A stretch of 55,601 nucleotides of DNA, the filler included, from Basidioascus undulatus (taxonomy: Eukaryota), in the NCBI GenBank assembly GCA_000826855.1. It is 4 parts of 4 records of this genome, joined end to end, with 100 filler letters (N's around TTAATTAATTAA, not from the genome) between each part and the next. Parts side by side here need not be neighbours in the genome. Positions count along the whole stretch, not along the records: positions 13,938 to 27,773 come from JTLS01000783.1; 3 more parts are not named here. One strand, written 5' to 3'. A program made the position numbers and the translations under genes. How positions within the stretch are numbered: the first letter of the stretch is position 1; the number at the start of each line of letters is the position of its first letter. Shown piece by piece: positions 1-55,601 of the stretch. Below the pieces are notes generated by a model. The model ran no database searches. It was not told the origin of the DNA and saw only the letters and a program-made list of their open reading frames with translations.

Positions 1-578
1 CACCGACAGGCTGCAGCGACTCCGAAGGCAACATCTCGAAGCGGCCCTCTGTACCCACGTCTCTCCCTTGGGATGGCTTTCTGGATGATTCAGCGTGTCT
101 GGAAGATATTTTTTGTCCAATAAAGCATTGTGTCCTTGGAAAGAGCCACTTGAGATGCCGTACAAGTGCAACAGCAAGAGCTCCTGGCTCCCGCTTGGCC
201 CTGGCCCTCGCACCGCCACCCACCTCTCCTCGCTCCTCTCACCTCGCCTCAGACCTACGGCGAAATTCTCCTTGTTCCTATCAGTCTCCGGCAAAGTTTT
301 CGCACAATGTCATGAGAGTGATGTATTTTCGAGGCCATTTTCACTGTTCCCTCCAACGGGCCGTCGTCTTCGTTGCACGTGAAGGCTCCGCTCGCAAGTA
401 CGTCATTTCCTGCCCCTCGTTCAGCTCGACTTTGGTCAGCTTCCTCTTTCCCACCTGCTCCCACCCTTCACACTCTAAACACCCTCAAAAGAGCTCACGG
501 CGAGTTCGGTATTTCCGGTGAGTTGGACCATCCCACAGCCCCAGGGTAAGGCCAGAGCTGATAATCAGAGCTGCCAGA

Positions 579-3185
579 ATGGTCGCCCCGCTCGACTCGC
601 TCAAGCTGCAAGAGACGCTCATCGACGTCGTCTCGTTCCCCTTCCGCGCCGTCTACATCCTCATCCAGCTCGTTATTGCCTTTGTCTTCTCCCCGCCGTA
701 CCCGCCCAAGCAGCGCCCGCACAGGGACATCAAGGTCGCTATCGTCGGCTCAGGGCTCAGCGGCGTGCGTCTTCTCTTTCCTCGCTCGCATACCTCTCAG
801 AGTGCGGTTGAATATGAAAACGACGATGGGGTCCACAGGTATCCACCGCCGCACACCTCGTCGGGCACGGCTTCGACGTGCGCATCTACACGGCGGACGA
901 GCAGGTCGGCGGGATCTGGAGCTGCGTGAACAGCACATCGGGCCTGCAAATTTCAAGCGTCCTCTACCGCTTCCACCCCTCCGTCGTCTGGCACCACTTC
1001 TACCCGCACCGCAACGAGATCCTCTCGGAGATCGCCCGCATCTGGAAGAAGTACGGTCTGCATGAACGGACTTACTTCGATGTGCGTCTCTCCTGTTCTT
1101 CTACTGCGTTTCAGGTGCGTTGTGAGGGGGGCCTCTGATGGAGAAAGGGGAGAACAGCGCCCAGTTACGAAGGTCGAGCGTCACCCGTCTTCGACGGACC
1201 CGAAGAAGCTCGGCCACGCGCGCTGGGTGCTCAACGGGGACTACACAGAGATTTTCGATGCCGTCGTCGTGTTCGTCATCTACACTCCCCGTCCTCACCC
1301 CTCCCACTACTTACCTTCCTGTCGGTTTCACCCGAACAGGACCGTTGGCACCTGCGGCGAGCCCAAGGAGCTCGACCTGCCCGGGCAGGACAAGTTCAAG
1401 GGCGAGATCGTTCACTCGTCCCGCCTAGACCGGCTCGACCCCAAGGGCAAGCGCGTCGTCGTCGTTGGTGGCGGAGCCAGCGGCGTAGAGGCAGTCGAGC
1501 TCGCTGTAGAGCTCAACGCGAAGCAGTGCGTGGTGCTGATCTCTTTTGTTGAAGGGCACTGTGTGGAGGTCGGGTCAAGCTGACGCGCGAGGGACGGGCA
1601 GAACGTACTTGCTTGCGAGATCGGACAAGTGGATCATCCCTCGCGTGCGTTTCTTGGTGCCTTCACAAATCCCCTCCGCCTCCCCAAACTGGCTGCGATC
1701 GAAGTGGTTGTTGCTAACACTGCGATGGAAACACGGGGATTCGCAGAATGTCTTTGGTGAGTTTTCGTGCCCTTGCTCTTCAGCTGTGGGGAGTGGCTCA
1801 CTCACTGTCATACCCACAGTCGACACTGCGCTCGCTCTGAACCCGTTCGGCCGCCCAATCCCCACCTCCTTCAGTGAGTCCACCTCGGTTAGACTTCGCC
1901 TAGCAAGCTTCCCCATAGCTGATGATACCTCGCATGCTGCAGTCTGGGAATACGTCCTCCGCTTCTTCCATTACCGCTCCTTGTCGGTTGTCTCCTCTCC
2001 TTCGAAGCCGTTTCTGCATTCCTGATCACTCTTCTCACGCGACATTCAGGTGGTCGATCTCTCCCGCCAAAGACGGCGGGCTCTTCACGACCACGCCTGT
2101 CCGTATTTTCCCTCCCCTCCCTTTCACCTAGCTTCCATCCTGACACTGTCGAAACGTGCGGTTGGGTGCACAGGTCGTCAACAACTCCTTCCTGCAGCAT
2201 CTCCGCGCGGGAAAGGCGAGCTACGTCCGGGGCGACCTGCTCGAGTGCACCGAGCGCGGCGTCAAGGTCAACCTCCGCGAGCGCGGCGTCGAGAAGGGCG
2301 GGCCGGGCGTGGAGGAAGCGATTGATGCGGATGTGATTGTCGTGGCTACCGTGCGCTCGGCTCCAATCGCTGTCCTTCCTGGTGGGGTTTCGATGCTGAT
2401 GAGGGGGGATTACGATAGGGCTTTGAGAGGCCTAAGGTGGACTTCTTGCCAGATGACTTGTTCCCGAAGGGGTATGAGCGGCCGAACTTGTGCGTTGCCA
2501 TTCCTTTCTCCCGCACTTTCAGGAAGCTGAACCGGGAGCCTTGTGGCACCCGCACAGGTACCTCCAAAACTTCACGACGCAGGACTGGTCGGTCCTGATG
2601 ACCAACTCGGCGTTCATGAACGGTCCGTCCCCGTCCTTCCTCCCAGCTTTCACCGACTACGCCCCTGACGCTTTTTCCTCTTCAGCCATCGGTACCGCCG
2701 GACACGTGCACATCGGCGTCTACGCGCGTATCTTGGCTCTGTGCGTCGTCCCCTGCTACCATCCCCGCATCGTAACTGCAGCTCGGGCTGACGAGTGCCC
2801 ATGGCACCCGGAACAGCTTCCTGTTGGACCCCGAAACGCGCGTCGAGCCCCGCGACGCGGAGCTGTGGGTGAACCTGATCAAGTTTGTGAAGCGCGCCGC
2901 GCCAGGCGGGCAGCTAACGTTCTTCACCTACGTGCGTCCTCCCCCCGGCCCCCCTCCTCCCCCTTCCTTCCCTTCCCTTCCATTCTCGGCGTTTACAATA
3001 CGTGCGGGGCACGCAGGCCGAGCTCTGCTTCTGGGTCGTTTCGTGCGTCTCTCACCTTCTTTCAGTCGAAAGAGAATTTGAGAGTAGGAGCTGAGTTTGA
3101 GGGGTGTTTTCGCAGGTTCCACTTTTTCCGCCCGCGCAGGCTTAAGCATCTGCCGTTTGTGTTGTTTGGGTTGGGATATGACTGA
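579..3185 (+). CDS. Flavin-containing monooxygenase-like protein (multi-exon)
   Basis: Spliced with GT-AG introns. FAD motif KVAIVGSGLSGVS, VGGIWS.VNSTSGLQISS, NADPH motif KRVVVVGGGASGVEA, DVIVVATGF; stop TGA 3183-3185. Confidence 0.85.
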
Positions 3186-3899
3186 GAGGCCCGCGTGGGG
3201 CGAGAAACAGATGTGGTCGGGGAAGATTTGACGCGCGGGCCGGCGGCGGGGGAGGGGGCCGGGTGATAGAAATGGACTATTGACTTTGAATGCGTAGATA
3301 TTTTCATGCAATGTAGTCAAGACTGCGTTCGACGTTTGGATGTGAGAAGGCATGGACGTGTGCGCGGTAGTTTCTCACTGTTCGTACCTTTCCCGAAGCT
3401 TCCACACTGGAGCATGGCAGATTCTCTTTCTCTTGAATAGCACGACGTAGACAATCGATTGGCACACCGACGTACGTCCAGCGCAGCAAAGTGTCGATGC
3501 AATATCAACGGACATAACAAGAGGGCAACAATGGCAAGACGCAGATAGGAAACATTACGAGCAACAAGAGAAAAACATGGAAAAGAAGCAAAAATGCTTT
3601 ACTTCAGTTGATCTTACGGAGATTTTGACATCCCAAACCTCGTTCTGGACGGCCAAGCGGTGCACGTGTTCTCCGAGGTGCCCGAGACGGACGACGTCTG
3701 CGCAAAGGGCGCCAGGCAGTCTCCGCCTCGTCTTGTACGTGGGGATCGGGAAAGTGGATGAAGGGGCTGATGTTCGGCACATGGAAAGCAACTCATCTGT
3801 AATCAATGTAACTGGTTAGCAAGGCTGGAGACAGGAGAGGCAAATGCTTAGACTGGTTTACATCATTACCCGGCTCGACGCGCTGAACAGTGGCAATGG

Positions 3900-4440
3900 A
3901 GTAGAGCTACCTAGGACTGCGGCAATGGAATATAAGCCGCTAGAAACTGTGGCAATAGTGTTGCTGGCCTGGTTCATGACAGACAGCCCTGGCAGTTCTT
4001 TCAGCTGTCTAAAGATTTCAAGGACATTAACCCTACAACCAGGGACTGTTCCCCGGCCAAGGACTTCCTTTCCCTCCAGCCAGCCAGGACTGTCCTTCAC
4101 TCCAGGCAGTCCTTCTGCACAAGCTGTATTAGTCCAGGAACTCTCACAGCTGTGGGCCAGGGGTTCAATTGCACCATTGTGTTGTCCTGTTCTATTCTTT
4201 TGTGGCCCTTGACCCAAGTTCACTTCATCTGTGGCCTTTTGTGTATGACAAATGCACATTCACAGCCATACAGCATTTTGCACCAAAATCTCAAGCACAT
4301 TGTTGGCCACAAGCTGATACTTGCCTGTATGTCCACTGGGCTGTCTGAAAGCCACCCAGCGGTTGTGTTTTCTGTAGTACTCTCAAGGAATATTCTCATT
4401 AATTTATAGTATATGGACATCCCTAAGGAACTGCTATCTA
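3900..4440. mobile_element. CpG-depleted intergenic segment, probable repeat/TE relic
   Basis: Only 4 CpG counted in 3901-4440, against CpG-dense flanks. No coherent coding frame. Element identity not determined. Confidence 0.35.
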
Positions 4441-4615
4441 TAAAAAAATGTGAGATGGAGGTGGAAAGAGAAGAGGAAGACGCTCATCATCACTCAGGTT
4501 AGGTCCTGGCCTCGACGCGAATCCCCAGGCGCCTTCGCGCTCGCCTTTCGCGCTCGTCTCGTCGCTATCTTCCTCCACGCCTGCCGTTCTCCCCCGCCGT
4601 CGCCTACATTTCACG

Positions 4616-6528
4616 ATGGCCGACGTCCAATCTCCACCGAATCCGCCCCCCTCGACCGAGCCCGAATCTGCGTCCACTCCCGCTGAGCTTCCGCTCCTGC
4701 GAGACCTCGTGCGGCGGAATGTGAAGCGCTCGAGGGACCTGTTCACGGCGGACTTGGGAGGGAGTGAAGGAAAGGAGGAAAGAAGGTGCGTCTGCTTTTC
4801 TCACGGCGACCATGAAGTGGGCGGCTGAGGTTGTGGCCGGCTCGACAGTTTGAAGACGAAGCTCGCGGTTAAACTGGAGGCGGAGTACAAGAGCGCGCAG
4901 ACGCTGCCGACGGCGTTGCTAGCGCAGCAGGGTGGTGTTGGTCCTGCGCGACCGGGTGGAAAGAAGGCGAATGTGGAACGTGCGTCTAGTTCTCGGTCGT
5001 GGGACTACCTGTTCGCGCTCACATCGCTCCAGCAGCTCCGATCGAGGCTTCCCAGATCATCGAGGACGTCGCTCGTCGGCAGAAGTGAGTGTTGCACTGT
5101 CCGAAATTGTAGTGAGAGCTGGACCTGATCAGTGGTCTCCTTTCAGCGCCGGCGCCCCCTCGCAATCCCTCATCCTCCACCGCTCCTTCCCCTCCGGTGG
5201 CGCGAACCCCTACTCCTCCACCCCCTCCAACTCTTCCTCGACGCGCCTCTCCCAGCAGCTCATCCGCCTCAAGAACCAGCAACAAGCGAAGCCCGACTAC
5301 CATCCGCATTGGAAGCTGTCGCGCGTCATTTCGGGGCACTTGGGTTGGGTGCGAGCCGTGGCGGTCGAGCCGGGCAACAAGTGGTTCGCGACGGGTGCTG
5401 GCGATCGTGTCATCAAGGTGCGTAGAATGCGCTCGGGCGAGATTGGGGGGCAAGACTGAGGACGATCGTTGGCAGATTTGGGATCTGGCGTCGGGTGAGC
5501 TCAAGCTCTCGCTGACGGGTCACATCTCCACCGTCCGCGGCCTGGCTGTCTCCAGCCGGCATCCGTACCTCTTTTCGTGCGGAGAGGACAAGGTGGGTCC
5601 CGGCGTGCCTTGCCTAGGCTAGGCGTGTTCTGACGAGCGGTGGTAGATGGTCAAATGCTGGGACCTCGAGTCGAACAAGGTCATCCGGCACTACCACGGT
5701 CACCTCTCCGGCATCTACTCCCTCGCGCTCCATCCCACCCTTGACGTGCTCGTCACCGCCGGTCGCGACGCCTCCGCCCGCGTCTGGGACATGCGGACCA
5801 AGGCGCAGATTCACGTCCTCGCGGGCCACACCGGCACTGTTGCAAACGTGCAGTGCCAGGAGAGCGACCCGCAGGTGATCACGGGTTCGATGGACTCGAC
5901 CATCAAGTGCATTTTTTGTGTTACAGTTTCAAACGTATCTTTCGCTGACTCGACCGCGATGATCAAGGCTCTGGGATCTCGCGGCCGGCCGTGCCATGAC
6001 AACCCTTACGCACCACAAGAAGTCCGTCCGCGCGCTCGCGGTCCACCCGACCGAGTACAGCTTCGCGTCCGGCTCGGCGGGGGGGAACAACATTAAGAAG
6101 TGGAAGTGCCCAGAGGGGACGTTCGTGCACAACTTCAGCGGCCACGACGCCATCATCAACACGCTCTCGGTCAACCCCGACGGCGTCCTCTTCTCTGGCG
6201 GTGCGCTCCTCCCTGGTACCTCCCTTCCTCTGCGGAACTCCCTTGCTGAGAGTGCGGTGCTTTGGCGACAGGTGACAACGGGACGATTACGCTGTGGGAC
6301 TACAAGACCGGTCTGCCGTTCCAGACGATGAACGACATCCCCCAGCCCGGCTCGCTCGACGCCGAGGCCGGCGTGTTCTGCTCGACGTTCGATCAAACGG
6401 GCACGCGCTTGATTACTGGCGGCGCGGACAAGACGATCAAGGTAAGTCAACGTTGGTTCGTGTGTCTGGGCGAGGTTGGCGGCTGACGCGGGCCCGCATG
6501 GCTCCAGGTGTACAAGGAGGTGTCTTAG
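4616..6528 (+). CDS. PRP46: Pre-mRNA splicing factor Prp46/PLRG1 (WD40)
   Basis: [97 protein letters not shown]; stop TAG 6526-6528. Confidence 0.95.
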
Positions 6529-6867
6529 GCGGGCAGCATGTAACAGTATAGCGCGTGGACTCAACGCTTGTGTATTCGAGTGTACTCGACTTGCTTGCCC
6601 GATTGTTGTCCGCTAGCTGACGGCCAGGTTCGCTACTATATCGCTTTGTCGCCATCGCGGTCATCGACGACTCGTTTCGCCTCATCTTCGTCAGACCATG
6701 TCGATCGAACAGTCTCATATTCGTCTATTCGATACGGGGTCGTCTTTTGTCCTCATTTTCAGCACCTCCTTGACCAACTCGCGCCGCAACTTGGTCGTTC
6801 ACACCGCACTCGCAGCGTCGCCCTCACACTATCCTCATTTTGTGGCATTGCCCTAGCGCAGCAGACA

Positions 6868-7722
6868 ATGCTCGTCTACGAAATTCCCTGTGTCCTGCTC
6901 GGCTTCTATCTCGTTGCTCTCGTACGCCTCTCTGCCGTCCCGTTGGCACGCATCGTTGCAAAGGACCTGCGAACTGACAACGTGTGGCTTTCGCACCCCA
7001 CAGGCCTGGGGAGCGAGCACCGGCGCACTGTTCGGCGTGCTGGAGCTCTTGATCGGCAACGCTATACTGCGTGCTGGTGCGCTGTCGGGATACACCAGCA
7101 ATCTCGAGGCAGCTCGAACTGGCGCCGTCGGTACGTTCACATGTCCGTTCACTCTCATTCTGCCCTACGCTCGTGCCGGCCTGGGCCTGAAAATGCTAAC
7201 GACCTCCCACAACGTCCCTCAGGAGGGTCCGTCTTCCGCGCTGCGTTCTTCGTGGTAGCGGCAGCGCTCGAGCATCTCTTCCACGCCCGCCTCGCGCTCG
7301 ACGACCGCATCGTCCCCTTCCCCCTGCTCGTCCAGCCGTTCCTAACCGCCGGATGCTCCGCCCTCTCCGGCGTGCTAAACGCGCTCATCGGCCAGGCGGT
7401 CCTCACGCGCGCGACGCGCCCGACCCCGCGGGGGCTCGACCTCCTGCACGCCGCGCACGCGGGCGCGCTGGGCGGGGCGATACTTGCTGTCGGCTGGCTG
7501 CTGCTTTCCATGGGGATGCTGGGCGCGCGGAAACTGCGTGACCGAGAGGGAGAAGAGGAGAAGGGGGAGCCGGAAGGGAGGTCGATGGGGGAGGCACTGG
7601 AGAGGATGAGGGTGTCGTTCGTGCTCTGCGGTGGGCTCAAGAGGGGCACGGAGGAAGGCGAGAAGCCGCGGACCAGGAAGCTCAGGCTCAGCGTCATCTT
7701 GCCGCCTTCGGTGGCTAGCTAG
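6868..7722 (+). CDS. Hypothetical multi-pass membrane protein (3 exons)
   Basis: MLVYEIPCVLLGFYLVAL | AWGASTGALFGVLELLIGNAILRAG | GGSVFRAAFFVV... joined by GTACG-CAG introns; several hydrophobic segments. Confidence 0.6.
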   Translation: MLVYEIPCVLLGFYLVALVRLSAVPLARIVAKDLRTDNVWLSHPTGLGSEHRRTVRRAGALDRQRYTACWCAVGIHQQSRGSSNWRRRYVHMSVHSHSALRSCRPGPENANDLPQRPSGGSVFRAAFFVVAAALEHLFHARLALDDRIVPFPLLVQPFLTAGCSALSGVLNALIGQAVLTRATRPTPRGLDLLHAAHAGALGGAILAVGWLLLSMGMLGARKLRDREGEEEKGEPEGRSMGEALERMRVSFVLCGGLKRGTEEGEKPRTRKLRLSVILPPSVAS

Positions 7723-8064
7723 GCGGAGAACCGGCTGCAGGGTGTGTTATGATGTTCCGTAATGCGTTTTGTTTCCTGGCTCGGATATCGTTTACTGGAA
7801 TGCGTGTATAATCTAATTGCACCGTTCATGGGTTCAGGCGAGATTGTGCACTACCAACACGTGCTGGCCCGCCCCAAGCGCAAACGAGCAAATTCAAAGC
7901 AAGCACAACAACAATAGCATTGTCCCTATCACCACCGCAACATCCACGTCCCCCGCTTGCCCCGCACGAACGACAGCCCCTTCTCGGCGTGCTGGTCTCC
8001 CCTCCCAATACAAAACCTCATTCCCGCCCTCTGCTCTGCACGCCAACGCCGCTTGGTCGACGAC

Positions 8065-9591
8065 TCAGGACCCGCCGGTGACGAGGTTCTGGTACTGCGG
8101 GCTCGAGTTCTCGTACTCCTTGAGCAGGAGCGTGTCCCGGTTCTTGATGATCCACCTAGGGAGCGAGCGGGCATGCGTGTCAGCGGGTATTGGGCGAAAA
8201 GCGATAGGGCAGCAGCCGCAAGGAAGTGTGTTGTGAAAGCGGGGAAGGGCAAGGAAGGGAGAAGCGCCACGCACTTCAGCAAGTCTTGCACGTGCTCCTG
8301 GAGGACCTTGACGCTCTCCGCGTCGATTGTCGTGAACGCCAGCATAGCCGGCAGATTGACTGCCGCCGCCCCCGCACCTCATTCAGCTCACCCATTCCCT
8401 CTTCTGCTCCCTCGCCCCACTCACCGATCAGCCTTAAAAAGTGTTCCGCGCCATAGACGAAGCTCATCTCCCTGCCCTCCTGCCCCTCGGGGACGTCGCG
8501 GTCCACGCGCTTGCGCTGCTCGACGTACTGCGGGCGCTCGAACCGGTAGAGCAGGTTCGCTCCCAGCGCGCGGTTGAAGTAGAGCTCGAGCCCGGCGAGG
8601 ACTTCGAGTAAGACCGCACGCGCTTTTGGGTCGGCGAGGGTGGAGGTGGTTTGGGCAGAGGAAGAGGAGGCGGAGGAAGGGTGCTGTGCGAGGTAGGTTT
8701 GGAGGAAGTCGTGCACGCTGGGCTTTCGGGGGAGGGGGACGAGCTGCGGGGATGGGGAAGGTGGGAAGGGTGAGATTGGGACTCGCGCGAAGGAAAGAGG
8801 GGGTGGGAGGACGGTGCGGATGAGAGGGACGCACTTGGTTGTTCTTCGTGATCGCCTCCCAGTCATCCACGAGCTGGACCTTGAGCGTATCGGGTATGGG
8901 GATCCGAATCTCCGGCCTCTTCAAGTACTCCGCCTCCTTCATCCCTCATTCCCCGATCAGCCTCCGTTCCCATTCCCTCCCTCCCGGTTCCCTTCCGGAC
9001 GCACCGTATCCACCACGCTCTCCCTCCCGCGCTTGCGGTCCGACCCGCCCGCGCCCGCGCCGCTCGGGCGGTCTTTGCGCTTGCTTGAGCTCGACGAGGC
9101 CGCGGACCCCGAGGCGGCCTTGGTCGACTCGACCAGCTGCTTCTGCTTGAGCCGGTTGTCGTCCGTCATCTTGAGCATGCGCGTCTCGGGCACCCACTCG
9201 TCCCATCTGGGGCGGCGTAACTCCGGAATGAGCATCACCGCACCCTCGTGGTTCTTGCGCAGGAATAGGAATGGAGCAGACGGGATGGACACGCACTTTT
9301 GTTTCCACCCCTTGTAGTGTACGAGATAGTGCGGCCCCGGCGTATCCGCGTCCGTCCGGTTCTCGATTTTGAGGACCTGCACCCAGTACCCGCTCATCAG
9401 CCTCGAATGTGACCATCTTCGGAGCGCGATCGAGTGCGTGAGAGACGGACCTTGGCCTCGTACAGAAGCGGGCCATGGAAGCAGAGGACGGTCTCCTTCT
9501 CGGCGTAGTTGAACGCCCTGTGAGCCCCGGGGACCTCCGAGTCAGCCTGAATGATGTGGTGAGATTGTGCAACTTATTAGTATACGGACAT
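8065..9591 (-). CDS. EAF3: Eaf3/MRG15 chromodomain + MRG domain protein
   Basis: [84 protein letters not shown]. Confidence 0.95.
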
Positions 9592-10221
9592 GGCGAAGTT
9601 AGTGAACGGAGATCAAGATTGATGCTGGTGGGTAATAGCTGTGAGGCGCGAAGCGCGTCGCACTTGCACGCGTCTGGTCGGGCTTCGTAACGCCCGATAG
9701 CAGAGGAGATTCCACACTGAGCGTGGACCTCCAAACGTATATTGACCAGACTGCCGTTCTTCAGAAATCAGGAGGCAAATGCGATAGACAAATGCAAAGC
9801 AGAAGTGAAGAGGTCGAAAGTAAGCCCGAACGGGTGCGTGGATAGTTGTTTGGCAGCCGAGGCCCGAGGGCCCATCATTATCGGCACTCGGCGATTATGA
9901 ATCTAAGTGCAGGACAGGCAAGACGGGCAAGCACGGGAAAGGCGGGTTTGGGCAATACGGAACCGCAGGCATATATGGAGGAAGGAAGATGGATGGATGG
10001 ATAGAGAGAAAGGACAGGGACAAGCTCGACCATACTGCGCAATCCAATCCCACGAAACGCCCCAGGAAGCTAGCTCATCCTGCGGCACGTATACCGCCGA
10101 GACACCCACACGTCTAGTCGTGTCGATCCTGTACAGCAAGAAGGGGAAGGCCTAAGTCAGCGACCAATTCTGCCTTGGCTCCTTTCTCCCCTCCCACAAG
10201 CCCAGCGCGCGCTCCAAAAAG

Positions 10222-10324
10222 AATCAGGACAGTGTATAGCGTATGTAGTTGTTTAAAAGCACTGCCGGGGTTGTTTCTCCGCAAAGAGCATTCGGTCTGG
10301 TGCCTAGCATAAAGCTCATCTTTT
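10222..10324 (-). ncRNA. Intron-encoded box C/D snoRNA, predicted guide for 18S Gm562 (yeast numbering)
   Basis: Minus strand: C-like box AAGATGA (10322-10316), D' CCGA (10295-10292) preceded by GGCACCAGA (antisense to 18S UCUGGUGCC), D box CTGA (10227-10224). Enclosed by a perfect 14-bp inverted repeat (10205-10218/10328-10341) inside a GTAAGT...GCTGAC...CAG intron (10383-10129). Confidence 0.75.
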
Positions 10325-11700
10325 GGATTTGGAGCGCGCGCGCGGCCCCCCACTTAAACGAGAATGGAATGGTCGGGACTTACGTTTTGGAGAGAAAGTG
10401 GGGAGCGGGAGGAGGTGAGGAGAGGATGAGATGGTAGGGTAAGGAGAAGGAGGCAGGAGAAGACGCTTTGAGGACGCGGGCGTTGCTCAGGGCCGGTCTC
10501 GCTGCGTCGCAGTGCCGATGGAGCGTCGCGCTGCTTCTTCTACTTTCATACTCTCAACTTTCAAGTATATCTCCTGAAATTCTGTAGCACACTTACCATC
10601 CCCTGTTTTCAAACAAGCCCTCCCTCCCTCGGGGCGAGCGGCCCTCATCCGACGCCCAACGCAGCCCACCGGCGGACTTCCACAGGTTCCAACTTCCTGG
10701 CAAGCACTTCGGTCAAGAACCTACCAATCTGCACAACCAAATCAGAAGTGAAAACTCCCACTAAAGACCCCACTGTGAATTACAAGACCAGCAGAAAAGG
10801 CACAGCTCTGAACGTACTTGTGGCAGCGTGTATTGTCAGTAGCCCGCGTCCGTCTTGCCATCCTTCTTCCATGCATTCTTCGCTTCCTTGCGGCAGATCA
10901 AGCTGAATTCGGATGTAGACGAGATCGTAGAACCAAGGCAAGAGGGTGAGAGGTACCCGAGAGTTGGCTATGAGTGGATGTGGGACTTCGGCGGTGGGAT
11001 CTCAAAGAGCACGCGGCGGTACTGTGGTTCATTCCCTCCATATGGGCCCCAAGTGAGAGTAAAAATAACACTCTGCCTGCTCTTGTACCCCAAACATACC
11101 GGAGTACGCCTAAAGCATGCTAAAGCGCCTGTGTCGTCGGGCAGTGCATGCGCATCTATCCCAGCTGGATGGTCCTTGCGTTGAGTACAGACCGCGGTGT
11201 ACATTTAAGCGCCCACAAATGTGAATAAAAGACTTTACTGAGAAGCTCTTGACTCTCACGCCGAAAGCGCCCTCGCTGTTCGGACTCCTTCTGCCACATC
11301 TTTGGACCCGAGTTACCAACCATTTTTCCTGGAGAAAAAGGTACACATTAAAATGCCGCCAAAATTCAGCCTGTCTGGGCCGGGCCGGTGTCAACACGAC
11401 CGAGGAGCTCCCCCGCAGCACTATATTTCACCGCCCTGCTCTCCGTACACAACTAGAATCCCACACAATCAAACACCCCAAGTACGACAAAACAGACAAC
11501 CGACAAGTGAATAGACACAGACTATCAGAAAATCGAGCCCACATCCGACCTCGACACATTCTTTCACCTTCATATTAAATTGGACCACGACAGTCATGAA
11601 ACAAAGTGAACCACCCAACCAGAGGAGCACCGCCCCACACCGCATATCTGGCACTCGCTCGCGAAACAAAAGAGGAAAGAATAGAAGACACGAGGGGTGT

Positions 11701-13795
11701 TTAAGCGTCGCGCGACTTCCTACTCCCGCCCAATCACATCCCATCACCGCCGCAAACGCGTCAGTTCCGCAAGCCATACAGCATCACACCCAGGAATCGG
11801 GTGTTCGGGAGTGCGGGGAGGTAAACGCGAGAGAACGACGCACCGGAACTCGCCCTCCGCCGCCGTCGAAGCCTCCTCGATCTCGCCCTGGATGGAGGAC
11901 AGCGCCTCGGCCGCAGAGGAGAAGTAGACGAGCTGGCTGTTGGCGGGGACGGCGGGCGGGCGGTTGAGCCGGCGGTTGGGCAAGTAGGCCGGTTGGGCGC
12001 GCAGGTGGGCGAGCGGTTGTGCGGGTAGGCGGGTGAGCGATAGCGCGGGTGTGGACGGGCGGTGGTTCGGTGAGTGGGGTAGTGGATCGCAGGGGGAGGA
12101 AGGGGATGGGAGGGATGAGGTGAGGGAATAGAAGGGAGGAGAAAGGCAGGAATGAGGGACAGGGGGAGGGAAGGGAGTTAGAGATGAGCGGGAAGGAATG
12201 AAGGGCACGCACGCCTTGACGAGCTCGTTCAGGTCCTTAAGGGGCTCGGGGTTGTCGAGGACGCTGTTCACACCCATCCTCAATCAGCACCCACAAGAAC
12301 AGTAATCGGAGGTAAAGGAGAGAGCGGGGATAAGGGGAAGACAGGAAGCCAAGACGCACTTCTTCATCAGCGTAATAGCCGTCTCCGTCTGGCTAACGAG
12401 CTTGTCCTCCGCGCTCTCGACCTCCAAGCGCGCCTGCTCGACCTTGGCGGGCCCGGCGGACTTGAGCGTCTGCTTGCACGCGTCGAGCCAGAGGCGCGCC
12501 TGGCGCACGCCCGCGCGCGCGCTCTTGGCAAGCGCGATGCTGTTCGCCAGCGTCACGCTCCAGGGCGCGAGGAAGTTGTCCACGATTGCGGAGTCTTGGG
12601 TGAGGCGTGCGGCACCGATCTGGCGTCCCCACCGGGCATGTCAGCATTCTCAAGAATCTCAATCAAGGTGAGGAAGAAGGAAGGGAAGAGAAGAGGAAGA
12701 AAGGGAGGGGAAGAGGAAGGAGAAGAGAAGGCTGTAAGAAAGGGGTTCAACGCACCTTGTCCTGCGCCAGCGCAAATTTGGTCAGCGCGCTCCCGAGGCG
12801 GTCGTTCTCGCCGACCTCGAGCGCCGAGGTCGCGGCGGCGCGGCTGAGCGCGTGCGGGAGCGTCTTGGGCTGCGGCGTCGGCGCGGTCGAGACGGCGGGG
12901 AGAGGAAGGTTGGTGCCCTGCTCCGTCACACACATTCCATCTGTCAGACCTCTTGGGTTATTTGACATAGGGAGAGAGGGGGAAAGGAGAGGGAGGGAGA
13001 AAGTGAAGGCGGGCGAGGCAGAAGGAGAAAGGAAGGGGGAAAGGGACAGGGAAAGGACCTTGAGGTTCGCATTCGCGAAGTTGGTGAATTGATCTATTGG
13101 GCGGGGTGTGAGATGAGGGAAGGGAGAGGGGAGGAGGAAGGTAAAGCACGCACGCCAGACCTGCCCGCCAGTCTCCTGCAGGCTCTCCTGGATGTGGCCG
13201 GGCTGTCATGGGCGAAACACCACTCCTTCCGCTCAGCCCCAGACCTTCTCTGCCAAAGTGGGAGATGGGAGAGCAGAGACGGGAGAAGAGAGACGGGGAC
13301 TCACATAGTCGTACGTCTCCGTCTCGTACACCTTCGCGATCCTGTTCCCGGGGGTGTCAGCACGTCGGATCGGGTCGATAGGAAGGGGGAGGGGGAGAAG
13401 ACACACTTGAGCAAGTTCTTGTGCACATGCTCGAGCGCATCGACGCGGCGCTCGAGGTCGACATACTCCTTGGGCAGGGCAGTGATGTCCGCTATCCTCC
13501 GCGTCCGCGTCCGCACACCCAAAGATAAGCTTCCTACCCCTCCCTCCGCTCCCGCACCAGAAACGCACCTTCGTCAATCGCACCAAACCGCTCACTGTTC
13601 CCACCGAAGATTATTTAGTTCGGAGAAGGGAGAGAGAGGGAGAGTGGGAGGGAGATGGGAAGGGGAGAAGAGGACGCACCGAGCAGCCTGCACGCTGTTG
13701 CTCAAGCTGCCGCTGAGCTTGCCCGCGCCCGCGCCGAGGTTGAGGTTCGCGAGGCTCGAGGACGCAGTGTTCGTGAACTTCTTCCAGCTGTCCAT
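11701..13795 (-). CDS. GVP36: Gvp36-like BAR domain protein
   Basis: DITALPKEYVDLERRVDALEHVHKNLLK, VYETETYDY, PKTLPHALSRAA, VRQARLWLDACK, RLEVESAEDKLVSQTETAITLMK, VLDNPEPLKDLNELVK; last exon KSRDA* with TAA at 11703-11701. Confidence 0.85.
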
Positions 13796-13837
13796 TGCGG
13801 TGCTTTATCTAGATTTGTGGGAAGGGGAAGGGGAAGG

Positions 13838-13937
13838 NNNNNNNNNNNNNNNNNNNNNNNNNNNNNNNNNNNNNNNNNNNNTTAATTAATTAANNNNNNN
13901 NNNNNNNNNNNNNNNNNNNNNNNNNNNNNNNNNNNNN
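13838..13937. other. Artificial contig linker (N44-TTAATTAATTAA-N44)
   Basis: Six-frame stop spacer flanked by Ns; identical to the other two linkers. Confidence 0.97.
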
Positions 13938-15287
13938 CCTCCTCCCGGCCAGGCACCCCCTCCTCCGCGTCCACCTCCGCCGCAGCGCGCCTCACCCTCC
14001 CCACCGCATCAAGCCTCGCCAAGGCCCGCCCGCCCATCCCCGTCCAGCTCGCCGCGCGCTCGCCGACCCCCACGTCCAGCCCGCCGCGCACTACCACGCG
14101 CGTCTCCGGGGGGGCCAAGGCAGGCCCGAGGGGAAGCATGAGCCCCCCGCCGATTCCGCTTCCTGTGAGGGGGAAGCTCCTCCGCCGCCCGAAGGGCGCG
14201 AGTCGGCGTGTGTGGGGCGACGGGAGCGAGCTGGAAGGGATCGAGGACTTGCCGACGACAAGTCGGGGGGCGTCGCCTGTCTTACAAACTCGTCAGCCTC
14301 CCTCCTCATCAACCACCCGCAGCAAGCCCCAACAACCTCCCCCTTCCACTGGCGGGCGGCGACCCGCTTCGTCCCTCGCTGCCGGCCCCCCGCGCGCGTC
14401 TTCCCCCGCGGAGGTGCCCTCCAAGCGCCGCAAGCCCGCCACCGCCCCCGAGCAGCGCCGCCGACCCACGCTGATCAAGAACCTCGGGCGCGAGGGCCCG
14501 AAGGTGGTGGGCGAGATGACGTATGACCCGCTGAGGCATCGGTGGGAGGGGAATCGGGAGGACCCCGCGCTTAGGGAGCTGGAGAATGCGTTAGCGAGTA
14601 GTGCGAGGCCTGCGTGAGTCGTCGGTCCCTCGTTCTCCTTCTTGTGGGGATCAGGCTTGGGGAATGGAAGAGGTTACTGACGAGGAGGGTTTGGGACCGC
14701 TCCGCAGGCTCATCACGCAATTCACCGGCTCCAGCGTCGCCTCCTGGGCGTCGCTCGGCTCGCCCACGCGCTCCTCCGACAGCGGCCGCGGCGGCGGGGC
14801 TATCGGCGGCGGCTATCTCGGTGGGCCGTCCTCGCAGGCGAAAGTCGTGGGCGGGATGGTGTTCGACCCCGTGCGGATGTGCTGGCTCTCGAACGGCGAC
14901 GACCCGGAGGACGACGACGACCCGTTCGCGGACCTGTCTGACTCCTCCTCTGCCGACCCTCCCCGTGCCTCTTCCCTTCACAGGCGGTCCTTCTCCCGGG
15001 AGACCGGTGACGATGCCGAGGAGGAGGGGAAGTTCGATACCCTGCGAGCGGTGCGCAAGGGCCGTGGGCCGAGGGATAGCTTGGCGGGAAGCGAGGCAAC
15101 GGAGAGCGATGTGGGCGAGTGGGGTGGGGAGTGGGAGGGACTGCTCGAGAGGGGGTTGGTGGAAAGGGCGAGGGAGGCGGAGAAGAGTCATCGGGAGGAG
15201 GTGAGGGGGTGGACGCCCAGGGGTGGGCTGGTGGAGGATAGGAGGTATCTGTATGATATTTTTCAGCTGGCGAGGAGGAATAAGTAG
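13938..15287 (+). CDS. BFA1: Bfa1/Byr4 GAP component (5' end lost in gap)
   Basis: WGDGSELEGIEDLP, PTLIKNLG, KVVGEMTYDPLRHRWEGN, RPALITQ, VVGGMVFDPVRMCWL, EKSHREEVRGW. Confidence 0.85.
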
Positions 15288-15621
15288 CATGCGGTCTTCT
15301 CACTCCTCCCGCCCCTTCCCCGAGCTCCTCCATCCCGCCTGCCGCGTTCGGCGATCCTCCGTCCTCGCTCGACGATTCCTCCCCCCTCGCTCCTCTCCCT
15401 TTCGTCCGCTGCCGCACTTTCTTTTTTTTCAAACGGACTATGATGACCCCTTTTAACGATCTTCGAACCTCTCGCTCGTTCCTCCGCTTCTTTTCTTCCT
15501 CACTCACCTCATGCTGTCTATACCATACCATCTCTCGTTTTCCTCTCTCTCGTACTCTGCACTTTCTTGGCATACGCTTCATACCATTCTCTTTTTTGAG
15601 TTCCATTCCATACCACTCGAC

Positions 15622-15669
15622 AAGATCGAAGAGGTCGATGAGGTCGATGAGATCGATGAGGTCGATGAA
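15622..15669. repeat. 9-bp tandem repeat (GAGRTCGAT), about 5 copies
   Basis: aagatcgaa gaggtcgat gaggtcgat gagatcgat gaggtcgat gaa. Confidence 0.85.
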
Positions 15670-16037
15670 TAGTCTATTGCATTGCAGGTCTTTGGGTGGG
15701 CGTGGGGCGTGGGGCGTGGGCGTGTATGAGGGAACTTGGATGATGGACGAGGTTCTGGGGCAAAGGTGAAAATGTTACAGGAGGAGTGAGTGAGGAAGTC
15801 AACTTGAGGTGCAACGCAGAACGAGCATACCCACCGTATCGCGGGCTCGGCACGGCCTCTATTCCTGCCTTGTCTCGTCGCCGCTGTTGAACCCCAACTC
15901 TCTCGCCCGGGACCACCGTCCAGGCGGCGATGGTTACTCGTCTTAATTGCAGCATCCCTGAGATTTAGAGGCCGGAGCGGATCCTGAGCAACGGCTGCAC
16001 CGCCCCCATACTGGGAGCGTACTGGGCGGCAGTGCGA

Positions 16038-16043
16038 TATAAA
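16038..16043 (+). promoter_or_regulatory. TATA box of the small secreted protein gene
   Basis: TATAAA about 90 nt upstream of ATG 16132. Confidence 0.5.
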
Positions 16044-16131
16044 GACACCTAAAGACCTCAGCGCACTTGTTCTTCCCCTCCAGATCCACAAACCACCTCC
16101 TATCTCCCTTTCAAGCTATCTTAGACTGAAA

Positions 16132-16725
16132 ATGAAGTCCAAGCTCGCCCCGAGCTTGCTCACAGTGCTCGCTGTTGCAAGCTGCGGCTTCGCAACCGCC
16201 GATCGTACGTTTGTGGTCTGGAACTGCTTGCAGGCTTAAGCTTGCCGATACTTCATCTCTCCCCTCACTCAAGTCCACGCCGCACACGTCGGCCGCAGTC
16301 TCACATCGCTCGCTCTCTCACCTCGCCAGCTGGTGCAGCCCGACCTGCCGTGCCTCACGGGCGAGTGCAGCTCGGCGCAGCTCCAAGGTGCCGCGGTGCG
16401 CTCCTCCCTCCTCCCCACTAAAATCGTCTCTAGAGAACAGCCTGATAGTCGTTTTACCAGCCCTGCTATGAGGACCCCCCGTCCCCCTACCACCTCACGG
16501 TCTGCTTCTGCCTGTGGGCGACTCTCCCCGAGAGCGACTCGTGCTCCGCATGCATCTTCGCTGCGACTGGGGGAACCCGTAGGTCTTTGACAGGTTTTTA
16601 CCGGAATCAGAGGATGCTGAATATCTGTGCTTCCTTCTCGACATGCAGGCCCCGCCTCGCAAGCCGAGTGCGCAGCCTGGGCGGAAGGCGCTTTCAACTC
16701 GACGGGCAGCGCTATCGCTGCCTGA
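16132..16725 (+). CDS. Small secreted cysteine-rich protein, CFEM-like spacing (4 exons)
   Basis: Spliced product: MKSKLAPSLLTVLAVASCGFATADLHAAHVGRSLTSLALSPRQLVQPDLPCLTGECSSAQLQGAAPCYEDPPSPYHLTVCFCLWATLPESDSCSACIFAATGGTRPASQAECAAWAEGAFNSTGSAIAA*. Signal peptide plus 8 Cys in the mature part. Confidence 0.7.
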
Positions 16726-17984
16726 CCGACCGCCCTCTAGGAGCGCCCACAATGATCAAGCCGGCTAGAAATGTTTATTGGAAGTCGTTTTTCTACAGTT
16801 CATGTAAATGGACTGGTTGTGCTCGGAATGGAGCGGCTCAACGATGCAGTGCTCCTGCAGCAATCGTGTAGCATGTAGCAGTTTATGCTGAATCGAGGAA
16901 GTCGTTCCTATATTGACTTTCGATGAACCTTCTCTTGCACCTGGGGCACAGCTGCGCGGCGTTTAATTGCAGCCGCCTGAATGCTGGAACATCGTCCGCG
17001 TCAGGCGTTGATGGCGGCGAGCTGTCGGTGAGCGTCTGTGGGAGGCTTGAAGAAATTGGCACTGCCTGAAAGGGGTTTACTTTCATTTGAGGGAATCGCG
17101 TACATGTTACCCCTATCTAACCTGCATATGTTGGTAATGTACCTAGCCAGGGTACGAAACTGGAAGATGGACAGTTCTCGAGCTCTAATCAGCTGTTCCC
17201 GATTCATCTGCATGGCAGTGGCTCTGTAATCTATGAGGAGGCATGCTACTCCGATGATACTTAAACGCTGATACCTACCTCATGTCCATTTTCATCAGTT
17301 CTTCCTTGGGTCTGCCAAGTTTCGCTGCACGAAACAGGTAAGCATGGGCACTGGTCTTGGTCCTCGACTTGCGGAGTGATCACTTGACAGAAAGTCGCAC
17401 TCTTAATTCCAAGAACGATTGTCGAACGTCCAGCTGCATAATATTACCTGAACACTTCTCGTTGCTTCGTATTAAAGCAAGTGTTATCGGCGGTTGGGTG
17501 AAAGGGGAGGAGCAGCATGCACAGAGCGCAGCCAACGATAGCCTGCGGGGCCAAAGCGGCGAAGGCCAAGACTGCATCCCCGGACTCCTCAACCCAAATT
17601 GGGCCGCAGTGTCTGCCTGAAACCGGCGGCAAGTTGGCCTTCTCCGGCGCCATCTCATCACTTGGGCTCTCGAAGCAATTGGGGAACGATCGACAATGAT
17701 GTCAGCCTACCGAATTAGTGGAAATATCGGGCCGATGCAGTCGTTTTGCCCTCGTGCAACTTCGCCGGCACCGCTCCAGCTTCCCTGCCCGTCAACTGCT
17801 CATGTGCCTGGCAATTTCAGGCCGAGCTCGCACCATGGTGCCATGGGAGAATAAATAGGTCCTTGGGGACCCTCAGAGCGCTATCCGTTTCCCCACTTTC
17901 CCCAAACTCTCGTACATCAGTCGCGGCGGATTCCCCGTTAATCCCCGCATCTTCCTCCTCACGCACCCAGACTCACGGGCCATC

Positions 17985-20900
17985 ATGTCAACAAACGACA
18001 AACGCTTCTTTGCCCACGACGAGAAGCCTAAGGTCTTACATAACGACTATGTCACCGACCGCACGTCGGTCAGCTCGGGACAGGACAGCATTGCGCCGGA
18101 GCTGGGCGAGGAGACGATCCTGGCAGCTCGGGGACTGTACAAGGGCAAGCTGAGGGGGAGGGTCAGTATCTGTCGATTCATTCAGACAATATTACCGTTG
18201 AATACTGAGATGGGCATACAGAAATTGACGTTCGCAATCGCTGTGATTGCGGGTGTCGTGAGTAGTTTCACCTCAGCTGGCCCAACCCTCAGACTGACGT
18301 GCGCTCCGTCTTGATCAGGGCTTCACGCTGTTTGATAAGTGTAACTTTACGGCCACTTCCAGTTCTCGCAAGCTAACAGGCACTCGATTGCATTTCTCTA
18401 CGCTACGACCAGGGCGTGCTTTCTAGTCTGCTCAGGTACGAGTTTCTTATCGCTCGCCCATTGTTGCCTCCAAGTTCTCATTTGGGATGGCGGTCTACAG
18501 CACCAAGACGTTTGAGGAGACCTTCCCTCAAACCGTCTCTCCGGAAGGCGGCGAGCAGGACGGCCATGCAGCTACGCTGCAGTCCTTCCTCGTGTACGCG
18601 GATTTGTGAACCTGTCCGCAGCCAACCTACTGACGCTCCACGCTCTGCCGCGATACAGCGCCATCTACGAGCTCGGATGCTTAGCTGGTGCACTCAGTAA
18701 CTTGTGGGTTGGAGACCTGCTTGGTCGTCGGGTGAGTGGTATTTCGTTGCACAGGCGCGTCAAGGGGCGCTCACAGTCCCGTCTCGGTTCAGCACACCAT
18801 CTGCTTGGGCGGGGCAATCATGACCGTGGGAGCCATCCTGCAAACCGCGGCGGTCGACTACGCCATGATGCTGGTTGCGCGGGTTGTTACCGGTGTCGGC
18901 AACGGGTACGCAGCATCCTCCCTTCGAGAACGATCGGCGGGAGCCAAAGCTTGACCTACAATTTCTTGTACGACAGCCTTCTCACCTCCACAGTCCCTTC
19001 TTACCAGTCGGAGTGTGCGCATCCCGAGAAGAGGGGCAAGCTGGTCATGATTGAAGGCGTGAGTCTCAAAGCCAGTCGTTGACTGTCGCTCGACCAGTTG
19101 TACTGACCCTCCCCCTACTTTCAGGCCCTCATCACTTTCGGCATCATGATTTCCTACTGGATCGACTTCGGATTCTACTGGATTGATTCCAGCTCGATCC
19201 AGTGGCGTTTCCCTGTGTGCGTCATTTGCGCTGCGCGAGCCTAGTGGTTGGCATGGACTGACAGAGTGGTTGGCGATTCGATTGGGAACAGCGCTTTCCA
19301 AATCGTGAGCATACCTTACGTCTGTCAGAAGTGGTTTTAAACTCAAACACGACTGCTTTTTAAGGTCTTTGCAATCTTCATGATTGCCGGTATGTACGGC
19401 CTTCGTCTGCCGGAATCGCCTCGTTATCTCGTGCGTGTCGGCCGCAACGAAGAGGCTCTGGCGGTTCTTGCCGCGCTGGACGATGTCGAGTACGCCTATT
19501 TTGTCCCTTGCCATGTGATATATTTCCATTCTAACACTCCAATCCAGTGTCACAGACCAGCGTGTGGTTCAGGTTAGACCCCATCCTGCTGGTAAAGGCC
19601 AAGCATACATGCATGCTGACACTTCGCGCTTGCAACCTTCTCAGACTTGGAGGGGTATCTGCGACGTCGTGAACGTGGAGGACTCCCAGAAATTCTCTTT
19701 CGGTGAACTTTTCACCCACGGCCGCGGTCAGGTCAGCAATTTTTGCAATGGCTGAACGAGTCGGTCGAGGTCCTGGTACTGAAACCCTCTACGAACAGAA
19801 CTTCCGCCGTACTATTCTCGGCATCGCTGCGCAGGCCTTCCAGCAGGTCTGCCCTCAAAGTTGAAATTGCTCCTTGAAACCTCTTCACTGACGGCAGCTT
19901 TCGAAACCTTACAGCTCACGGGCATCAACTTGATCGTGCGCAAATTCCCTAACCTCATTACACGGCTCGGCGCTAACCTCTGAAAACGTCCTCCAGACCT
20001 ACTGTAAGCAACACCCCTCCGATCATACCGCACGATGCAACGCTTACGCCTACTCATACTCTACAGACGCCACTCTGCTCTTTGAGCGCCTCGACCTCGG
20101 CCCAACCAAGAGCCGCATCCTCTCGTCTTGCAACGGGACCGAGTACTTCCTTGCCTCGCTCGTCGGTGAGCCTTGATGTCTTTTGCATCTTCACATGATC
20201 CTCGCCCTAATCTGTGTCTATTCGACAGCTATCTATGTAATCGAGACTCTGGGTCGGAGGAAGCTCATGCTCGTCGGCGCTGTTGGCCAGTACGTTTCCA
20301 CTTCGCAATCCTTTCCGGGCTTGACCGAGTAATCTCCAGAGCGATCACGATGGGCCTCCTCGCTGCCTTGGACGCAACAAACACCCAGCCGGGCCGTTAC
20401 GTTTCTGCTGTAAGCCACTTCGACCCTCCAGAGCTTCTTCCCACCACGTAGTCCCGCTTATTCAACGGCGCGCATGCGAACAGGTGCTCCTCTTCGTTTT
20501 CAACTCGTAGGTTCGGTTGCCCTATTTTGGCGTCATTCTTCATTGTAGCTCACATTGGCTTCCTGAAGCTTCTTCGCCTTCGGCTGGTTGGGAATGACTT
20601 GGGTGAGTTTCCCACGTTACAGTCTTGCTGGCGGAACACTCACTGATTTTTACGTGCAGCTGTACCCTGCTGAAATTGTCGGCCTCCGGATTCGCCAACC
20701 CGCCAACGCCCTGTCCACCGCGAGCAACTGGATCTTCAACTTCTGTAAGCAAGCCCACCTGCATTCGGCCACCAATTCACGCACTTACAAGGGCTACTTT
20801 CAACAGTGGTCGTGATGATCACCGGCCCTGCGTTTGCGAACATCCAATGGGGCACCTACGCTGTGCGTTGTTCCCAAACTTGATGTTGTTTAAGCAAAGT

Positions 20901-21309
20901 CTGATAGATGGAACGCATAAATTGGAAACAGCTATTTGCCGTTCTCAATGCACTGCTAGTCCCCAGCGTGTACTTCTTCTTCCCTGAGTAAGCATTCTGT
21001 CAGTACCACCAACACTAGCACGGTCGTTGACCATTTTCGTCCCGCAGGACCAAGGGCCGCAGCCTCGAGGGTAAGCCTTCTACTTCCTCTTTGGCAGACA
21101 CTTCAGCAAAATGGCTCACGATCCTTTATACTCCCACAGAGATGGACCTCGTCTTTGCAAAGGCGCACAACGACGGCGTCAGCCCCGTCAAGGTCGCGTT
21201 GCAGCAGCTCCCTGCGCCCGGCTCGGTCGAGGCGGAGATGATCCTGGGACGGGACGACGTTATTCGCCAGCGCCAGAGCGGGCGGAAGAGGGAGGACGAC
21301 TCCGTTTGA
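17985..21309 (+). CDS. MFS sugar porter (STL1-like), 26 exons including one AT-AC intron
   Basis: Hand-spliced open frame: GFTLFGYDQGVLSSLL, GDLLGRR, VPSYQSECAHPEKRGKLVMIEG, PESPRYL, FQQLTGINLITYYAT, GWLGMTWLYPAEI, FPETKGRSLEEMD. Confidence 0.93.
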
Positions 21310-21728
21310 AGGAAGCTCGTGCTTAATATCGAGCCTTGATACCTTTTCCTCCTTGGCTTGGACATGTATATCTCAGTGTACTTTTGTAGTCCAATTCACA
21401 GCTAATGAACTTGGCCACGAGCCTCGACAATGCTCCGTCGCTTGTAAAGTCCAAGCAGCATCATCTGTGCTTCAGAGCCACGCTCATTCAGCAGGGCAAC
21501 AGAGCAGCTAAAAATGCATTAGCGGAGAGGGGGGTGGTGGGCAAGGAGTAGCTATGACAACAATAGTGCGGGATTGTGAATTTGGGAGAAATTGAAGACG
21601 TACTTGGGACAGAAGAGCGTATGTAGCACAAGCTCAGTGATTGCAACCGACAAACGACAATGAGGCGACTGGACTCTCCGTACCCACACCCAGTACTCTG
21701 CCATAGAACAATCAAATAAAAACCCACA

Positions 21729-22660
21729 TAATGCTACACAAATGTCGGAGAATCAAACGCACCTTTAATCGATATCGGCAGCTGCGCCTCCCACGCCCTC
21801 TGCACCGCTCTGATTGTTCTCTCCAAGTCAAGATAACTTGGCGAGGAATAAAATCATTGGAAGGAGGTCCTTTAGGTCTTCCCCAAACATCCAGGAGGGC
21901 ATGACGAAGTCTCCAGACGCAGTATCATGGTTGATGCGGGCGAGGACGTGATTCTGGACGTTATACCAACTACAAGGGTTTGTCAAGGAGGGTCCACATG
22001 ACTGGTGTGTGGAAAGTGACAGTCATTTACCATGTCAGAGCGTCTGCACGCTTGTAGTTCACCGTCTTCTTGATAAGCAGTTTGTGTTGGAAAGGATCGC
22101 TCGAGCTGTGTTCACCCGCGACTTGTGCAGGTCGACCAGACGGCGGTAATACCAGCCCCCCACCGCGGGAGACTAGAGAGGCTGTGTCCCATTGTGACGG
22201 TGTATATGATGACGGCGCCTTGCTTCCAGTCCAGCTGGGCCGCAACCGCGTAGGCCAGGAGTGGCGCGCGTCGAGCCAGGCAGTGAAGGTCTCCTCGCAG
22301 AGATGAGGTTACCAGCGGCGAGTCGTACTTGACCGAGGCACGCCTCTGTAGGAGTTTGTGAGAAAACCGGTATAACTGTAGAGAGATACTCACCCATCAC
22401 GAAGCAGCTCCAACGAATTGATGGACACCTCCCGGATCCGCCCGCAAAGCAGCGTGAGGCGTGAGGAACGGTTCGAGTACTCTGGCTGGCTCGTCAAGGG
22501 TCACAGCGGTCTTTGATCCTTCATCCTCTTGGATTCTTTCTCCTTTGGCTGGGGCTGGGGGATCTCCAGTAATAATCGCCAAAACTCCGACGGGCACAGC
22601 TTCATCCTCTCCAAGAAGAAGGGCACATTGTTTGGATGAAGGGCGATCGGTTGGCTGGAG
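21729..22660 (-). pseudogene. Degenerate BTB/POZ-like gene remnant
   Basis: Fragments in different frames: AVTLDEPARVLEPFL, ASVKYDSPLV and a terminal RAWEAQLPISI, reminiscent of basidiomycete BTB proteins. Stops and frameshifts lie between them. Confidence 0.35.
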
Positions 22661-22788
22661 TGAGGACACGAAGGGAGCGGTCAGAGAAAGGGAAGAGAGT
22701 GCAGCTTGTTCGATCGAAAGTGGGTGGACACGTTCAAAGCAGGACAGTCGTCAGCCGTCTTCCATTCGAACTGTCACTGTCACCCCAT

Positions 22789-23929
22789 CTACACTTTCCA
22801 CCTCCTCCTCTTCGCCACTCCCCCACCCTGGACGACCGCGCCCGCGCCCGCCGCGGCCCTCTTCGCGCCCACTCCCGCCCCTTCCATCGCGCCCCCGCCG
22901 ACCTCGCCGGCGCCCACGAGCCCGTAGTGCACGAGCCCGAACTCGAGCGCGAGCTTGCTCGGCGCCTGCGCCTGCGCCGGCATCGCGACGGGGCTCATAT
23001 CCTCTTCCGACCTGTCGCGCTGGGACGGGGAGAGGGACAGCGCGGGGTCGGCGTCTTGCGTGCGCTGAATGAGCGAGCGCAGGGACGCTTCGACTAGGCG
23101 GGTGGTGTGCAGTTTGCGGTCGAGGTGCGAGAGAGGGGTGGTCGTGCTGTGTGGGGTGGGGTAGACCTGGGAAGAGAGCAGCCGGTCAGTGACTGTCCAT
23201 CCCCGAGCAAAGACGGCGAGCGGATGGCAGGAACAGGGAGAAAGAGGAGAGAGAGAGGATGTACGGGCGTGTAGTGGTACGAATGCCTCGCGGGCATCTT
23301 GGGCACGAATGGTGGCGCGAGCTCGAGCATCCTTAGCGCCGCAGCCTGCGCGTCCTCCGACGGCCCGTCGTCCTCCTCGTCCGAGGGCAAGAACTCCTCC
23401 GTCGGGTCCTCGGTCTGCTCCTTCTTCTCCTCCGGAGGCGGGGGCGGGGCGGGGACTGCGGTGGGGGAGGTCATCCCATCAGCTAGAAGGGCGAGGGGAT
23501 GGGGTGAACGGCAGACGCACCTCGCGCCACGCGCTTTCGCGCTACGGGACGCAACACATCAGGCGTCATCCCCGCCTCCTCGAACGCGGCAAATACGTCG
23601 AGCGCGTTGGGCTTCGTGCGCTGCGCGATCTCCGCGCGGTCCCTCGCGAGTCTCGCCAAGCCCTCCAGACCTGGCCACATCCCTTAATCAGCATCCCCCT
23701 CCTACAAGCATAACCCCAGAAAAAACGCACAATGAACCATCTGACGCTCCATCTCCCGCAGCGCCGCGTCCGTCCCAGCTGCGAAGCCGGCGTCGCGCGC
23801 GACGCTCGACGCGGCACGCTGGGCGACCGCCGAGGCCAGGGCGGGCGTCACGCTGGGCTCGGCAGCTGGCACGGCGGGCTCGTCGGAGGGCGCCGCGGAC
23901 TGTGCGAGCGGATGGGTGGGGCCGGACAT
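22789..23929 (-). CDS. TAF8: TFIID subunit 8 (histone-fold/BTP + TAF8 C-terminal domain)
   Basis: ARDAGFAAGTDAAL, LARLARDRAEIAQRTKPNALDVFAAFEEAG, PPFVPKMPARHSYHYTPV, C-terminal KRRRWKV*. Confidence 0.8.
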
Positions 23930-25132
23930 TTGGGAGGAAATGGTGATGATGGTGGGGAAGACGAAGGCACCCTGCGCCGGGAGCTGGAGGAGGACGCGTC
24001 GGGCAGTTGCGAGTGTGAGGCGAAGCCAGCGAGTGCCAAAGAAATGTTTCCTGACTGCCTCCAACTACACAGACTTTCAGTATCATCGATTTAACACATA
24101 TCCGAATGCTCTGCATCGCATTCTTGCCACAAAAACATGTACGAGCCCACTAGTATTGTGTTTAGACTGCCGGCAGCCTCGACACCGAGGCCCAGCAAGA
24201 ACTCTATCGCGACTCATCTTCAGTATGCAGACCTCATGTGCGACGCGTACAGTACAGTCTCACGCAGGTCACCGCACTGCAGGCAGTGTCAGTTCAACAC
24301 CTGAACAAGATTCCGTAAAGTGTAAAAAGACTGAAGTCAAGCTGAGATGGCCAATCGAGCCACCTGAGGTAGCCTCAGTCGCTTCCGAAGCTCGTCAATA
24401 GACGCCGGCGGAAGTTTGCCTGAGCCTGTCTGCCGACTTCCGAGTCTACTGGGACCTGGTTAGTGGCTTTTGCCCGAACTTGCACAGTACCAGTACAAAG
24501 GGTGGCCAAGCGCTAGCTGAGCTGCTTGAAAATGTCTTGTTCATTTTTAAGAATCGCGATGCTTTCGATTCAGCTGGGCAGGCCGCGGTATTTACTCTTC
24601 AAAGCCATTTTTCCCCATGGCTTCTGTCCGAGACTTTTTCACTCTGGTGGCGCGTTGTCGTCCATTTCGGATTTCTTCATGAGCGCCGTGAGACGCGGGC
24701 CGCCAGGAAGGGACGGGTCTGTTGATCGGCTAAGATGCTGCAGCGGCTTGCTGTACACCAAGCCTGCTGTGGAGGCGGCCAACTGCTACATTCAAGGTTG
24801 GCATGCAAAAGTCGAGTGCAATTGCCGTCTGCCAGCTGCTGTGTCTAGCCTGGACCCCTTCCCTCCCCCCGGACGCAGCTCCCAAAGACGACGTAAAAAG
24901 ACGCACATGTGGATGGATACCGCTGGATGGATACTGCTGTAGTAGAGCGCTGCCTACTGGAGGACTTTGTCGACCCGTATTCAGTGATGGCTGGATTACG
25001 AAAGATTAGCAAAGACGTCTTGCTTAGAAGAACAATGTGAGTGTGACTCCTCACTGGTCACACAGGAGGCGAAGAATCTCTCCCAAGGACACTTATCCGC
25101 AGTGCACTTCTTGATCACTCGCACGCAAGCAA

Positions 25133-25969
25133 TCATATCGTTTCCTCTCCCACCTCCCCCATCTCCCCTCGATCTCCCCCAACAATCCTCTGCAGCCGCA
25201 TCCCCCATGCTAACCTACCCTCCCACCCTATCTCCCTCAACCCCCCACGCACCTCTGCCTCCCGCGTCCTCCTCCCCCATATACTCTCCTCATACACATC
25301 CTCCACATCCACGCGCTCCAATTCCGGGCACGCGCGAATCATGTCTAAAAGCACGCGCGGCGGGCAGTGCACCGCCTGTGCGAGCGTAAAGTGCTTGAGG
25401 AAGGGGGAGAGTGTGTGGGGGAGCTGGAGCAACTGGGAGGAGGGGATCTGCACGTGCGTGAGATGGAGGGTTGTGAGGTGTGGCCAGGAGGGGAGGTGCG
25501 CCAGGAGGGTTAGGAGAGAGGGCGTGATGAGCGAGAGGGAGAGGTTGTGCGGCGGGTCGGGAGATGTCCATGTGAAGCTTCGGGGACTGATACACCCCAG
25601 TGCGCGCCCGAGCCCACCCGCATCTTCCCCCCGCAATGAGAAGAGACACCACTCGACTTCCTCCACCTCCGTACAACGCCGGAGGAGACCCTCCATCGCG
25701 CCCCACACGCTGCCGACCCCCCCGCCGAGGTGGATGCGCAGCACCCGCACGCGCTCGGCGGGGCCGGACGTTTGGGAGAGGGCGTGGAGCGCGCGCAGGG
25801 AGCGGAGGGGGGGCGGGTGCTTGTAGAGGGGGCGGTGGAGGAGCAAGTGCGTGCGGGGGTGGATGAGGAGGAGCGTGAGGGCCGGGGAGGGGGACGGCGG
25901 TAGGAGGGAGGAGTGGAGGATGGGGAGGAGCAGCTCGGGGGGGAGGGAAAGGAGTAGGGAGGTGGACAT
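25133..25969 (-). CDS. Hypothetical protein with F-box-like N-terminus
   Basis: 278-aa single ORF starting LLSLPPELLLPIL, followed by LRR-like segments (WPHLTTLHL, CPELERVDV). Confidence 0.7.
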   Translation of the reverse strand: MSTSLLLSLPPELLLPILHSSLLPPSPSPALTLLLIHPRTHLLLHRPLYKHPPPLRSLRALHALSQTSGPAERVRVLRIHLGGGVGSVWGAMEGLLRRCTEVEEVEWCLFSLRGEDAGGLGRALGCISPRSFTWTSPDPPHNLSLSLITPSLLTLLAHLPSWPHLTTLHLTHVQIPSSQLLQLPHTLSPFLKHFTLAQAVHCPPRVLLDMIRACPELERVDVEDVYEESIWGRRTREAEVRGGLREIGWEGRLAWGMRLQRIVGGDRGEMGEVGEETI

Positions 25970-26319
25970 GCGGGTTCGGTTGGGGTTAATGGGTTAATGT
26001 TGGTATCGAGACGGGTTATGAAGGGTGACCGCCTGGAGGGGTGCATGAGCGCGATAAACGCCTGTGCCGAGCTCGATCGAGTGGGAGCATGGCGACTGAC
26101 CTGGCTGATGTGAAGTAGCCAGGAGGTATTGTATTAGTTGTTAGGAATAAATGTCAATCCGGGGTGAACGAGTATATGAAATGGGCGGTATCGAGCGAAG
26201 TAGGCAGGATGGTGAGCGTGCGAAGGGTAAGGGGCGATCCACGCGCCTTCTCTCTCGCTTGACTCTCAACCACCATCACGCCCCTCCCTCTCCTCCTCCT
26301 CCCCCCGCCGCGGCCCCTC

Positions 26320-27773
26320 ATGGCGACCTCCCGCGACGTGCGCGACGTGCTCTCCCTTCCCAGCGCGGGCTCCTCCTCCACCCCTACCCCCGCGCCCGGG
26401 GGGCACAAGCCGAAGCGGGGCAAGCCCCCCAAAGGCATGTCGCGCGAGCTCTTCGCGCTCATGGGCGACAACGCGCCGAGCCTCGTCGCCGCGCACGAGC
26501 GCGAGCAGCAGCGCTTCAAGAAGAAGCCAGTGCTCCGCACGCGCGCGGGGAAGTGGGAGTGGAGGGAGTTTGAGAATGGTGCGAGGAAGGACGGGCTGAG
26601 GCTGAGCCATTGGGTGAGGAAAGATGAGCGGGAGGAGGAGGGTGCGTGGGCGGCTTCCTTGTTCTTTCTTGGGTGTGTCTGGGTGGAGCGGCTGATGCTA
26701 CAGGGAGGGGATCGGAACAGGAGAGTACAGGTTCGCAAAGTTCAACACCGCCCCGCAGCCATACTCCTACTCCCAAGACGAATACGAGCGTCACCTGAAG
26801 GGTGCGTTCCGTCCTTCCCCTCCTTCCCCTGTCCACCACACAGTCTGACGCGTTACACCGCACCAGACGACGACTGGACGAAAGCCGAGACGGACTACCT
26901 GATCTCGCTCGTGCACGACTACAACGTCCGCTGGCCCGTCATCATCGACCGCTACGACTGGCTCGCGGTCGCCCCGCCCGGCGAGGTCGGCGCGGGGCGG
27001 GAGGAGCGGACGCTGGAGGTGCGTTTCCGTCTCCTTTCCTCTCTGGCCCCGTAAGCTGGGAGGAGAAAGCTGAGTGGGGGTGGGTGCGTGGGGTGCAGGA
27101 CCTCAAAGCGCGCTACTACTCCATCTGCCGGAAGCTCATCCGCACGCGCATCTCGTCCGACGAGTCAAACACTGCGCAGCTCATCCAGTCGTACCAGTTC
27201 GACAAAGGTCCGTCTCTCATCCCCCCTCTCCCTCTCCTCCCTCTCTCCTTTCTCCTTCCCTCCCCTTCCCCCGAGCTAAATTTATTTTCATCGCGATTCG
27301 TAGAGCGCGAGACGCTCCGCAAAGCGTACCTCTCCTCGCTCTTCTTTCGCACGCCGGAGCAGGTCGCGGAGGAAGAGGCGCTGTACGTCGAGGCGCGCCG
27401 GATGGAGGCGGACGAGAAGCGCTGGCGCGCTGAGAGGGAGGATGTCATTCGCACGCTGGGGCTGCAGGGGCGGCGCGCGACGGACGGCGCGGAGGACAAG
27501 GTACGCTCTTTTCTCCCCCTCCCTCTCCCTCTCCCTCTCCCTCTCCCCCTCCCCAACATTCTCCCTCCCCGTTTCCTGAAGAGTCGGTTTGTGGTTTGGA
27601 TGCTGATTGCGGTGCGGTGCGGTGTGGTGGGACCGACAGAAGAAGAAGAAGAGGGAAGACCGCGCAGAGCCGGGGCAGATCATGATCGGCTCGGACGGGG
27701 CGGAGCCCTCCTCCGCAGCATCCAAGAAATCCGCCAAATCCGCCTTGTTCGGTGTGTGCCCATCCCCTCCCTC
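26320..27773 (+). CDS. SWC4: Swc4/Eaf2/DMAP1 (3' end lost in gap)
   Basis: GMSRELFALMGDNAPSL, WEWREFENGARKDGLRLSHWV, DWTKAETDYL...RWPVIIDRYDW, RTLEDLKARYYSICRKL, RTPEQVAEEEALYVE. Confidence 0.95.
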
Positions 27774-27873
27774 NNNNNNNNNNNNNNNNNNNNNNNNNNN
27801 NNNNNNNNNNNNNNNNNTTAATTAATTAANNNNNNNNNNNNNNNNNNNNNNNNNNNNNNNNNNNNNNNNNNNN
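27774..27873. other. Artificial contig linker
   Basis: N44-TTAATTAATTAA-N44. Confidence 0.97.
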
Positions 27874-30764
27874 CGTTTGGTGTTAGCTTGAACAGAGGAC
27901 GGGGCCGGAAGGCTCATCCCTGCTCGCGCTCGCATGGAACAGGCCCCGCCGGCACCTTCAGGTGCATTCGCTCATCCTCCACCTCCTCCGGCTCCGACCT
28001 CGGGCTCCGCACCCGCACTGGCCCAGCCGCCTCCTTCAGCTGCGACAGACGTCCCTCTGGACGGGTATGCCGACCCGAGCACGACGGTCGACGACTTCAT
28101 GCTTATGCGCATTCGCAACATGCTTTCCGTGCGTCTGGCTTCCTTTCCCTAACATTAATCGCCGAGGGCTCAAGAAGAATCGGAGACTGAACCGCGACGT
28201 TGGGGTACCAGTCCATCCCCGACCTCGACACCCACCCGCTCTATACCACTTCAACCATGTCCGACGCGCTCCGGCTGTATTGGCGGTTCTTCCATTCGCG
28301 ATGGCCCATCATCGTACGTCCCTTCCCCTTTCACAGCAGGGCTTCTACGCCTTGCTACTCTCGGCTTACCTGACATTGCTGACGGTGATTGCAGCACCGT
28401 CCAACATTTAACGCGACCCTCGCGCCTCTCACGCTCGTCGCGCTGATGTGTGTTGTCGGTGAGTCGGCAAATCGCCGCACAGGGAAAGGAAGGTGGAGCA
28501 CGACGCTGAACAGAGAGGGAGATGGCAGGCTTGCACTACAACCCCCTCAGCGAGCACGACCGCTGCGTCGCGATCGCGCAGCGTCTGCGGGGGCTCCTTC
28601 TAGCTGTGCGCGCTCCCACTTCCCCTCTCCTCCTATCTCCTCCCCCATCTCCTTTTCGCTCGACTAATTCCCGAGATGGCCCATCCATCCGCAGTCGGAC
28701 GACTTCAAGCCCCGCGTCTCCGTAACGGACATGCAGACGCTCGTCCTCGCGGGCATCTACTCCCAGTTCATGGGCAACCTCGAAAGCCATGACCTCTCGG
28801 CGGCATGGTGCGGGTTCGAGCAGACGCTCGCACGGCGGAACTCGCTGTTCACGGGGTGGAGGCATCCGGTGCGTCTTCTTGTCGTGAAATGAGCAGAGGT
28901 GTGCGGGGACCTGACCTGGGAAGGGCGGCAGAATCAACCAGCGGAGGGCGATTTGGAGGGCCGGTGGAAGGCGTGGGCGGACGAGGAGGTCATGCGGCGG
29001 TATATCGGTTTCCTTGTGCTCACTGACGCTACTGGTGTGGCTTTTGGAGCTGATCTTGAGTGGTTTGTTCGTTGGTTCAGAATAGCGTTCTGCATCTTCA
29101 TGCGCGAAACCGAGTACGCCTCGCTCTGCCGGCAGCTGCCCACGCGCGCGCTGTCCGCGTTCCACATTCCCATATCGCTCCCGTGCGACGAGTACTTTTT
29201 CGGTCTGCCCACTGCGGTGCGTTGCTCCCTTTCCTACTCCTCATCCTCATCCTCATCCTCATCCTCCTCTCCGATTTCCGCTAACGCCCGGAATGTGGTG
29301 GCGCACGGACAGGAGCTCTGGACGACCGCCGCGCCAAGCATCGTCCCCGTCCAGTTCCCGCCCGCACTCAAGAAAGCGTTCCAGGGCGAGCGGCCATCCC
29401 CCGGCCCTGAACAGGATATCAATATCTTCAGCGAGAGCATCATTTTGCATGGACTCATGAGCAGTGCGTTGGCGTTCCTGTTCCGCGTACGTGCCAGGCT
29501 GAAAAGAGCGCGCAGTCTCATGGGACATGCAGTGGCGCGGGACGATGGGCGTTGTTTCCCAGGAGAGCGGCGTGGCGAATTGGAGGAGATGTGAGTGCTT
29601 GGTGTGTGCTTTGCGAGGGGTTCGGCAGCTGGTGGCTGACTTGCGTTGACGTACTTCTGCGTAGATCTGCAAAACGCTTACGACGTACGCTTGCTTTACT
29701 CTCCGATGCACACAATGGACTTACTAAACGCTTTGTTTACCCGCAGGCGTGGATGAACCGCCTCACGAAGCGTGCGGTCGCCCCCGATTGCCCGCAGCTG
29801 CACGCCGCGTGCGACTTCCACAGTCTGGCGCAGATGGAATCTCTGACGGACATGTGCGTGTTCTCCCCGACTCACTATCTTATTCGACGGGGTATTATGT
29901 ATGAGCTACGTGCTCACTCGTCAATCCGGCACAGCATCGCTCTTCAAGTCTTCGCCGGCATGCCCGTCGTCGGGAATCAGCGCATCACGCCCGCCGAAGC
30001 AGAAGCCTCGGAGCGCCTCATCCGCGCATGGGCGAGCTCGTCGGACGGCTGCCGCGCGGCATGGCACGCCGCCGCGTACCTTCACGGCGTGCTCGAGTAC
30101 GTGCTGCGCGCGGGCTCCCAGCGCGACCCGCGGAACGTCAGCTCCCACTTTGAGCTCACGATCCATCTGGCTGCGGTGAGTGGTGCATTCGAACGCTCTT
30201 TCAGTTGTGCTGATGAAACTGATGAGACTGATGTGCTTTGTATGGGCTTGATTTGCAGCTCTCGCTTTGGGCGTACACGTTCTGTCTCTCTGGCGCACGG
30301 CGTGCACCGCCTCCTCCGTTGACTCGGAGTGTCATCGCGCCCGGAACGGAGCTGCAGAACTTAGCTGTATGTCTCTCCTCTTTCTCCTTCGATACATCCT
30401 CATGCCCCTCGCGCGGTCCTGACACACCCTTCTCATGCTGTGTAGGATGCGATTGCCGCTACCGAACGCATCCTAGTCTTCACCTCACTCTCCACCACGA
30501 GCGACCCGTCAAGCGTAGGGACGTTGACCTGCCGGGAGGGCATCGCGACGTTCCCGGCGGTCATCCAGCTCATGCGCCGGAGTCGTTGGGAGACAAGTAA
30601 GCCCATCTGTTCAGCCGTGCGACTACAAGATAAGCTGACAAGGGGATGTCTCAATAGTCCATTCTTTCATTGCTCTTCTCGAACAGCTCGCCGGCATCCC
30701 GCACGACGGCGATAGCCTCGGCACCGGCGCGCTCAGGTACGGCACGCTCGGGCTCGCCTGTTGA
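27874..30764 (+). CDS. Fungal-specific transcription factor domain protein (5' DNA-binding part not in window)
   Basis: LRLYWRFFHSRWPIIHRPTF, WKAWADEEVMRRIAFCIF, ISLPCDEYFF, WASSSDGCRAAWHAAAYL; spliced to TGA 30762-30764. Confidence 0.8.
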
Positions 30765-31345
30765 TCACGTTGGGTTTGTTTTCAGCTTCATTCAACACAT
30801 CTTGTATGGATCCCTATATTCTTTTTCCGCGCCTTGATTTTGAACACATACGATACCCTCATCATTTTCGACGCATTCATTCGCATTCTTGAGCAACTTT
30901 TTCGACACGCTGATCTTGCCCGCTCCCATGGAGTCTCTTCTTATTTGGGCTGTCGAATGCGGCAGTGGCGACAACTGGCTTTGTGGAACCACCTGAAGAA
31001 GTGCCAGAAGTGCCAGACGGAGCCACTTGCTTGTGCTTCATCTGATCGAAGGGATAAGATTTTTGATTTGTCTAGTTCGAGATGAAAGGAAGCCTAAACA
31101 AGTGGTCGGATGGTGCCGCGGTAATCGCGCTTTCTGTCATTTCCGAGCGTTCTCTTCAAGTGCTGAATCATACACCGCATCGAGAGGTTCCACACCCTGT
31201 ACACGGTTGCCGGTATGCGAGGCCCGGTTGGACTTGCGCGTCCTTTCCAATGCACACACTGAGCGACATGACATAAATCGTGCAAAGCATTCAACCCATA
31301 CACCCAAATAGACACTACATCATGATGAACGCCCAGTGCTCCACC

Positions 31346-34300
31346 TCAGCCGCAGAAAGCGTAGCCCGGGCAACCGACAGCCGAGCCATCTGTGGAAGAG
31401 CGGAAGACGTACCCATCAGTGCGGGAGTCAATATTTCACAGAAGATATAAAACGCACACTTAGATCCGTCGACCTCGAGGACGGCCAGCAAGGCGTTGAC
31501 GACACCGCCCATGCCCCTGCAGAATGTGCACTCAAGGTCAGTCCAGGCTTCGACTTGAACGGCTAAAGCAATGGGCACGCACTCTCCAGCGATCAAGCCG
31601 GCGGCCAGCGCAAATCCGAACCTGTTCCATAAAAGGTGAGCATCCTACACCTTCTAGCAGGCGAATGAGAACTAACATTTCGAAGCTCTTCGGGGCCCGC
31701 CATTGCCAGATCCACGCAGTGGAGGAGCCCGCCACCATCGCGATGGCGTAGTAGCATCCCGGGACGACAAAAGCGAGACCAACACTGTACACCAGCCAAA
31801 AAGAGTCAGCAGCGGGCGACGACAGCCGCGTTGGGAGCAGTAAACACACCTGTTCCAGTTCGGCATGTACTGTTGGTACTTCTTCGGAACAAAGAAATGC
31901 CTGATGTAGACCTTTTCAGGGAGTGTATGTATTAGTCAAGTGAAAGAGCGCAGCGCTGAAGAGGGTTCTCTTACCGAAGCGAAAGCGAGCACGCCGAACA
32001 TGATCGCCGTCACACCGCACGCAGTGGAAATTGGCAGCGACTTCTCGGTGACTGCTGTGGCGACCGCGACCCACGCGCCGATAGACGGCTGGAGAGTACA
32101 AAAGGTTAGCGAGGATCTCCGCGCAGGGAGTTATCAAGGTTCTCGCACAGCTCCGAAAGCGCAGCTGTCATTGTTTGGTTCAAGGATGCAGGGATCTAAA
32201 GTGGGCGTCAGAAGGAAAATTTTGCCCGCGTTGAAAATGGGGAGGCTTACAGGCCGAAGTAAAGAGGCAGAAAAGCCCAACGGAAAGGAAGATGGACACG
32301 ACGGCGCCGAGACATTGAGCCCAAAACTGGTGCTTCGGTTTGGCTCCCAACAGATGGCCGGTCTTCAAGTCGCCTGAAAAAAAATTTTGACACGGGTAAG
32401 GTTGCTTTCGTGAAAATCCACGTACTAGTCATGTCGCCAGCTTGCGCCGCTGCGGCAGCCGCGATGTTACCAGCGAGGAGGTTCTGGAGCAGGGCGGCAT
32501 CACCGTAAAGGCCTTGGCCTTTGGTCGCTCCCCCAACAATGAGTTGGGTGGCCTATAAGTTACAGTATGGGCGGTCTAAAGCTCAGTGGAACAACACAAG
32601 GCAGGCTGGTAGCTACGCACCTTTGCAGAGGTCGAGACTGGGTTAACCTATAAAGAAGGAGTTCGTCAGCGTTTCCAATTGTTGCATATGTGGGTCAGGC
32701 CTACATCCGTGGCACCGAGCGCTTGCACTGTCGAAGCGGCATGGATCAGTAATTGGTGGTACTTCATGATACTTCGCTCACTGACCGCCCATGAAGCTCA
32801 AGATGAATCCGAGAATGATGCTGAGGATGATGTTGCCGACGTTCATGTCTGTGAGACAAAACACGATAGATCAGCTTGTCGCACTTCCCACAGCTGTCGT
32901 AGTTGCGCAAAAGTGCGTACCGAATTGAATGTGAAGCACCACGATGGAGACCACGATTGACGCAACGACACCCACGACCCACTGCCACGTCGAGACGCGG
33001 TCTTCGGGGGCCGCTGCGTGTGTGTTTGTGTGTGTGTTAGACAGCGAAGCGGAAACAAATCGCTTGCTCCACTAACCTGGGTCGTGCAACATCTCTTCGC
33101 GCTCTTCGACGGTGCCGTCGTCGTGGACCTGTTGGGAGCGCCACTTTGAAATGATGTGCCGCGTTACAAGGCGAAGTCCGCGATAAACAGATGGAACTGT
33201 CAACGAGATCTCTGAATACACAATTTAGCGTCAGACTTTGCTACAATGGGAGACTTGGTCGGAATATGGCGCACCGGCGAAGGAGTACGCGACCCTGATG
33301 TCCCGACATTCTGCGGTGGTCAACGACAAGTCTCCAAGAATTAAGATTGTCTCATGCACGCACATGAGCATCACACCTGGCCACAGTAGCCAGTACCTGA
33401 ACCGGAAATTGTCAGCTCCCGTGAGTAGCAGATGTCGAAAAGCAAACAACATACCTAGGCGAAGGCGCGTTGACGGGGTCTTTCGAGCTCATAGAGAAGA
33501 AAGACCAGATGCGGGGATCGTCCTCGTCCTGGATTCCGACAGCCTGCTTGGTGTGGACGAGCAAAGGTCCCATCTGCGGCGAACGTGTGAGCGGAGCTGA
33601 CTTGAACGGTCTCTTCAAGACTTTGACGTACCACGCCCCAAGCGAGGAATGCCCCTCCGAAAAACGAGTAGCTGGTACACCGAAATGCTCAGACTCTGAC
33701 ACTCTACAAAGAAAGAAGGAATAGAGACGCACCTTGCATTGATGCCCGAGAGGATGCCGGCCCCAAAAAAGGCTGCAATCGCGCTTCAGCTGACGAGGAA
33801 CGACGAAAGGCTAAAAAAAGCATACCAGGTGTGAACTCAATGATCCAGCCCCAGGCGTCAATTCGCGCAGCATCTGAAGATCGCGTTGGAAATAGTCAGA
33901 TGCCAATGTCAGCAGTGGGAGAAATGAGCTATTGGAGCTTACAGTCAGCGCCGACTGCGGCGAGGTACCAGAAAATGTGGAAGTCCCAAAGCAGTCCAGG
34001 TGCCTGTGCAACGCGAACATTAAATTGTGCACTTTCAGGTAGGGATTATGACCTTCACTCACGTATCCCGAGACGACACGCAACGTAATGGCACCCAAGA
34101 AGGCGATGCCGAGGCAGGTTGCCTTAAGCTTCGCATCGCGGGCCCCGCTCGCTCCGCTCGAATGAAGGGAGCGGATAGTGTGTGCCGTGGCCGTCGGGGT
34201 TGGGAAAGTAAGCTTGAGAAGTAGGATGTAGCTATGACGGAGGAAGACGCGGAATCCCACAGATTGATCAGCCTTTACAACCCGCAGCAACACAACAACA

Positions 34301-35335
34301 GTGCCTTACTATTTGCGAAGAGGCAGCGAGAAGAAGACTCCGAAGAATGTGCTTCCAGAAAGGAAATTAACACGCATGGAACAAGAGTAATCGAGAACTC
34401 GGAATTTTACCAGGAGAGGGTGAAGGTGATGAGCCTACCGATGTCGTTCAACGGATTGAGGTTCTTGTCCATCAGGTTCAGCCGGTACATGGCGGGGATA
34501 CCGCTGACGAATACTGAGAGGCAAAATCAGGATTTGGCCGTTAACGCAGGCACCTGTCGTGGCTACTACGCACTGATACCCAATCCTCCAGCGGCAGTCG
34601 CGGCGGTTTGCACGGTAACATTTTCCTGCGGGGTCCCCAAACAATTCAGGACTGAAAACAGAGGCATGTTCAAGTTCCAAGCTTTACCTTCGGTCCAAAG
34701 TAGCCACCGCCCAACAGAGGCGGGAGCAACTTTGAAAGCGGTTTGATGATGGCGAACCCGAAGATGGCACCCTGCAGCCGACCCCTCCCATGAGCAGGCT
34801 GCTGTCCATACCTGAAAATGTGTTATCTCACGAAAAGGCAGGGAGAGAATGTGAATCCCGTCTTAAGGCCCAAGTAGATGTTGGAAGCGCCCACGACCGC
34901 TCCCAGAATCACACCCACCTGTGCGTGACTAAGATAATCAGCACAATACGCGAGTTTACCTGGAGGCAGAAACAATTCGTACGATGATCTGGAATTACGT
35001 AGGTGCGATCAGATACTAGCACGCGCAACCTTCTATCCGAGACTTTGACTCACAGCTCGGAAAGTGAAGGTGTTGACCTCCTCGGGAAGTCCCTCGATAG
35101 GCGGCAGCTGGTTGCCATCGTAGAGATCGCGAACCTCAGGGTCCTCGACTTGCACGGAGAACTCGCCGTCCAAGTTCGAGACGGCGAGCTCCGTCTTCTC
35201 ATCGGGAGTGGCAAGGGCAAGGTCCTTCTTTTCGTCGATGCTAGGCGTGTTGGCAGCGGACGCAGAGTCGTCGCCGCTCTGGCGGTTGAGTGGTTGATCG
35301 AGGATGGCCTCCTCAGGGCGCCCTGCAGAAGACAT
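31346..35335 (-). CDS. OPT superfamily (YSL-like) oligopeptide/metal-chelate transporter, 29 exons
   Basis: FTFRAIIVGVILGAVVGASNIYLGLKTG, FGPKENVTVQTAATAAGGL, KLTFPTPTATAHTIRSLH, GATDVNPVS, DMTSDLKTGHLLGAKP, AAGLIAGEGMGGVVNA; all introns GT-AG. Confidence 0.93.
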
Positions 35336-36902
35336 GGCGGCGTCCGAGGGTGTAGTTGCTGAGATGAAGAGGATGGAAGAGGGTGAAAGGGTGAGAAGGC
35401 CAGGCAATATCGCCGCCTGACTTTCATCGCTAGCATAAGTACGCCGCCATGCCCGTCCGCCGGGCAGCGGCAGCCAACAGGATGCGAAAACGGAACGATA
35501 AGACCGCCGACCACGCGGGTTTGGTTCAGGGCAGCTTTTCTTGCTCATTCGAGGCTTCGTACGACCGCATGGACTGCAGCGGCCCTGGCAAAAAAAAAGC
35601 ACGCCAACCCCCGCCACCCGTCGTTTCCTGCGCGTGGGAATACCTCAAGGCGCAGACTCCAGCTGTGCCTTGCGGGGCCCGTGTCAGTGAGAATGCGCAA
35701 CCGGTCCGCGTGCACCGGTGCAGCTTGCTTCATTGCCTCCGGTCCACCGCCGGCAGAGCCGGCGCGGTGATGTAACCTGCAAAACGTCAACTGCTCATAG
35801 CGAAGTGGAAATACCAAGTGTCGCGGATTGCGACAATCTTCCCGAATGAAAACAGGGAATACTGTCCCGGTTCCGAGACGGCGGTTCGAGGGAGAGCTTT
35901 GGAAAGCTTACAGTAGAATGCACTACCTGAAACAATTTTCACACAAGCGTATGCCTGCTGCTGTGTAGCCAGTTCCGAATGCTTCCCACGGCCCAGGAAT
36001 AGTTACTGCTTCCCACAAACAGGTACAGGTTCATAATACGCCCCCCGGATGGGCACGGATTGATGGCAGCGCACTGATGCTCATGAGCCTGGTGAAGGGC
36101 TAACCTGAACTGTGCATCGAGGAAAAGGCCTCACATACGCCTTCGTGCTAATTGCGAACGCGTAGGGATCTTATGGTAACATAGTCTGTATGATCTCTGA
36201 ATCGGTAGTCAATTTCTTGTGAAAGTCTGACATGCCCATGAACATTTGTGTGGCGGCTCCAGCCTCCATTGCAGTATTCTGAAGAGCCCATGATGCCTTC
36301 TGGGTTCTTGCGCAGCACGCGATAACGGATACAACCCAAAAGGCAATCAACTCAACCTGCTCAAGCTTCGTCATCGTGGTCTAACCACTCCCACACAAGT
36401 TAGTTGAGCAAGTTGAGTGCGCTGGCACAGGGAAGCAGAGTTCTGATTCACGGCCGCAAATCAGAGTTGCCGGCTGCTGGTTCCTGGAAGCCTGCCTCCG
36501 CCCTTGACGAGATCTACCAGGAGACCGCACACCGACACGAAGATACCTTGTTAGTATACGAAAGAGTGCTGCATGAGCGAGCCAGCAACCGAATCCTCTG
36601 GGGATGGTTCCACCTCCTGCAATGCCGAGGTATGCCGTCGGATTGCCACCCAAGGTGCCTATCGGAAGGGTCAGTTTGAGGCATGGTAACATATATACAA
36701 CGCATCTGGTTTTGACACGAGATAGAGCCTATCCTGCGCCGTTCGGTAACGCCGAGCTTGCGCCGCAGGCAGCATCGGCGCCGAGGGAAAACACCGAGGT
36801 TGAGGCGTTGATGCCTTCGCACTGCTTTCGCCGGTATATATTCGGCCTCCTCCCCCTTCTCACACCACCGCCCTAATCACATTTTACCTTCCTTCCAACT
36901 AT

Positions 36903-38376
36903 ATGCCGATGTCTTCTCAAGCGTCGACTCCACGGAGATACACCTCCGGTGGGATTCCTACAACTCTGCCGGACGTGCCTGTTTGTGCCGTTCTTCTGGC
37001 CGCGTTTGTCGCCGTTGCCGGTGCACACATGCGTGCGTAATCACCACTCACACATTCTCTTTTCTCGCTTACAGAGAGATCCGCTCCACAGGCCAATTCA
37101 TTCGTTATAAGCGCAAGTTCATCTAGAGTGCCGCATCGTTCGGTTTCTGTATGTCGCGGTGCGTTTCACCCCGACGTTCTTTTGGCGTCTGCGTTTGGGT
37201 TGACGCGATTGAACAGGCTTGTTGCTTTCTCCTTGAGGATAGCGTGGTCCCAAGAGCCTACCAGTGAGGGAAAGTATTTATTTATACACGGCAACGACCA
37301 CTGAAAATGCCGTCACAGACAAGGACCTCGCAATGTGCGTTCCACTGTCAATGCTGACGACAATGCCCTTCTGACTTCAAAACCCTCCTCTTTCAGTGCG
37401 GCAACCATCTTCATCGCCGCTGGGACTCTCTTGCTCTACGTCATGACAATCCAGTACGGCAAGAAGCTCATCTTTGCCATGTTTCGATTTCCTCCGAAGC
37501 GCAAGCTCCTCATTAAGCGCGTCTTTGAATGGTCGTCCTTCATGCTCCTCCCCATCCTCGTCTTGAGTGAGTGTAATCCTGAACTTATGATGAACCCGCT
37601 TCTGATTCCACCCACAAACAGCTGTCGCGCCTGGAGTGCAGTCGTTCCTTGCCACTGATCCCAAGATCTTGGCTACGGATCGCAAGATCACCCGCTTCTC
37701 AATCATTGTTTGTCTTCTCCATCCTGTCGTTCGTCGTCAAACGATCTTACACACACTGTAAAACCACAGGCTCAGTCTTGCTGTACGTCTTGGAATACCG
37801 ACGACCGCCACCACTACCTAGCTGCTGTCGAATGACTAACGTGGTCTGCCGTTCAGACGCCGGCATCACCCTGCCCATAATGGCTACTGCTACCTTTATC
37901 TGGATTAGAAAAGGCCACCATATGCAGGTTGCACAGCTGCCTCTCGGAAACAAAGGCAAGCGCGTCGTGTCGGCGTCCGAGCTCAAAGTCAACGTCACAA
38001 TCGTCATGCTCCTCAGCGCCCTTCTCACACTGGAAGCGGTGCGCGACTTCTTCTGCCCTTCCTGTGACATTCAAACCAAACTCACGACTCTCTGTGGGAC
38101 CGGTTTTCCTAGGTCGTTCGCGTCTGTGTCGCCTTCAACCCCCCGACGCGCAACCGATGGTTCCTCTCGAAGCCGGCCTTCTACCTTGTGCAGGGGGTCA
38201 TCGAGCTGATTTGCGTCGCAACGTATGCCATAGTCCAGGCGCCGCATCGCTTTGGGCGGCTCGTGCTTGGCGAGGGGAGCGATGTCGAGCTTAATGAAGG
38301 GACGGATGTGGGTGGGGAGGGGCGTTCGATAGACAACCGGGAGGGTTCGGATCACATGCCGACGAAGTCTGCATGA
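36903..38376 (+). pseudogene. DUF3112-like membrane protein with a single in-frame TAG (37124-37126)
   Basis: GGIPTTLPDVPVCAVLLAAF..AHM, KFI*SAASFGFCMSRLVAFSLRIAW, IAATIFIAAG, WFLSKPAFY..IEL. The remaining exons splice without further lesions. Confidence 0.7.
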
Positions 38377-38971
38377 ATTTGCGGTTTACGGGGAACACCT
38401 TTGGTCTGCTGTGAGTATTAGTGCTTTAATAAATTTCTGTAACGAGGTAGGTGCCTTTTGACACGTCGCTGTTCGTTCCGGCACACGCAGGCTGCGCTTT
38501 CCCGGCTGGAAACTTTGTAGCAAGTGCGAAGGTCTGACGCACGTACCTGGTCAGAGTCCTATAAAACTCTCCCAAATTTAGCAGAACAAACATGCATGAT
38601 TATCAGTCCGTGCACTCGCCTTCAGCATGTAGATAGCCCCTTGGAATGTGTTCTTATGCGAGTGCAGTGCCTCACTTTCCCGCTCTCCATTAGCAGCAGA
38701 TTGGTTCTACTGATAGTATATTCAAATCAAGGGACCATAATAGAGCATGGAATCCTTTCAGATCTACCACCAACTTCCGAAACACGACCGATCCCCTTTA
38801 CCCTCCCTGACAACGGGCTGATTGTCGCGCTGCGCGCGGTGTTTCGTCCACCGGGCGCTGTGCCTTTTGCTCGATCGCTTTCTGCTCATACCGGCGCCTT
38901 GCGTCCTACCCACACTCCTTTCCCTTGTATCTCTCGAGGGACGCCTGACTGCTGGGTCCCACCATCAAGCA

Positions 38972-40054
38972 ATGCCATTATCTACACCCAAAAGCGTTGC
39001 GTTTCGTCCCTCCCCTTCCTCGTCTTCGTTGTTAGCTTCGGGCTCCTCGCGCTCCATCACCTTCGACGTCCCCCCGGAGCTCGAGGACCCTTCTACGTCC
39101 TCCAGCACCCATAGGACCTGCACTCCCACACATTCGATCGCCCTCTCCCGTGCTCGTCCAGCCGAGAAAGCGAGGCGAAACCGGGTACTGGTATCTGCCG
39201 CCCACACATTCCGAATCCGCCGCGTCGTCCCGCTCCCCTACATCCTTACCCCAGCACCAGCCGGCCGACTCCATCCGCACTGCTACTCCTGAACCACTAT
39301 CGCGCACGAGCGGTGCGCCTACAAGCTCACGGAGGCGGAGGTGTACGGCATCCGGGCGAGCACCATCGCGCTTCTCGCTGCGTCATCGTCGCTGTCACGG
39401 CTGCGGCGTACGCGGCGGGACGGGGAGTGCTCACGGCGCGACGCGCGCGAGTCGTCTGGGTCCGGGTGCTGCGACAGGCGGCGCTCAGCGGCGGCGCGGA
39501 GGGCGGTCAGAATGAGGAGGAGGACTTCGAAGAGGAGGGCGGCGCAGAATCCTGAGCGTTTTTCAATTGTGAGGATCAGAAGGGATCGGGAGGACGGTGA
39601 GGAAGCGTACTGAAATGCACGAGCATCCGGCTGCTAAAACTGGCCTGCGCCGAGACGGCGGTCTGCATGCCGCCGCTGCCGCCGCCAATTTCGGGGGTCC
39701 CGCCTAGTCCACCATCGCCGACGGCTGGTGTTTGCGGCTGCGATGCCTCCTGCCCTGCACCTTGGAGCTGCGTGGCGACGCTAACGCCGCTGGGCGAGCT
39801 GGCGCGACCGCGGGACGGGCGACGTCGAGAATCTGTACATCCCGCGCGAGCCCGCGCCGCGGTACGGCGACGCGCGTGGGAGCGTTCTCCTCGTTCCCGC
39901 GCGGCCGCTAAGCGAGGAGAGGGGACCGGGAACGCTGGGGGAGGGGATGGAAGGCGAAGGGGCAGAGAGCGACGAAGGCGAGGTCGGAGGGCGGAGAAGG
40001 CCGAAGGTACCGGACACGCTACCTCGGCGGACGACGGCGACGCAGCGACGCTGA
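38972..40054 (+). pseudogene. Frameshifted remnant of a basidiomycete membrane protein family (GTGDVE...P.YG..RGS.LL tail)
   Basis: VYGIRASTIALL and a hydrophobic VIVAVTAAAYAAG lie in different frames; the C-terminal GTGDVENLYIPREPAPRYGDARGSVLL lies at 39812-39892. Confidence 0.45.
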
Positions 40055-40333
40055 AACTGCTAAGGCGCTCAATCTTGCTCGAGGAGATGCTTGCTAGTAA
40101 TCCACCCTCTCCCATCTTGTCATCACCTAGACCACCTTCACCCGCTGTCGTCCGAGATTGATCCTTATTGATGCTTGCCCACGCCCTGTACAAGCGCTGT
40201 CGACTGTACCCTGCCTTTCCGCTCTTCTCGAACGTCCATCCCAGCATAGTCAGCCGCATCAAAAGGCGCACAACGCACGCCAGTGAAGTCAATGGAAACG
40301 CATCGTCCATGTATCGCCCCACACATACGCACA

Positions 40334-41692
40334 TCAAGCCGCGAACCACTCCCAATCGACCTCCCGCTCCCTCGCGCCCTCCGCGCCCCTCGCCCGGTCC
40401 GCCATCTTCGCGCACAGCTCAGGCAAGCTCGCGAGGTGCCGCATTGTCGGACGGCCGTGCGGGCAGTTCTGTGGTCGCATAGTCATTCCTCGTCCTTGTT
40501 AGCAATGCAGCCGCATGAGACCTGAACGCGAGCTCGCGTACCCAAGGCTGGACCATCGTCCCCATGTGCCGGACGATCTGCGAAGCCGCCACAGGGAAGA
40601 GTCGGTCAGCGTCAGCGAAAAACCTGCAGACGGGAAGGCGATGGGAAGCAAAGGACGCACTGAAGTCATATGGTCCACCCTCAGCGCCTTCCCAATCATC
40701 ACGCTCTTCCTGCACGCGCGGCTGGCAAACATTGCGCGCGCCTTCGAGCAGCGCACTGTCCCTCTTCCGGCGCTGCCCGTCGAGTCCCCGAGGAGGTGCA
40801 AAAGCTCCTCCAAGTCTGCCCAGCCCGCACCCCAACCTCAGCACTCGCTCTTACCAGCCAGAAAGCGCGGGGGGAAAGAAAGGAAGAGAAGGAGTGAGAG
40901 AGAGGTGGACGTACCCCGCACGCCAAACACCGTGTCCTTGCTGATGGGCTGCGCGAGGAGCTTGACGCGCGAGCCGACCGGCGCGTCGTCGTCGATCGCG
41001 ATCTCGAACCCGTTCTGGCGGAGGATGTCGACGTTGTCCATCGCGACGAGCTCGTCGTGCGCGGGGAGCTCGAGCGCTCTCGGGCTGCCCCGTCCATCCC
41101 ACATCCACGTCACTCGATGCACTCCTCCAATCGCCTTAAAGGACGAAAGAAAGAGGTGGAGAAACAAGGGGAAGTGGAAGGGGAAAGGAAGGAACGTACA
41201 TGATCAACCTCTGGCTCTGAATCCTATGCCTGCTCTGCAGATCCTCAAAGTTGTACTTCTCGTCCGCGGCGTGCTGGTCGATAATGAACAGGTCGTCCAT
41301 CCCCCTCATCAAGTCTTCCACGTCCCTCTCCCCTGCCCTCCCCTCTTTCTCTTCCACCTCGTCCCGCCGACGAGCGATGATGAACCCCAGATTGAACTGC
41401 CCCAACACCCGCATCGCCCCAAAGTCCGCCTTGTGGATCACCCGGCTGAGCTCGCGCTCCGCGCGCGCCGCGTCCGAGACGTTGTCCAGCCCTGCATCGA
41501 GGATGCCTGGCTGCAGCGAGGGGGCGCGTGATCGCGAGGGTGGGGGAGGAGCGGCTTTCGTCCAGCGCGCTGCGATCCGCGCGAGGTCGACCTTGAGGCA
41601 CAAACGGCCTTTGTCGTCCAGCACCGTCTCCCCCGCCGAGCCTATCTCGTCCCGCCATGTGCGCGCCGGCGCCGCGCCCGCGTCCTGCGCGA
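40334..41692 (-). CDS. PMS1: MutL homolog Pms1/PMS2, C-terminal endonuclease domain (5' end lost in gap)
   Basis: MRVLGQFNLGFII, LFIIDQHAADEKYNFE, MFASRACRKSVMIG, PWNCPHGRPTMRHL. Confidence 0.95.
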
Positions 41693-41792
41693 NNNNNNNN
41701 NNNNNNNNNNNNNNNNNNNNNNNNNNNNNNNNNNNNTTAATTAATTAANNNNNNNNNNNNNNNNNNNNNNNNNNNNNNNNNNNNNNNNNNNN
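41693..41792. other. Artificial contig linker
   Basis: N44-TTAATTAATTAA-N44. Confidence 0.97.
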
Positions 41793-41794
41793 CC

Positions 41795-42019
41795 GACGGG
41801 GTTCAACCCCTCCAACCCCTACCTCTCCCCCTCCGCAACGACCTCCTCGGCCTCTTCAACACCACCACCCTCGCTTCCCCCTCATCCACCCCCGCACCTC
41901 AAAAGCAGCAGCAGCAGCAACATCCCTTCTTCCCTAGCGCGCCGACGAGCCCCATTGCCAGTCCAGTGCCCCAACAGGGCCAGCAGCAGAGTCAGGGGAT
42001 CGAGGACCTGCTGTTCTAG
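41795..42019 (+). CDS. 3' end of an unidentified gene with DLL motifs (possible clathrin adaptor)
   Basis: Open frame from 41795: ...RNDLLGLFNTTT...QKQQQQQHPFF...QGIEDLLF*. Confidence 0.45.
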   Translation, partial: DGVQPLQPLPLPLRNDLLGLFNTTTLASPSSTPAPQKQQQQQHPFFPSAPTSPIASPVPQQGQQQSQGIEDLLF

Positions 42020-42383
42020 GGCTGGCTTGAGGAGTAGGTCGGAGAGGCGAGGAGCGGGTTCGTGTAGAGTTGGTTTCTCTGGGAGTGCATACCTTTTCAT
42101 TTCTGCTCCCATAATCGAGGGCTGTTCCCACGTGGTTCGCATTCGTACTGCCAGATCCTCACAGCTGTTTGTTTACCTTTTGCTTCCTTCGGCAAGATCA
42201 GGTTTCAATGGGTCATGTCTACGGCGAATGGAGATGATGCCAGCGCGGTATCTTTCCGCCGCAGGGGCCCAGCCATCAGAACTTCGCTCTTCGCTCTTGC
42301 CGCTGTCCCTCTCGCTCTCAACTTCGTCTCTCATCACAACGACGTTTTTTTTCGCTCACTTCTTCCCGTTCCTCACTAACGTC

Positions 42384-43130
42384 ATGTCTTCTGGCATCAC
42401 CTCCGAACCCAGGGTTCTGCGCCTCCACCCTTGGCCGCATATCCCTAATCCTCATCCAAATGCACACCTTCACCGGCGCTTCGAGCCGCCGACGCCGAGC
42501 GCGACCCCGGAGGACGTCTTCTGGGAGAAACTGCGATCTACATCGACGGGGTCTCGCTCGGCAAAGGCTCCCCGGACGCGCGGGGTGGCTTCTCGGTCGT
42601 CTTCCGACCTGACCCAGAGGGCTCGGTCTTCAACGTCTCGGCGCGTCTCGAACGCGACGGGCAGACGTCGAACTGCGCCGAGCTCCGCGCAGCCATCGCG
42701 GCCCTCCAGCTCCGCGCGTGGTACGCCGAGGGCTTCTGGCGTGTCGTCCTCGCGTGCGACTCGGAGTACGTCGTCCTGGGCGCGTGTGGGCGCGCCAGGC
42801 TCTGGCGCCAGCATGGCTGGAGGACGACCAAGGGCGAGTCGATCACGAACCGGGATCTGTGGGAGCGGCTTATCGCCGAGCTGGAGCGCCACGAAAGGCA
42901 CCGCACCCAAGTCCAGTTCTGGCTCATTCCGAGGGCGCTCAACGGCGAGGCTGACGGACTCGCCAAAGCCGGCGCGGTGAGTGTCTTGTTTGAAATCTTC
43001 CTATGGAGGCAGTGCGACGTCCTTCGTATACTGCTTGCTGACGTTTCAACTGGGTTTCGACTTGGTGCAGGCGCTGCCCGGCTCGAAGGCTCACGGCGAG
43101 TTCACTCCCATGTATGCTATCCTTTGCTAA
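42384..43130 (+). pseudogene. Fungal RNase H1-like gene with an N-terminal frameshift
   Basis: RFEPPTPSATPEDVF is in the ATG frame. IYIDG, QTSNCAELRAAIAAL, ACDSEYVV, NRDLW and FWLIPRALNGEADGLAK are in another frame, which has an upstream TAA and no ATG. Confidence 0.75.
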
Positions 43131-45660
43131 CGGAGCGTTTAACCCAACTTCCGTCAAAAACAACTTCGAGGACCGATGATAGGCTTCCTATTCCAACCGT
43201 ATTGGTCGCTCGTAAGATCCTGGCCGTCTTTCGTTTGTCTGCACATGAATTTGCACTGCGTTGTGCCATCTGCTGGTCGCGCTTAGCCCTCTCTACGGAA
43301 CTCTTCGCTGTTTGACCTGCCCTTGCTGATGGTGAACTTGAAAATTCTATGGCGAAATATATGTTCTTGGGCTGGGGTGCCTTTCAGTTTGTTTCAGTTC
43401 CGAACGGGGAAAGACGGACCGTCTCGGTAGATTATCTCGTCTTGGAGCGTCCGCAGGTTGCCGAACGGCCATCCTCTCACCTCTCATACTCACGCTGTAA
43501 ATCAAGCGCGCAAGTATCTCCTTCTGCTCTACTTCAAAAGACTGTTCTACAGACATGAGCGCCAGCCCTCTTCCCGAGGATGACATCTCCCTTATCTTCG
43601 GCGTTCGCCACCGCCGGTACGGACGCGAAAGCCGCAGCGACCCGACGCGCTCTTCCACTCGTCTGCAAGAGACTCGATATAAGTTTCATGATCTGCAGAG
43701 ATGGCTAACCCTCTCCGAATAACCAACGAATGTAATTGCAGGCCCTCGCGCAACACGACCTCTTCGAGATGATTGCGCTGCGTGCGGTCCCTGCATTCGA
43801 TCGATCTGCTCTATCAGAACTTCCTTCAGTTGGAAGAGAATAGTTTTCCCACTGCTCAACGCGTTCGCGACCCAGCGTTTACATCCCCAAGGATTCATAC
43901 TCCGTGTCAGTCAGCTGGCTCGACTCGACTTCAATGGTCTCCATTCCCTCCTCACCCGCCTAAGCTCTTTGACTGTCTTGGAGACGATCACGAACTCTGT
44001 CCTTGTTGGGGCTATGAAGTTGGTCTGCAGACACTCGACACACTGAGCCGAAGCTGCGCTCTCAGCTTGAAGCCCAAATCGACGTGACGCAGACTGGCAG
44101 CCTCGGGGTGGCAAGAGCTGGGCTAGTCCTTTCGTTCTGACCAGATTCAAAAACCTTCGAGCGCTGGCCCTATCCTCGAACGGTGCGCGTTTACCAAGCG
44201 CCGAACCGTTGCCCATAGCTTTACCCCCAGTGGAGATTCTTGATCTCAACGACACCGTGACCAGGTAGTTGAGCAGCTCGTTGTAGTCGCAGGCGATCTT
44301 CGCTTCACTCCGCGTTTTGGCAATAAAACTAGAACCAAAACCTCCGCCACGTCTCATCGAGGTTCTTTCGACGTCATGGGATGAGCCTGGCGGAGCTCTC
44401 CGTCAAACTGCTCGCCAGCACTGCCCAGCTTTCTGCTGCTCTCGCAGCATACTACAAGCTTCACAAGCTCACGCTTCTCCGCAACCACCAACCAGTCTCA
44501 GCAAAGTTTGTTACCGCCTTGCCATCGGCACTGAAGTACATGACTCTCCACGTGCCCGACTCGTCCTCTAATTGCCGTGACTTGCTTGGAAGGTATTCTA
44601 ACCCCACTACGCACGGCGGGCCTAGAAACCCTCGAAACAGTTGCTCTGATACTCCTCTCATACCTTTTTTTTCCACTTGGGACACGGCGGACTCGACCTG
44701 GAGGGGTTGGGCATACGCCTGTGCGACGAGCAGCACAGAGTGCTTCGCGTGCTTAAACAGGTTGTCTAAAGACAGTGCCGAATGACCTTGCGGTGTTTTT
44801 GGGTTGAATGGGAGAACCTGACTTGCACTGAGAGTCTGACAAGCTGTGACCATGCATGCACGGAAGAGTCTACTACAGACTTATTTGCCTCTGTCATTTC
44901 TGTCCTTGATACCACCTGTAGTCGCTGTACTCTGTAGTGACCATTGCGTCCTTTGCACTTCTCACCGCCCTCAGTGGCTTCTGTGCCTTTCATCCATTAC
45001 CCATTGAGCATAAACCCATCTAATCGCAACTTCATTAACCTTTCATAACTCGAGTTCAATTCTCCATTGTGTGGGAGAAGCACCAGGGTCTGCGCGCAAG
45101 AATTCGGGGGCAGCGCTGTGACCCAGAGTGTTCAAGTTGGCCTCATTTTTTCTCGTACTTATCCATTGTCAGGCTTCCATTCAAGCGGCAGATGAACCAC
45201 TGCAATCTTCGAAATTGCGAGTTACATATGCGCCGTATATTCTCAAGTCCATCTCGACCTCACTTGGACGCCTCTTAACTTCCGGAAAGACTCGCCCAGA
45301 CTAAAATTATTTATGTTACATTTTCTTATAATTCAATGTAAGCTTGGCTGGGGTAGTGGTAACCTGGGTCGTTGCCATCGGATTTCGACCCGCCCCGTGT
45401 TCGATTCACGGGTCAAGCACATGATTTTTTTCTCAGCCAGTGAGACTGTTGTTGGACAATGGATACTCCAAAGGCATAATATAAGTAGGGCAAGCTCATA
45501 TTAACAAGTCACCGCAAAGTGTCTCTTGCAAAAAACAAATCATGCATGTAAACACGCGTCTTCCATGCGTGCGATGGCGGTTGAGCCGGTGGCCGGGTGT
45601 GCACAACCAAGTGACCTTCTGGTATGGGTTGAAAGAGCGGGCAAAACGTTTGAGGCTACT

Positions 45661-47289
45661 CTATTGGGACTTCCCAGCGCGCTCCTTTGGGGTCGCCTTT
45701 CTCGCTTCGGCCTGCTTCTTCCGGTACGCGTGGAAGTGAACGTCGGTGCCGAGCAGCAGTGCCCTGTGTAAGTCCACAAAGGTTTCTATCAGTGAGCAGC
45801 GGTATAACACGAGGTTGAACGGAAAACTTGTATACTGACACCACTGCAACATCCGCGAAGCCCGCCCGGTTGTCAGCTAAAGCGCGAGCACGAGCGGGAG
45901 CAGACGATATCGCACGCGGAAGTAAGAGGAGAAGCACTCGTGGAATTTCTCGTGGTGATAGTCGTCTGGAAGGGACATCTACCTGTCAGTCGCAAATTGG
46001 GACCTTGTAGGCTCAACGTCGAGCCTACGGTGATCAGCCCCGGCCCAGAACGGCAGGAACTTGTTCAACGACCACGGGAAATCGTAGCCACTGTGGGAGT
46101 CTAAAGAAAGCTTGAATCTGGACTTTGCCACCTGTAAGAGGGTTGAAGATAGTACTCACCGATGGCTTGGAAAAGCCGGAGAACGATCCACACATACATG
46201 GTGAGGATGTGCAGGTTGCCGGAAACCGCAGAGTACATAATCGGGCCCCCCACAGTCCCAAACCTAGTTAAACCGACTTCAATGGGTGAGCGTATTCGGC
46301 GCACTGAAGTATAAGCGAAATATTTCGTCCATGGGCCGTGTTAGTGGGGTTAAGCGAAGTAATCAGAGTAGGAAGACTCACGAGACCGAAAGGCGCAGAA
46401 TACTCATGATGGAGTTTGTGTACGTGCTTGTACAACGACGTGCTTGTACAACGGATGCCAATGGAGCATTCGATGTAATATGTAGTGCCAGAGGTCTTCG
46501 AAGACAAAGAAAATGGCAATCTGCCAGGCCATCGTCGAAATCGAGGGCAAGGGTAGCTGGTATGTCTTCATCCCAAAATGTTCGGCGATCCTGTGGGCAA
46601 TGCCCAAGAGAGCGTAGTCAGAATAAATTGGCAGAATTCATATCTGTTCAGGTTCGCGCTTGGGGAAAAGGACGCACGGATGGAAAGCCCAAATCTGGGG
46701 AAGCTCGATGGTCAAGTGCTGCAGAAGGACAAGTTTGGTGCAGCGCCACTGATCCCCAGGCGAGGGGACTTTGCCCTGGGGGACGTCGAACAGTTAGAAG
46801 TAGATCCGGATACTATGGATGTTATCCGTAGCCATGTGCAGGGGTGGATAAGGATAGGGAGACTAGGCGTACCGGCTGCAACTTGTACTTGCGGAAGAAA
46901 GGAATCGCGTCGATTATGATCCAAGGCAACGAGCGACCGAAATAAACAATCTGCGGGACCGAGTTATACAGTCAGACACTTGTTAGTTTGCCCCGGAGAA
47001 CTGACGCGAATTGGCAACCGAAAGGTCGAACCTCGTGCATCAGGAAGCTCATCATTCCTGTGGCGATGACGGGGTTGCCCCACCAGATGTAATATTGCGC
47101 CCAAAGGTTCTAATGCCGCAGAATACTTATCAACCCTTCCAGAACTTCCAAAAGTCTTTAAACGAGGAGGACGCACCTCGAACCAGTTAAGTCTGTCCAG
47201 ATCGATCCCCCCGTACAAGTCGGCGCCCTGCACCGCAAGCGGCTGGAAGTATGTCGACGTGTTGTCTGGAGACGAGCAAGCGTCTCCAT
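45661..47289 (-). pseudogene. ERG25: C-4 methylsterol oxidase with multiple frameshifts
   Basis: [76 protein letters not shown]. Lesions at about 47268, 46422-46453 (16-bp tandem duplication) and about 46280. Confidence 0.88.
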
Positions 47290-47636
47290 GGTGGTGTAGA
47301 CGGCTTGCTTGAATGCAATGCTTGGTCAGTGGTAATGGTTTGTGTCACGGAAAGAAATGTTGAAAGAGCCATGATGGGCTGCGGCCGTTCGACCGTGGCC
47401 TGATCGCCGGCAGCCACTGTGTCTCCCAGCCAGATTGCGGAGGCCCACCTCTGCCCCCTTATGTAATTTATTGTAGAATGTTCAGGGACACATTTACTTG
47501 GTCAGTGGTTTATGTAATAAAACATGCGAGTGATATAGTACTGTGCTCGCTGAGAGCGCAGAATCAGCCCATCTTGTACTGCAGCCTTTACGCGCGATAG
47601 CCGCTCGGCCGCAGAGGCTTTCTCCAACCCCCGTTT

Positions 47637-47646
47637 ATCATACGAT
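47637..47646. promoter_or_regulatory. SREBP/SrbA-type sterol regulatory element candidate (ATCATACGAT)
   Basis: Lies in the 517-bp ERG25/ERG3 divergent spacer and fits the fungal SREBP-type ATC-N5-AT element. Confidence 0.45.
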
Positions 47647-47806
47647 ACTGATATAGAAATTAGGCGAAGAAGGACCCCGAGAACGCATTGCGTTGATTCC
47701 TCTTCGACGCCCAGAAGTCTTCACGGCACCGTCTTCCATCGCCCTCGCTGATTCTCACTTACACCTTCACGTACCTCTTTTCTGTCGCCCCCCCCCACCC
47801 TTCTGG

Positions 47807-49212
47807 ATGGACACTGTACTGCAATTGGCCGACACCTACTTCCTGGATTGGGCGTGGGCGAGAATTCTCCCAGCGGCACCTTCACTCGCCTGCGCACGCT
47901 CCAACCTTCTCGCCGGCGCTGCCAATGCCGCAATTCGTCCCAGCCCACTCACGGGCAACTCCGCCCTTACTTACACCGCATCAGAGCCGGACTATATCAC
48001 GGGCGACCTTCATTCCCCATGAGAATATGCGAGCTCGCACGGGACAACATTTTCCGGCAGTTCGCGAGCTTGACTCTCCTCGTTTACGTTGGCATCCATA
48101 TCCTCTGTGCGTCTTCTTGTGTCTCTAGTTTATTCTAGCTGGAGGATAGGGTCTAAACAATAGACTATTTTGGGGTCAAGACTTCACCTGTGCCGGGGCG
48201 TCCTACTACCTCGTCTTCAACCACCACGTGATGAACCATCCGCGCTTCCTCAAGAACCAGGTCCAGCTCGATATTGCGGCGTCTATCCGCGCTTTCCTCC
48301 CGCTCACTCTCATGACCGTGCCATGGTTCGTGAGCGAGATTCGAGGACACTCTCTGCTGTACGAGCATGTGGACGAGTACAGCTGGGCGTACTTCTTCTT
48401 CTCCATCGTGTGGTTCATCCTCTTCACCGACTTCTGCATTTACTGGGTGCACCGCCTCGAGCATAGGCAGGAGGTTTACAAGTGGCTTCACAAGTGTGTT
48501 TTCTCTTCCTTTCGAATCCTCCTCGATTTATGGCTGAGCTCCTGACTCGATCGTCTCTCAGACCCCATCACAGGTGGCAAAGTGCGTGCATGTAGCGCAT
48601 TAGTGAGCAAGGAAGGCGCTGGCCTCATTGGACACTGACATCGTGGGTCTTTCATCTTCCACAGTCCCAACTCCATTTGGCGCCTACGCTTTCCACCCTC
48701 TCGATGGATATCTCCAGTCGGTGCCGTACCACCTCTTCGTCTACCTCTTCCCACTGCACAAATACCTCTACCTCGGCCTCTTTGGCTTCGTCAACCTGTG
48801 GACCATTATGGTCAGTCTTCCTCCTTCCTCCTTTTCCACTGCTGGCTGGACCGTTTATTCCATTTCGTATAGATCCACGACTCCGACATGATCTGCGGTT
48901 ACTCGCCCGAGAAGGTGATCAACGGCCCCTCGCACCACACACTGCACCACCTGTTCGTCGTTCTTCCCTTCCCGCTGACCTCTCGCAGGCGTCTTACATT
49001 CCCGACTTAACATGCTGTTTCGGTCAAGATACTTTACGTGCAATTTTGGCCAGTACTTCACATTTAGTGACCGCATGTTTGCGTCCTACCGCCAGCCCGA
49101 GAAGAGCCTCGATCTCATGCTCGAGGTCAGAGCGCTCATGGCGAGCAAGGCGAAAGCCGAAGACGGGAACGCGATAGAAGGCGGCCAGTCCGACTCAAAA
49201 AAGTTGAATTAG
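47807..49212 (+). CDS. ERG3: C-5 sterol desaturase; exon 1 apparently frameshifted (possible pseudogene)
   Basis: [96 protein letters not shown]. The ATG 47807 frame stops at 48020-48022. Confidence 0.9.
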
Positions 49213-51747
49213 ACCGTCAAATCGTAAGTATGCTTGCCTTGGCTCCTTCAGATTCCTCCACGCGCTGATCTTGCGCTGAAGCGTCTCTTTCAACTTCCTC
49301 TCCCGCAGCAGCTCTTTCTCTCCAGGAGCCTCTTCCTTAAATCGTATTATTTGCTCTTTCCCTGCAGGATCGCTTCAAAAAGCACATGTGTATATTCCCC
49401 ACCTCACCACACCGTTTTCCAATGCGCTAGCTGCTACACATGACAGAAAGATAGTTCGCATCGCGATGAAGATTTTCGGGATGCTGGCCGTTGACTGAAT
49501 GAGACGCGAAACAAGCTGAACGAGCTCCCTCAAGGTCTATACTCAAGATGTTCTTCAGCAGGGAAAGCCAAAATTATTTCGATAGTCCTGAACGTATAAG
49601 TCGGAAGTACAAACAAAAAAGCCAGTTGCGATCCTCCGCAACTGATTTGACGAAAGTCCCCGTCTTTTCGGACCATATCCTAAGTCTAGCGCCTCAGACC
49701 GCTGAGGCATCTCAGCAACTATAGAAGTAATGAAAGAAGTCATTGGACTAGAAGCTTGAGTTGCATGCAGCGGTCAGCAATCTCAAGCGTCTGGCTGTCC
49801 GGTGCTTCACTTTCGATGCCGCGAGCGCAGACTCGCACCTGGGCATGCCAAGCCTCACGCATTTGTTTGTCATGAATAAGGTTTCCGACCATATTACTGG
49901 ATTCCAGAAGATCAGCCAGTTCGCCAAATTTGTTACCCTTTCGCCGACGCTGCAGAGGGTCATCTTTGGGATCATCCACCCGCCTGAGTGGAACACGGCA
50001 CCGATTTGCAGGCTCTCAAGGATGATTTCCTGAGCCAAATGAAAACACTTGTACCCCCTTCCATTTCCCAAAAGTTGCAGTCCTATTGTGGGGCGTATTC
50101 GGTGGCGATAGAGACGAGGACTCCTGGTTAACCGACCGGGTCGTCGACGGGGCGCTTTGGGATGGAGGAGTAGGGTGATGGGAGCTTAGGAAGCTTTGGA
50201 GGGTGAAATGCTAAGAACGAGGTAGGAATATTATTTAGCTGCTATTTTGTGATGCGAGAATGCACCTCGAATAGAATGTTGATGTACGCAGCACCACCGG
50301 AGTTCAAATGTGTTGTCGACTCACATGGGGCCGCAATACGCTGTAAGCGTTAAACTCGCAAGATTAGCAGCAATACCTTCGCCTCGGCAAAATTTCGATG
50401 TTTCTCTTATGTGCTCCTGCTGGGTGCATGCAGTTGCCCGAGGAACTGCAATCACTCTCAAAAGCTTGCAGAGGTCTCAAGTAAGGACCTGCGACAGGCC
50501 CAGGTTGTTCAAGCCCACCTATGGCAGGCCCCAACAGACTGAAGCTCTTGTAAGCTCCCTTGAAGACTGAACTACCACAAAGCGCTTTACACGGAAGCTG
50601 CCCTGCGCAGCGCAATGACCGGCGCAGAAGTACTCAGTGCCGCGAAGTATGTCGCGACCTCGGTCGAAAGTCCAGGCCCCTATAAGAACTACGGAATGGC
50701 ATGGGCAGGACACCGTAGGTGCAGTAAGCTGACCGGCTCGCACACCTTGTCGGTTCTCGCGGCGTGCTGCTGACGTTGCGCGAAGTTCACATCACCACTT
50801 TCAAAGCTGAGCTGTATTGCCGCGTGCTAAGCCGCCAGAAAACAAGCTTAAGTATTTTACAGGAACTCGGACGGTTTCCAATCCAGCATCGAGATAGCTT
50901 TCTCGAGAACCGTTGTTCTCTGAACAACCTCCAGCGTCTCGACTAGCCTGCAGGCTCCCTGCTTCTTTCGTTGCTCTTCACGAATGGCAGATCAAGAACG
51001 AGTGTCCTGTTGGAGATGGTGCTCATCCCAATCTTTCTTCGCTGATAGGAAAACCGGCCTAGGTCCCGAGTGCCCAGTCCGACATTTTCCGCCTCGCAGT
51101 ATTGCACTGCCCTCGCGAATTGCAAGGCCATTTCTTCCTCCTTTTGGCTTAGACTGAACTCAAGATTTCAGGAGCTTTTTCAAGGCCCGAAAGTGCTGTT
51201 CCCGGCCTATGCTTGGTGGGTGTTGTCACTGGCACTTACATCGCAACCAGCCCCGCGGCGTCTTTCGCCCTCTTAGACCTCCCCTGTGAATGTACGGGCT
51301 TTTACCAGGCTTGTTGTAGCGTGTGTAATAGTGCTGATTGGTGGGTGGAAAGCTTCTGAAAGACGCGGCCAAGATCAGCCCACGGCTGTGCAAGGCATGC
51401 TGGGCCGAAACCCTTCGCACATCCGAAACTGCAGCTGGTCCGATAGTTCCGCAGAATAGCGCTCTCATGTCGGCCTGAAAATGCACTTGCATCATGCATG
51501 TTCACATGAGGCAATTTACGGATACTCTTTGCGGTCCATGCGAAGGCTCTACTTCCCGTAAAGGATAACGGAAAAGAAAAAGAGGCCTGAAACACCGGAA
51601 GAGGAGCGCGGGCACTCCCGGCTTCCCAGCAGCGCGGGCGCCGGATGCGCTTTGATCGCCCCGCGCTGGCAATATCAAGTCCGCGCCTTGTTCCTTGTTC
51701 CTCCCTTCTCCCACCATCTCACTTACCCTCTCACCGAGCCGCTTTAC

Positions 51748-52102
51748 CTGCCCAGCCTACGAACGCTTATTTGCGCTGTAAGTCCATCGACTCTGCGGAC
51801 ATACTCGTAATCCTACTCACGCTCGCTGTGGCTGTGCAGCTCAGCGTTAACAACCCTCTCGCTCTCACCTCCCCAGGTTTATGTTCTCCAGGTTCGTCAT
51901 CCCTCTGAGATCAGTGACATCGCTCGATGGATACTCATGCTCCGTTGGGCGCTACAGGGGTCTCAAGAGTCCTCACAACTCCCACGGTTCGTCGACGAGC
52001 GCGCTTTTTCATCTGGCAAACTGAAGGCGATGCTGACGATGTTCTCGACGGACCACAGCTGGTCAACACACCGAGGCGTGCTGCTGCTTAGCCTTCTTCT
52101 AA
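51748..52102 (+). CDS. Spliced non-AUG upstream ORF of INO1 (candidate regulatory peptide)
   Basis: Exons 51748(or 51763)-51777, 51840-51876 and 52059-52102 give (LPSLR)TLICALSVNNPLALTSPAGQHTEACCCLAFF*; no in-frame ATG. Confidence 0.6.
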
Positions 52103-52160
52103 ACGTCTCCTCGTTGCGCTTTATCCTTTACTACACCAAAAAAACACAAAAATATATACA

Positions 52161-54350
52161 ATGGCACCCGTCGCTACCAACACTTTTTACACGAACGGCC
52201 ACGCCGCCGCGTCCTCGCCCTTCGCGGCCGAGCTGTCCCCGCAGCCCGTTCACGCGACGGCGGCGCGCCGTGCGACGACGCTCACCGTCGACTCGCCCGA
52301 CGTGAGCTACACCGAGGAGGCTATCACAGCGAAGTACGAGCACCGCGGCGCACGCGTCGACCGTGACGGCGACAAGATCAAGGTCACGCCGACGGCTAAG
52401 CAGTGGGAGTTCAAGACCGCCCGCAAGGTCGGCAAGACAGGGTCAGTCCTTCCTTACTTTCTGGTCCGCATTGGGAACCACGGTCGGCTTATGCCTTATG
52501 CATTGGCAACGTTAACAGTCTCATGCTTGTCGGCCTCGGCGGCAACAACGGCACGACGCTCGTCGCGACCGTGCTTGCCAATAGGCACAACGTGTCGTGG
52601 CGCACCAAGACCGGCATTCAGACGCCCAACTACATGTGCGTATCTGCCTTTTCGAAAACCCGCATAGTGTGCACAGCTCAATCGTATCGCCCCACAGCGG
52701 CTCGGTCACGCTCGCTTCGACCGTCCGTCTTGGCTCTGACGCCGCGGGCAACGACGTCAACGTTCCTTGGACCGATGTTCTCCCGATGGTCCACCCGAAC
52801 GACCTCGTCCTCGGCGGCTGGGACATCTCGAGCGCTCCGCTCGACATCGCCATGCGCCGCGCCGAGGTCCTCGACTGGGACCTTCAGCGCCAGATCGCGC
52901 CGCTGATGGCCGAGTACAAGCCGCTGCCGTCGATCTACGTGCGTCCTTCCTGCGCTCTTTTCGAGGGTGCGGCCTTTGTTGACATGCGTCTCATACGCTA
53001 CCACAGTACCCCGACTACATCGCGACCAACCAGTCCGAGCGCGCCGACAACGTCCTCGACGCGAAGGAGTACCCGACCAAGCAGTCGCACGTCGAAAAGA
53101 TCCGTAAAGACATCCGCGAGTTCAAGGCCGCGCACGGGCTCGACACGGTCGTCGTCTGCTGGACGGCCAACACGGAGCGCTTTAGCTCGGTCGTCCCCGG
53201 CAAGACGGACACGCCCGAGAACCTGCTCAAGAGCGTCGAGGAGTCGTTCGAGGAGATCAGCCCGTCGACCATTTTTGCCATTGCCTCCATCTTCGAGGGC
53301 GCCCCCTTCATCAACGGCGCGCCGCAGAACACGTTCCTCCCCTCGGTCGTCCGCCTCGCCGAGCAGAAGAAGTCATTCATCGGCGGTGACGACCTCAAGA
53401 CTGGCCAGACGAAGGTCAAGGTGTGTCGTCTTTCCCTTAATGTGCTTCGCCTCCCGCCCACTTCCTGACTACGATTTTGTGCACGCCAGTCGGTCCTCGC
53501 CGAGTACCTCGTCAACGCTGGTATCAAACCGCTCTCGATCGCGTCGTACAACCACCTGGGCAACAACGACGGCCACAACCTCTCCGAGGACCCGCAGTTC
53601 AAGAGCAAGGAGTGAGTCCCCGCCACAACATGATGGTTCCCGCGGCGTCGGCGGTGTCTCTGACCTCACTTCTTGCGCAGGATCACCAAGCGCAGCGTCG
53701 TTGACGACATGGTAGACGCTAACCGGCTGCTCTACAAGGAGGCCGACAAGTCCAAGGGCGAGAAGAAGGGCGAGCACCCTGACCAGTGCGTTGTCTCGCT
53801 GCATTCCCCTTGCGCCGAATCGGAGTCTGAACGAGCGCCCCATTTACAGCATCGTCGTGATCAAGTACCTCCCGGCTGTCGGCGACGACAAACGTGCCAT
53901 CGACGAGTACAACAGCGAGATCATGATGGGCGGCCGCAACGTCCTGTCGATCTTCAGTGCGTTTGCTGTCCCTCTCGCCACCCGCTTCTCTTCCGCCTTC
54001 GTTACCCGCGCCACCGATGTCTAACCCGACTTTCTCCTGTCACAGACATGTGCGAAGACTCGCTGCTCGCGACGCCCCTCCTGCTCGACCTCACGATCTG
54101 GACGGAGCTCTTCACGCGCGTGACGTACCGGACCGCGAGCGAGGGCAAGAAGGACGTGGAGGGCGACTTCCAGCAGCTGCACAGCGTACTCTCGCTCCTG
54201 TCGTACATGCTCAAGGCGCCGATGACCAAGCCCGGCAACGAGGTGGTCAACTCTCTCGGCCGTCAGCGCAACGCGATGGAGGCATTCGTGAAGGCTTGCA
54301 TTGGCCTAACCCACTCGAACGACCTCAACCTTGAGTCGCGCACCAACTGA
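52161..54350 (+). CDS. INO1: Myo-inositol-1-phosphate synthase
   Basis: [89 protein letters not shown]. Confidence 0.97.
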
Positions 54351-55024
54351 GCTGGCCGCGCTGTCGCCAGCGCCAGCTCCATCAGCAGCACCGTTTCCTT
54401 TTTCCCCTCTTCTTGATTATGTTCGCCGCGGCTTTGGATGCCTTGCACATTGTAGCCTTCGCTCGGTAGAGTCACGATAGATCAGCTGCTGTCATCTTGA
54501 CTTTCTTGTGTGCGTCGCCTGAGCATGATAAGGTTGTCGGGAAAGCGTTGATGCCGAGGGGAACGACGTCTGAGGAGGAACAGACGTCGGAATGTAAGGA
54601 CGCGGCAAGTTCTACCGAGGTCAAGAGAACTTGGGGAGACCGTCAGACCGAGCGATATGCATCTTCCAGCCGGAGTGTAGTCGATGCTGCGGACTCGCTG
54701 TACAAGCGACGCGGCCGACGCTGACTGCCGACCGCTCTTCCCTGACTTCGTAACTCGCGGAAACACACATATCTGCAAAGCGCGCGTACACTGGAGATGC
54801 CCAGAGCGGAGCGGAACGTGCAGCGGTCAATGAAAGGGCGGGTGACAGAGACGGTACCGCAGGTGGAAGCTGCTGTGGTATCTTTCTTCTCTGAAACTCG
54901 CTTTTTACCTTCAAGACAGGGTTACGTTCTTCCCATCCGCCTCCCACAGCCCGCTCCTCCGCCCGCGCAATCCAGCGCAGCCAGTCCACTCCCCATGCGA
55001 CGATGCAAAGCAAGCAACCCCCAT

Positions 55025-55050
55025 CCATGCATCCATGCATCCATGCATCT
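55025..55050. repeat. 8-bp tandem repeat (CCATGCAT)x3
   Basis: ccatgcatccatgcatccatgcatc, in the 3' UTR region of TMA64. Confidence 0.7.
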
Positions 55051-55090
55051 ATCCGTCGTCCCAGCGCTCTCCCTCGCCCTCGCCCAACCC

Positions 55091-55601
55091 TCACTTCTTC
55101 TTCCCCCCCCCATCCAGCTCGATCCACCTGCGCGGGACGCCCTTGGACACGAGCAGGCGCTCGACAACGCGCGTCTGGTCGCCCTGCGCGGAGACTTCGA
55201 GTTCTTTGGGCGCGCCGGTCACGGGGTTCACTGGGGGTTTGAGGTGGGTTTGGTTAGCCATTGCGACGTCGGATCGCCGGGGGAGAGTAGGGGTGGGAAG
55301 TGGAGAAGATTCGGAAGTGAGGGGGAGGGAAGGAGGAGAAGACGAACCCGAAGTAGACGACGCGCAAACATGCTTGAGCTCCGCCGCGAGCGCGTCGGGC
55401 GCCAGCCCAAACGTCTCGAACGGCCCGCGCACGTGCGTCGTCACTTTCCTGCCTTGGCGCTGCTTGATGGAGAGGTGGAAGGGGGTTGGGCGGCCTTTGC
55501 TGCTCACATCCCCCATTCCCATCGCCAACAAAGCCGTCGCATCAGCCTTCGTCGCACAAAGGAATTGGGGAGGGGGGGCAGGAGCTGGGCGACGCTTTGG
55601 G
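55091..55601 (-). CDS. TMA64: eIF2D/Tma64 C-terminal SUI1 domain (5' part outside window)
   Basis: IKQRQGRKVTT..FETFGL..LAAELKHVCASSTS, EVSAQGDQ, KGVPRRWIE. Confidence 0.85.
   Translation of the reverse strand, partial: PKRRPAPAPPPQFLCATKADATALLAMGMGDVSSKGRPTPFHLSIKQRQGRKVTTHVRGPFETFGLAPDALAAELKHVCASSTSGSSSPPSLPLTSESSPLPTPTLPRRSDVAMANQTHLKPPVNPVTGAPKELEVSAQGDQTRVVERLLVSKGVPRRWIELDGGGKKK

Follow-up and report, generated by a model that had tools for sequence, protein, structure and literature searches.

Does a sugar-porter gene of the fungus Basidioascus undulatus contain an intron whose first two bases are AT and whose last two are AC, and which spliceosome would such an intron use? We addressed this in a stretch of 55,601 nucleotides, filler included, which we call the window. 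An earlier note on this DNA had placed such an intron after a very short third exon (18319-18334), given its sequence as ATAAGT...GCTAAC...CTCTAC at 18335-18401 and let the reading frame resume at 18402; every one of these coordinates agrees with the sequence. Our analysis indicates, with a probability of roughly three in four, that the sugar-porter gene of this basidiomycete is functional and that its segment 18335-18401 is a genuine spliceosomal intron of the rare U2-type AT-AC class (type II). This is the best-supported model, and its support comes from protein homology, from the signals of the intron itself and from the literature.

The sugar-porter gene and its third intron

We derived the gene model by aligning a Kockovaella imperatae protein (P0001, 'general substrate transporter') to the DNA with our own spliced-alignment script (Table 1). 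Once the 25 introns were removed, the coding sequence measured 1719 nt and comprised 572 amino-acid codons, with the terminal stop as its sole stop. The 24 introns other than intron 3 were all GT-AG (24/24) and 50-75 nt long, which bears out the description of the rest of the gene in the earlier note as canonical and intact in frame. Apparent first and last introns at 17887-18073 and 21272-21401 proved to be local-alignment artefacts at the divergent termini and were left out of the model. Pairwise comparison of all 25 introns revealed no notable similarity (best global score 11; at most 2 for any pair with intron 3). The window as a whole consists of fungal DNA rich in short introns.

The gene product shares 63-65% identity with Agaricomycete homologues and 57-59% with Tremellomycete ones, and all of its named homologues belong to Basidiomycota. 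Protein similarity and intron style place the source fungus in Basidiomycota, probably within Agaricomycotina. Its best blastp alignments, to proteins that carry PF00083, began at residues 1 to 56 and ran through to residues 553 to 572 with 57-65% identity. Four exon frames matched Pfam PF00083 (Sugar_tr) in colinear order, one of them above the curated cut-off. Full-length homology to PF00083, the motif in transmembrane helix 1 (TM1) and a score of 824.6 bits against a profile made from our alignment A1 place the protein in the sugar porter family. We found no paralogue of the gene within the window. Two queries of the protein collection turned up neither the protein itself nor a near-identical one; a 41-aa exon query retrieved Kockovaella alone, and a 55-aa query from the last exon retrieved nothing.

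Table 1. Features of the sugar-porter locus and further pattern matches, in positions of the window
Feature	Position	Strand	Detail
Sugar-porter gene (MFS, Sugar_tr)	17985..21309	+	ATG 17985, stop 21307-21309; 26 exons, 25 introns
Exon 2	18222..18257	+	36 nt, KLTFAIAVIAGV
Intron 2	18258..18318	+	canonical, GTGAGT...ACTGAC...GATCAG, 61 nt, phase 0
Exon 3	18319..18334	+	16-nt micro-exon GGCTTCACGCTGTTTG; encodes GFTLF and base 1 of the Gly codon; preceding acceptor GATCAG ends at 18318
Candidate U2-type AT-AC intron 3	18335..18401	+	67 nt, interrupts the Gly codon of LFGYDQG in phase 1; from spliced alignment
5' splice site of intron 3	18335..18340	+	ATAAGT, the U2-type GTAAGT consensus with A at +1
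Putative branch site of intron 3	18372..18377	+	GCTAAC; the branch A, 18376, lies 25 nt from the 3' end
AG of the alternative in-frame GT-AG intron 18258-18379	18378..18379	+	2-3 nt past the branch A
3' splice site of intron 3	18399..18401	+	TAC after pyrimidine-rich tract TTTCTCTAC; CTCTAC ends at 18401
Exon 4	18402..18435	+	34 nt, opens GCTACGACCAGGGC; GC completes the Gly codon, followed by YDQGVLSSLL
Further AT-AC pattern matches (three)	46344-46407, 9520-9577, 546-622	-	pattern scan of the window

Choice of the splice junction by homology

The AT-AC ends lie at the junction that the coding sequence demands. Joining 18334 to 18402 yields GFTLFGYDQG, and no other junction does so. This exact string is present in 111 of 120 homologues. 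Among the nine that lack it in their first 160 residues, three carry one-residue variants and the other six do not match the motif pattern at all; the six consist of three N-terminally truncated gene calls, two variant motifs and one motif beyond residue 130. Within a 23-sequence alignment, F64, L66, G68, D70 and Q71 are invariant.

We aligned homologues to the locus under three intron options, GT-AG, GC-AG and AT-AC, with the highest penalty on AT-AC. When AT-AC was permitted, 18335-18401 was chosen for all five homologues of a first set and for 117 of the 120 in a larger one. Despite the higher intron penalty, the AT-AC model gained a median of 33 score units across the 120 homologues over the model limited to GT/GC-AG ends. 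The same interval was picked again when all 256 pairs of terminal dinucleotides were permitted.

An exhaustive enumeration of routes from exon 2 to exon 4 with GT/GC-AG ends produced 19 single-intron and 269 two-intron solutions that were in frame and free of stops, and FGYDQG appeared in none of these 288. This result upholds the claim of the earlier note that LFGYDQG is rebuilt only by removal of the 67 nt. Its accompanying argument from reading frame held in part: the GT at 18339 and the AG at 18379 would indeed remove 41 nt and break the frame, but in-frame GT-AG alternatives do exist, among them 18258-18379.

That interval defines the principal canonical model. If splicing took place only at GT-AG, the strong donor at 18258 (GTGAGT) would be joined to the AG at 18378-18379 (TAACAG), exon 3 would be skipped, and exon 3 together with ATAAGT would be a dead relic. 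The 122-nt removal is in frame and stop-free and gives a 574-aa protein that reads ...IAGV-ALDCISLR-YDQG, with ALDCISLR in place of GFTLFG. Its donor and acceptor score 3.5 and 2.4 on a position weight matrix (PWM), both typical of the gene, and an aligner limited to GT/GC-AG takes the acceptor 18379 for 115 of the 120 homologues (donors 18255 for 113, 18258 for one and 18243 for one). However, the replaced residues include the family-invariant F64, L66 and G68, at a cost of 21 bits against the family profile. The profile HMM of alignment A1 gave 803.4 bits for the model with 18258-18379 removed, 788.8 for 18339-18426 and 783.4 for 18258-18412, all to be set against the AT-AC score given above. 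At 122 nt, the intron would also stand apart from the 50-75 nt of all 24 GT-AG introns.

The surroundings of the proposed acceptor argue against exon skipping as well. The AG at 18378-18379 follows the sole nearby CTRAY branch motif by only 2-3 nt, and the next motif upstream, ACTGAC (18292-18297), meets the AG at 18317-18318 first. That the 22 nt from 18380 to 18401 form an open frame is unremarkable. Skipping further leaves unexplained why an exon that encodes GFTLF perfectly and follows a good acceptor has been preserved: when the 144-nt gap (18258-18401) was shuffled by dinucleotides, only 1 of 5000 shuffles produced GFTLF in any of its frames, which marks exon 3 as real, or as real until very recently. 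We regard splicing confined to GT-AG as decidedly unlikely. We also rejected a shorter AT-AC variant that ends at 18383. It is in frame, but its 3' end would lie 7 nt from the branch A, it adds six residues to the motif, and its score of 809.6 bits is 15 below that of the main model.

Because 18258-18379 stays in frame, an annotation restricted to GT-AG would give a wrong protein and the error would go undetected. Eight wrong residues would then replace six residues of the invariant motif in transmembrane helix 1. The expectation in the earlier note that standard gene predictors will miss the intron is plausible in this light: our own GT/GC-AG-only aligner, which is not a gene predictor, returned an in-frame model without the motif for 113 of the 120 homologues.

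Splice signals at the ends of intron 3

We scored the ends of intron 3 with PWMs built from the 24 GT-AG introns of the gene, leaving the terminal dinucleotides out of the scores. The donor reached 4.7 (without +1/+2), in the middle of the range of the GT-AG introns (-0.8 to 7.6). A complete TAAGT at +2 to +6 is present in intron 3 and in none of those 24, and the 5' site matches CAGGTAAGT at six of nine positions, compared with three to seven for the other introns of the gene. Apart from +1, the site is U2-type by the criterion of Sheth et al. 2006 (PMC1557818). The distance from branch to 3' end is 25 nt in intron 3 and 13-30 nt in the 12 GT-AG introns that have a CTRAY match, and the pyrimidine fraction over positions -15 to -4 is 0.75. 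The branch site and pyrimidine tract of intron 3 are thus of the ordinary kind and normally spaced, and it has no U12-type branch site, although its acceptor context scores low (-2.0 without -2/-1, near the bottom of the range of -2.9 to 5.9 for the gene).

Introns of the minor spliceosome carry ATATCCTT at the 5' site and TCCTTAAC at the branch, about 10-15 nt from the 3' end. Intron 3 departs from this consensus at both places, with ATAAGTGT at its 5' site and GCTAAC at 25 nt, as the earlier note had concluded when it called the signals U2-type and not U12-type. A U12-type identity would agree with the termini, since AT-AC ends are typical of one U12-type subclass (PMC7072748). Against it also stands the pan-eukaryotic survey of Larue and Roy 2023 (PMC10639083), which reports that neither Ascomycota nor Basidiomycota yielded convincing minor introns and describes such introns as absent from Dikarya, in line with the premise that most Dikarya lack the minor spliceosome. 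We put the chance that intron 3 is a minor-spliceosome intron at close to nil. An Rfam search of the window returned no matches and no snRNA, a result that carries little weight on snRNA absence in 55 kb.

The unusual termini might instead reflect an error of sequencing or assembly at a true GTAAGT...TAG intron. This would need two independent substitutions, exactly at the first and the last base of the intron, that together give the compensating A/C pair, and the sequence at 18335 and 18401 is free of ambiguity and low complexity. We consider such an error very improbable.

On the reading that we prefer, a U2-type AT-AC intron, the U1 and U6 snRNAs would recognise the 5' site through its perfect TAAGT at +2 to +6 despite the A at +1, and U2 would pair with GCTAAC, whose A at 18376 would serve as the branch nucleotide. 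At the second step, the A at the first base and the C at the last base would form a compensating non-Watson-Crick pair in place of G/G, and through this pair exon 3 would be ligated to 18402 and not to an AG. The ligation product would restore the TM1 motif. The mutual compensation of A and C, which the earlier note had invoked, finds support in Sheth et al. 2006 (PMC1557818), according to which a G1-to-A change in yeast and human U2-type introns is rescued by a change of the last G to C, with lower efficiency. The suggestion of the earlier note that intron 3 may act as a rate-limiting splice would draw on the general remark that this rescue works 'less efficiently'. We infer splicing in vivo, the spliceosome responsible and the efficiency of the reaction.

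The signals taken as a bare pattern do not single out the locus. A search for AT[AG]AG[TC]..CT[AG]A[CT]..[CT]AC gave four matches on both strands of the window, compared with 3.3 +/- 2.0 in 40 Markov simulations, which is chance level; the GT-AG analogue of the pattern gave 22 matches compared with 4.9 expected. The case for intron 3 therefore stands on protein homology and not on the motif pattern. We rejected the three further matches in Table 1 as AT-AC introns: the pattern count is at chance, those at 46344-46407 and 546-622 have stops in all three joined frames, and the one at 9520-9577 leaves one joined frame open.

Related loci and known AT-AC introns

We compared the position of intron 3 with 80 related metagenome loci, a sample that contained no close relatives (52-61% identity in the eight loci aligned in full). 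None of the 80 has an intron at Gly77 in phase 1; Sheth et al. 2006 (PMC1557818) had drawn on the retention of the ends in orthologous introns to strengthen their cases. The nearest case is found in three loci (L077, L079 and L080; 59% identity, with about 17 of 21 called introns inside the conserved region), where a GT-AG intron interrupts the same Gly codon but sits one base farther downstream, in phase 2 (TTTGG/GTGCGC...TTATAG/A, with slashes at the intron boundaries). These three represent another intron-rich basidiomycete lineage. Several apparent AT-AC introns among the relatives were discarded. The one called at the same motif in L048 and L049 is in reality a 33-nt GT-AG intron, below the 35-nt minimum of the aligner; in L044 the aligner miscalled a canonical GT-AG intron; and the calls in L042 and L058 come from alignments that score 49 or less.

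The simplest story is that the AT-AC ends arose by double substitution in place, as the earlier note proposed, an origin that we infer. As none of the 80 loci shares the position and phase, the locus might instead be a recently disabled or splicing-defective copy, either a pseudogene or a strain-specific allele, with a recent mutation at one end of the intron or at both and with an intron that stays in the transcript or is spliced wrongly; retention would end translation at the TAG at 18424-18426, a premature stop. The ends, however, carry exactly the known compensating pair, A at +1 and C at -1 (PMC1557818), and the 5' site keeps its perfect TAAGT. Nor does the rest of the gene show any lesion: its other introns are all canonical, its 572 codons are open and its identity of 63-65% holds along the length. 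A defective copy is in our view unlikely.

Two more speculative ideas share a very small chance. The AT-AC ends could have arisen alongside a one-base slide of an older intron, in which case the locus would be a natural snapshot of intron sliding via non-canonical ends. The skipping of exon 3 by 18258-18379 could also be a splicing switch in TM1, and alternative splicing would then decide whether the cell makes a working transporter or a form with an altered TM1.

AT-AC introns of type II, the class to which we assign intron 3, are already known, and published figures for Dikarya put them at roughly 0.03% of introns. In SnowyOwl gene models of A. niger, P. chrysosporium and T. lanuginosus, AT-AC accounts for 0.03% (PMC4084796). 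RNA-seq of Trichoderma longibrachiatum placed AT-AC ends at 69 of 14,305 junctions (PMC4324775), and Frey and Pucker 2020 describe AT-AC as rare across fungal annotations (PMC7072748). Sheth et al. 2006 counted 24 U2-type AT-AC introns among 610,067 introns and hypothesised that fungal xylanase genes hold such introns (PMC1557818). At the rate reported for Dikarya, tens of AT-AC introns are expected per intron-rich genome, and a single one is therefore unsurprising. If confirmed, intron 3 would add to the natural AT-AC introns that the major spliceosome removes, here in a fungus for which the minor one is reported to be missing. Its interest is modest and lies chiefly in annotation quality, and it opens no new question.

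The closest counterparts described in animals are the U2-type AT-AC introns of human SCN4A and SCN5A and of TAF2 in human and Drosophila (PMC1557818), which have in common with intron 3 the AT...AC ends, a U2-type 5' site, the branch and a pyrimidine tract. Those animal cases are conserved or tested, whereas the intron described here is a 67-nt intron beside a 16-nt exon of a basidiomycete sugar-porter gene, known from its sequence. The AT-AC junctions reported from Dikarya (PMC4084796, PMC4324775, PMC7072748) have the same termini and come from fungi reported to be without minor introns; they are given as frequencies, in contrast to the gene and position given here. The yeast and human mutants in which G1-to-A is combined with last-G-to-C (PMC1557818) have the same end pair, but they were engineered and splice less efficiently, whereas the pair in intron 3 is natural. 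With U12-type AT-AC introns, intron 3 shares only the terminal dinucleotides: its branch lies farther from the 3' end, and its 5' and branch sites are different.

The 3′ part of the candidate AT-AC intron

We found that positions 18380–18401, the 3′ part of the candidate AT-AC intron, contain no stop in the frame of exon 4 and read ALDCISLR. Because this stretch is open, the rival exon-3-skipping GT-AG model (18258–18379), which places ALDCISLR where the AT-AC intron gives GFTLFG, is in frame. The open frame is probably due to chance, as just 7 codons are concerned.

Segments resembling the AT-AC intron were also sought with the pattern AT[AG]AG[TC]..CT[AG]A[CT]..[CT]AC, and the window held no more matches in total than expected by chance. 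The three extra segments all lie on the minus strand: 46344–46407 and 546–622 had stops in every joined frame, and in 9520–9577 one joined frame stays open.

Intron density and neighbouring genes

The sugar-porter gene (17985–21309) has an extreme intron density, with 25 introns in a 1,719-nt coding sequence, and includes exons as short as 7 nt. Homologous loci in other basidiomycetes carry about 5–21 introns, the positions of which mostly differ from those in the window gene. Three Logan-derived homologues (P0023, P0025 and P0026) start with a Met directly after YDQGV and lack the whole N terminus, motif included; they are probably products of automatic gene prediction that came out truncated because the contigs contain introns.

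Elsewhere in the window, the two frames matching NAD_binding_5 probably represent a single INO1-type gene that is split by introns. A search of the whole window against Rfam at the gathering threshold returned no matches, and the tRNA called by ARAGORN was also unreported.

Features in the window and in related metagenome loci
Feature	Position	Strand	Remarks
16-nt exon, sugar porter	18319–18334	+	
13-nt exon, sugar porter	19292–19304	+	
7-nt exon, sugar porter	19997–20003	+	Part of conserved GINLITYY motif
ORF, SANT/Myb-like DAMP1 domain	26320–27054	+	E 2.6e-11
ORF, fungal-specific transcription factor domain	28899–29594	+	Weak, sub-threshold; E 5.6e-4
tRNA-Gly(GCC)	45342–45420	+	ARAGORN; sole tRNA called in window
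Two long ORF frames	52597–54350	+	Pfam NAD_binding_5 (myo-inositol-1-phosphate synthase), E 1.6e-26 and 2.6e-20
AT-AC pattern match	546–622	-	Pattern scan
AT-AC pattern match	9520–9577	-	Pattern scan
AT-AC pattern match	46344–46407	-	Pattern scan
GT-AG intron, Gly codon of LFGYDQG	L077:3413–3460		Canonical, phase 2
GT-AG intron, Gly codon of LFGYDQG	L079:2615–2662		Canonical, phase 2
GT-AG intron, Gly codon of LFGYDQG	L080:2639–2686		Canonical, phase 2

An intron in the same glycine codon of a relative

Three near-identical metagenome loci (L077, L079 and L080) represent an intron-rich relative with 59% protein identity to the window gene. Their GT-AG intron interrupts the same glycine codon as the candidate AT-AC intron, 1 base further downstream. 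Exact position and phase are common to the window gene for 2 of the 21 introns called in these loci, and several further introns lie 1–7 nt from intron positions in the window gene.

Follow-up and report, generated by a model that had tools for sequence, protein, structure and literature searches.

A head-to-head ERG25/ERG3 sterol gene pair with frame-breaking lesions in a draft contig of Basidioascus undulatus

Introduction

Two genes of ergosterol synthesis stand head-to-head on a contig of Basidioascus undulatus with reading frames that appear broken, raising the question of whether these genes are decaying in the organism or only in the draft assembly that represents it. An organism that makes ergosterol cannot do without ERG25, and ERG25/ERG3 paralogues are common in fungi. 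The first-pass annotation of this locus described a divergent pair with ATGs 517 bp apart, at least three frameshifts in ERG25 and one apparent shift in ERG3 exon 1, and offered two readings: a decaying duplicate or, if these are the only copies, a lineage losing ergosterol synthesis. Here we follow up these claims within the window, by which we mean the whole 55,601-nt stretch of DNA that was analysed (assembly GCA_000826855.1). The window consists of four contigs joined by linkers of the form N44-TTAATTAATTAA-N44, and the ERG25/ERG3 pair lies wholly within the fourth (41793-55601).

Results

An ERG25-type and an ERG3-type gene diverge from a 517-bp spacer

Homology searches and the positions of the start codons bear out the divergent arrangement, with its strands, coordinates and 517-bp gap: an ERG25-type C-4 methylsterol oxidase gene, disrupted as assembled, runs on the minus strand (45661-47289, ATG at 47289) and an ERG3-type C-5 sterol desaturase gene on the plus strand (47807-49212, ATG at 47807), head-to-head across the spacer at 47290-47806. 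The ERG25 model has 10 exons (47289-47177, 47109-47032, 46950-46873, 46775-46678, 46590-46382, 46303-46160, 46100-46029, 45965-45916, 45843-45836 and 45763-45661) that are separated by nine GT-AG introns of 59-97 nt and end in a TAG stop codon (45661-45663). An exhaustive representative search with the 51-aa ERG25 exon at 46437-46589 returned 80 proteins at E<=0.001; a word-index homology search with the same exon gave one candidate, which was not scored. One of the ERG25 matches, P0152, is 100% identical to an Alternaria "methylsterol monooxygenase" over 98% of the searched region (residues 59-280), and the named matches listed for P0152 are methylsterol monooxygenases or ERG25 C-4 methyl sterol oxidases, the rest being unannotated proteins of the FA-hydroxylase family. 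When the ERG25 frames are read through with an X at each break, the product resembles named ERG25 proteins along its full length (59-66% identity over 247-304 aa, E about 1e-118 to 1e-124), and the di-iron histidine boxes HRMLH, HKLHH and HHDYHH are all present and aligned with those of relatives, each of the three falling in a different DNA reading frame. The locus copy shares with the ERG25/methylsterol monooxygenase family (FA hydroxylase superfamily, PF04116) a length of ~310 codons, but differs from it in having no open frame, at least three breaks and five of nine splice donors off consensus.

The ERG3 model comprises six exons (47807-48106, which holds one frame change, 48181-48493, 48562-48581, 48665-48810, 48873-48952 and 49029-49212, ending in TAG), the third of which is a 20-nt micro-exon that holds part of the HKPHH histidine box, and five introns of 62-83 nt, all with GTNNGT donors. 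Its identity is supported by tblastn, alignment and a tree. With the exon at 48165-48494, 127 of 150 candidate proteins matched at E<=0.001, the best at 63% identity and named as sterol delta-5,6-desaturase / C-5 sterol desaturase, and all 10 ERG3 proteins used in tblastn matched 48183-48494 and 48664-49128 or beyond. The ERG3 read-through is up to 59% identical overall to basidiomycete ERG3 and carries the boxes HRLEH, HKPHH and HHTLHH as well as the conserved N-terminal helix. Like the ERG3/lathosterol oxidase/SC5D family, the locus copy keeps the N-terminus MDxVLxxADxxxLDxxWA and the ARDNIFRQ segment, and it departs from the family by one frame change, which lies after the conserved N-terminus and ahead of the core. 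In an ERG3 tree of 58 rows built by a quick method, it falls within the basidiomycete group as sister to the Wallemia clade (SH-aLRT 96). The homologues retrieved with the ERG25 and ERG3 exons carry PF04116. In a Pfam scan restricted to single-exon pieces, the ERG3 ORFs scored 22.8 and 17.3 bits against this family (cut-off 31) and the ERG25 ORFs gave no match at E<=0.01.

Since introns are retained in both genes (nine GT-AG introns in ERG25 and five in ERG3), each is a genomic copy rather than a retro-copy, and neither shows the intron loss of a processed pseudogene. If dead, the two copies are duplicated or unitary pseudogenes.

As assembled, ERG25 is broken at three sites and ERG3 at one

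Introns of ordinary length (59-97 nt) account for 14 frame changes in the pair, and four sites remain at which introns were rejected as the cause. The assembled sequence has real frame disruptions beyond the introns, and the earlier count of at least three ERG25 frameshifts holds once the nine introns are removed. No single ORF runs from the ERG25 ATG to its stop, three breaks persisting beyond the introns. At these three breaks introns are excluded because the conserved residues on either side lie only 0-26 nt apart, and a forced search for a frameshift-free splice path through ERG25 yielded only one that deletes conserved exons.

The first ERG25 lesion (47264-47289) is apparent from frame translation: the ATG (47287-47289) is out of frame with the conserved NTSTYFQ segment (47263-47243), and the 26 nt from the ATG to this conserved N-terminus are below intron size. 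The pattern fits a single-base deletion somewhere in the first 8 codons. An upstream start exon was rejected, there being only four candidates, with introns of 182-288 nt and the poor donors GTAAAG or GTCCCT. The second lesion lies in exon 5 (46421-46453), where a 16-bp unit is repeated exactly in tandem, as detected by repeat search and by TRF (46422-46453, period 16, 2.0 copies, 100% match, score 64). This duplication doubles the LYKHV codons just ahead of the HKLHH box, such that LYKHV is read in two frames, and shifts the frame by +1. The third lesion lies in a C run of exon 6 (46283-46286), where the overlapping peptides AEYAHP (46283-46300) and PIEVGL (46269-46286) are encoded in different frames, as would fit the loss of one base.

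Beyond these three breaks, two more are possible in ERG25. In exon 6 (46263-46274), three-frame translation and the family alignment reveal four codons that read GLTR where relatives have x-x-L-G, and a neighbouring frame gives L-G over the same bases; a +1/-1 pair of slips, one in a run of A and the other in a run of T, would fit this pattern. The other site is the ambiguous exon 9/intron 9 region (45764-45843), for which we translated both models: the donor that keeps the frame, GTATAC (45835), is non-consensus and yields FRWCQ, whereas the consensus donor GTCAGT (45839), 4 nt upstream, yields the FRWW of the family and leaves the last exon out of frame. Use of the consensus donor would imply a possible fourth ERG25 frameshift.

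The single shift reported for ERG3 exon 1 is likewise upheld by splice model and alignment. Frame translation places it in a non-conserved N-terminal linker (47903-48021): the frame of the conserved ATG stops at 48020-48022 and the core is encoded in another frame, that of ARDNIFRQ, which is open across the whole 47903-48021 zone. The sole homopolymer of at least 4 nt in this zone is CCCC at 48015-48018, and immediately after it comes an ATG (48019-48021) that is in frame with the downstream part. The sole GT in the zone, at 47937, permits a 48-nt intron that keeps the wrong frame, or a 50-nt intron (GTCCCA...GAG) that would repair the frame, but is a poor one. A cryptic 131-nt intron (47854-47984, GTGGGC...CAG) gives an open ERG3 frame of 303 codons that lacks the conserved WARILP segment. 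An open ERG3 frame is therefore obtained only through the poor 50-nt intron, the cryptic 131-nt intron or a start at 48019; downstream of the frame change, ERG3 is fully open. The description of both genes as damaged stands for ERG25, but overstates the case for ERG3, in which the single change falls in a non-conserved linker, because an in-frame ATG follows, a cryptic splice option exists, the splice sites are canonical and the histidine boxes are complete.

The neighbouring INO1 gene is intact

As a control for the quality of the contig, we modelled INO1 (myo-inositol-1-phosphate synthase; 52161-54350, plus strand), which lies 3 kb from the pair and matches its Pfam family. INO1 has 8 exons and 563 codons in an open spliced frame with seven introns, all GTNNGT...CAG. 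Exons 2-8 map gap-free on solved INO1 structures: exons 2-5 on residues 68-105, 107-186, 187-329 and 330-369 of PDB 1jkf_A, exons 7 and 8 on residues 400-432 and 435-531 of the same entry, and exon 6 on 9f2k_A only (354-375, E 0.099). Its 1692 coding nt contain 41 homopolymer runs of at least 3 nt (nine of at least 4 nt) and no break, versus four breaks in 1996 nt of ERG25 plus ERG3; the chance that all four breaks fall in the ERG genes under uniform placement is 0.086. Because INO1 is intact at a distance of 3 kb, the damage is local and not contig-wide. Five further multi-exon models (5418 nt), predicted from composition and picked for having no frameshift edge, are open with canonical introns, and unverified frameshift edges occur near the ends of five other of 32 gene-finder models. 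This composition-based gene finder, which allows frameshift edges, recovered INO1 exactly and ERG3 from the ATG at 48019. It lends weak support; genes of low GC3 escape it, as ERG25 and the transporters did, and it calls antisense ORFs. Pfam coverage of their tiny exons was too patchy for the OPT and sugar-transporter genes to serve as low-GC3 controls.

Some signs of relaxed constraint are present

In its C-terminal segment the ERG25 read-through has F-H-E-C-F...F-R-W-C-Q in place of the F-x-G-N-Y...F-R-W-W-D of the family. At least 95% of 77 full-length ascomycete rows keep the G, the N, the second W and the D of this segment, and the distant relative P0170 retains the G-N-Y and W-D that are lost in the locus ERG25. 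The read-through has 17 mismatches out of 126 against an ascomycete-only reference, and non-ascomycete-like ERG25 comparators mismatch similarly (12/87 and 8/55). Splice donors deviate from GTNNGT in five of nine ERG25 introns versus none of 12 in INO1 and ERG3 (Fisher p=0.006), a contrast that weakens to p=0.026 with unvalidated gene models added, or to 0.09 when intron 9 is given its consensus donor. ERG3 differs at five of 72 columns conserved in at least 95% of rows, compared to one or two in the sister clade Wallemia. At the same 72 columns, 54 of 57 relatives differ at 0-3 positions and three at 6-8 (Lipomyces and two Kickxellomycotina), making the locus ERG3 the most changed among Dikarya rows except Lipomyces.

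Two other candidate markers were discarded. GC3 is 0.73 and 0.77 for the pair, 0.90 for INO1 and 0.61-0.70 for the transporter fragments; as the pair falls within the range of the window's other genes, the transporters being lower still, codon usage marks no decay. The end branch of ERG3 (0.62 versus a median of 0.19) does not signify acceleration, the sister clade being equally long (Wallemia stem 0.51 plus tips of about 0.15-0.2). No ERG25 or ERG3 exon carries an in-frame stop, and the read-throughs are well conserved (the relatives compared belonging to other classes or phyla), which argues that decay, if any, is recent.

The spacer and the surroundings of the pair

The divergent spacer contains one SREBP/SrbA-type motif, ATCAGGCCAC, on the minus strand at 47395-47404, 115 nt upstream of the ERG25 ATG. 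The pattern RTCABSCCAC, as worded in section 6 of PMC4223079, has two matches in the window, one of them within the spacer, versus a shuffle mean of 1.2. TATA, CCAAT, E-box and Upc2-type sites were not found in the spacer, where seven patterns beyond SREBP were tried and none matched. According to the excerpted text of PMC4223079, the A. fumigatus SREBP (SrbA) directly binds the erg25A, erg25B and erg3B promoters, and the locus spacer has one match to the motif of those promoters. This one predicted SREBP-type motif is a weak lead towards a co-regulated ERG25/ERG3 mini-cluster.

Among 101 ORFs of at least 75 aa at 40.8-55.6 kb, which covers the whole contig, Pfam revealed no further genes of sterol synthesis or of a cluster: it matched RNase H, SUI1, INO1 and the FA_hydroxylase pieces of ERG3, and gave two weak sub-threshold matches, to PagL and TGT. 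The flanks (41.8-42.5, 43.3-45.3 and 49.2-52.2 kb) contained no Pfam family in 71 ORFs of 38-74 aa, and an Rfam scan of the window gave no family at gathering score. Within the 55 kb searched, no second ERG25 or ERG3 copy was found. There was no signature of RIP or CpG depletion over the pair (CpG o/e 0.97-1.01, TpA/ApT 0.71-0.81), and the flanks were similar. Among the listings of a literature text search, no report of a head-to-head ERG25-ERG3 pair was found.

Discussion

We give an even chance to the view that ERG25 at this locus is a young pseudogene of a redundant copy, accompanied by an ERG3 that is freshly hit or still usable, an order of events that we infer. At the locus, ERG25 and ERG3 of a basidiomycete-like fungus are transcribed divergently, and the ERG25 copy would be a genuine, fairly young pseudogene that acquired at least three independent frame-breaking mutations, namely one-base slips and a 16-bp replication-slippage duplication. 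An exact tandem duplication is a classic slippage product. Translation of ERG25 would halt after a few codons and again ahead of two histidine boxes, which would leave this copy unable to make an active di-iron oxidase. Because ergosterol needs C-4 demethylation, a working ERG25 most likely exists elsewhere in the genome, and for this reason the locus ERG25 would be a redundant paralogue in decay. ERG3 may have been newly disabled by a one-base slip in its N-terminal linker; alternatively, it may still yield protein, from the ATG at 48019 or by cryptic splicing. On two grounds, priors and the signs of relaxed constraint, we favour a decaying duplicate over sole copies.

Most lesions fit homopolymer slips, and a local assembly or sequencing artefact is therefore the main rival, one that we consider possible but somewhat unlikely. 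Both genes would be intact in the organism and the frames broken by homopolymer miscalls or mis-polishing plus a join artefact. The draft is fragmented into length-sorted contigs of ~13.8 kb, and every one-base lesion has a position in or next to a homopolymer that would account for it (the G after the ATG, the C run of exon 6 and the CCCC of ERG3). Short exact duplications can arise at an assembler contig join or gap closure, and the 16-bp duplication might have formed in this manner, perhaps by collapse of two similar copies or haplotypes. Well-conserved read-throughs with no in-frame stop in the exons, a full set of histidine boxes, five canonical ERG3 introns and a GC3 of the pair within the genome's range are all in keeping with genes that still function. 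On the other hand, INO1 passed through its 41 homopolymer runs of at least 3 nt with no break, and the five further models are open as well, although they were preselected for lacking a frameshift edge. Moreover, indel errors leave the substitutions at G-N-Y and W-W-D and the weak ERG25 donors unexplained. It is decidedly improbable that the lesions are real but confined to one of two haplotypes, in a dikaryon or a diploid, where the null allele is masked by a working allele and no paralogue is needed. Sequenced basidiomycetes are often dikaryons, an essential gene can keep a recessive allele with several lesions only while that allele is masked, and the scheme agrees with lesions that are young in genes otherwise conserved. 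However, the window contains no sign of heterozygosity, several lesions in one allele imply long masking, and a paralogue explains them equally well.

The other reading offered at the outset, in which these are the sole ERG25 and ERG3 of a lineage losing de novo ergosterol synthesis in favour of sterol scavenging or an altered end sterol, strikes us as less probable still. Both members of the sterol pair are hit, there is no further copy in 55 kb, and the best match of ERG3 among the full-length (at least 194 aa) proteins searched reaches 63% on one exon. However, ERG25 is established as essential wherever ergosterol is made, and the conservation of both genes is too high for a long period of disuse. 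Moreover, the 55 kb covered for paralogues is a part of the whole genome, and the sterol auxotrophs in the portion of the literature returned by our search are oomycetes, with no basidiomycetes among them. We find it scarcely credible that programmed frameshifting, RNA editing or unusual splicing rescues expression despite the frame changes. For ERG3 the frame is opened by a start at 48019 or by the 131-nt GT-AG intron (47854-47984), but ERG25 would need at least three separate recoding events, including the skipping of 16 duplicated bases; no intron fits its breaks, and its splice-only path requires the loss of conserved exons.

If ERG25 is indeed a dying redundant copy, it can be set beside the sterol paralogues of other fungi. 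According to the excerpts consulted, A. fumigatus carries Erg25A/B and Erg3B (PMC4223079) and Candida carries ERG251 (PMC11315318). These redundant paralogues are intact and their adjacency is not described in the same excerpts, whereas here genes for two different enzymes flank a single 517-bp spacer, and one of them is dead as assembled. A precedent for a disabled extra ergosterol gene may be offered by a paper on CYP51A and azole sensitivity in the boxwood blight pathogens Calonectria (PMC8430531), in whose text the word "pseudogene" occurs 11 times and whose abstract mentions an earlier report on an ergosterol biosynthesis gene in one species; enzyme and phylum differ from those of the locus.

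The meaning of the locus depends on whether the lesions are real. As artefacts, they would be local indel errors of the draft, through which gene callers would miss two core genes of ergosterol synthesis. As real lesions, they would provide a clean, datable case of a dying sterol-pathway paralogue, in which the frame has been broken at least three times although introns, histidine boxes and ~60% identity to distant relatives survive. The head-to-head ERG25-ERG3 arrangement could be the mark of a sterol module that is duplicated and regulated jointly. Should the copies prove unique, they would point to a sterol-dependent basidiomycete, with a bearing on antifungal targets: an unsampled basidiomycete lineage, whose nearest ERG3 relatives are Wallemia-like (59% identity), would be caught early in the loss of de novo ergosterol synthesis, with ERG25 already dead and ERG3 newly damaged. 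Such a lineage would have to scavenge sterols from a host or partner and would be intrinsically insensitive to azoles and polyenes.

Results

The first-pass annotation had described a damaged, divergent pair of sterol genes, ERG25 and ERG3, and its gene limits proved exact: the ATGs lie at 47289 (ERG25, minus strand) and 47807 (ERG3, plus strand) and are separated by the 517 bp it had reported, and the stops lie at 45661-45663 and 49210-49212. With the ERG3 exon 48165-48494 as query, 127 of 150 candidate proteins matched at E<=0.001, the named ones being sterol delta-5,6-desaturases, C-5 sterol desaturases or lathosterol oxidases, and by tblastn 10 of 10 ERG3 proteins matched the same ERG3 exons. 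The closest proteins are basidiomycete (Meira, Polyporales, Wallemia), with at most 63% identity on the largest exon. For ERG25, the 51-residue exon 46437-46589 returned no match in a word-index search and 80 proteins at E<=0.001 in an exhaustive representative search. P0152, one of these 80 proteins, matches an Alternaria methylsterol monooxygenase with 100% identity over 98% of the region searched (residues 59-280), and the named matches listed for it are either FA-hydroxylase-family proteins without annotation or methylsterol monooxygenases / ERG25 C-4 methyl sterol oxidases. The ERG25 read-through (translation with X at each break) aligned with named ERG25 proteins at 59-66% identity over 247-304 residues (E about 1e-118 to 1e-124). 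Both genes belong to their respective families by sequence and histidine boxes; neither has an open frame, and ERG25 lacks a conserved C-terminal motif of its family.

ERG25 is modelled with 10 exons and nine GT-AG introns (59-97 nt) with recognisable branch sites, and ERG3 with six exons, including a 20-nt micro-exon that carries part of the HKPHH histidine box, and five introns (62-83 nt), all with a GTNNGT donor. Given these structures, most frame changes seen in the raw sequence are introns, and because introns are retained, an origin of either gene as a retro-copy is ruled out. A 22-nt match (86%, exact 14-mer core), which links 46122-46143 in ERG25 intron 6 with 48562-48583 at the ERG3 micro-exon and has one orientation relative to both transcripts, was estimated to be about at chance level for the 13.8-kb contig.

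Once introns were accounted for, three breaks were left in ERG25, in agreement with the earlier count of at least three frameshifts. At the first, the conserved N-terminus begins 26 nt past the ATG in another frame; an intron was rejected as the cause, since 26 nt leaves no room for one, and so was an upstream start exon, for which the only four candidates would need introns of 182-288 nt with donors GTAAAG or GTCCCT. The second is an exact 16-bp tandem duplication (46421/2-46452/3; 2.0 copies and 100% match by TRF, with agreement from an independent repeat search) that doubles the LYKHV codons immediately ahead of the HKLHH box. The third is a one-base slip in a C run between AEYAH and PIEV. 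Additional breaks are possible in exon 6, where GLTR stands against x-x-L-G in relatives and the adjacent frame gives L-G from the same bases, and at intron 9, where a consensus donor, GTCAGT, sits 4 nt upstream of the frame-keeping GTATAC and regains the family FRWW with the last exon out of frame. A forced search for an open ERG25 frame by splicing only succeeded solely when conserved exons were removed.

For ERG3, the single shift previously placed in exon 1 was recovered as one frame change between N-terminus and core. The conserved N-terminus is in the ATG frame, whose stop lies at 48020-48022, and the core, from ARDNIFRQ onward, is in a different frame that is open through the whole linker. 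The switch could fall at any position within 47903-48019, a stretch without homology constraint whose sole homopolymer of at least 4 bases, CCCC at 48015-48018, is followed at once by a core-frame ATG. A 48-nt intron from the sole GT of this stretch (47937) to a good acceptor (47984) was rejected because it keeps the wrong frame. A 50-nt intron (donor GTCCCA, ending in GAG two bases past 47984) gives the right frame with both ends poor, and a cryptic intron of 131 nt (47854-47984, GTGGGC...CAG) leaves 303 codons in an open frame and loses the conserved WARILP segment. ERG3 has one lesion, most simply a one-base slip, and a shortened product may still be expressed.

The pair lies entirely inside contig 4 (41793-55601). 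Three linkers, N44-TTAATTAATTAA-N44 (13838-13937, 27774-27873 and 41693-41792), divide the window into pieces of 13,837, 13,836, 13,819 and 13,809 bases that look like consecutive contigs from a fragmented, length-sorted draft assembly, so that adjacent pieces carry no physical linkage. The DNA is eukaryotic (~57% G+C, many short introns), and G+C is lower (about 52%) over ~9 kb containing the pair (43.3-52.2 kb). Among 101 ORFs of at least 75 residues at 40.8-55.6 kb, covering the whole contig, Pfam matched RNase H, pieces of ERG3 (FA_hydroxylase), INO1 and SUI1, with two further weak, sub-threshold matches (PagL and TGT); 71 ORFs of 38-74 residues flanking the pair matched no Pfam family. 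The ~2 kb and ~3 kb beside the pair (43301-45340 and 49213-52160; about 52% G+C), in which all ORFs of at least 38 residues are without a Pfam match, could represent genes specific to the lineage, genes that have decayed or an extended intergenic region. The remaining 41 kb of the window has no second copy of either ERG25 or ERG3.

Further along the contig, an RNase H-like ORF (42449-43312, plus strand, 288 codons; Pfam RNase_H E 4e-14, profile nearly complete) has no methionine, so that the start must lie in an exon further upstream unless the gene is truncated or damaged; both a cellular RNase H1 and the relic of a retroelement are possible identities. ARAGORN called a 79-nt tRNA-Gly(GCC) at 45342-45420 (plus strand), 240 bp past the ERG25 stop, which the Rfam tRNA model did not match even at E<=10 and which may be a degenerate tRNA, an intron-bearing tRNA or a false call. 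A SUI1 (eIF1) gene lies at 55091-55516 (minus strand), near a (CATCCATG)n / (CCAT)n microsatellite at 55021-55054. Elsewhere in the window, genes for an OPT oligopeptide transporter (31300-35000, minus strand) and a sugar transporter (18700-20300, plus strand) have very short exons, patchy Pfam matches and low GC3 (0.61-0.70) relative to most other window genes.

The 517-bp spacer contains one match, ATCAGGCCAC (47395-47404, minus strand), to the SREBP/SrbA motif, scored as (A/G)TCA(T/C/G)(C/G)CCAC after PMC4223079; seven other patterns tried on the spacer gave no match. That paper demonstrates SrbA binding at the erg25A, erg25B and erg3B promoters (PMC4223079). Two matches occur in the window, where shuffles average 1.2; the spacer motif is a candidate regulatory element, useful only as a lead. 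The second match, ATCAGCCCAC (51374-51383, plus strand), precedes the INO1 ATG by ~790 nt.

INO1 (myo-inositol-1-phosphate synthase; 52161-54350, plus strand), 3 kb from ERG3, served as control for contig-wide damage and is intact, with 8 exons, 563 codons, seven introns that are all GTNNGT...CAG, and a GC3 of 0.90. Exons 2-5, 7 and 8 map onto residues 68-105, 107-186, 187-329, 330-369, 400-432 and 435-531 of PDB chain 1jkf_A, with split junction codons alone missing; the sole match of exon 6 is 9f2k_A 354-375 (E 0.099), after exon 5 at 313-352 of that chain. INO1 has 41 homopolymer runs of at least 3 bases in 1692 nt and zero breaks, and ERG25 plus ERG3 have 85 in 1996 nt and four breaks. Under uniform placement over the three genes, the chance of all four breaks falling in the ERG pair is 0.086. 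Adding five open multi-exon models (5418 nt) from our own crude gene finder, 5 of whose 32 models had frameshift edges near their ends, lowers this to 0.002, a biased figure because the models were chosen for having no frameshift edge and without homology validation.

Several features count toward relaxed constraint. ERG25 reads E-C-F and W-C-Q against G-N-Y and W-W-D in the family, and even P0170, a distant relative, retains G-N-Y and W-D. Splice donors depart from GTNNGT in 5 of 9 ERG25 introns versus 0 of 12 in INO1 and ERG3 (p=0.006), a contrast that drops to p=0.026 or 0.09 when the comparison takes in the unvalidated models and the alternative donor of intron 9. ERG3 deviates at 5 of 72 columns conserved at >=95%; among 57 relatives, 30 deviate at none, 17 at one, 4 at two and 3 at three, the three that deviate at 6-8 are Lipomyces and two Kickxellomycotina, and the Wallemia sister clade deviates at 1-2. 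Against relaxed constraint, the two genes have GC3 values of 0.73 and 0.77, lower than in INO1 and several other genes (0.80-0.98) but higher than in the transporter fragments, and the ERG3 end branch (0.62) is equalled by the stem plus tips of its sister clade. ERG25 deviates at 17 of 126 columns against an ascomycete-only reference; unnamed, possibly basidiomycete comparators deviate at 12 of 87 and 8 of 55. No ERG25 or ERG3 exon has an in-frame stop, both read-throughs are ~60% identical to distant relatives, and no RIP or CpG-loss signature was found; any decay is therefore young.

In the ERG3 protein tree, a Pezizomycotina ERG3-like clade (Fusarium, Clonostachys, Lecanicillium, Xylariales and others) is nested within Tremellomycetes (Saitozyma, Cryptococcus, Vanrija; SH-aLRT 95-99), a topology that may reflect an old between-phyla transfer of an ERG3 paralogue.

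Discussion

The damaged sterol pair stands as first described, with its lesions as assembled and an intact neighbour; the interpretation then attached to it, a decaying duplicate or sole copies in a lineage losing ergosterol synthesis, is supported in part only. We favour, with moderate confidence, a young, real pseudogene of a redundant ERG25 copy: the lesions would be biological, this paralogue would be at an early stage of decay, a functional ERG25 would lie elsewhere in the genome, and the partner ERG3 copy would be freshly hit or usable still. A local assembly artefact is a possible, less probable source of the lesions; every one-base lesion is compatible with a homopolymer, short exact duplications can come from joins, and the draft is fragmented. 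It is unlikely that the lesions lie in a null allele that is carried by one haplotype and masked, and slightly less likely still that these are the sole ERG25 and ERG3 copies in a lineage losing the sterol pathway; recoding is very improbable.

In S. cerevisiae, ERG25 and ERG3 are on separate chromosomes, and literature text searches for an ERG25-ERG3 head-to-head pair gave nothing relevant among the papers listed. The accessible portions of published work describe several ERG25 and ERG3 paralogues in A. fumigatus (PMC4223079), an ERG251 paralogue in Candida (PMC11315318) and a Trametes 'ERG25 family' of six that comprises FA-hydroxylase proteins in general (PMC13522498), and a Calonectria CYP51A study, in which the word 'pseudogene' occurs, may describe such a copy of a sterol gene (PMC8430531). 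The locus is of a known kind, either a sterol-gene pseudogene or a pair of paralogues, and its significance is modest unless the copies are unique.

Follow-up and report, generated by a model that had tools for sequence, protein, structure and literature searches.

The leader of the INO1 gene of Basidioascus undulatus is predicted to carry an intron-split, AUG-started copy of an upstream open reading frame (uORF) whose peptide recurs before INO1 in many fungal loci and is under selection. The gene lies in the window analysed here, a stretch of 55,601 nucleotides (filler included), and its leader probably contains this locus's version of a conserved-peptide uORF that is ancient in fungi, with an attenuator-type mechanism; the proposed anatomy of this uORF comes from comparison between loci, and its mechanism is modelled on that of other conserved-peptide uORFs. 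The features discussed below are, in order along the window:

51778..51839, plus strand: candidate leader intron I-a, 62 nt, opening with GTAAGT, closing with CAG and carrying CTCAC some 21 nt from its 3' end.
51840..51891, plus strand: leader exon with the predicted uORF start (AUG 51881-51883, codons 2-3 and two bases of codon 4).
51892..51957, plus strand: predicted intron I-b inside the uORF, 66 nt, opening with GTTCGT, closing with CAG and carrying CTCAT some 21 nt from its 3' end.
51958..51986, plus strand: predicted micro-exon, 29 nt, running from the third base of codon 4 through codons 5-13 into the first base of codon 14.
51987..52058, plus strand: probable intron I-c, 72 nt, opening with GTTCGT, closing with CAG and carrying CTGAC 22 nt from its 3' end.
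52059..52102, plus strand: probable last uORF segment, codons 14-27 and stop TAA 52100-52102; it coincides with the third exon and stop proposed by the first-pass annotation.
52103..52160, plus strand: spacer from the uORF stop to the INO1 AUG, 58 nt, A-rich at its 3' end and with zero ATG.
52161..54350, plus strand: INO1 (myo-inositol-1-phosphate synthase) coding region, a gene model that resembles fungal INO1 proteins.

The INO1 gene model comprises eight exons and seven introns, encodes 563 amino acids and runs from ATG 52161, which sits in a strong context (A at -3, G at +4), to a stop at 54350. Where the two can be aligned, its product resembles INO1 proteins of fungi at 71-78%, which points to a probable basidiomycete; the closest named protein is that of Wallemia mellicola (71.6% over aligned parts), the closest unnamed partial proteins reach 77.8%, and exon 4 is up to 77% identical to fungal inositol-3-phosphate synthases. 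The seven coding introns measure 62-89 nt, with donors that all read GTNNGT and acceptors that all read YAG. They served as the local splice reference, as a census of ORF-bridging GT..AG pairs intended for a local splice model (2326 candidates, then 64) yielded no clear consensus and was too noisy. The roughly 2.3 kb upstream of the INO1 promoter (49200-51500) contain stop-free frames of at most about 145 codons on both strands, and the upstream neighbour, at about 47700-49200 on the plus strand, consists of ORF pieces with a histidine-box motif that by eye look like a fatty-acid-hydroxylase or sterol-desaturase family protein. A CATGTGAA element, presumably the core of the budding-yeast inositol/choline-responsive element, is found on the minus strand at 51501-51508, 380 nt upstream of the uORF AUG at 51881; the window holds four such elements against 1.4 expected, a count of at least four being reached in 6 of 100 shuffles, and the excess is suggestive only.

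A metagenome scan with INO1 exon 1 alone brought zero relatives among 597 pattern matches, and a protein search with the same exon brought zero among 231 candidates; the INO1 N-terminus is too diverged for searches with exon 1. A second metagenome scan, with an alignment of seven fungal INO1 N-termini as its query, confirmed 430 relatives, and the best 80 of these 430 were kept (L001-L080). None of these best 80 exceeds 65% identity to the window's INO1; many of them are cDNA-like, the protein match being one unbroken stretch, and others are genomic. Usable upstream sequence, defined as at least 77 nt before the assigned INO1 ATG, was available for 74 of the 80. The taxon labels given to the loci are those of the nearest named INO1 among 35 named proteins and serve as a rough guide; no budding yeast was identified among the 80 loci.

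Half of this set (37 of the 74 upstream regions) fell into a single blastn cluster, linked by a block of some 60-100 nt located shortly before the ATG. The block corresponds to an AUG-started uORF of 26-27 codons, present in 36 loci as 16 distinct peptides. A profile search of stop-to-stop frames recovered the same peptide in further lineages with a non-AUG first codon: ACG in L005, L016, L026 and L037, ATT in L020, L028 and L029 (each preceded by an in-frame stop two codons upstream), and CTG in L023. With the best reverse-complement score (7.5 bits) as threshold, an intronless forward-frame match was obtained in 49 of the 74 loci; L042, L062 and L065 also match, at 26.7-33.6 bits, after removal of one GT..AG intron, which brings the loci with a peptide-conserved uORF before the INO1 AUG to 52 of 74. 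The carriers are Agaricomycete-, Malassezia-, Tilletia/Violaceomyces-, Pezizomycotina- and Mortierella-like, and several of the matches (e.g. L002, L010, L023, L025 and L037) sit on intron-free cDNA-like contigs. Splitting of the uORF is also seen elsewhere: in five ascomycete-like genomic loci (L038, L042, L057, L062 and L065) it is interrupted by a canonical intron, the spliced forms scoring 26.7-35.0 bits and starting at ACG in four cases and at ATG in one. The intron occupies one common position in these five loci, 23 nt past the start codon, which differs from the intron positions in the window. The uORF match is absent from 22 of the 74 loci, many of which have short leaders; these include the Sporobolomyces-like L006 and L007, and L003 and L004 (leaders of 217-359 nt). 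Taken with L013, these loci have leaders of 217-700 nt and no convincing match, although L013 falls in a DNA cluster with the positive locus L016; loss of the uORF, more introns or a misassigned start codon may account for them.

The conserved peptide follows the motif [start][FY][SA]NxLxSxH[NH]x[HY]xG, after which comes a variable tail. Among the 26 distinct versions, the uORF is 27 codons long in 19 (range 26-32) and its stop lies 4-96 nt before the INO1 ATG. The start codon and its surroundings vary together: the 18 distinct AUG versions all carry a pyrimidine at -3 (T in 17, C in one), and the eight near-cognate versions (four ACG, three ATT, one CTG) all carry an A there, so that start codon and -3 context are inversely matched and start strength looks selected or tuned. 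Codon use over the first 19 codons of the 26 nucleotide versions is diverse where the peptide is not: the invariant L6 is written with five codons, the invariant S8 with five codons drawn from both serine families, R14 with six and G15 with four, and over 325 pairs the mean pS is 0.83 compared with a mean pN of 0.28. Selection acts on the uORF peptide. Two other explanations of the block were discarded: conservation of the RNA in place of the peptide is ruled out by this codon variety and by the pS and pN values, and an N-terminal coding exon of INO1 by the stop that precedes the AUG in cDNA-like contigs.

For the window itself, ATG-started ORFs in 51461-52160 were enumerated after removal of no more than two GT..AG introns, each 45-130 nt long, giving 55 candidates with one intron and 167 with two. 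Among those with one, the top scorer begins at ATG 51881 with 51892-51957 (I-b) excised and reaches 17.2 bits against the broad profile; the next best scores 5.3 bits, and the unspliced frame -2.0 bits. The controls, 156 window regions of 700 nt from both strands and 1000 dinucleotide shuffles of the leader, peaked at 9.6 and 12.1 bits, respectively. A narrower, Agaricomycete-only profile gave 13.6 bits with one intron (control maximum 11.2) and 17.4 bits with two (control maximum 11.8). Removal of I-b restores the spacing of the conserved uORF, with matches at M1, F2, S3, L6, S8, H10, N11 and H13, the conserved core LxSxHNxH being encoded by codons 6-13 in the micro-exon; the two-intron form matches the consensus at position 15 as well. 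Position 4 is R, compared with N in 25 of the 26 family versions. Like the other AUG versions, AUG 51881 stands in a weak context (T at -3, T at +4). The profile has 27 positions and its alignment to the window covers positions 1-15, which leaves the C-terminal half unaligned in either variant.

Because the collections contain no close relative, the assignment of the window's copy rests on this 15-residue profile match and on splice signals. It might be objected that the match is a chance product of the many GT..AG combinations and that the leader holds no functional uORF, given a short profile with 15 aligned positions and the 55 and 167 candidates tried. However, in neither the 156 control regions nor the 1000 shuffles did this enumeration come up to the score seen in the leader, and the match was found on the correct strand, in the expected place and before the same gene as in 52 of 74 loci; chance is a very improbable explanation. 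The copy of the conserved uORF predicted here would tolerate one kind of missplicing in frame: I-b (66 nt) has no in-frame stop, and its retention would insert 22 residues after R4, between the uORF start and the conserved core. Intron I-a precedes the uORF and is of a size found among the INO1 coding introns (62-89 nt); it is a good candidate and may well be real, its splicing depending on where transcription starts.

Where the uORF ends depends on the second intron. If I-c is spliced, the uORF enters the last exon in the same phase as the frame of the first-pass annotation and ends at TAA 52100-52102 after 27 codons; if I-c is kept, it runs to TGA 52022-52024 and has 25 codons. Splicing of I-c, and hence a 27-codon uORF, is judged likely on several grounds taken from the DNA and the family: 27 codons is the mode of the family and 25 is below its range; the geometry at the 3' end matches that of the INO1 introns, as do, more generally, the size, branch site and branch-to-acceptor distance; the donor is of the type validated by homology for I-b, their 8-mers being identical; and the four ATGs other than that of the uORF between 51700 and 52160 all fall in the proposed introns, two in I-b and two in I-c. 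Because the profile misses the C-terminal half, the case for I-c is confined to splice signals, ATG depletion and length.

The same conserved uORF with only its first intron spliced, ending after 25 codons at TGA 52022-52024 with 51987-52058 kept, is an unlikely alternative that nevertheless has points in its favour. Its 17.2 bits cannot be separated from the 19.1 bits of the two-intron form (two other variants of the second intron, with poorer splice signals, score 19.8 and 19.4 bits), its tail resembles by eye the T-S-A-x-F tails of some Agaricomycete-like versions, and it dispenses with the internal exon of 29 nt, whose small size counts against the two-intron form. Against this, none of the 26 distinct versions is as short as 25 codons (range 26-32), ATG 52030 (G at -3) and ATG 52039 would stay in the leader, the first of them in a frame that overlaps the INO1 start, and the segment that would be kept has an I-b-type donor, CTGAC and CAG at a spacing like that of the INO1 introns. 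Returning to the favoured 27-codon form, ATG 52030 lies within I-c and opens a 91-codon ORF that crosses the INO1 start out of frame. Retention of I-c would expose this ATG and its overlapping ORF (52030-52305), and if the 29-nt exon were skipped, with 51891 spliced onto 52059, AUG 51881 would fall in the frame of that same ORF; either event could act as an off-state for INO1. A terminator-like scan, of a bacterial type whose calls as such do not carry over to a fungus, also placed the I-c donor in a short palindromic stem-loop of five pairs (51987-52000), which could in principle affect use of that splice site.

The first-pass annotation had proposed a different uORF in this leader, a three-exon frame starting at CTG 51748 or ACG 51763, with 51877-52058 removed as a single intron. 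Its raw observations are borne out: GTAAGT at 51778 and the CAG ending at 51839, like GTTTAT at 51877 and the CAG ending at 52058, are in the sequence; the joined frame of 111 nt from CTG 51748 to TAA 52100-52102 is open; no in-frame ATG occurs back to a stop before 51562; and the stop is separated from the INO1 ATG at 52161 by 58 nt. This model also shares its last exon and stop with the favoured one. A 36-codon non-AUG frame is, however, at chance level here, since 52.6% of 2000 dinucleotide-preserving shuffles of the leader, spliced according to that model, hold a near-cognate-to-stop ORF of at least 36 codons. Its peptide scores -1.2 bits against the conserved-uORF profile, and the first 22 codons, like the CTG 51748 and ACG 51763 starts, find no support. 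The conservation it was expected to have did not appear in the 74 fungal loci: the best same-strand match among their INO1 upstream regions, a small search set, has an E-value of 0.099, the sole lower value (0.007) lies on the opposite strand, and tblastn, blastn and tblastx searches with the peptide and the leader DNA returned chance-level matches only. The segment 51877-52058 is not a single intron, because the conserved ATG 51881 and the 29-nt exon 51958-51986 lie inside it and would be deleted, taking with them both start and core; its GTTTAT donor overlaps that ATG and lacks the +5 G present in all seven INO1 coding introns. In the window, the conserved uORF starts instead at AUG 51881, and the three-exon non-AUG frame is, in our estimation, most improbable. 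Thus, the motifs described by the first-pass annotation exist, but the frame drawn through them does not exceed chance and one of its introns is wrong; its general idea, a multi-exon regulatory peptide uORF in the INO1 leader, holds, with start, exons and peptide other than those it proposed, and the uORF probably ends at the stop already proposed.

Several known systems resemble the INO1 uORF in part. The closest fungal parallel is the uORF for the arginine attenuator peptide (AAP) of CPA1/arg-2, likewise short, peptide-conserved and placed before a biosynthetic gene. According to one source (PMC7049704), the AAP uORF has about 24-27 codons, its nascent chain acts in cis when the pathway product is sensed, and its mRNAs are NMD substrates; the AAP is a fungal precedent, and in fungi weak AUG and near-cognate starts are exchanged for one another. 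The gene differs, as the window's downstream gene is INO1 and not CPA1/arg-2. The two peptides are, we presume, unrelated in sequence; moreover, the AAP uORF starts at AUG whereas the INO1 uORF alternates between an AUG in weak context and near-cognate starts, and the INO1 uORF, unlike that of AAP, is intron-split in the window and in the ascomycete-like loci. The uORF of plant GDP-L-galactose phosphorylase (GGP) offers a second likeness, a conserved peptide on the controlling enzyme of a small-molecule pathway. Its repression, as described in PMC11066804, is confined to high product levels and requires the right peptide sequence, in an ascorbate feedback. It belongs to plants and to a different gene, its peptide is not known to be related to that of INO1, and its function was established with mutants, whereas the INO1 uORF has a proposed one. 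The GGP uORF starts at a non-AUG ACG, a start that the INO1 uORF has in four distinct versions.

A third parallel concerns the start codon. Ivanov and colleagues reportedly described, in 2008 and 2018, the upstream conserved coding region (uCC) of antizyme inhibitor and ODC homologues, with a near-cognate start in good context and a conserved peptide. In the uCC, pausing brought on by a metabolite lets scanning ribosomes pile up behind and so increases initiation at the weak start, the effectors being polyamines. A design of this type predicts the inverse relation between start codon and -3 base seen in the INO1 uORFs, although the effector, the peptide and the genes are different and queuing on INO1 is conjectural. 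The uORF in the window does not share the near-cognate start of the uCC or GGP type and has an AUG in poor context; relatives have ACG, ATT or CTG with A at -3. Finally, in Saccharomyces cerevisiae, INO1 is under transcriptional, inositol-responsive control by UAS-INO, Ino2/Ino4 and Opi1, and the yeast uORF sits on the regulator INO2, not on INO1. This control concerns the same enzyme and responds to inositol, but it works at the level of transcription and leaves the INO1 leader aside.

Three traits mark out cis-acting attenuator uORFs: conservation of the nascent peptide, constancy of length and a start that is inefficient by design. By analogy, the INO1 uORF probably throttles production of the enzyme, and we infer that inositol is what it senses; as INO1 catalyses the committed step of inositol synthesis, inositol or an inositol phosphate is the natural candidate signal. 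At low signal, most scanning ribosomes would pass the weak uORF start and reach the INO1 AUG in its strong context. When the small-molecule signal is high (most plausibly inositol or its phosphate), the nascent peptide would stall its own ribosome in the leader; the stalled ribosome would block and queue those that follow, raising initiation at the weak uORF start, and the stall and queue together would reduce translation of INO1. The stall may also expose the INO1 mRNA to nonsense-mediated decay. A preprint reports that INO1 mRNA is up in a upf1 mutant of C. neoformans, a rise compatible with this mechanism that does not amount to evidence for a link.

A less probable but serious reading is that the uORF is real and conserved without sensing inositol: it could damp INO1 constitutively or give NMD a handle on it, answer to a different cue (such as phosphate, polyamines or the general state of translation), or encode a trans-acting peptide. 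A conserved peptide and a weak start would fit any function that depends on the nascent peptide or on the peptide product, and the connection between uORF and inositol is one that we infer. On the other hand, the uORF is tied to a single gene, that of the committed inositol step, from Agaricomycete- to Mortierella-like loci; the AAP and GGP uORFs on biosynthetic genes report the product of their own pathway; and a mere damper needs no conserved amino-acid sequence. The attenuator-type mechanism responding to inositol or its phosphate is retained as the preferred reading. It can be extended, tentatively and at rather long odds, to a broader scheme in which the uORF, with a spread that takes in Mortierella-like as well as Dikarya-like fungi, would be the principal and ancient feedback sensor for inositol synthesis, its His-, Arg/Lys-rich chain binding inositol or inositol phosphate in the ribosome tunnel, its start held at intermediate strength and two-intron splicing adding a further layer. 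An intermediate start (a weak AUG, or ACG, AUU or CUG in strong context) would, together with queuing, let the stall work as a switch with intermediate settings. Splicing of I-b and I-c would, in this organism, form the second layer, with retention or exon skipping giving an AUG-started ORF that runs across the beginning of INO1.

The full-text literature covered, which takes in a minority of subscription journals, yielded no account of a fungal INO1 uORF; the words inositol, inl and INO1 are absent from Ivanov et al. 2017 and from Wallace et al. 2020. The first-pass annotation had mentioned, with reserve, that a near-cognate conserved uORF was reported for fungal INO1/inl; the family found here, with a start that is often near-cognate, fits this. 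The INO1 uORF is of a known kind (conserved-peptide uORFs), and appears to be undescribed as a family and as a control point of INO1.

INO1 is a textbook case of transcriptional control in budding yeast, and the control of inositol synthesis in other fungi is little known. For annotation, the lesson of this leader is that motif-called leader "introns" can conceal coding micro-exons. The family provides a natural example of the swap between weak AUG and strong-context near-cognate starts, and the hypothesis is directly testable in tractable species. The INO1 uORF would add a metabolite-linked translational attenuator to the few known, namely those of AAP, GGP and uCC.
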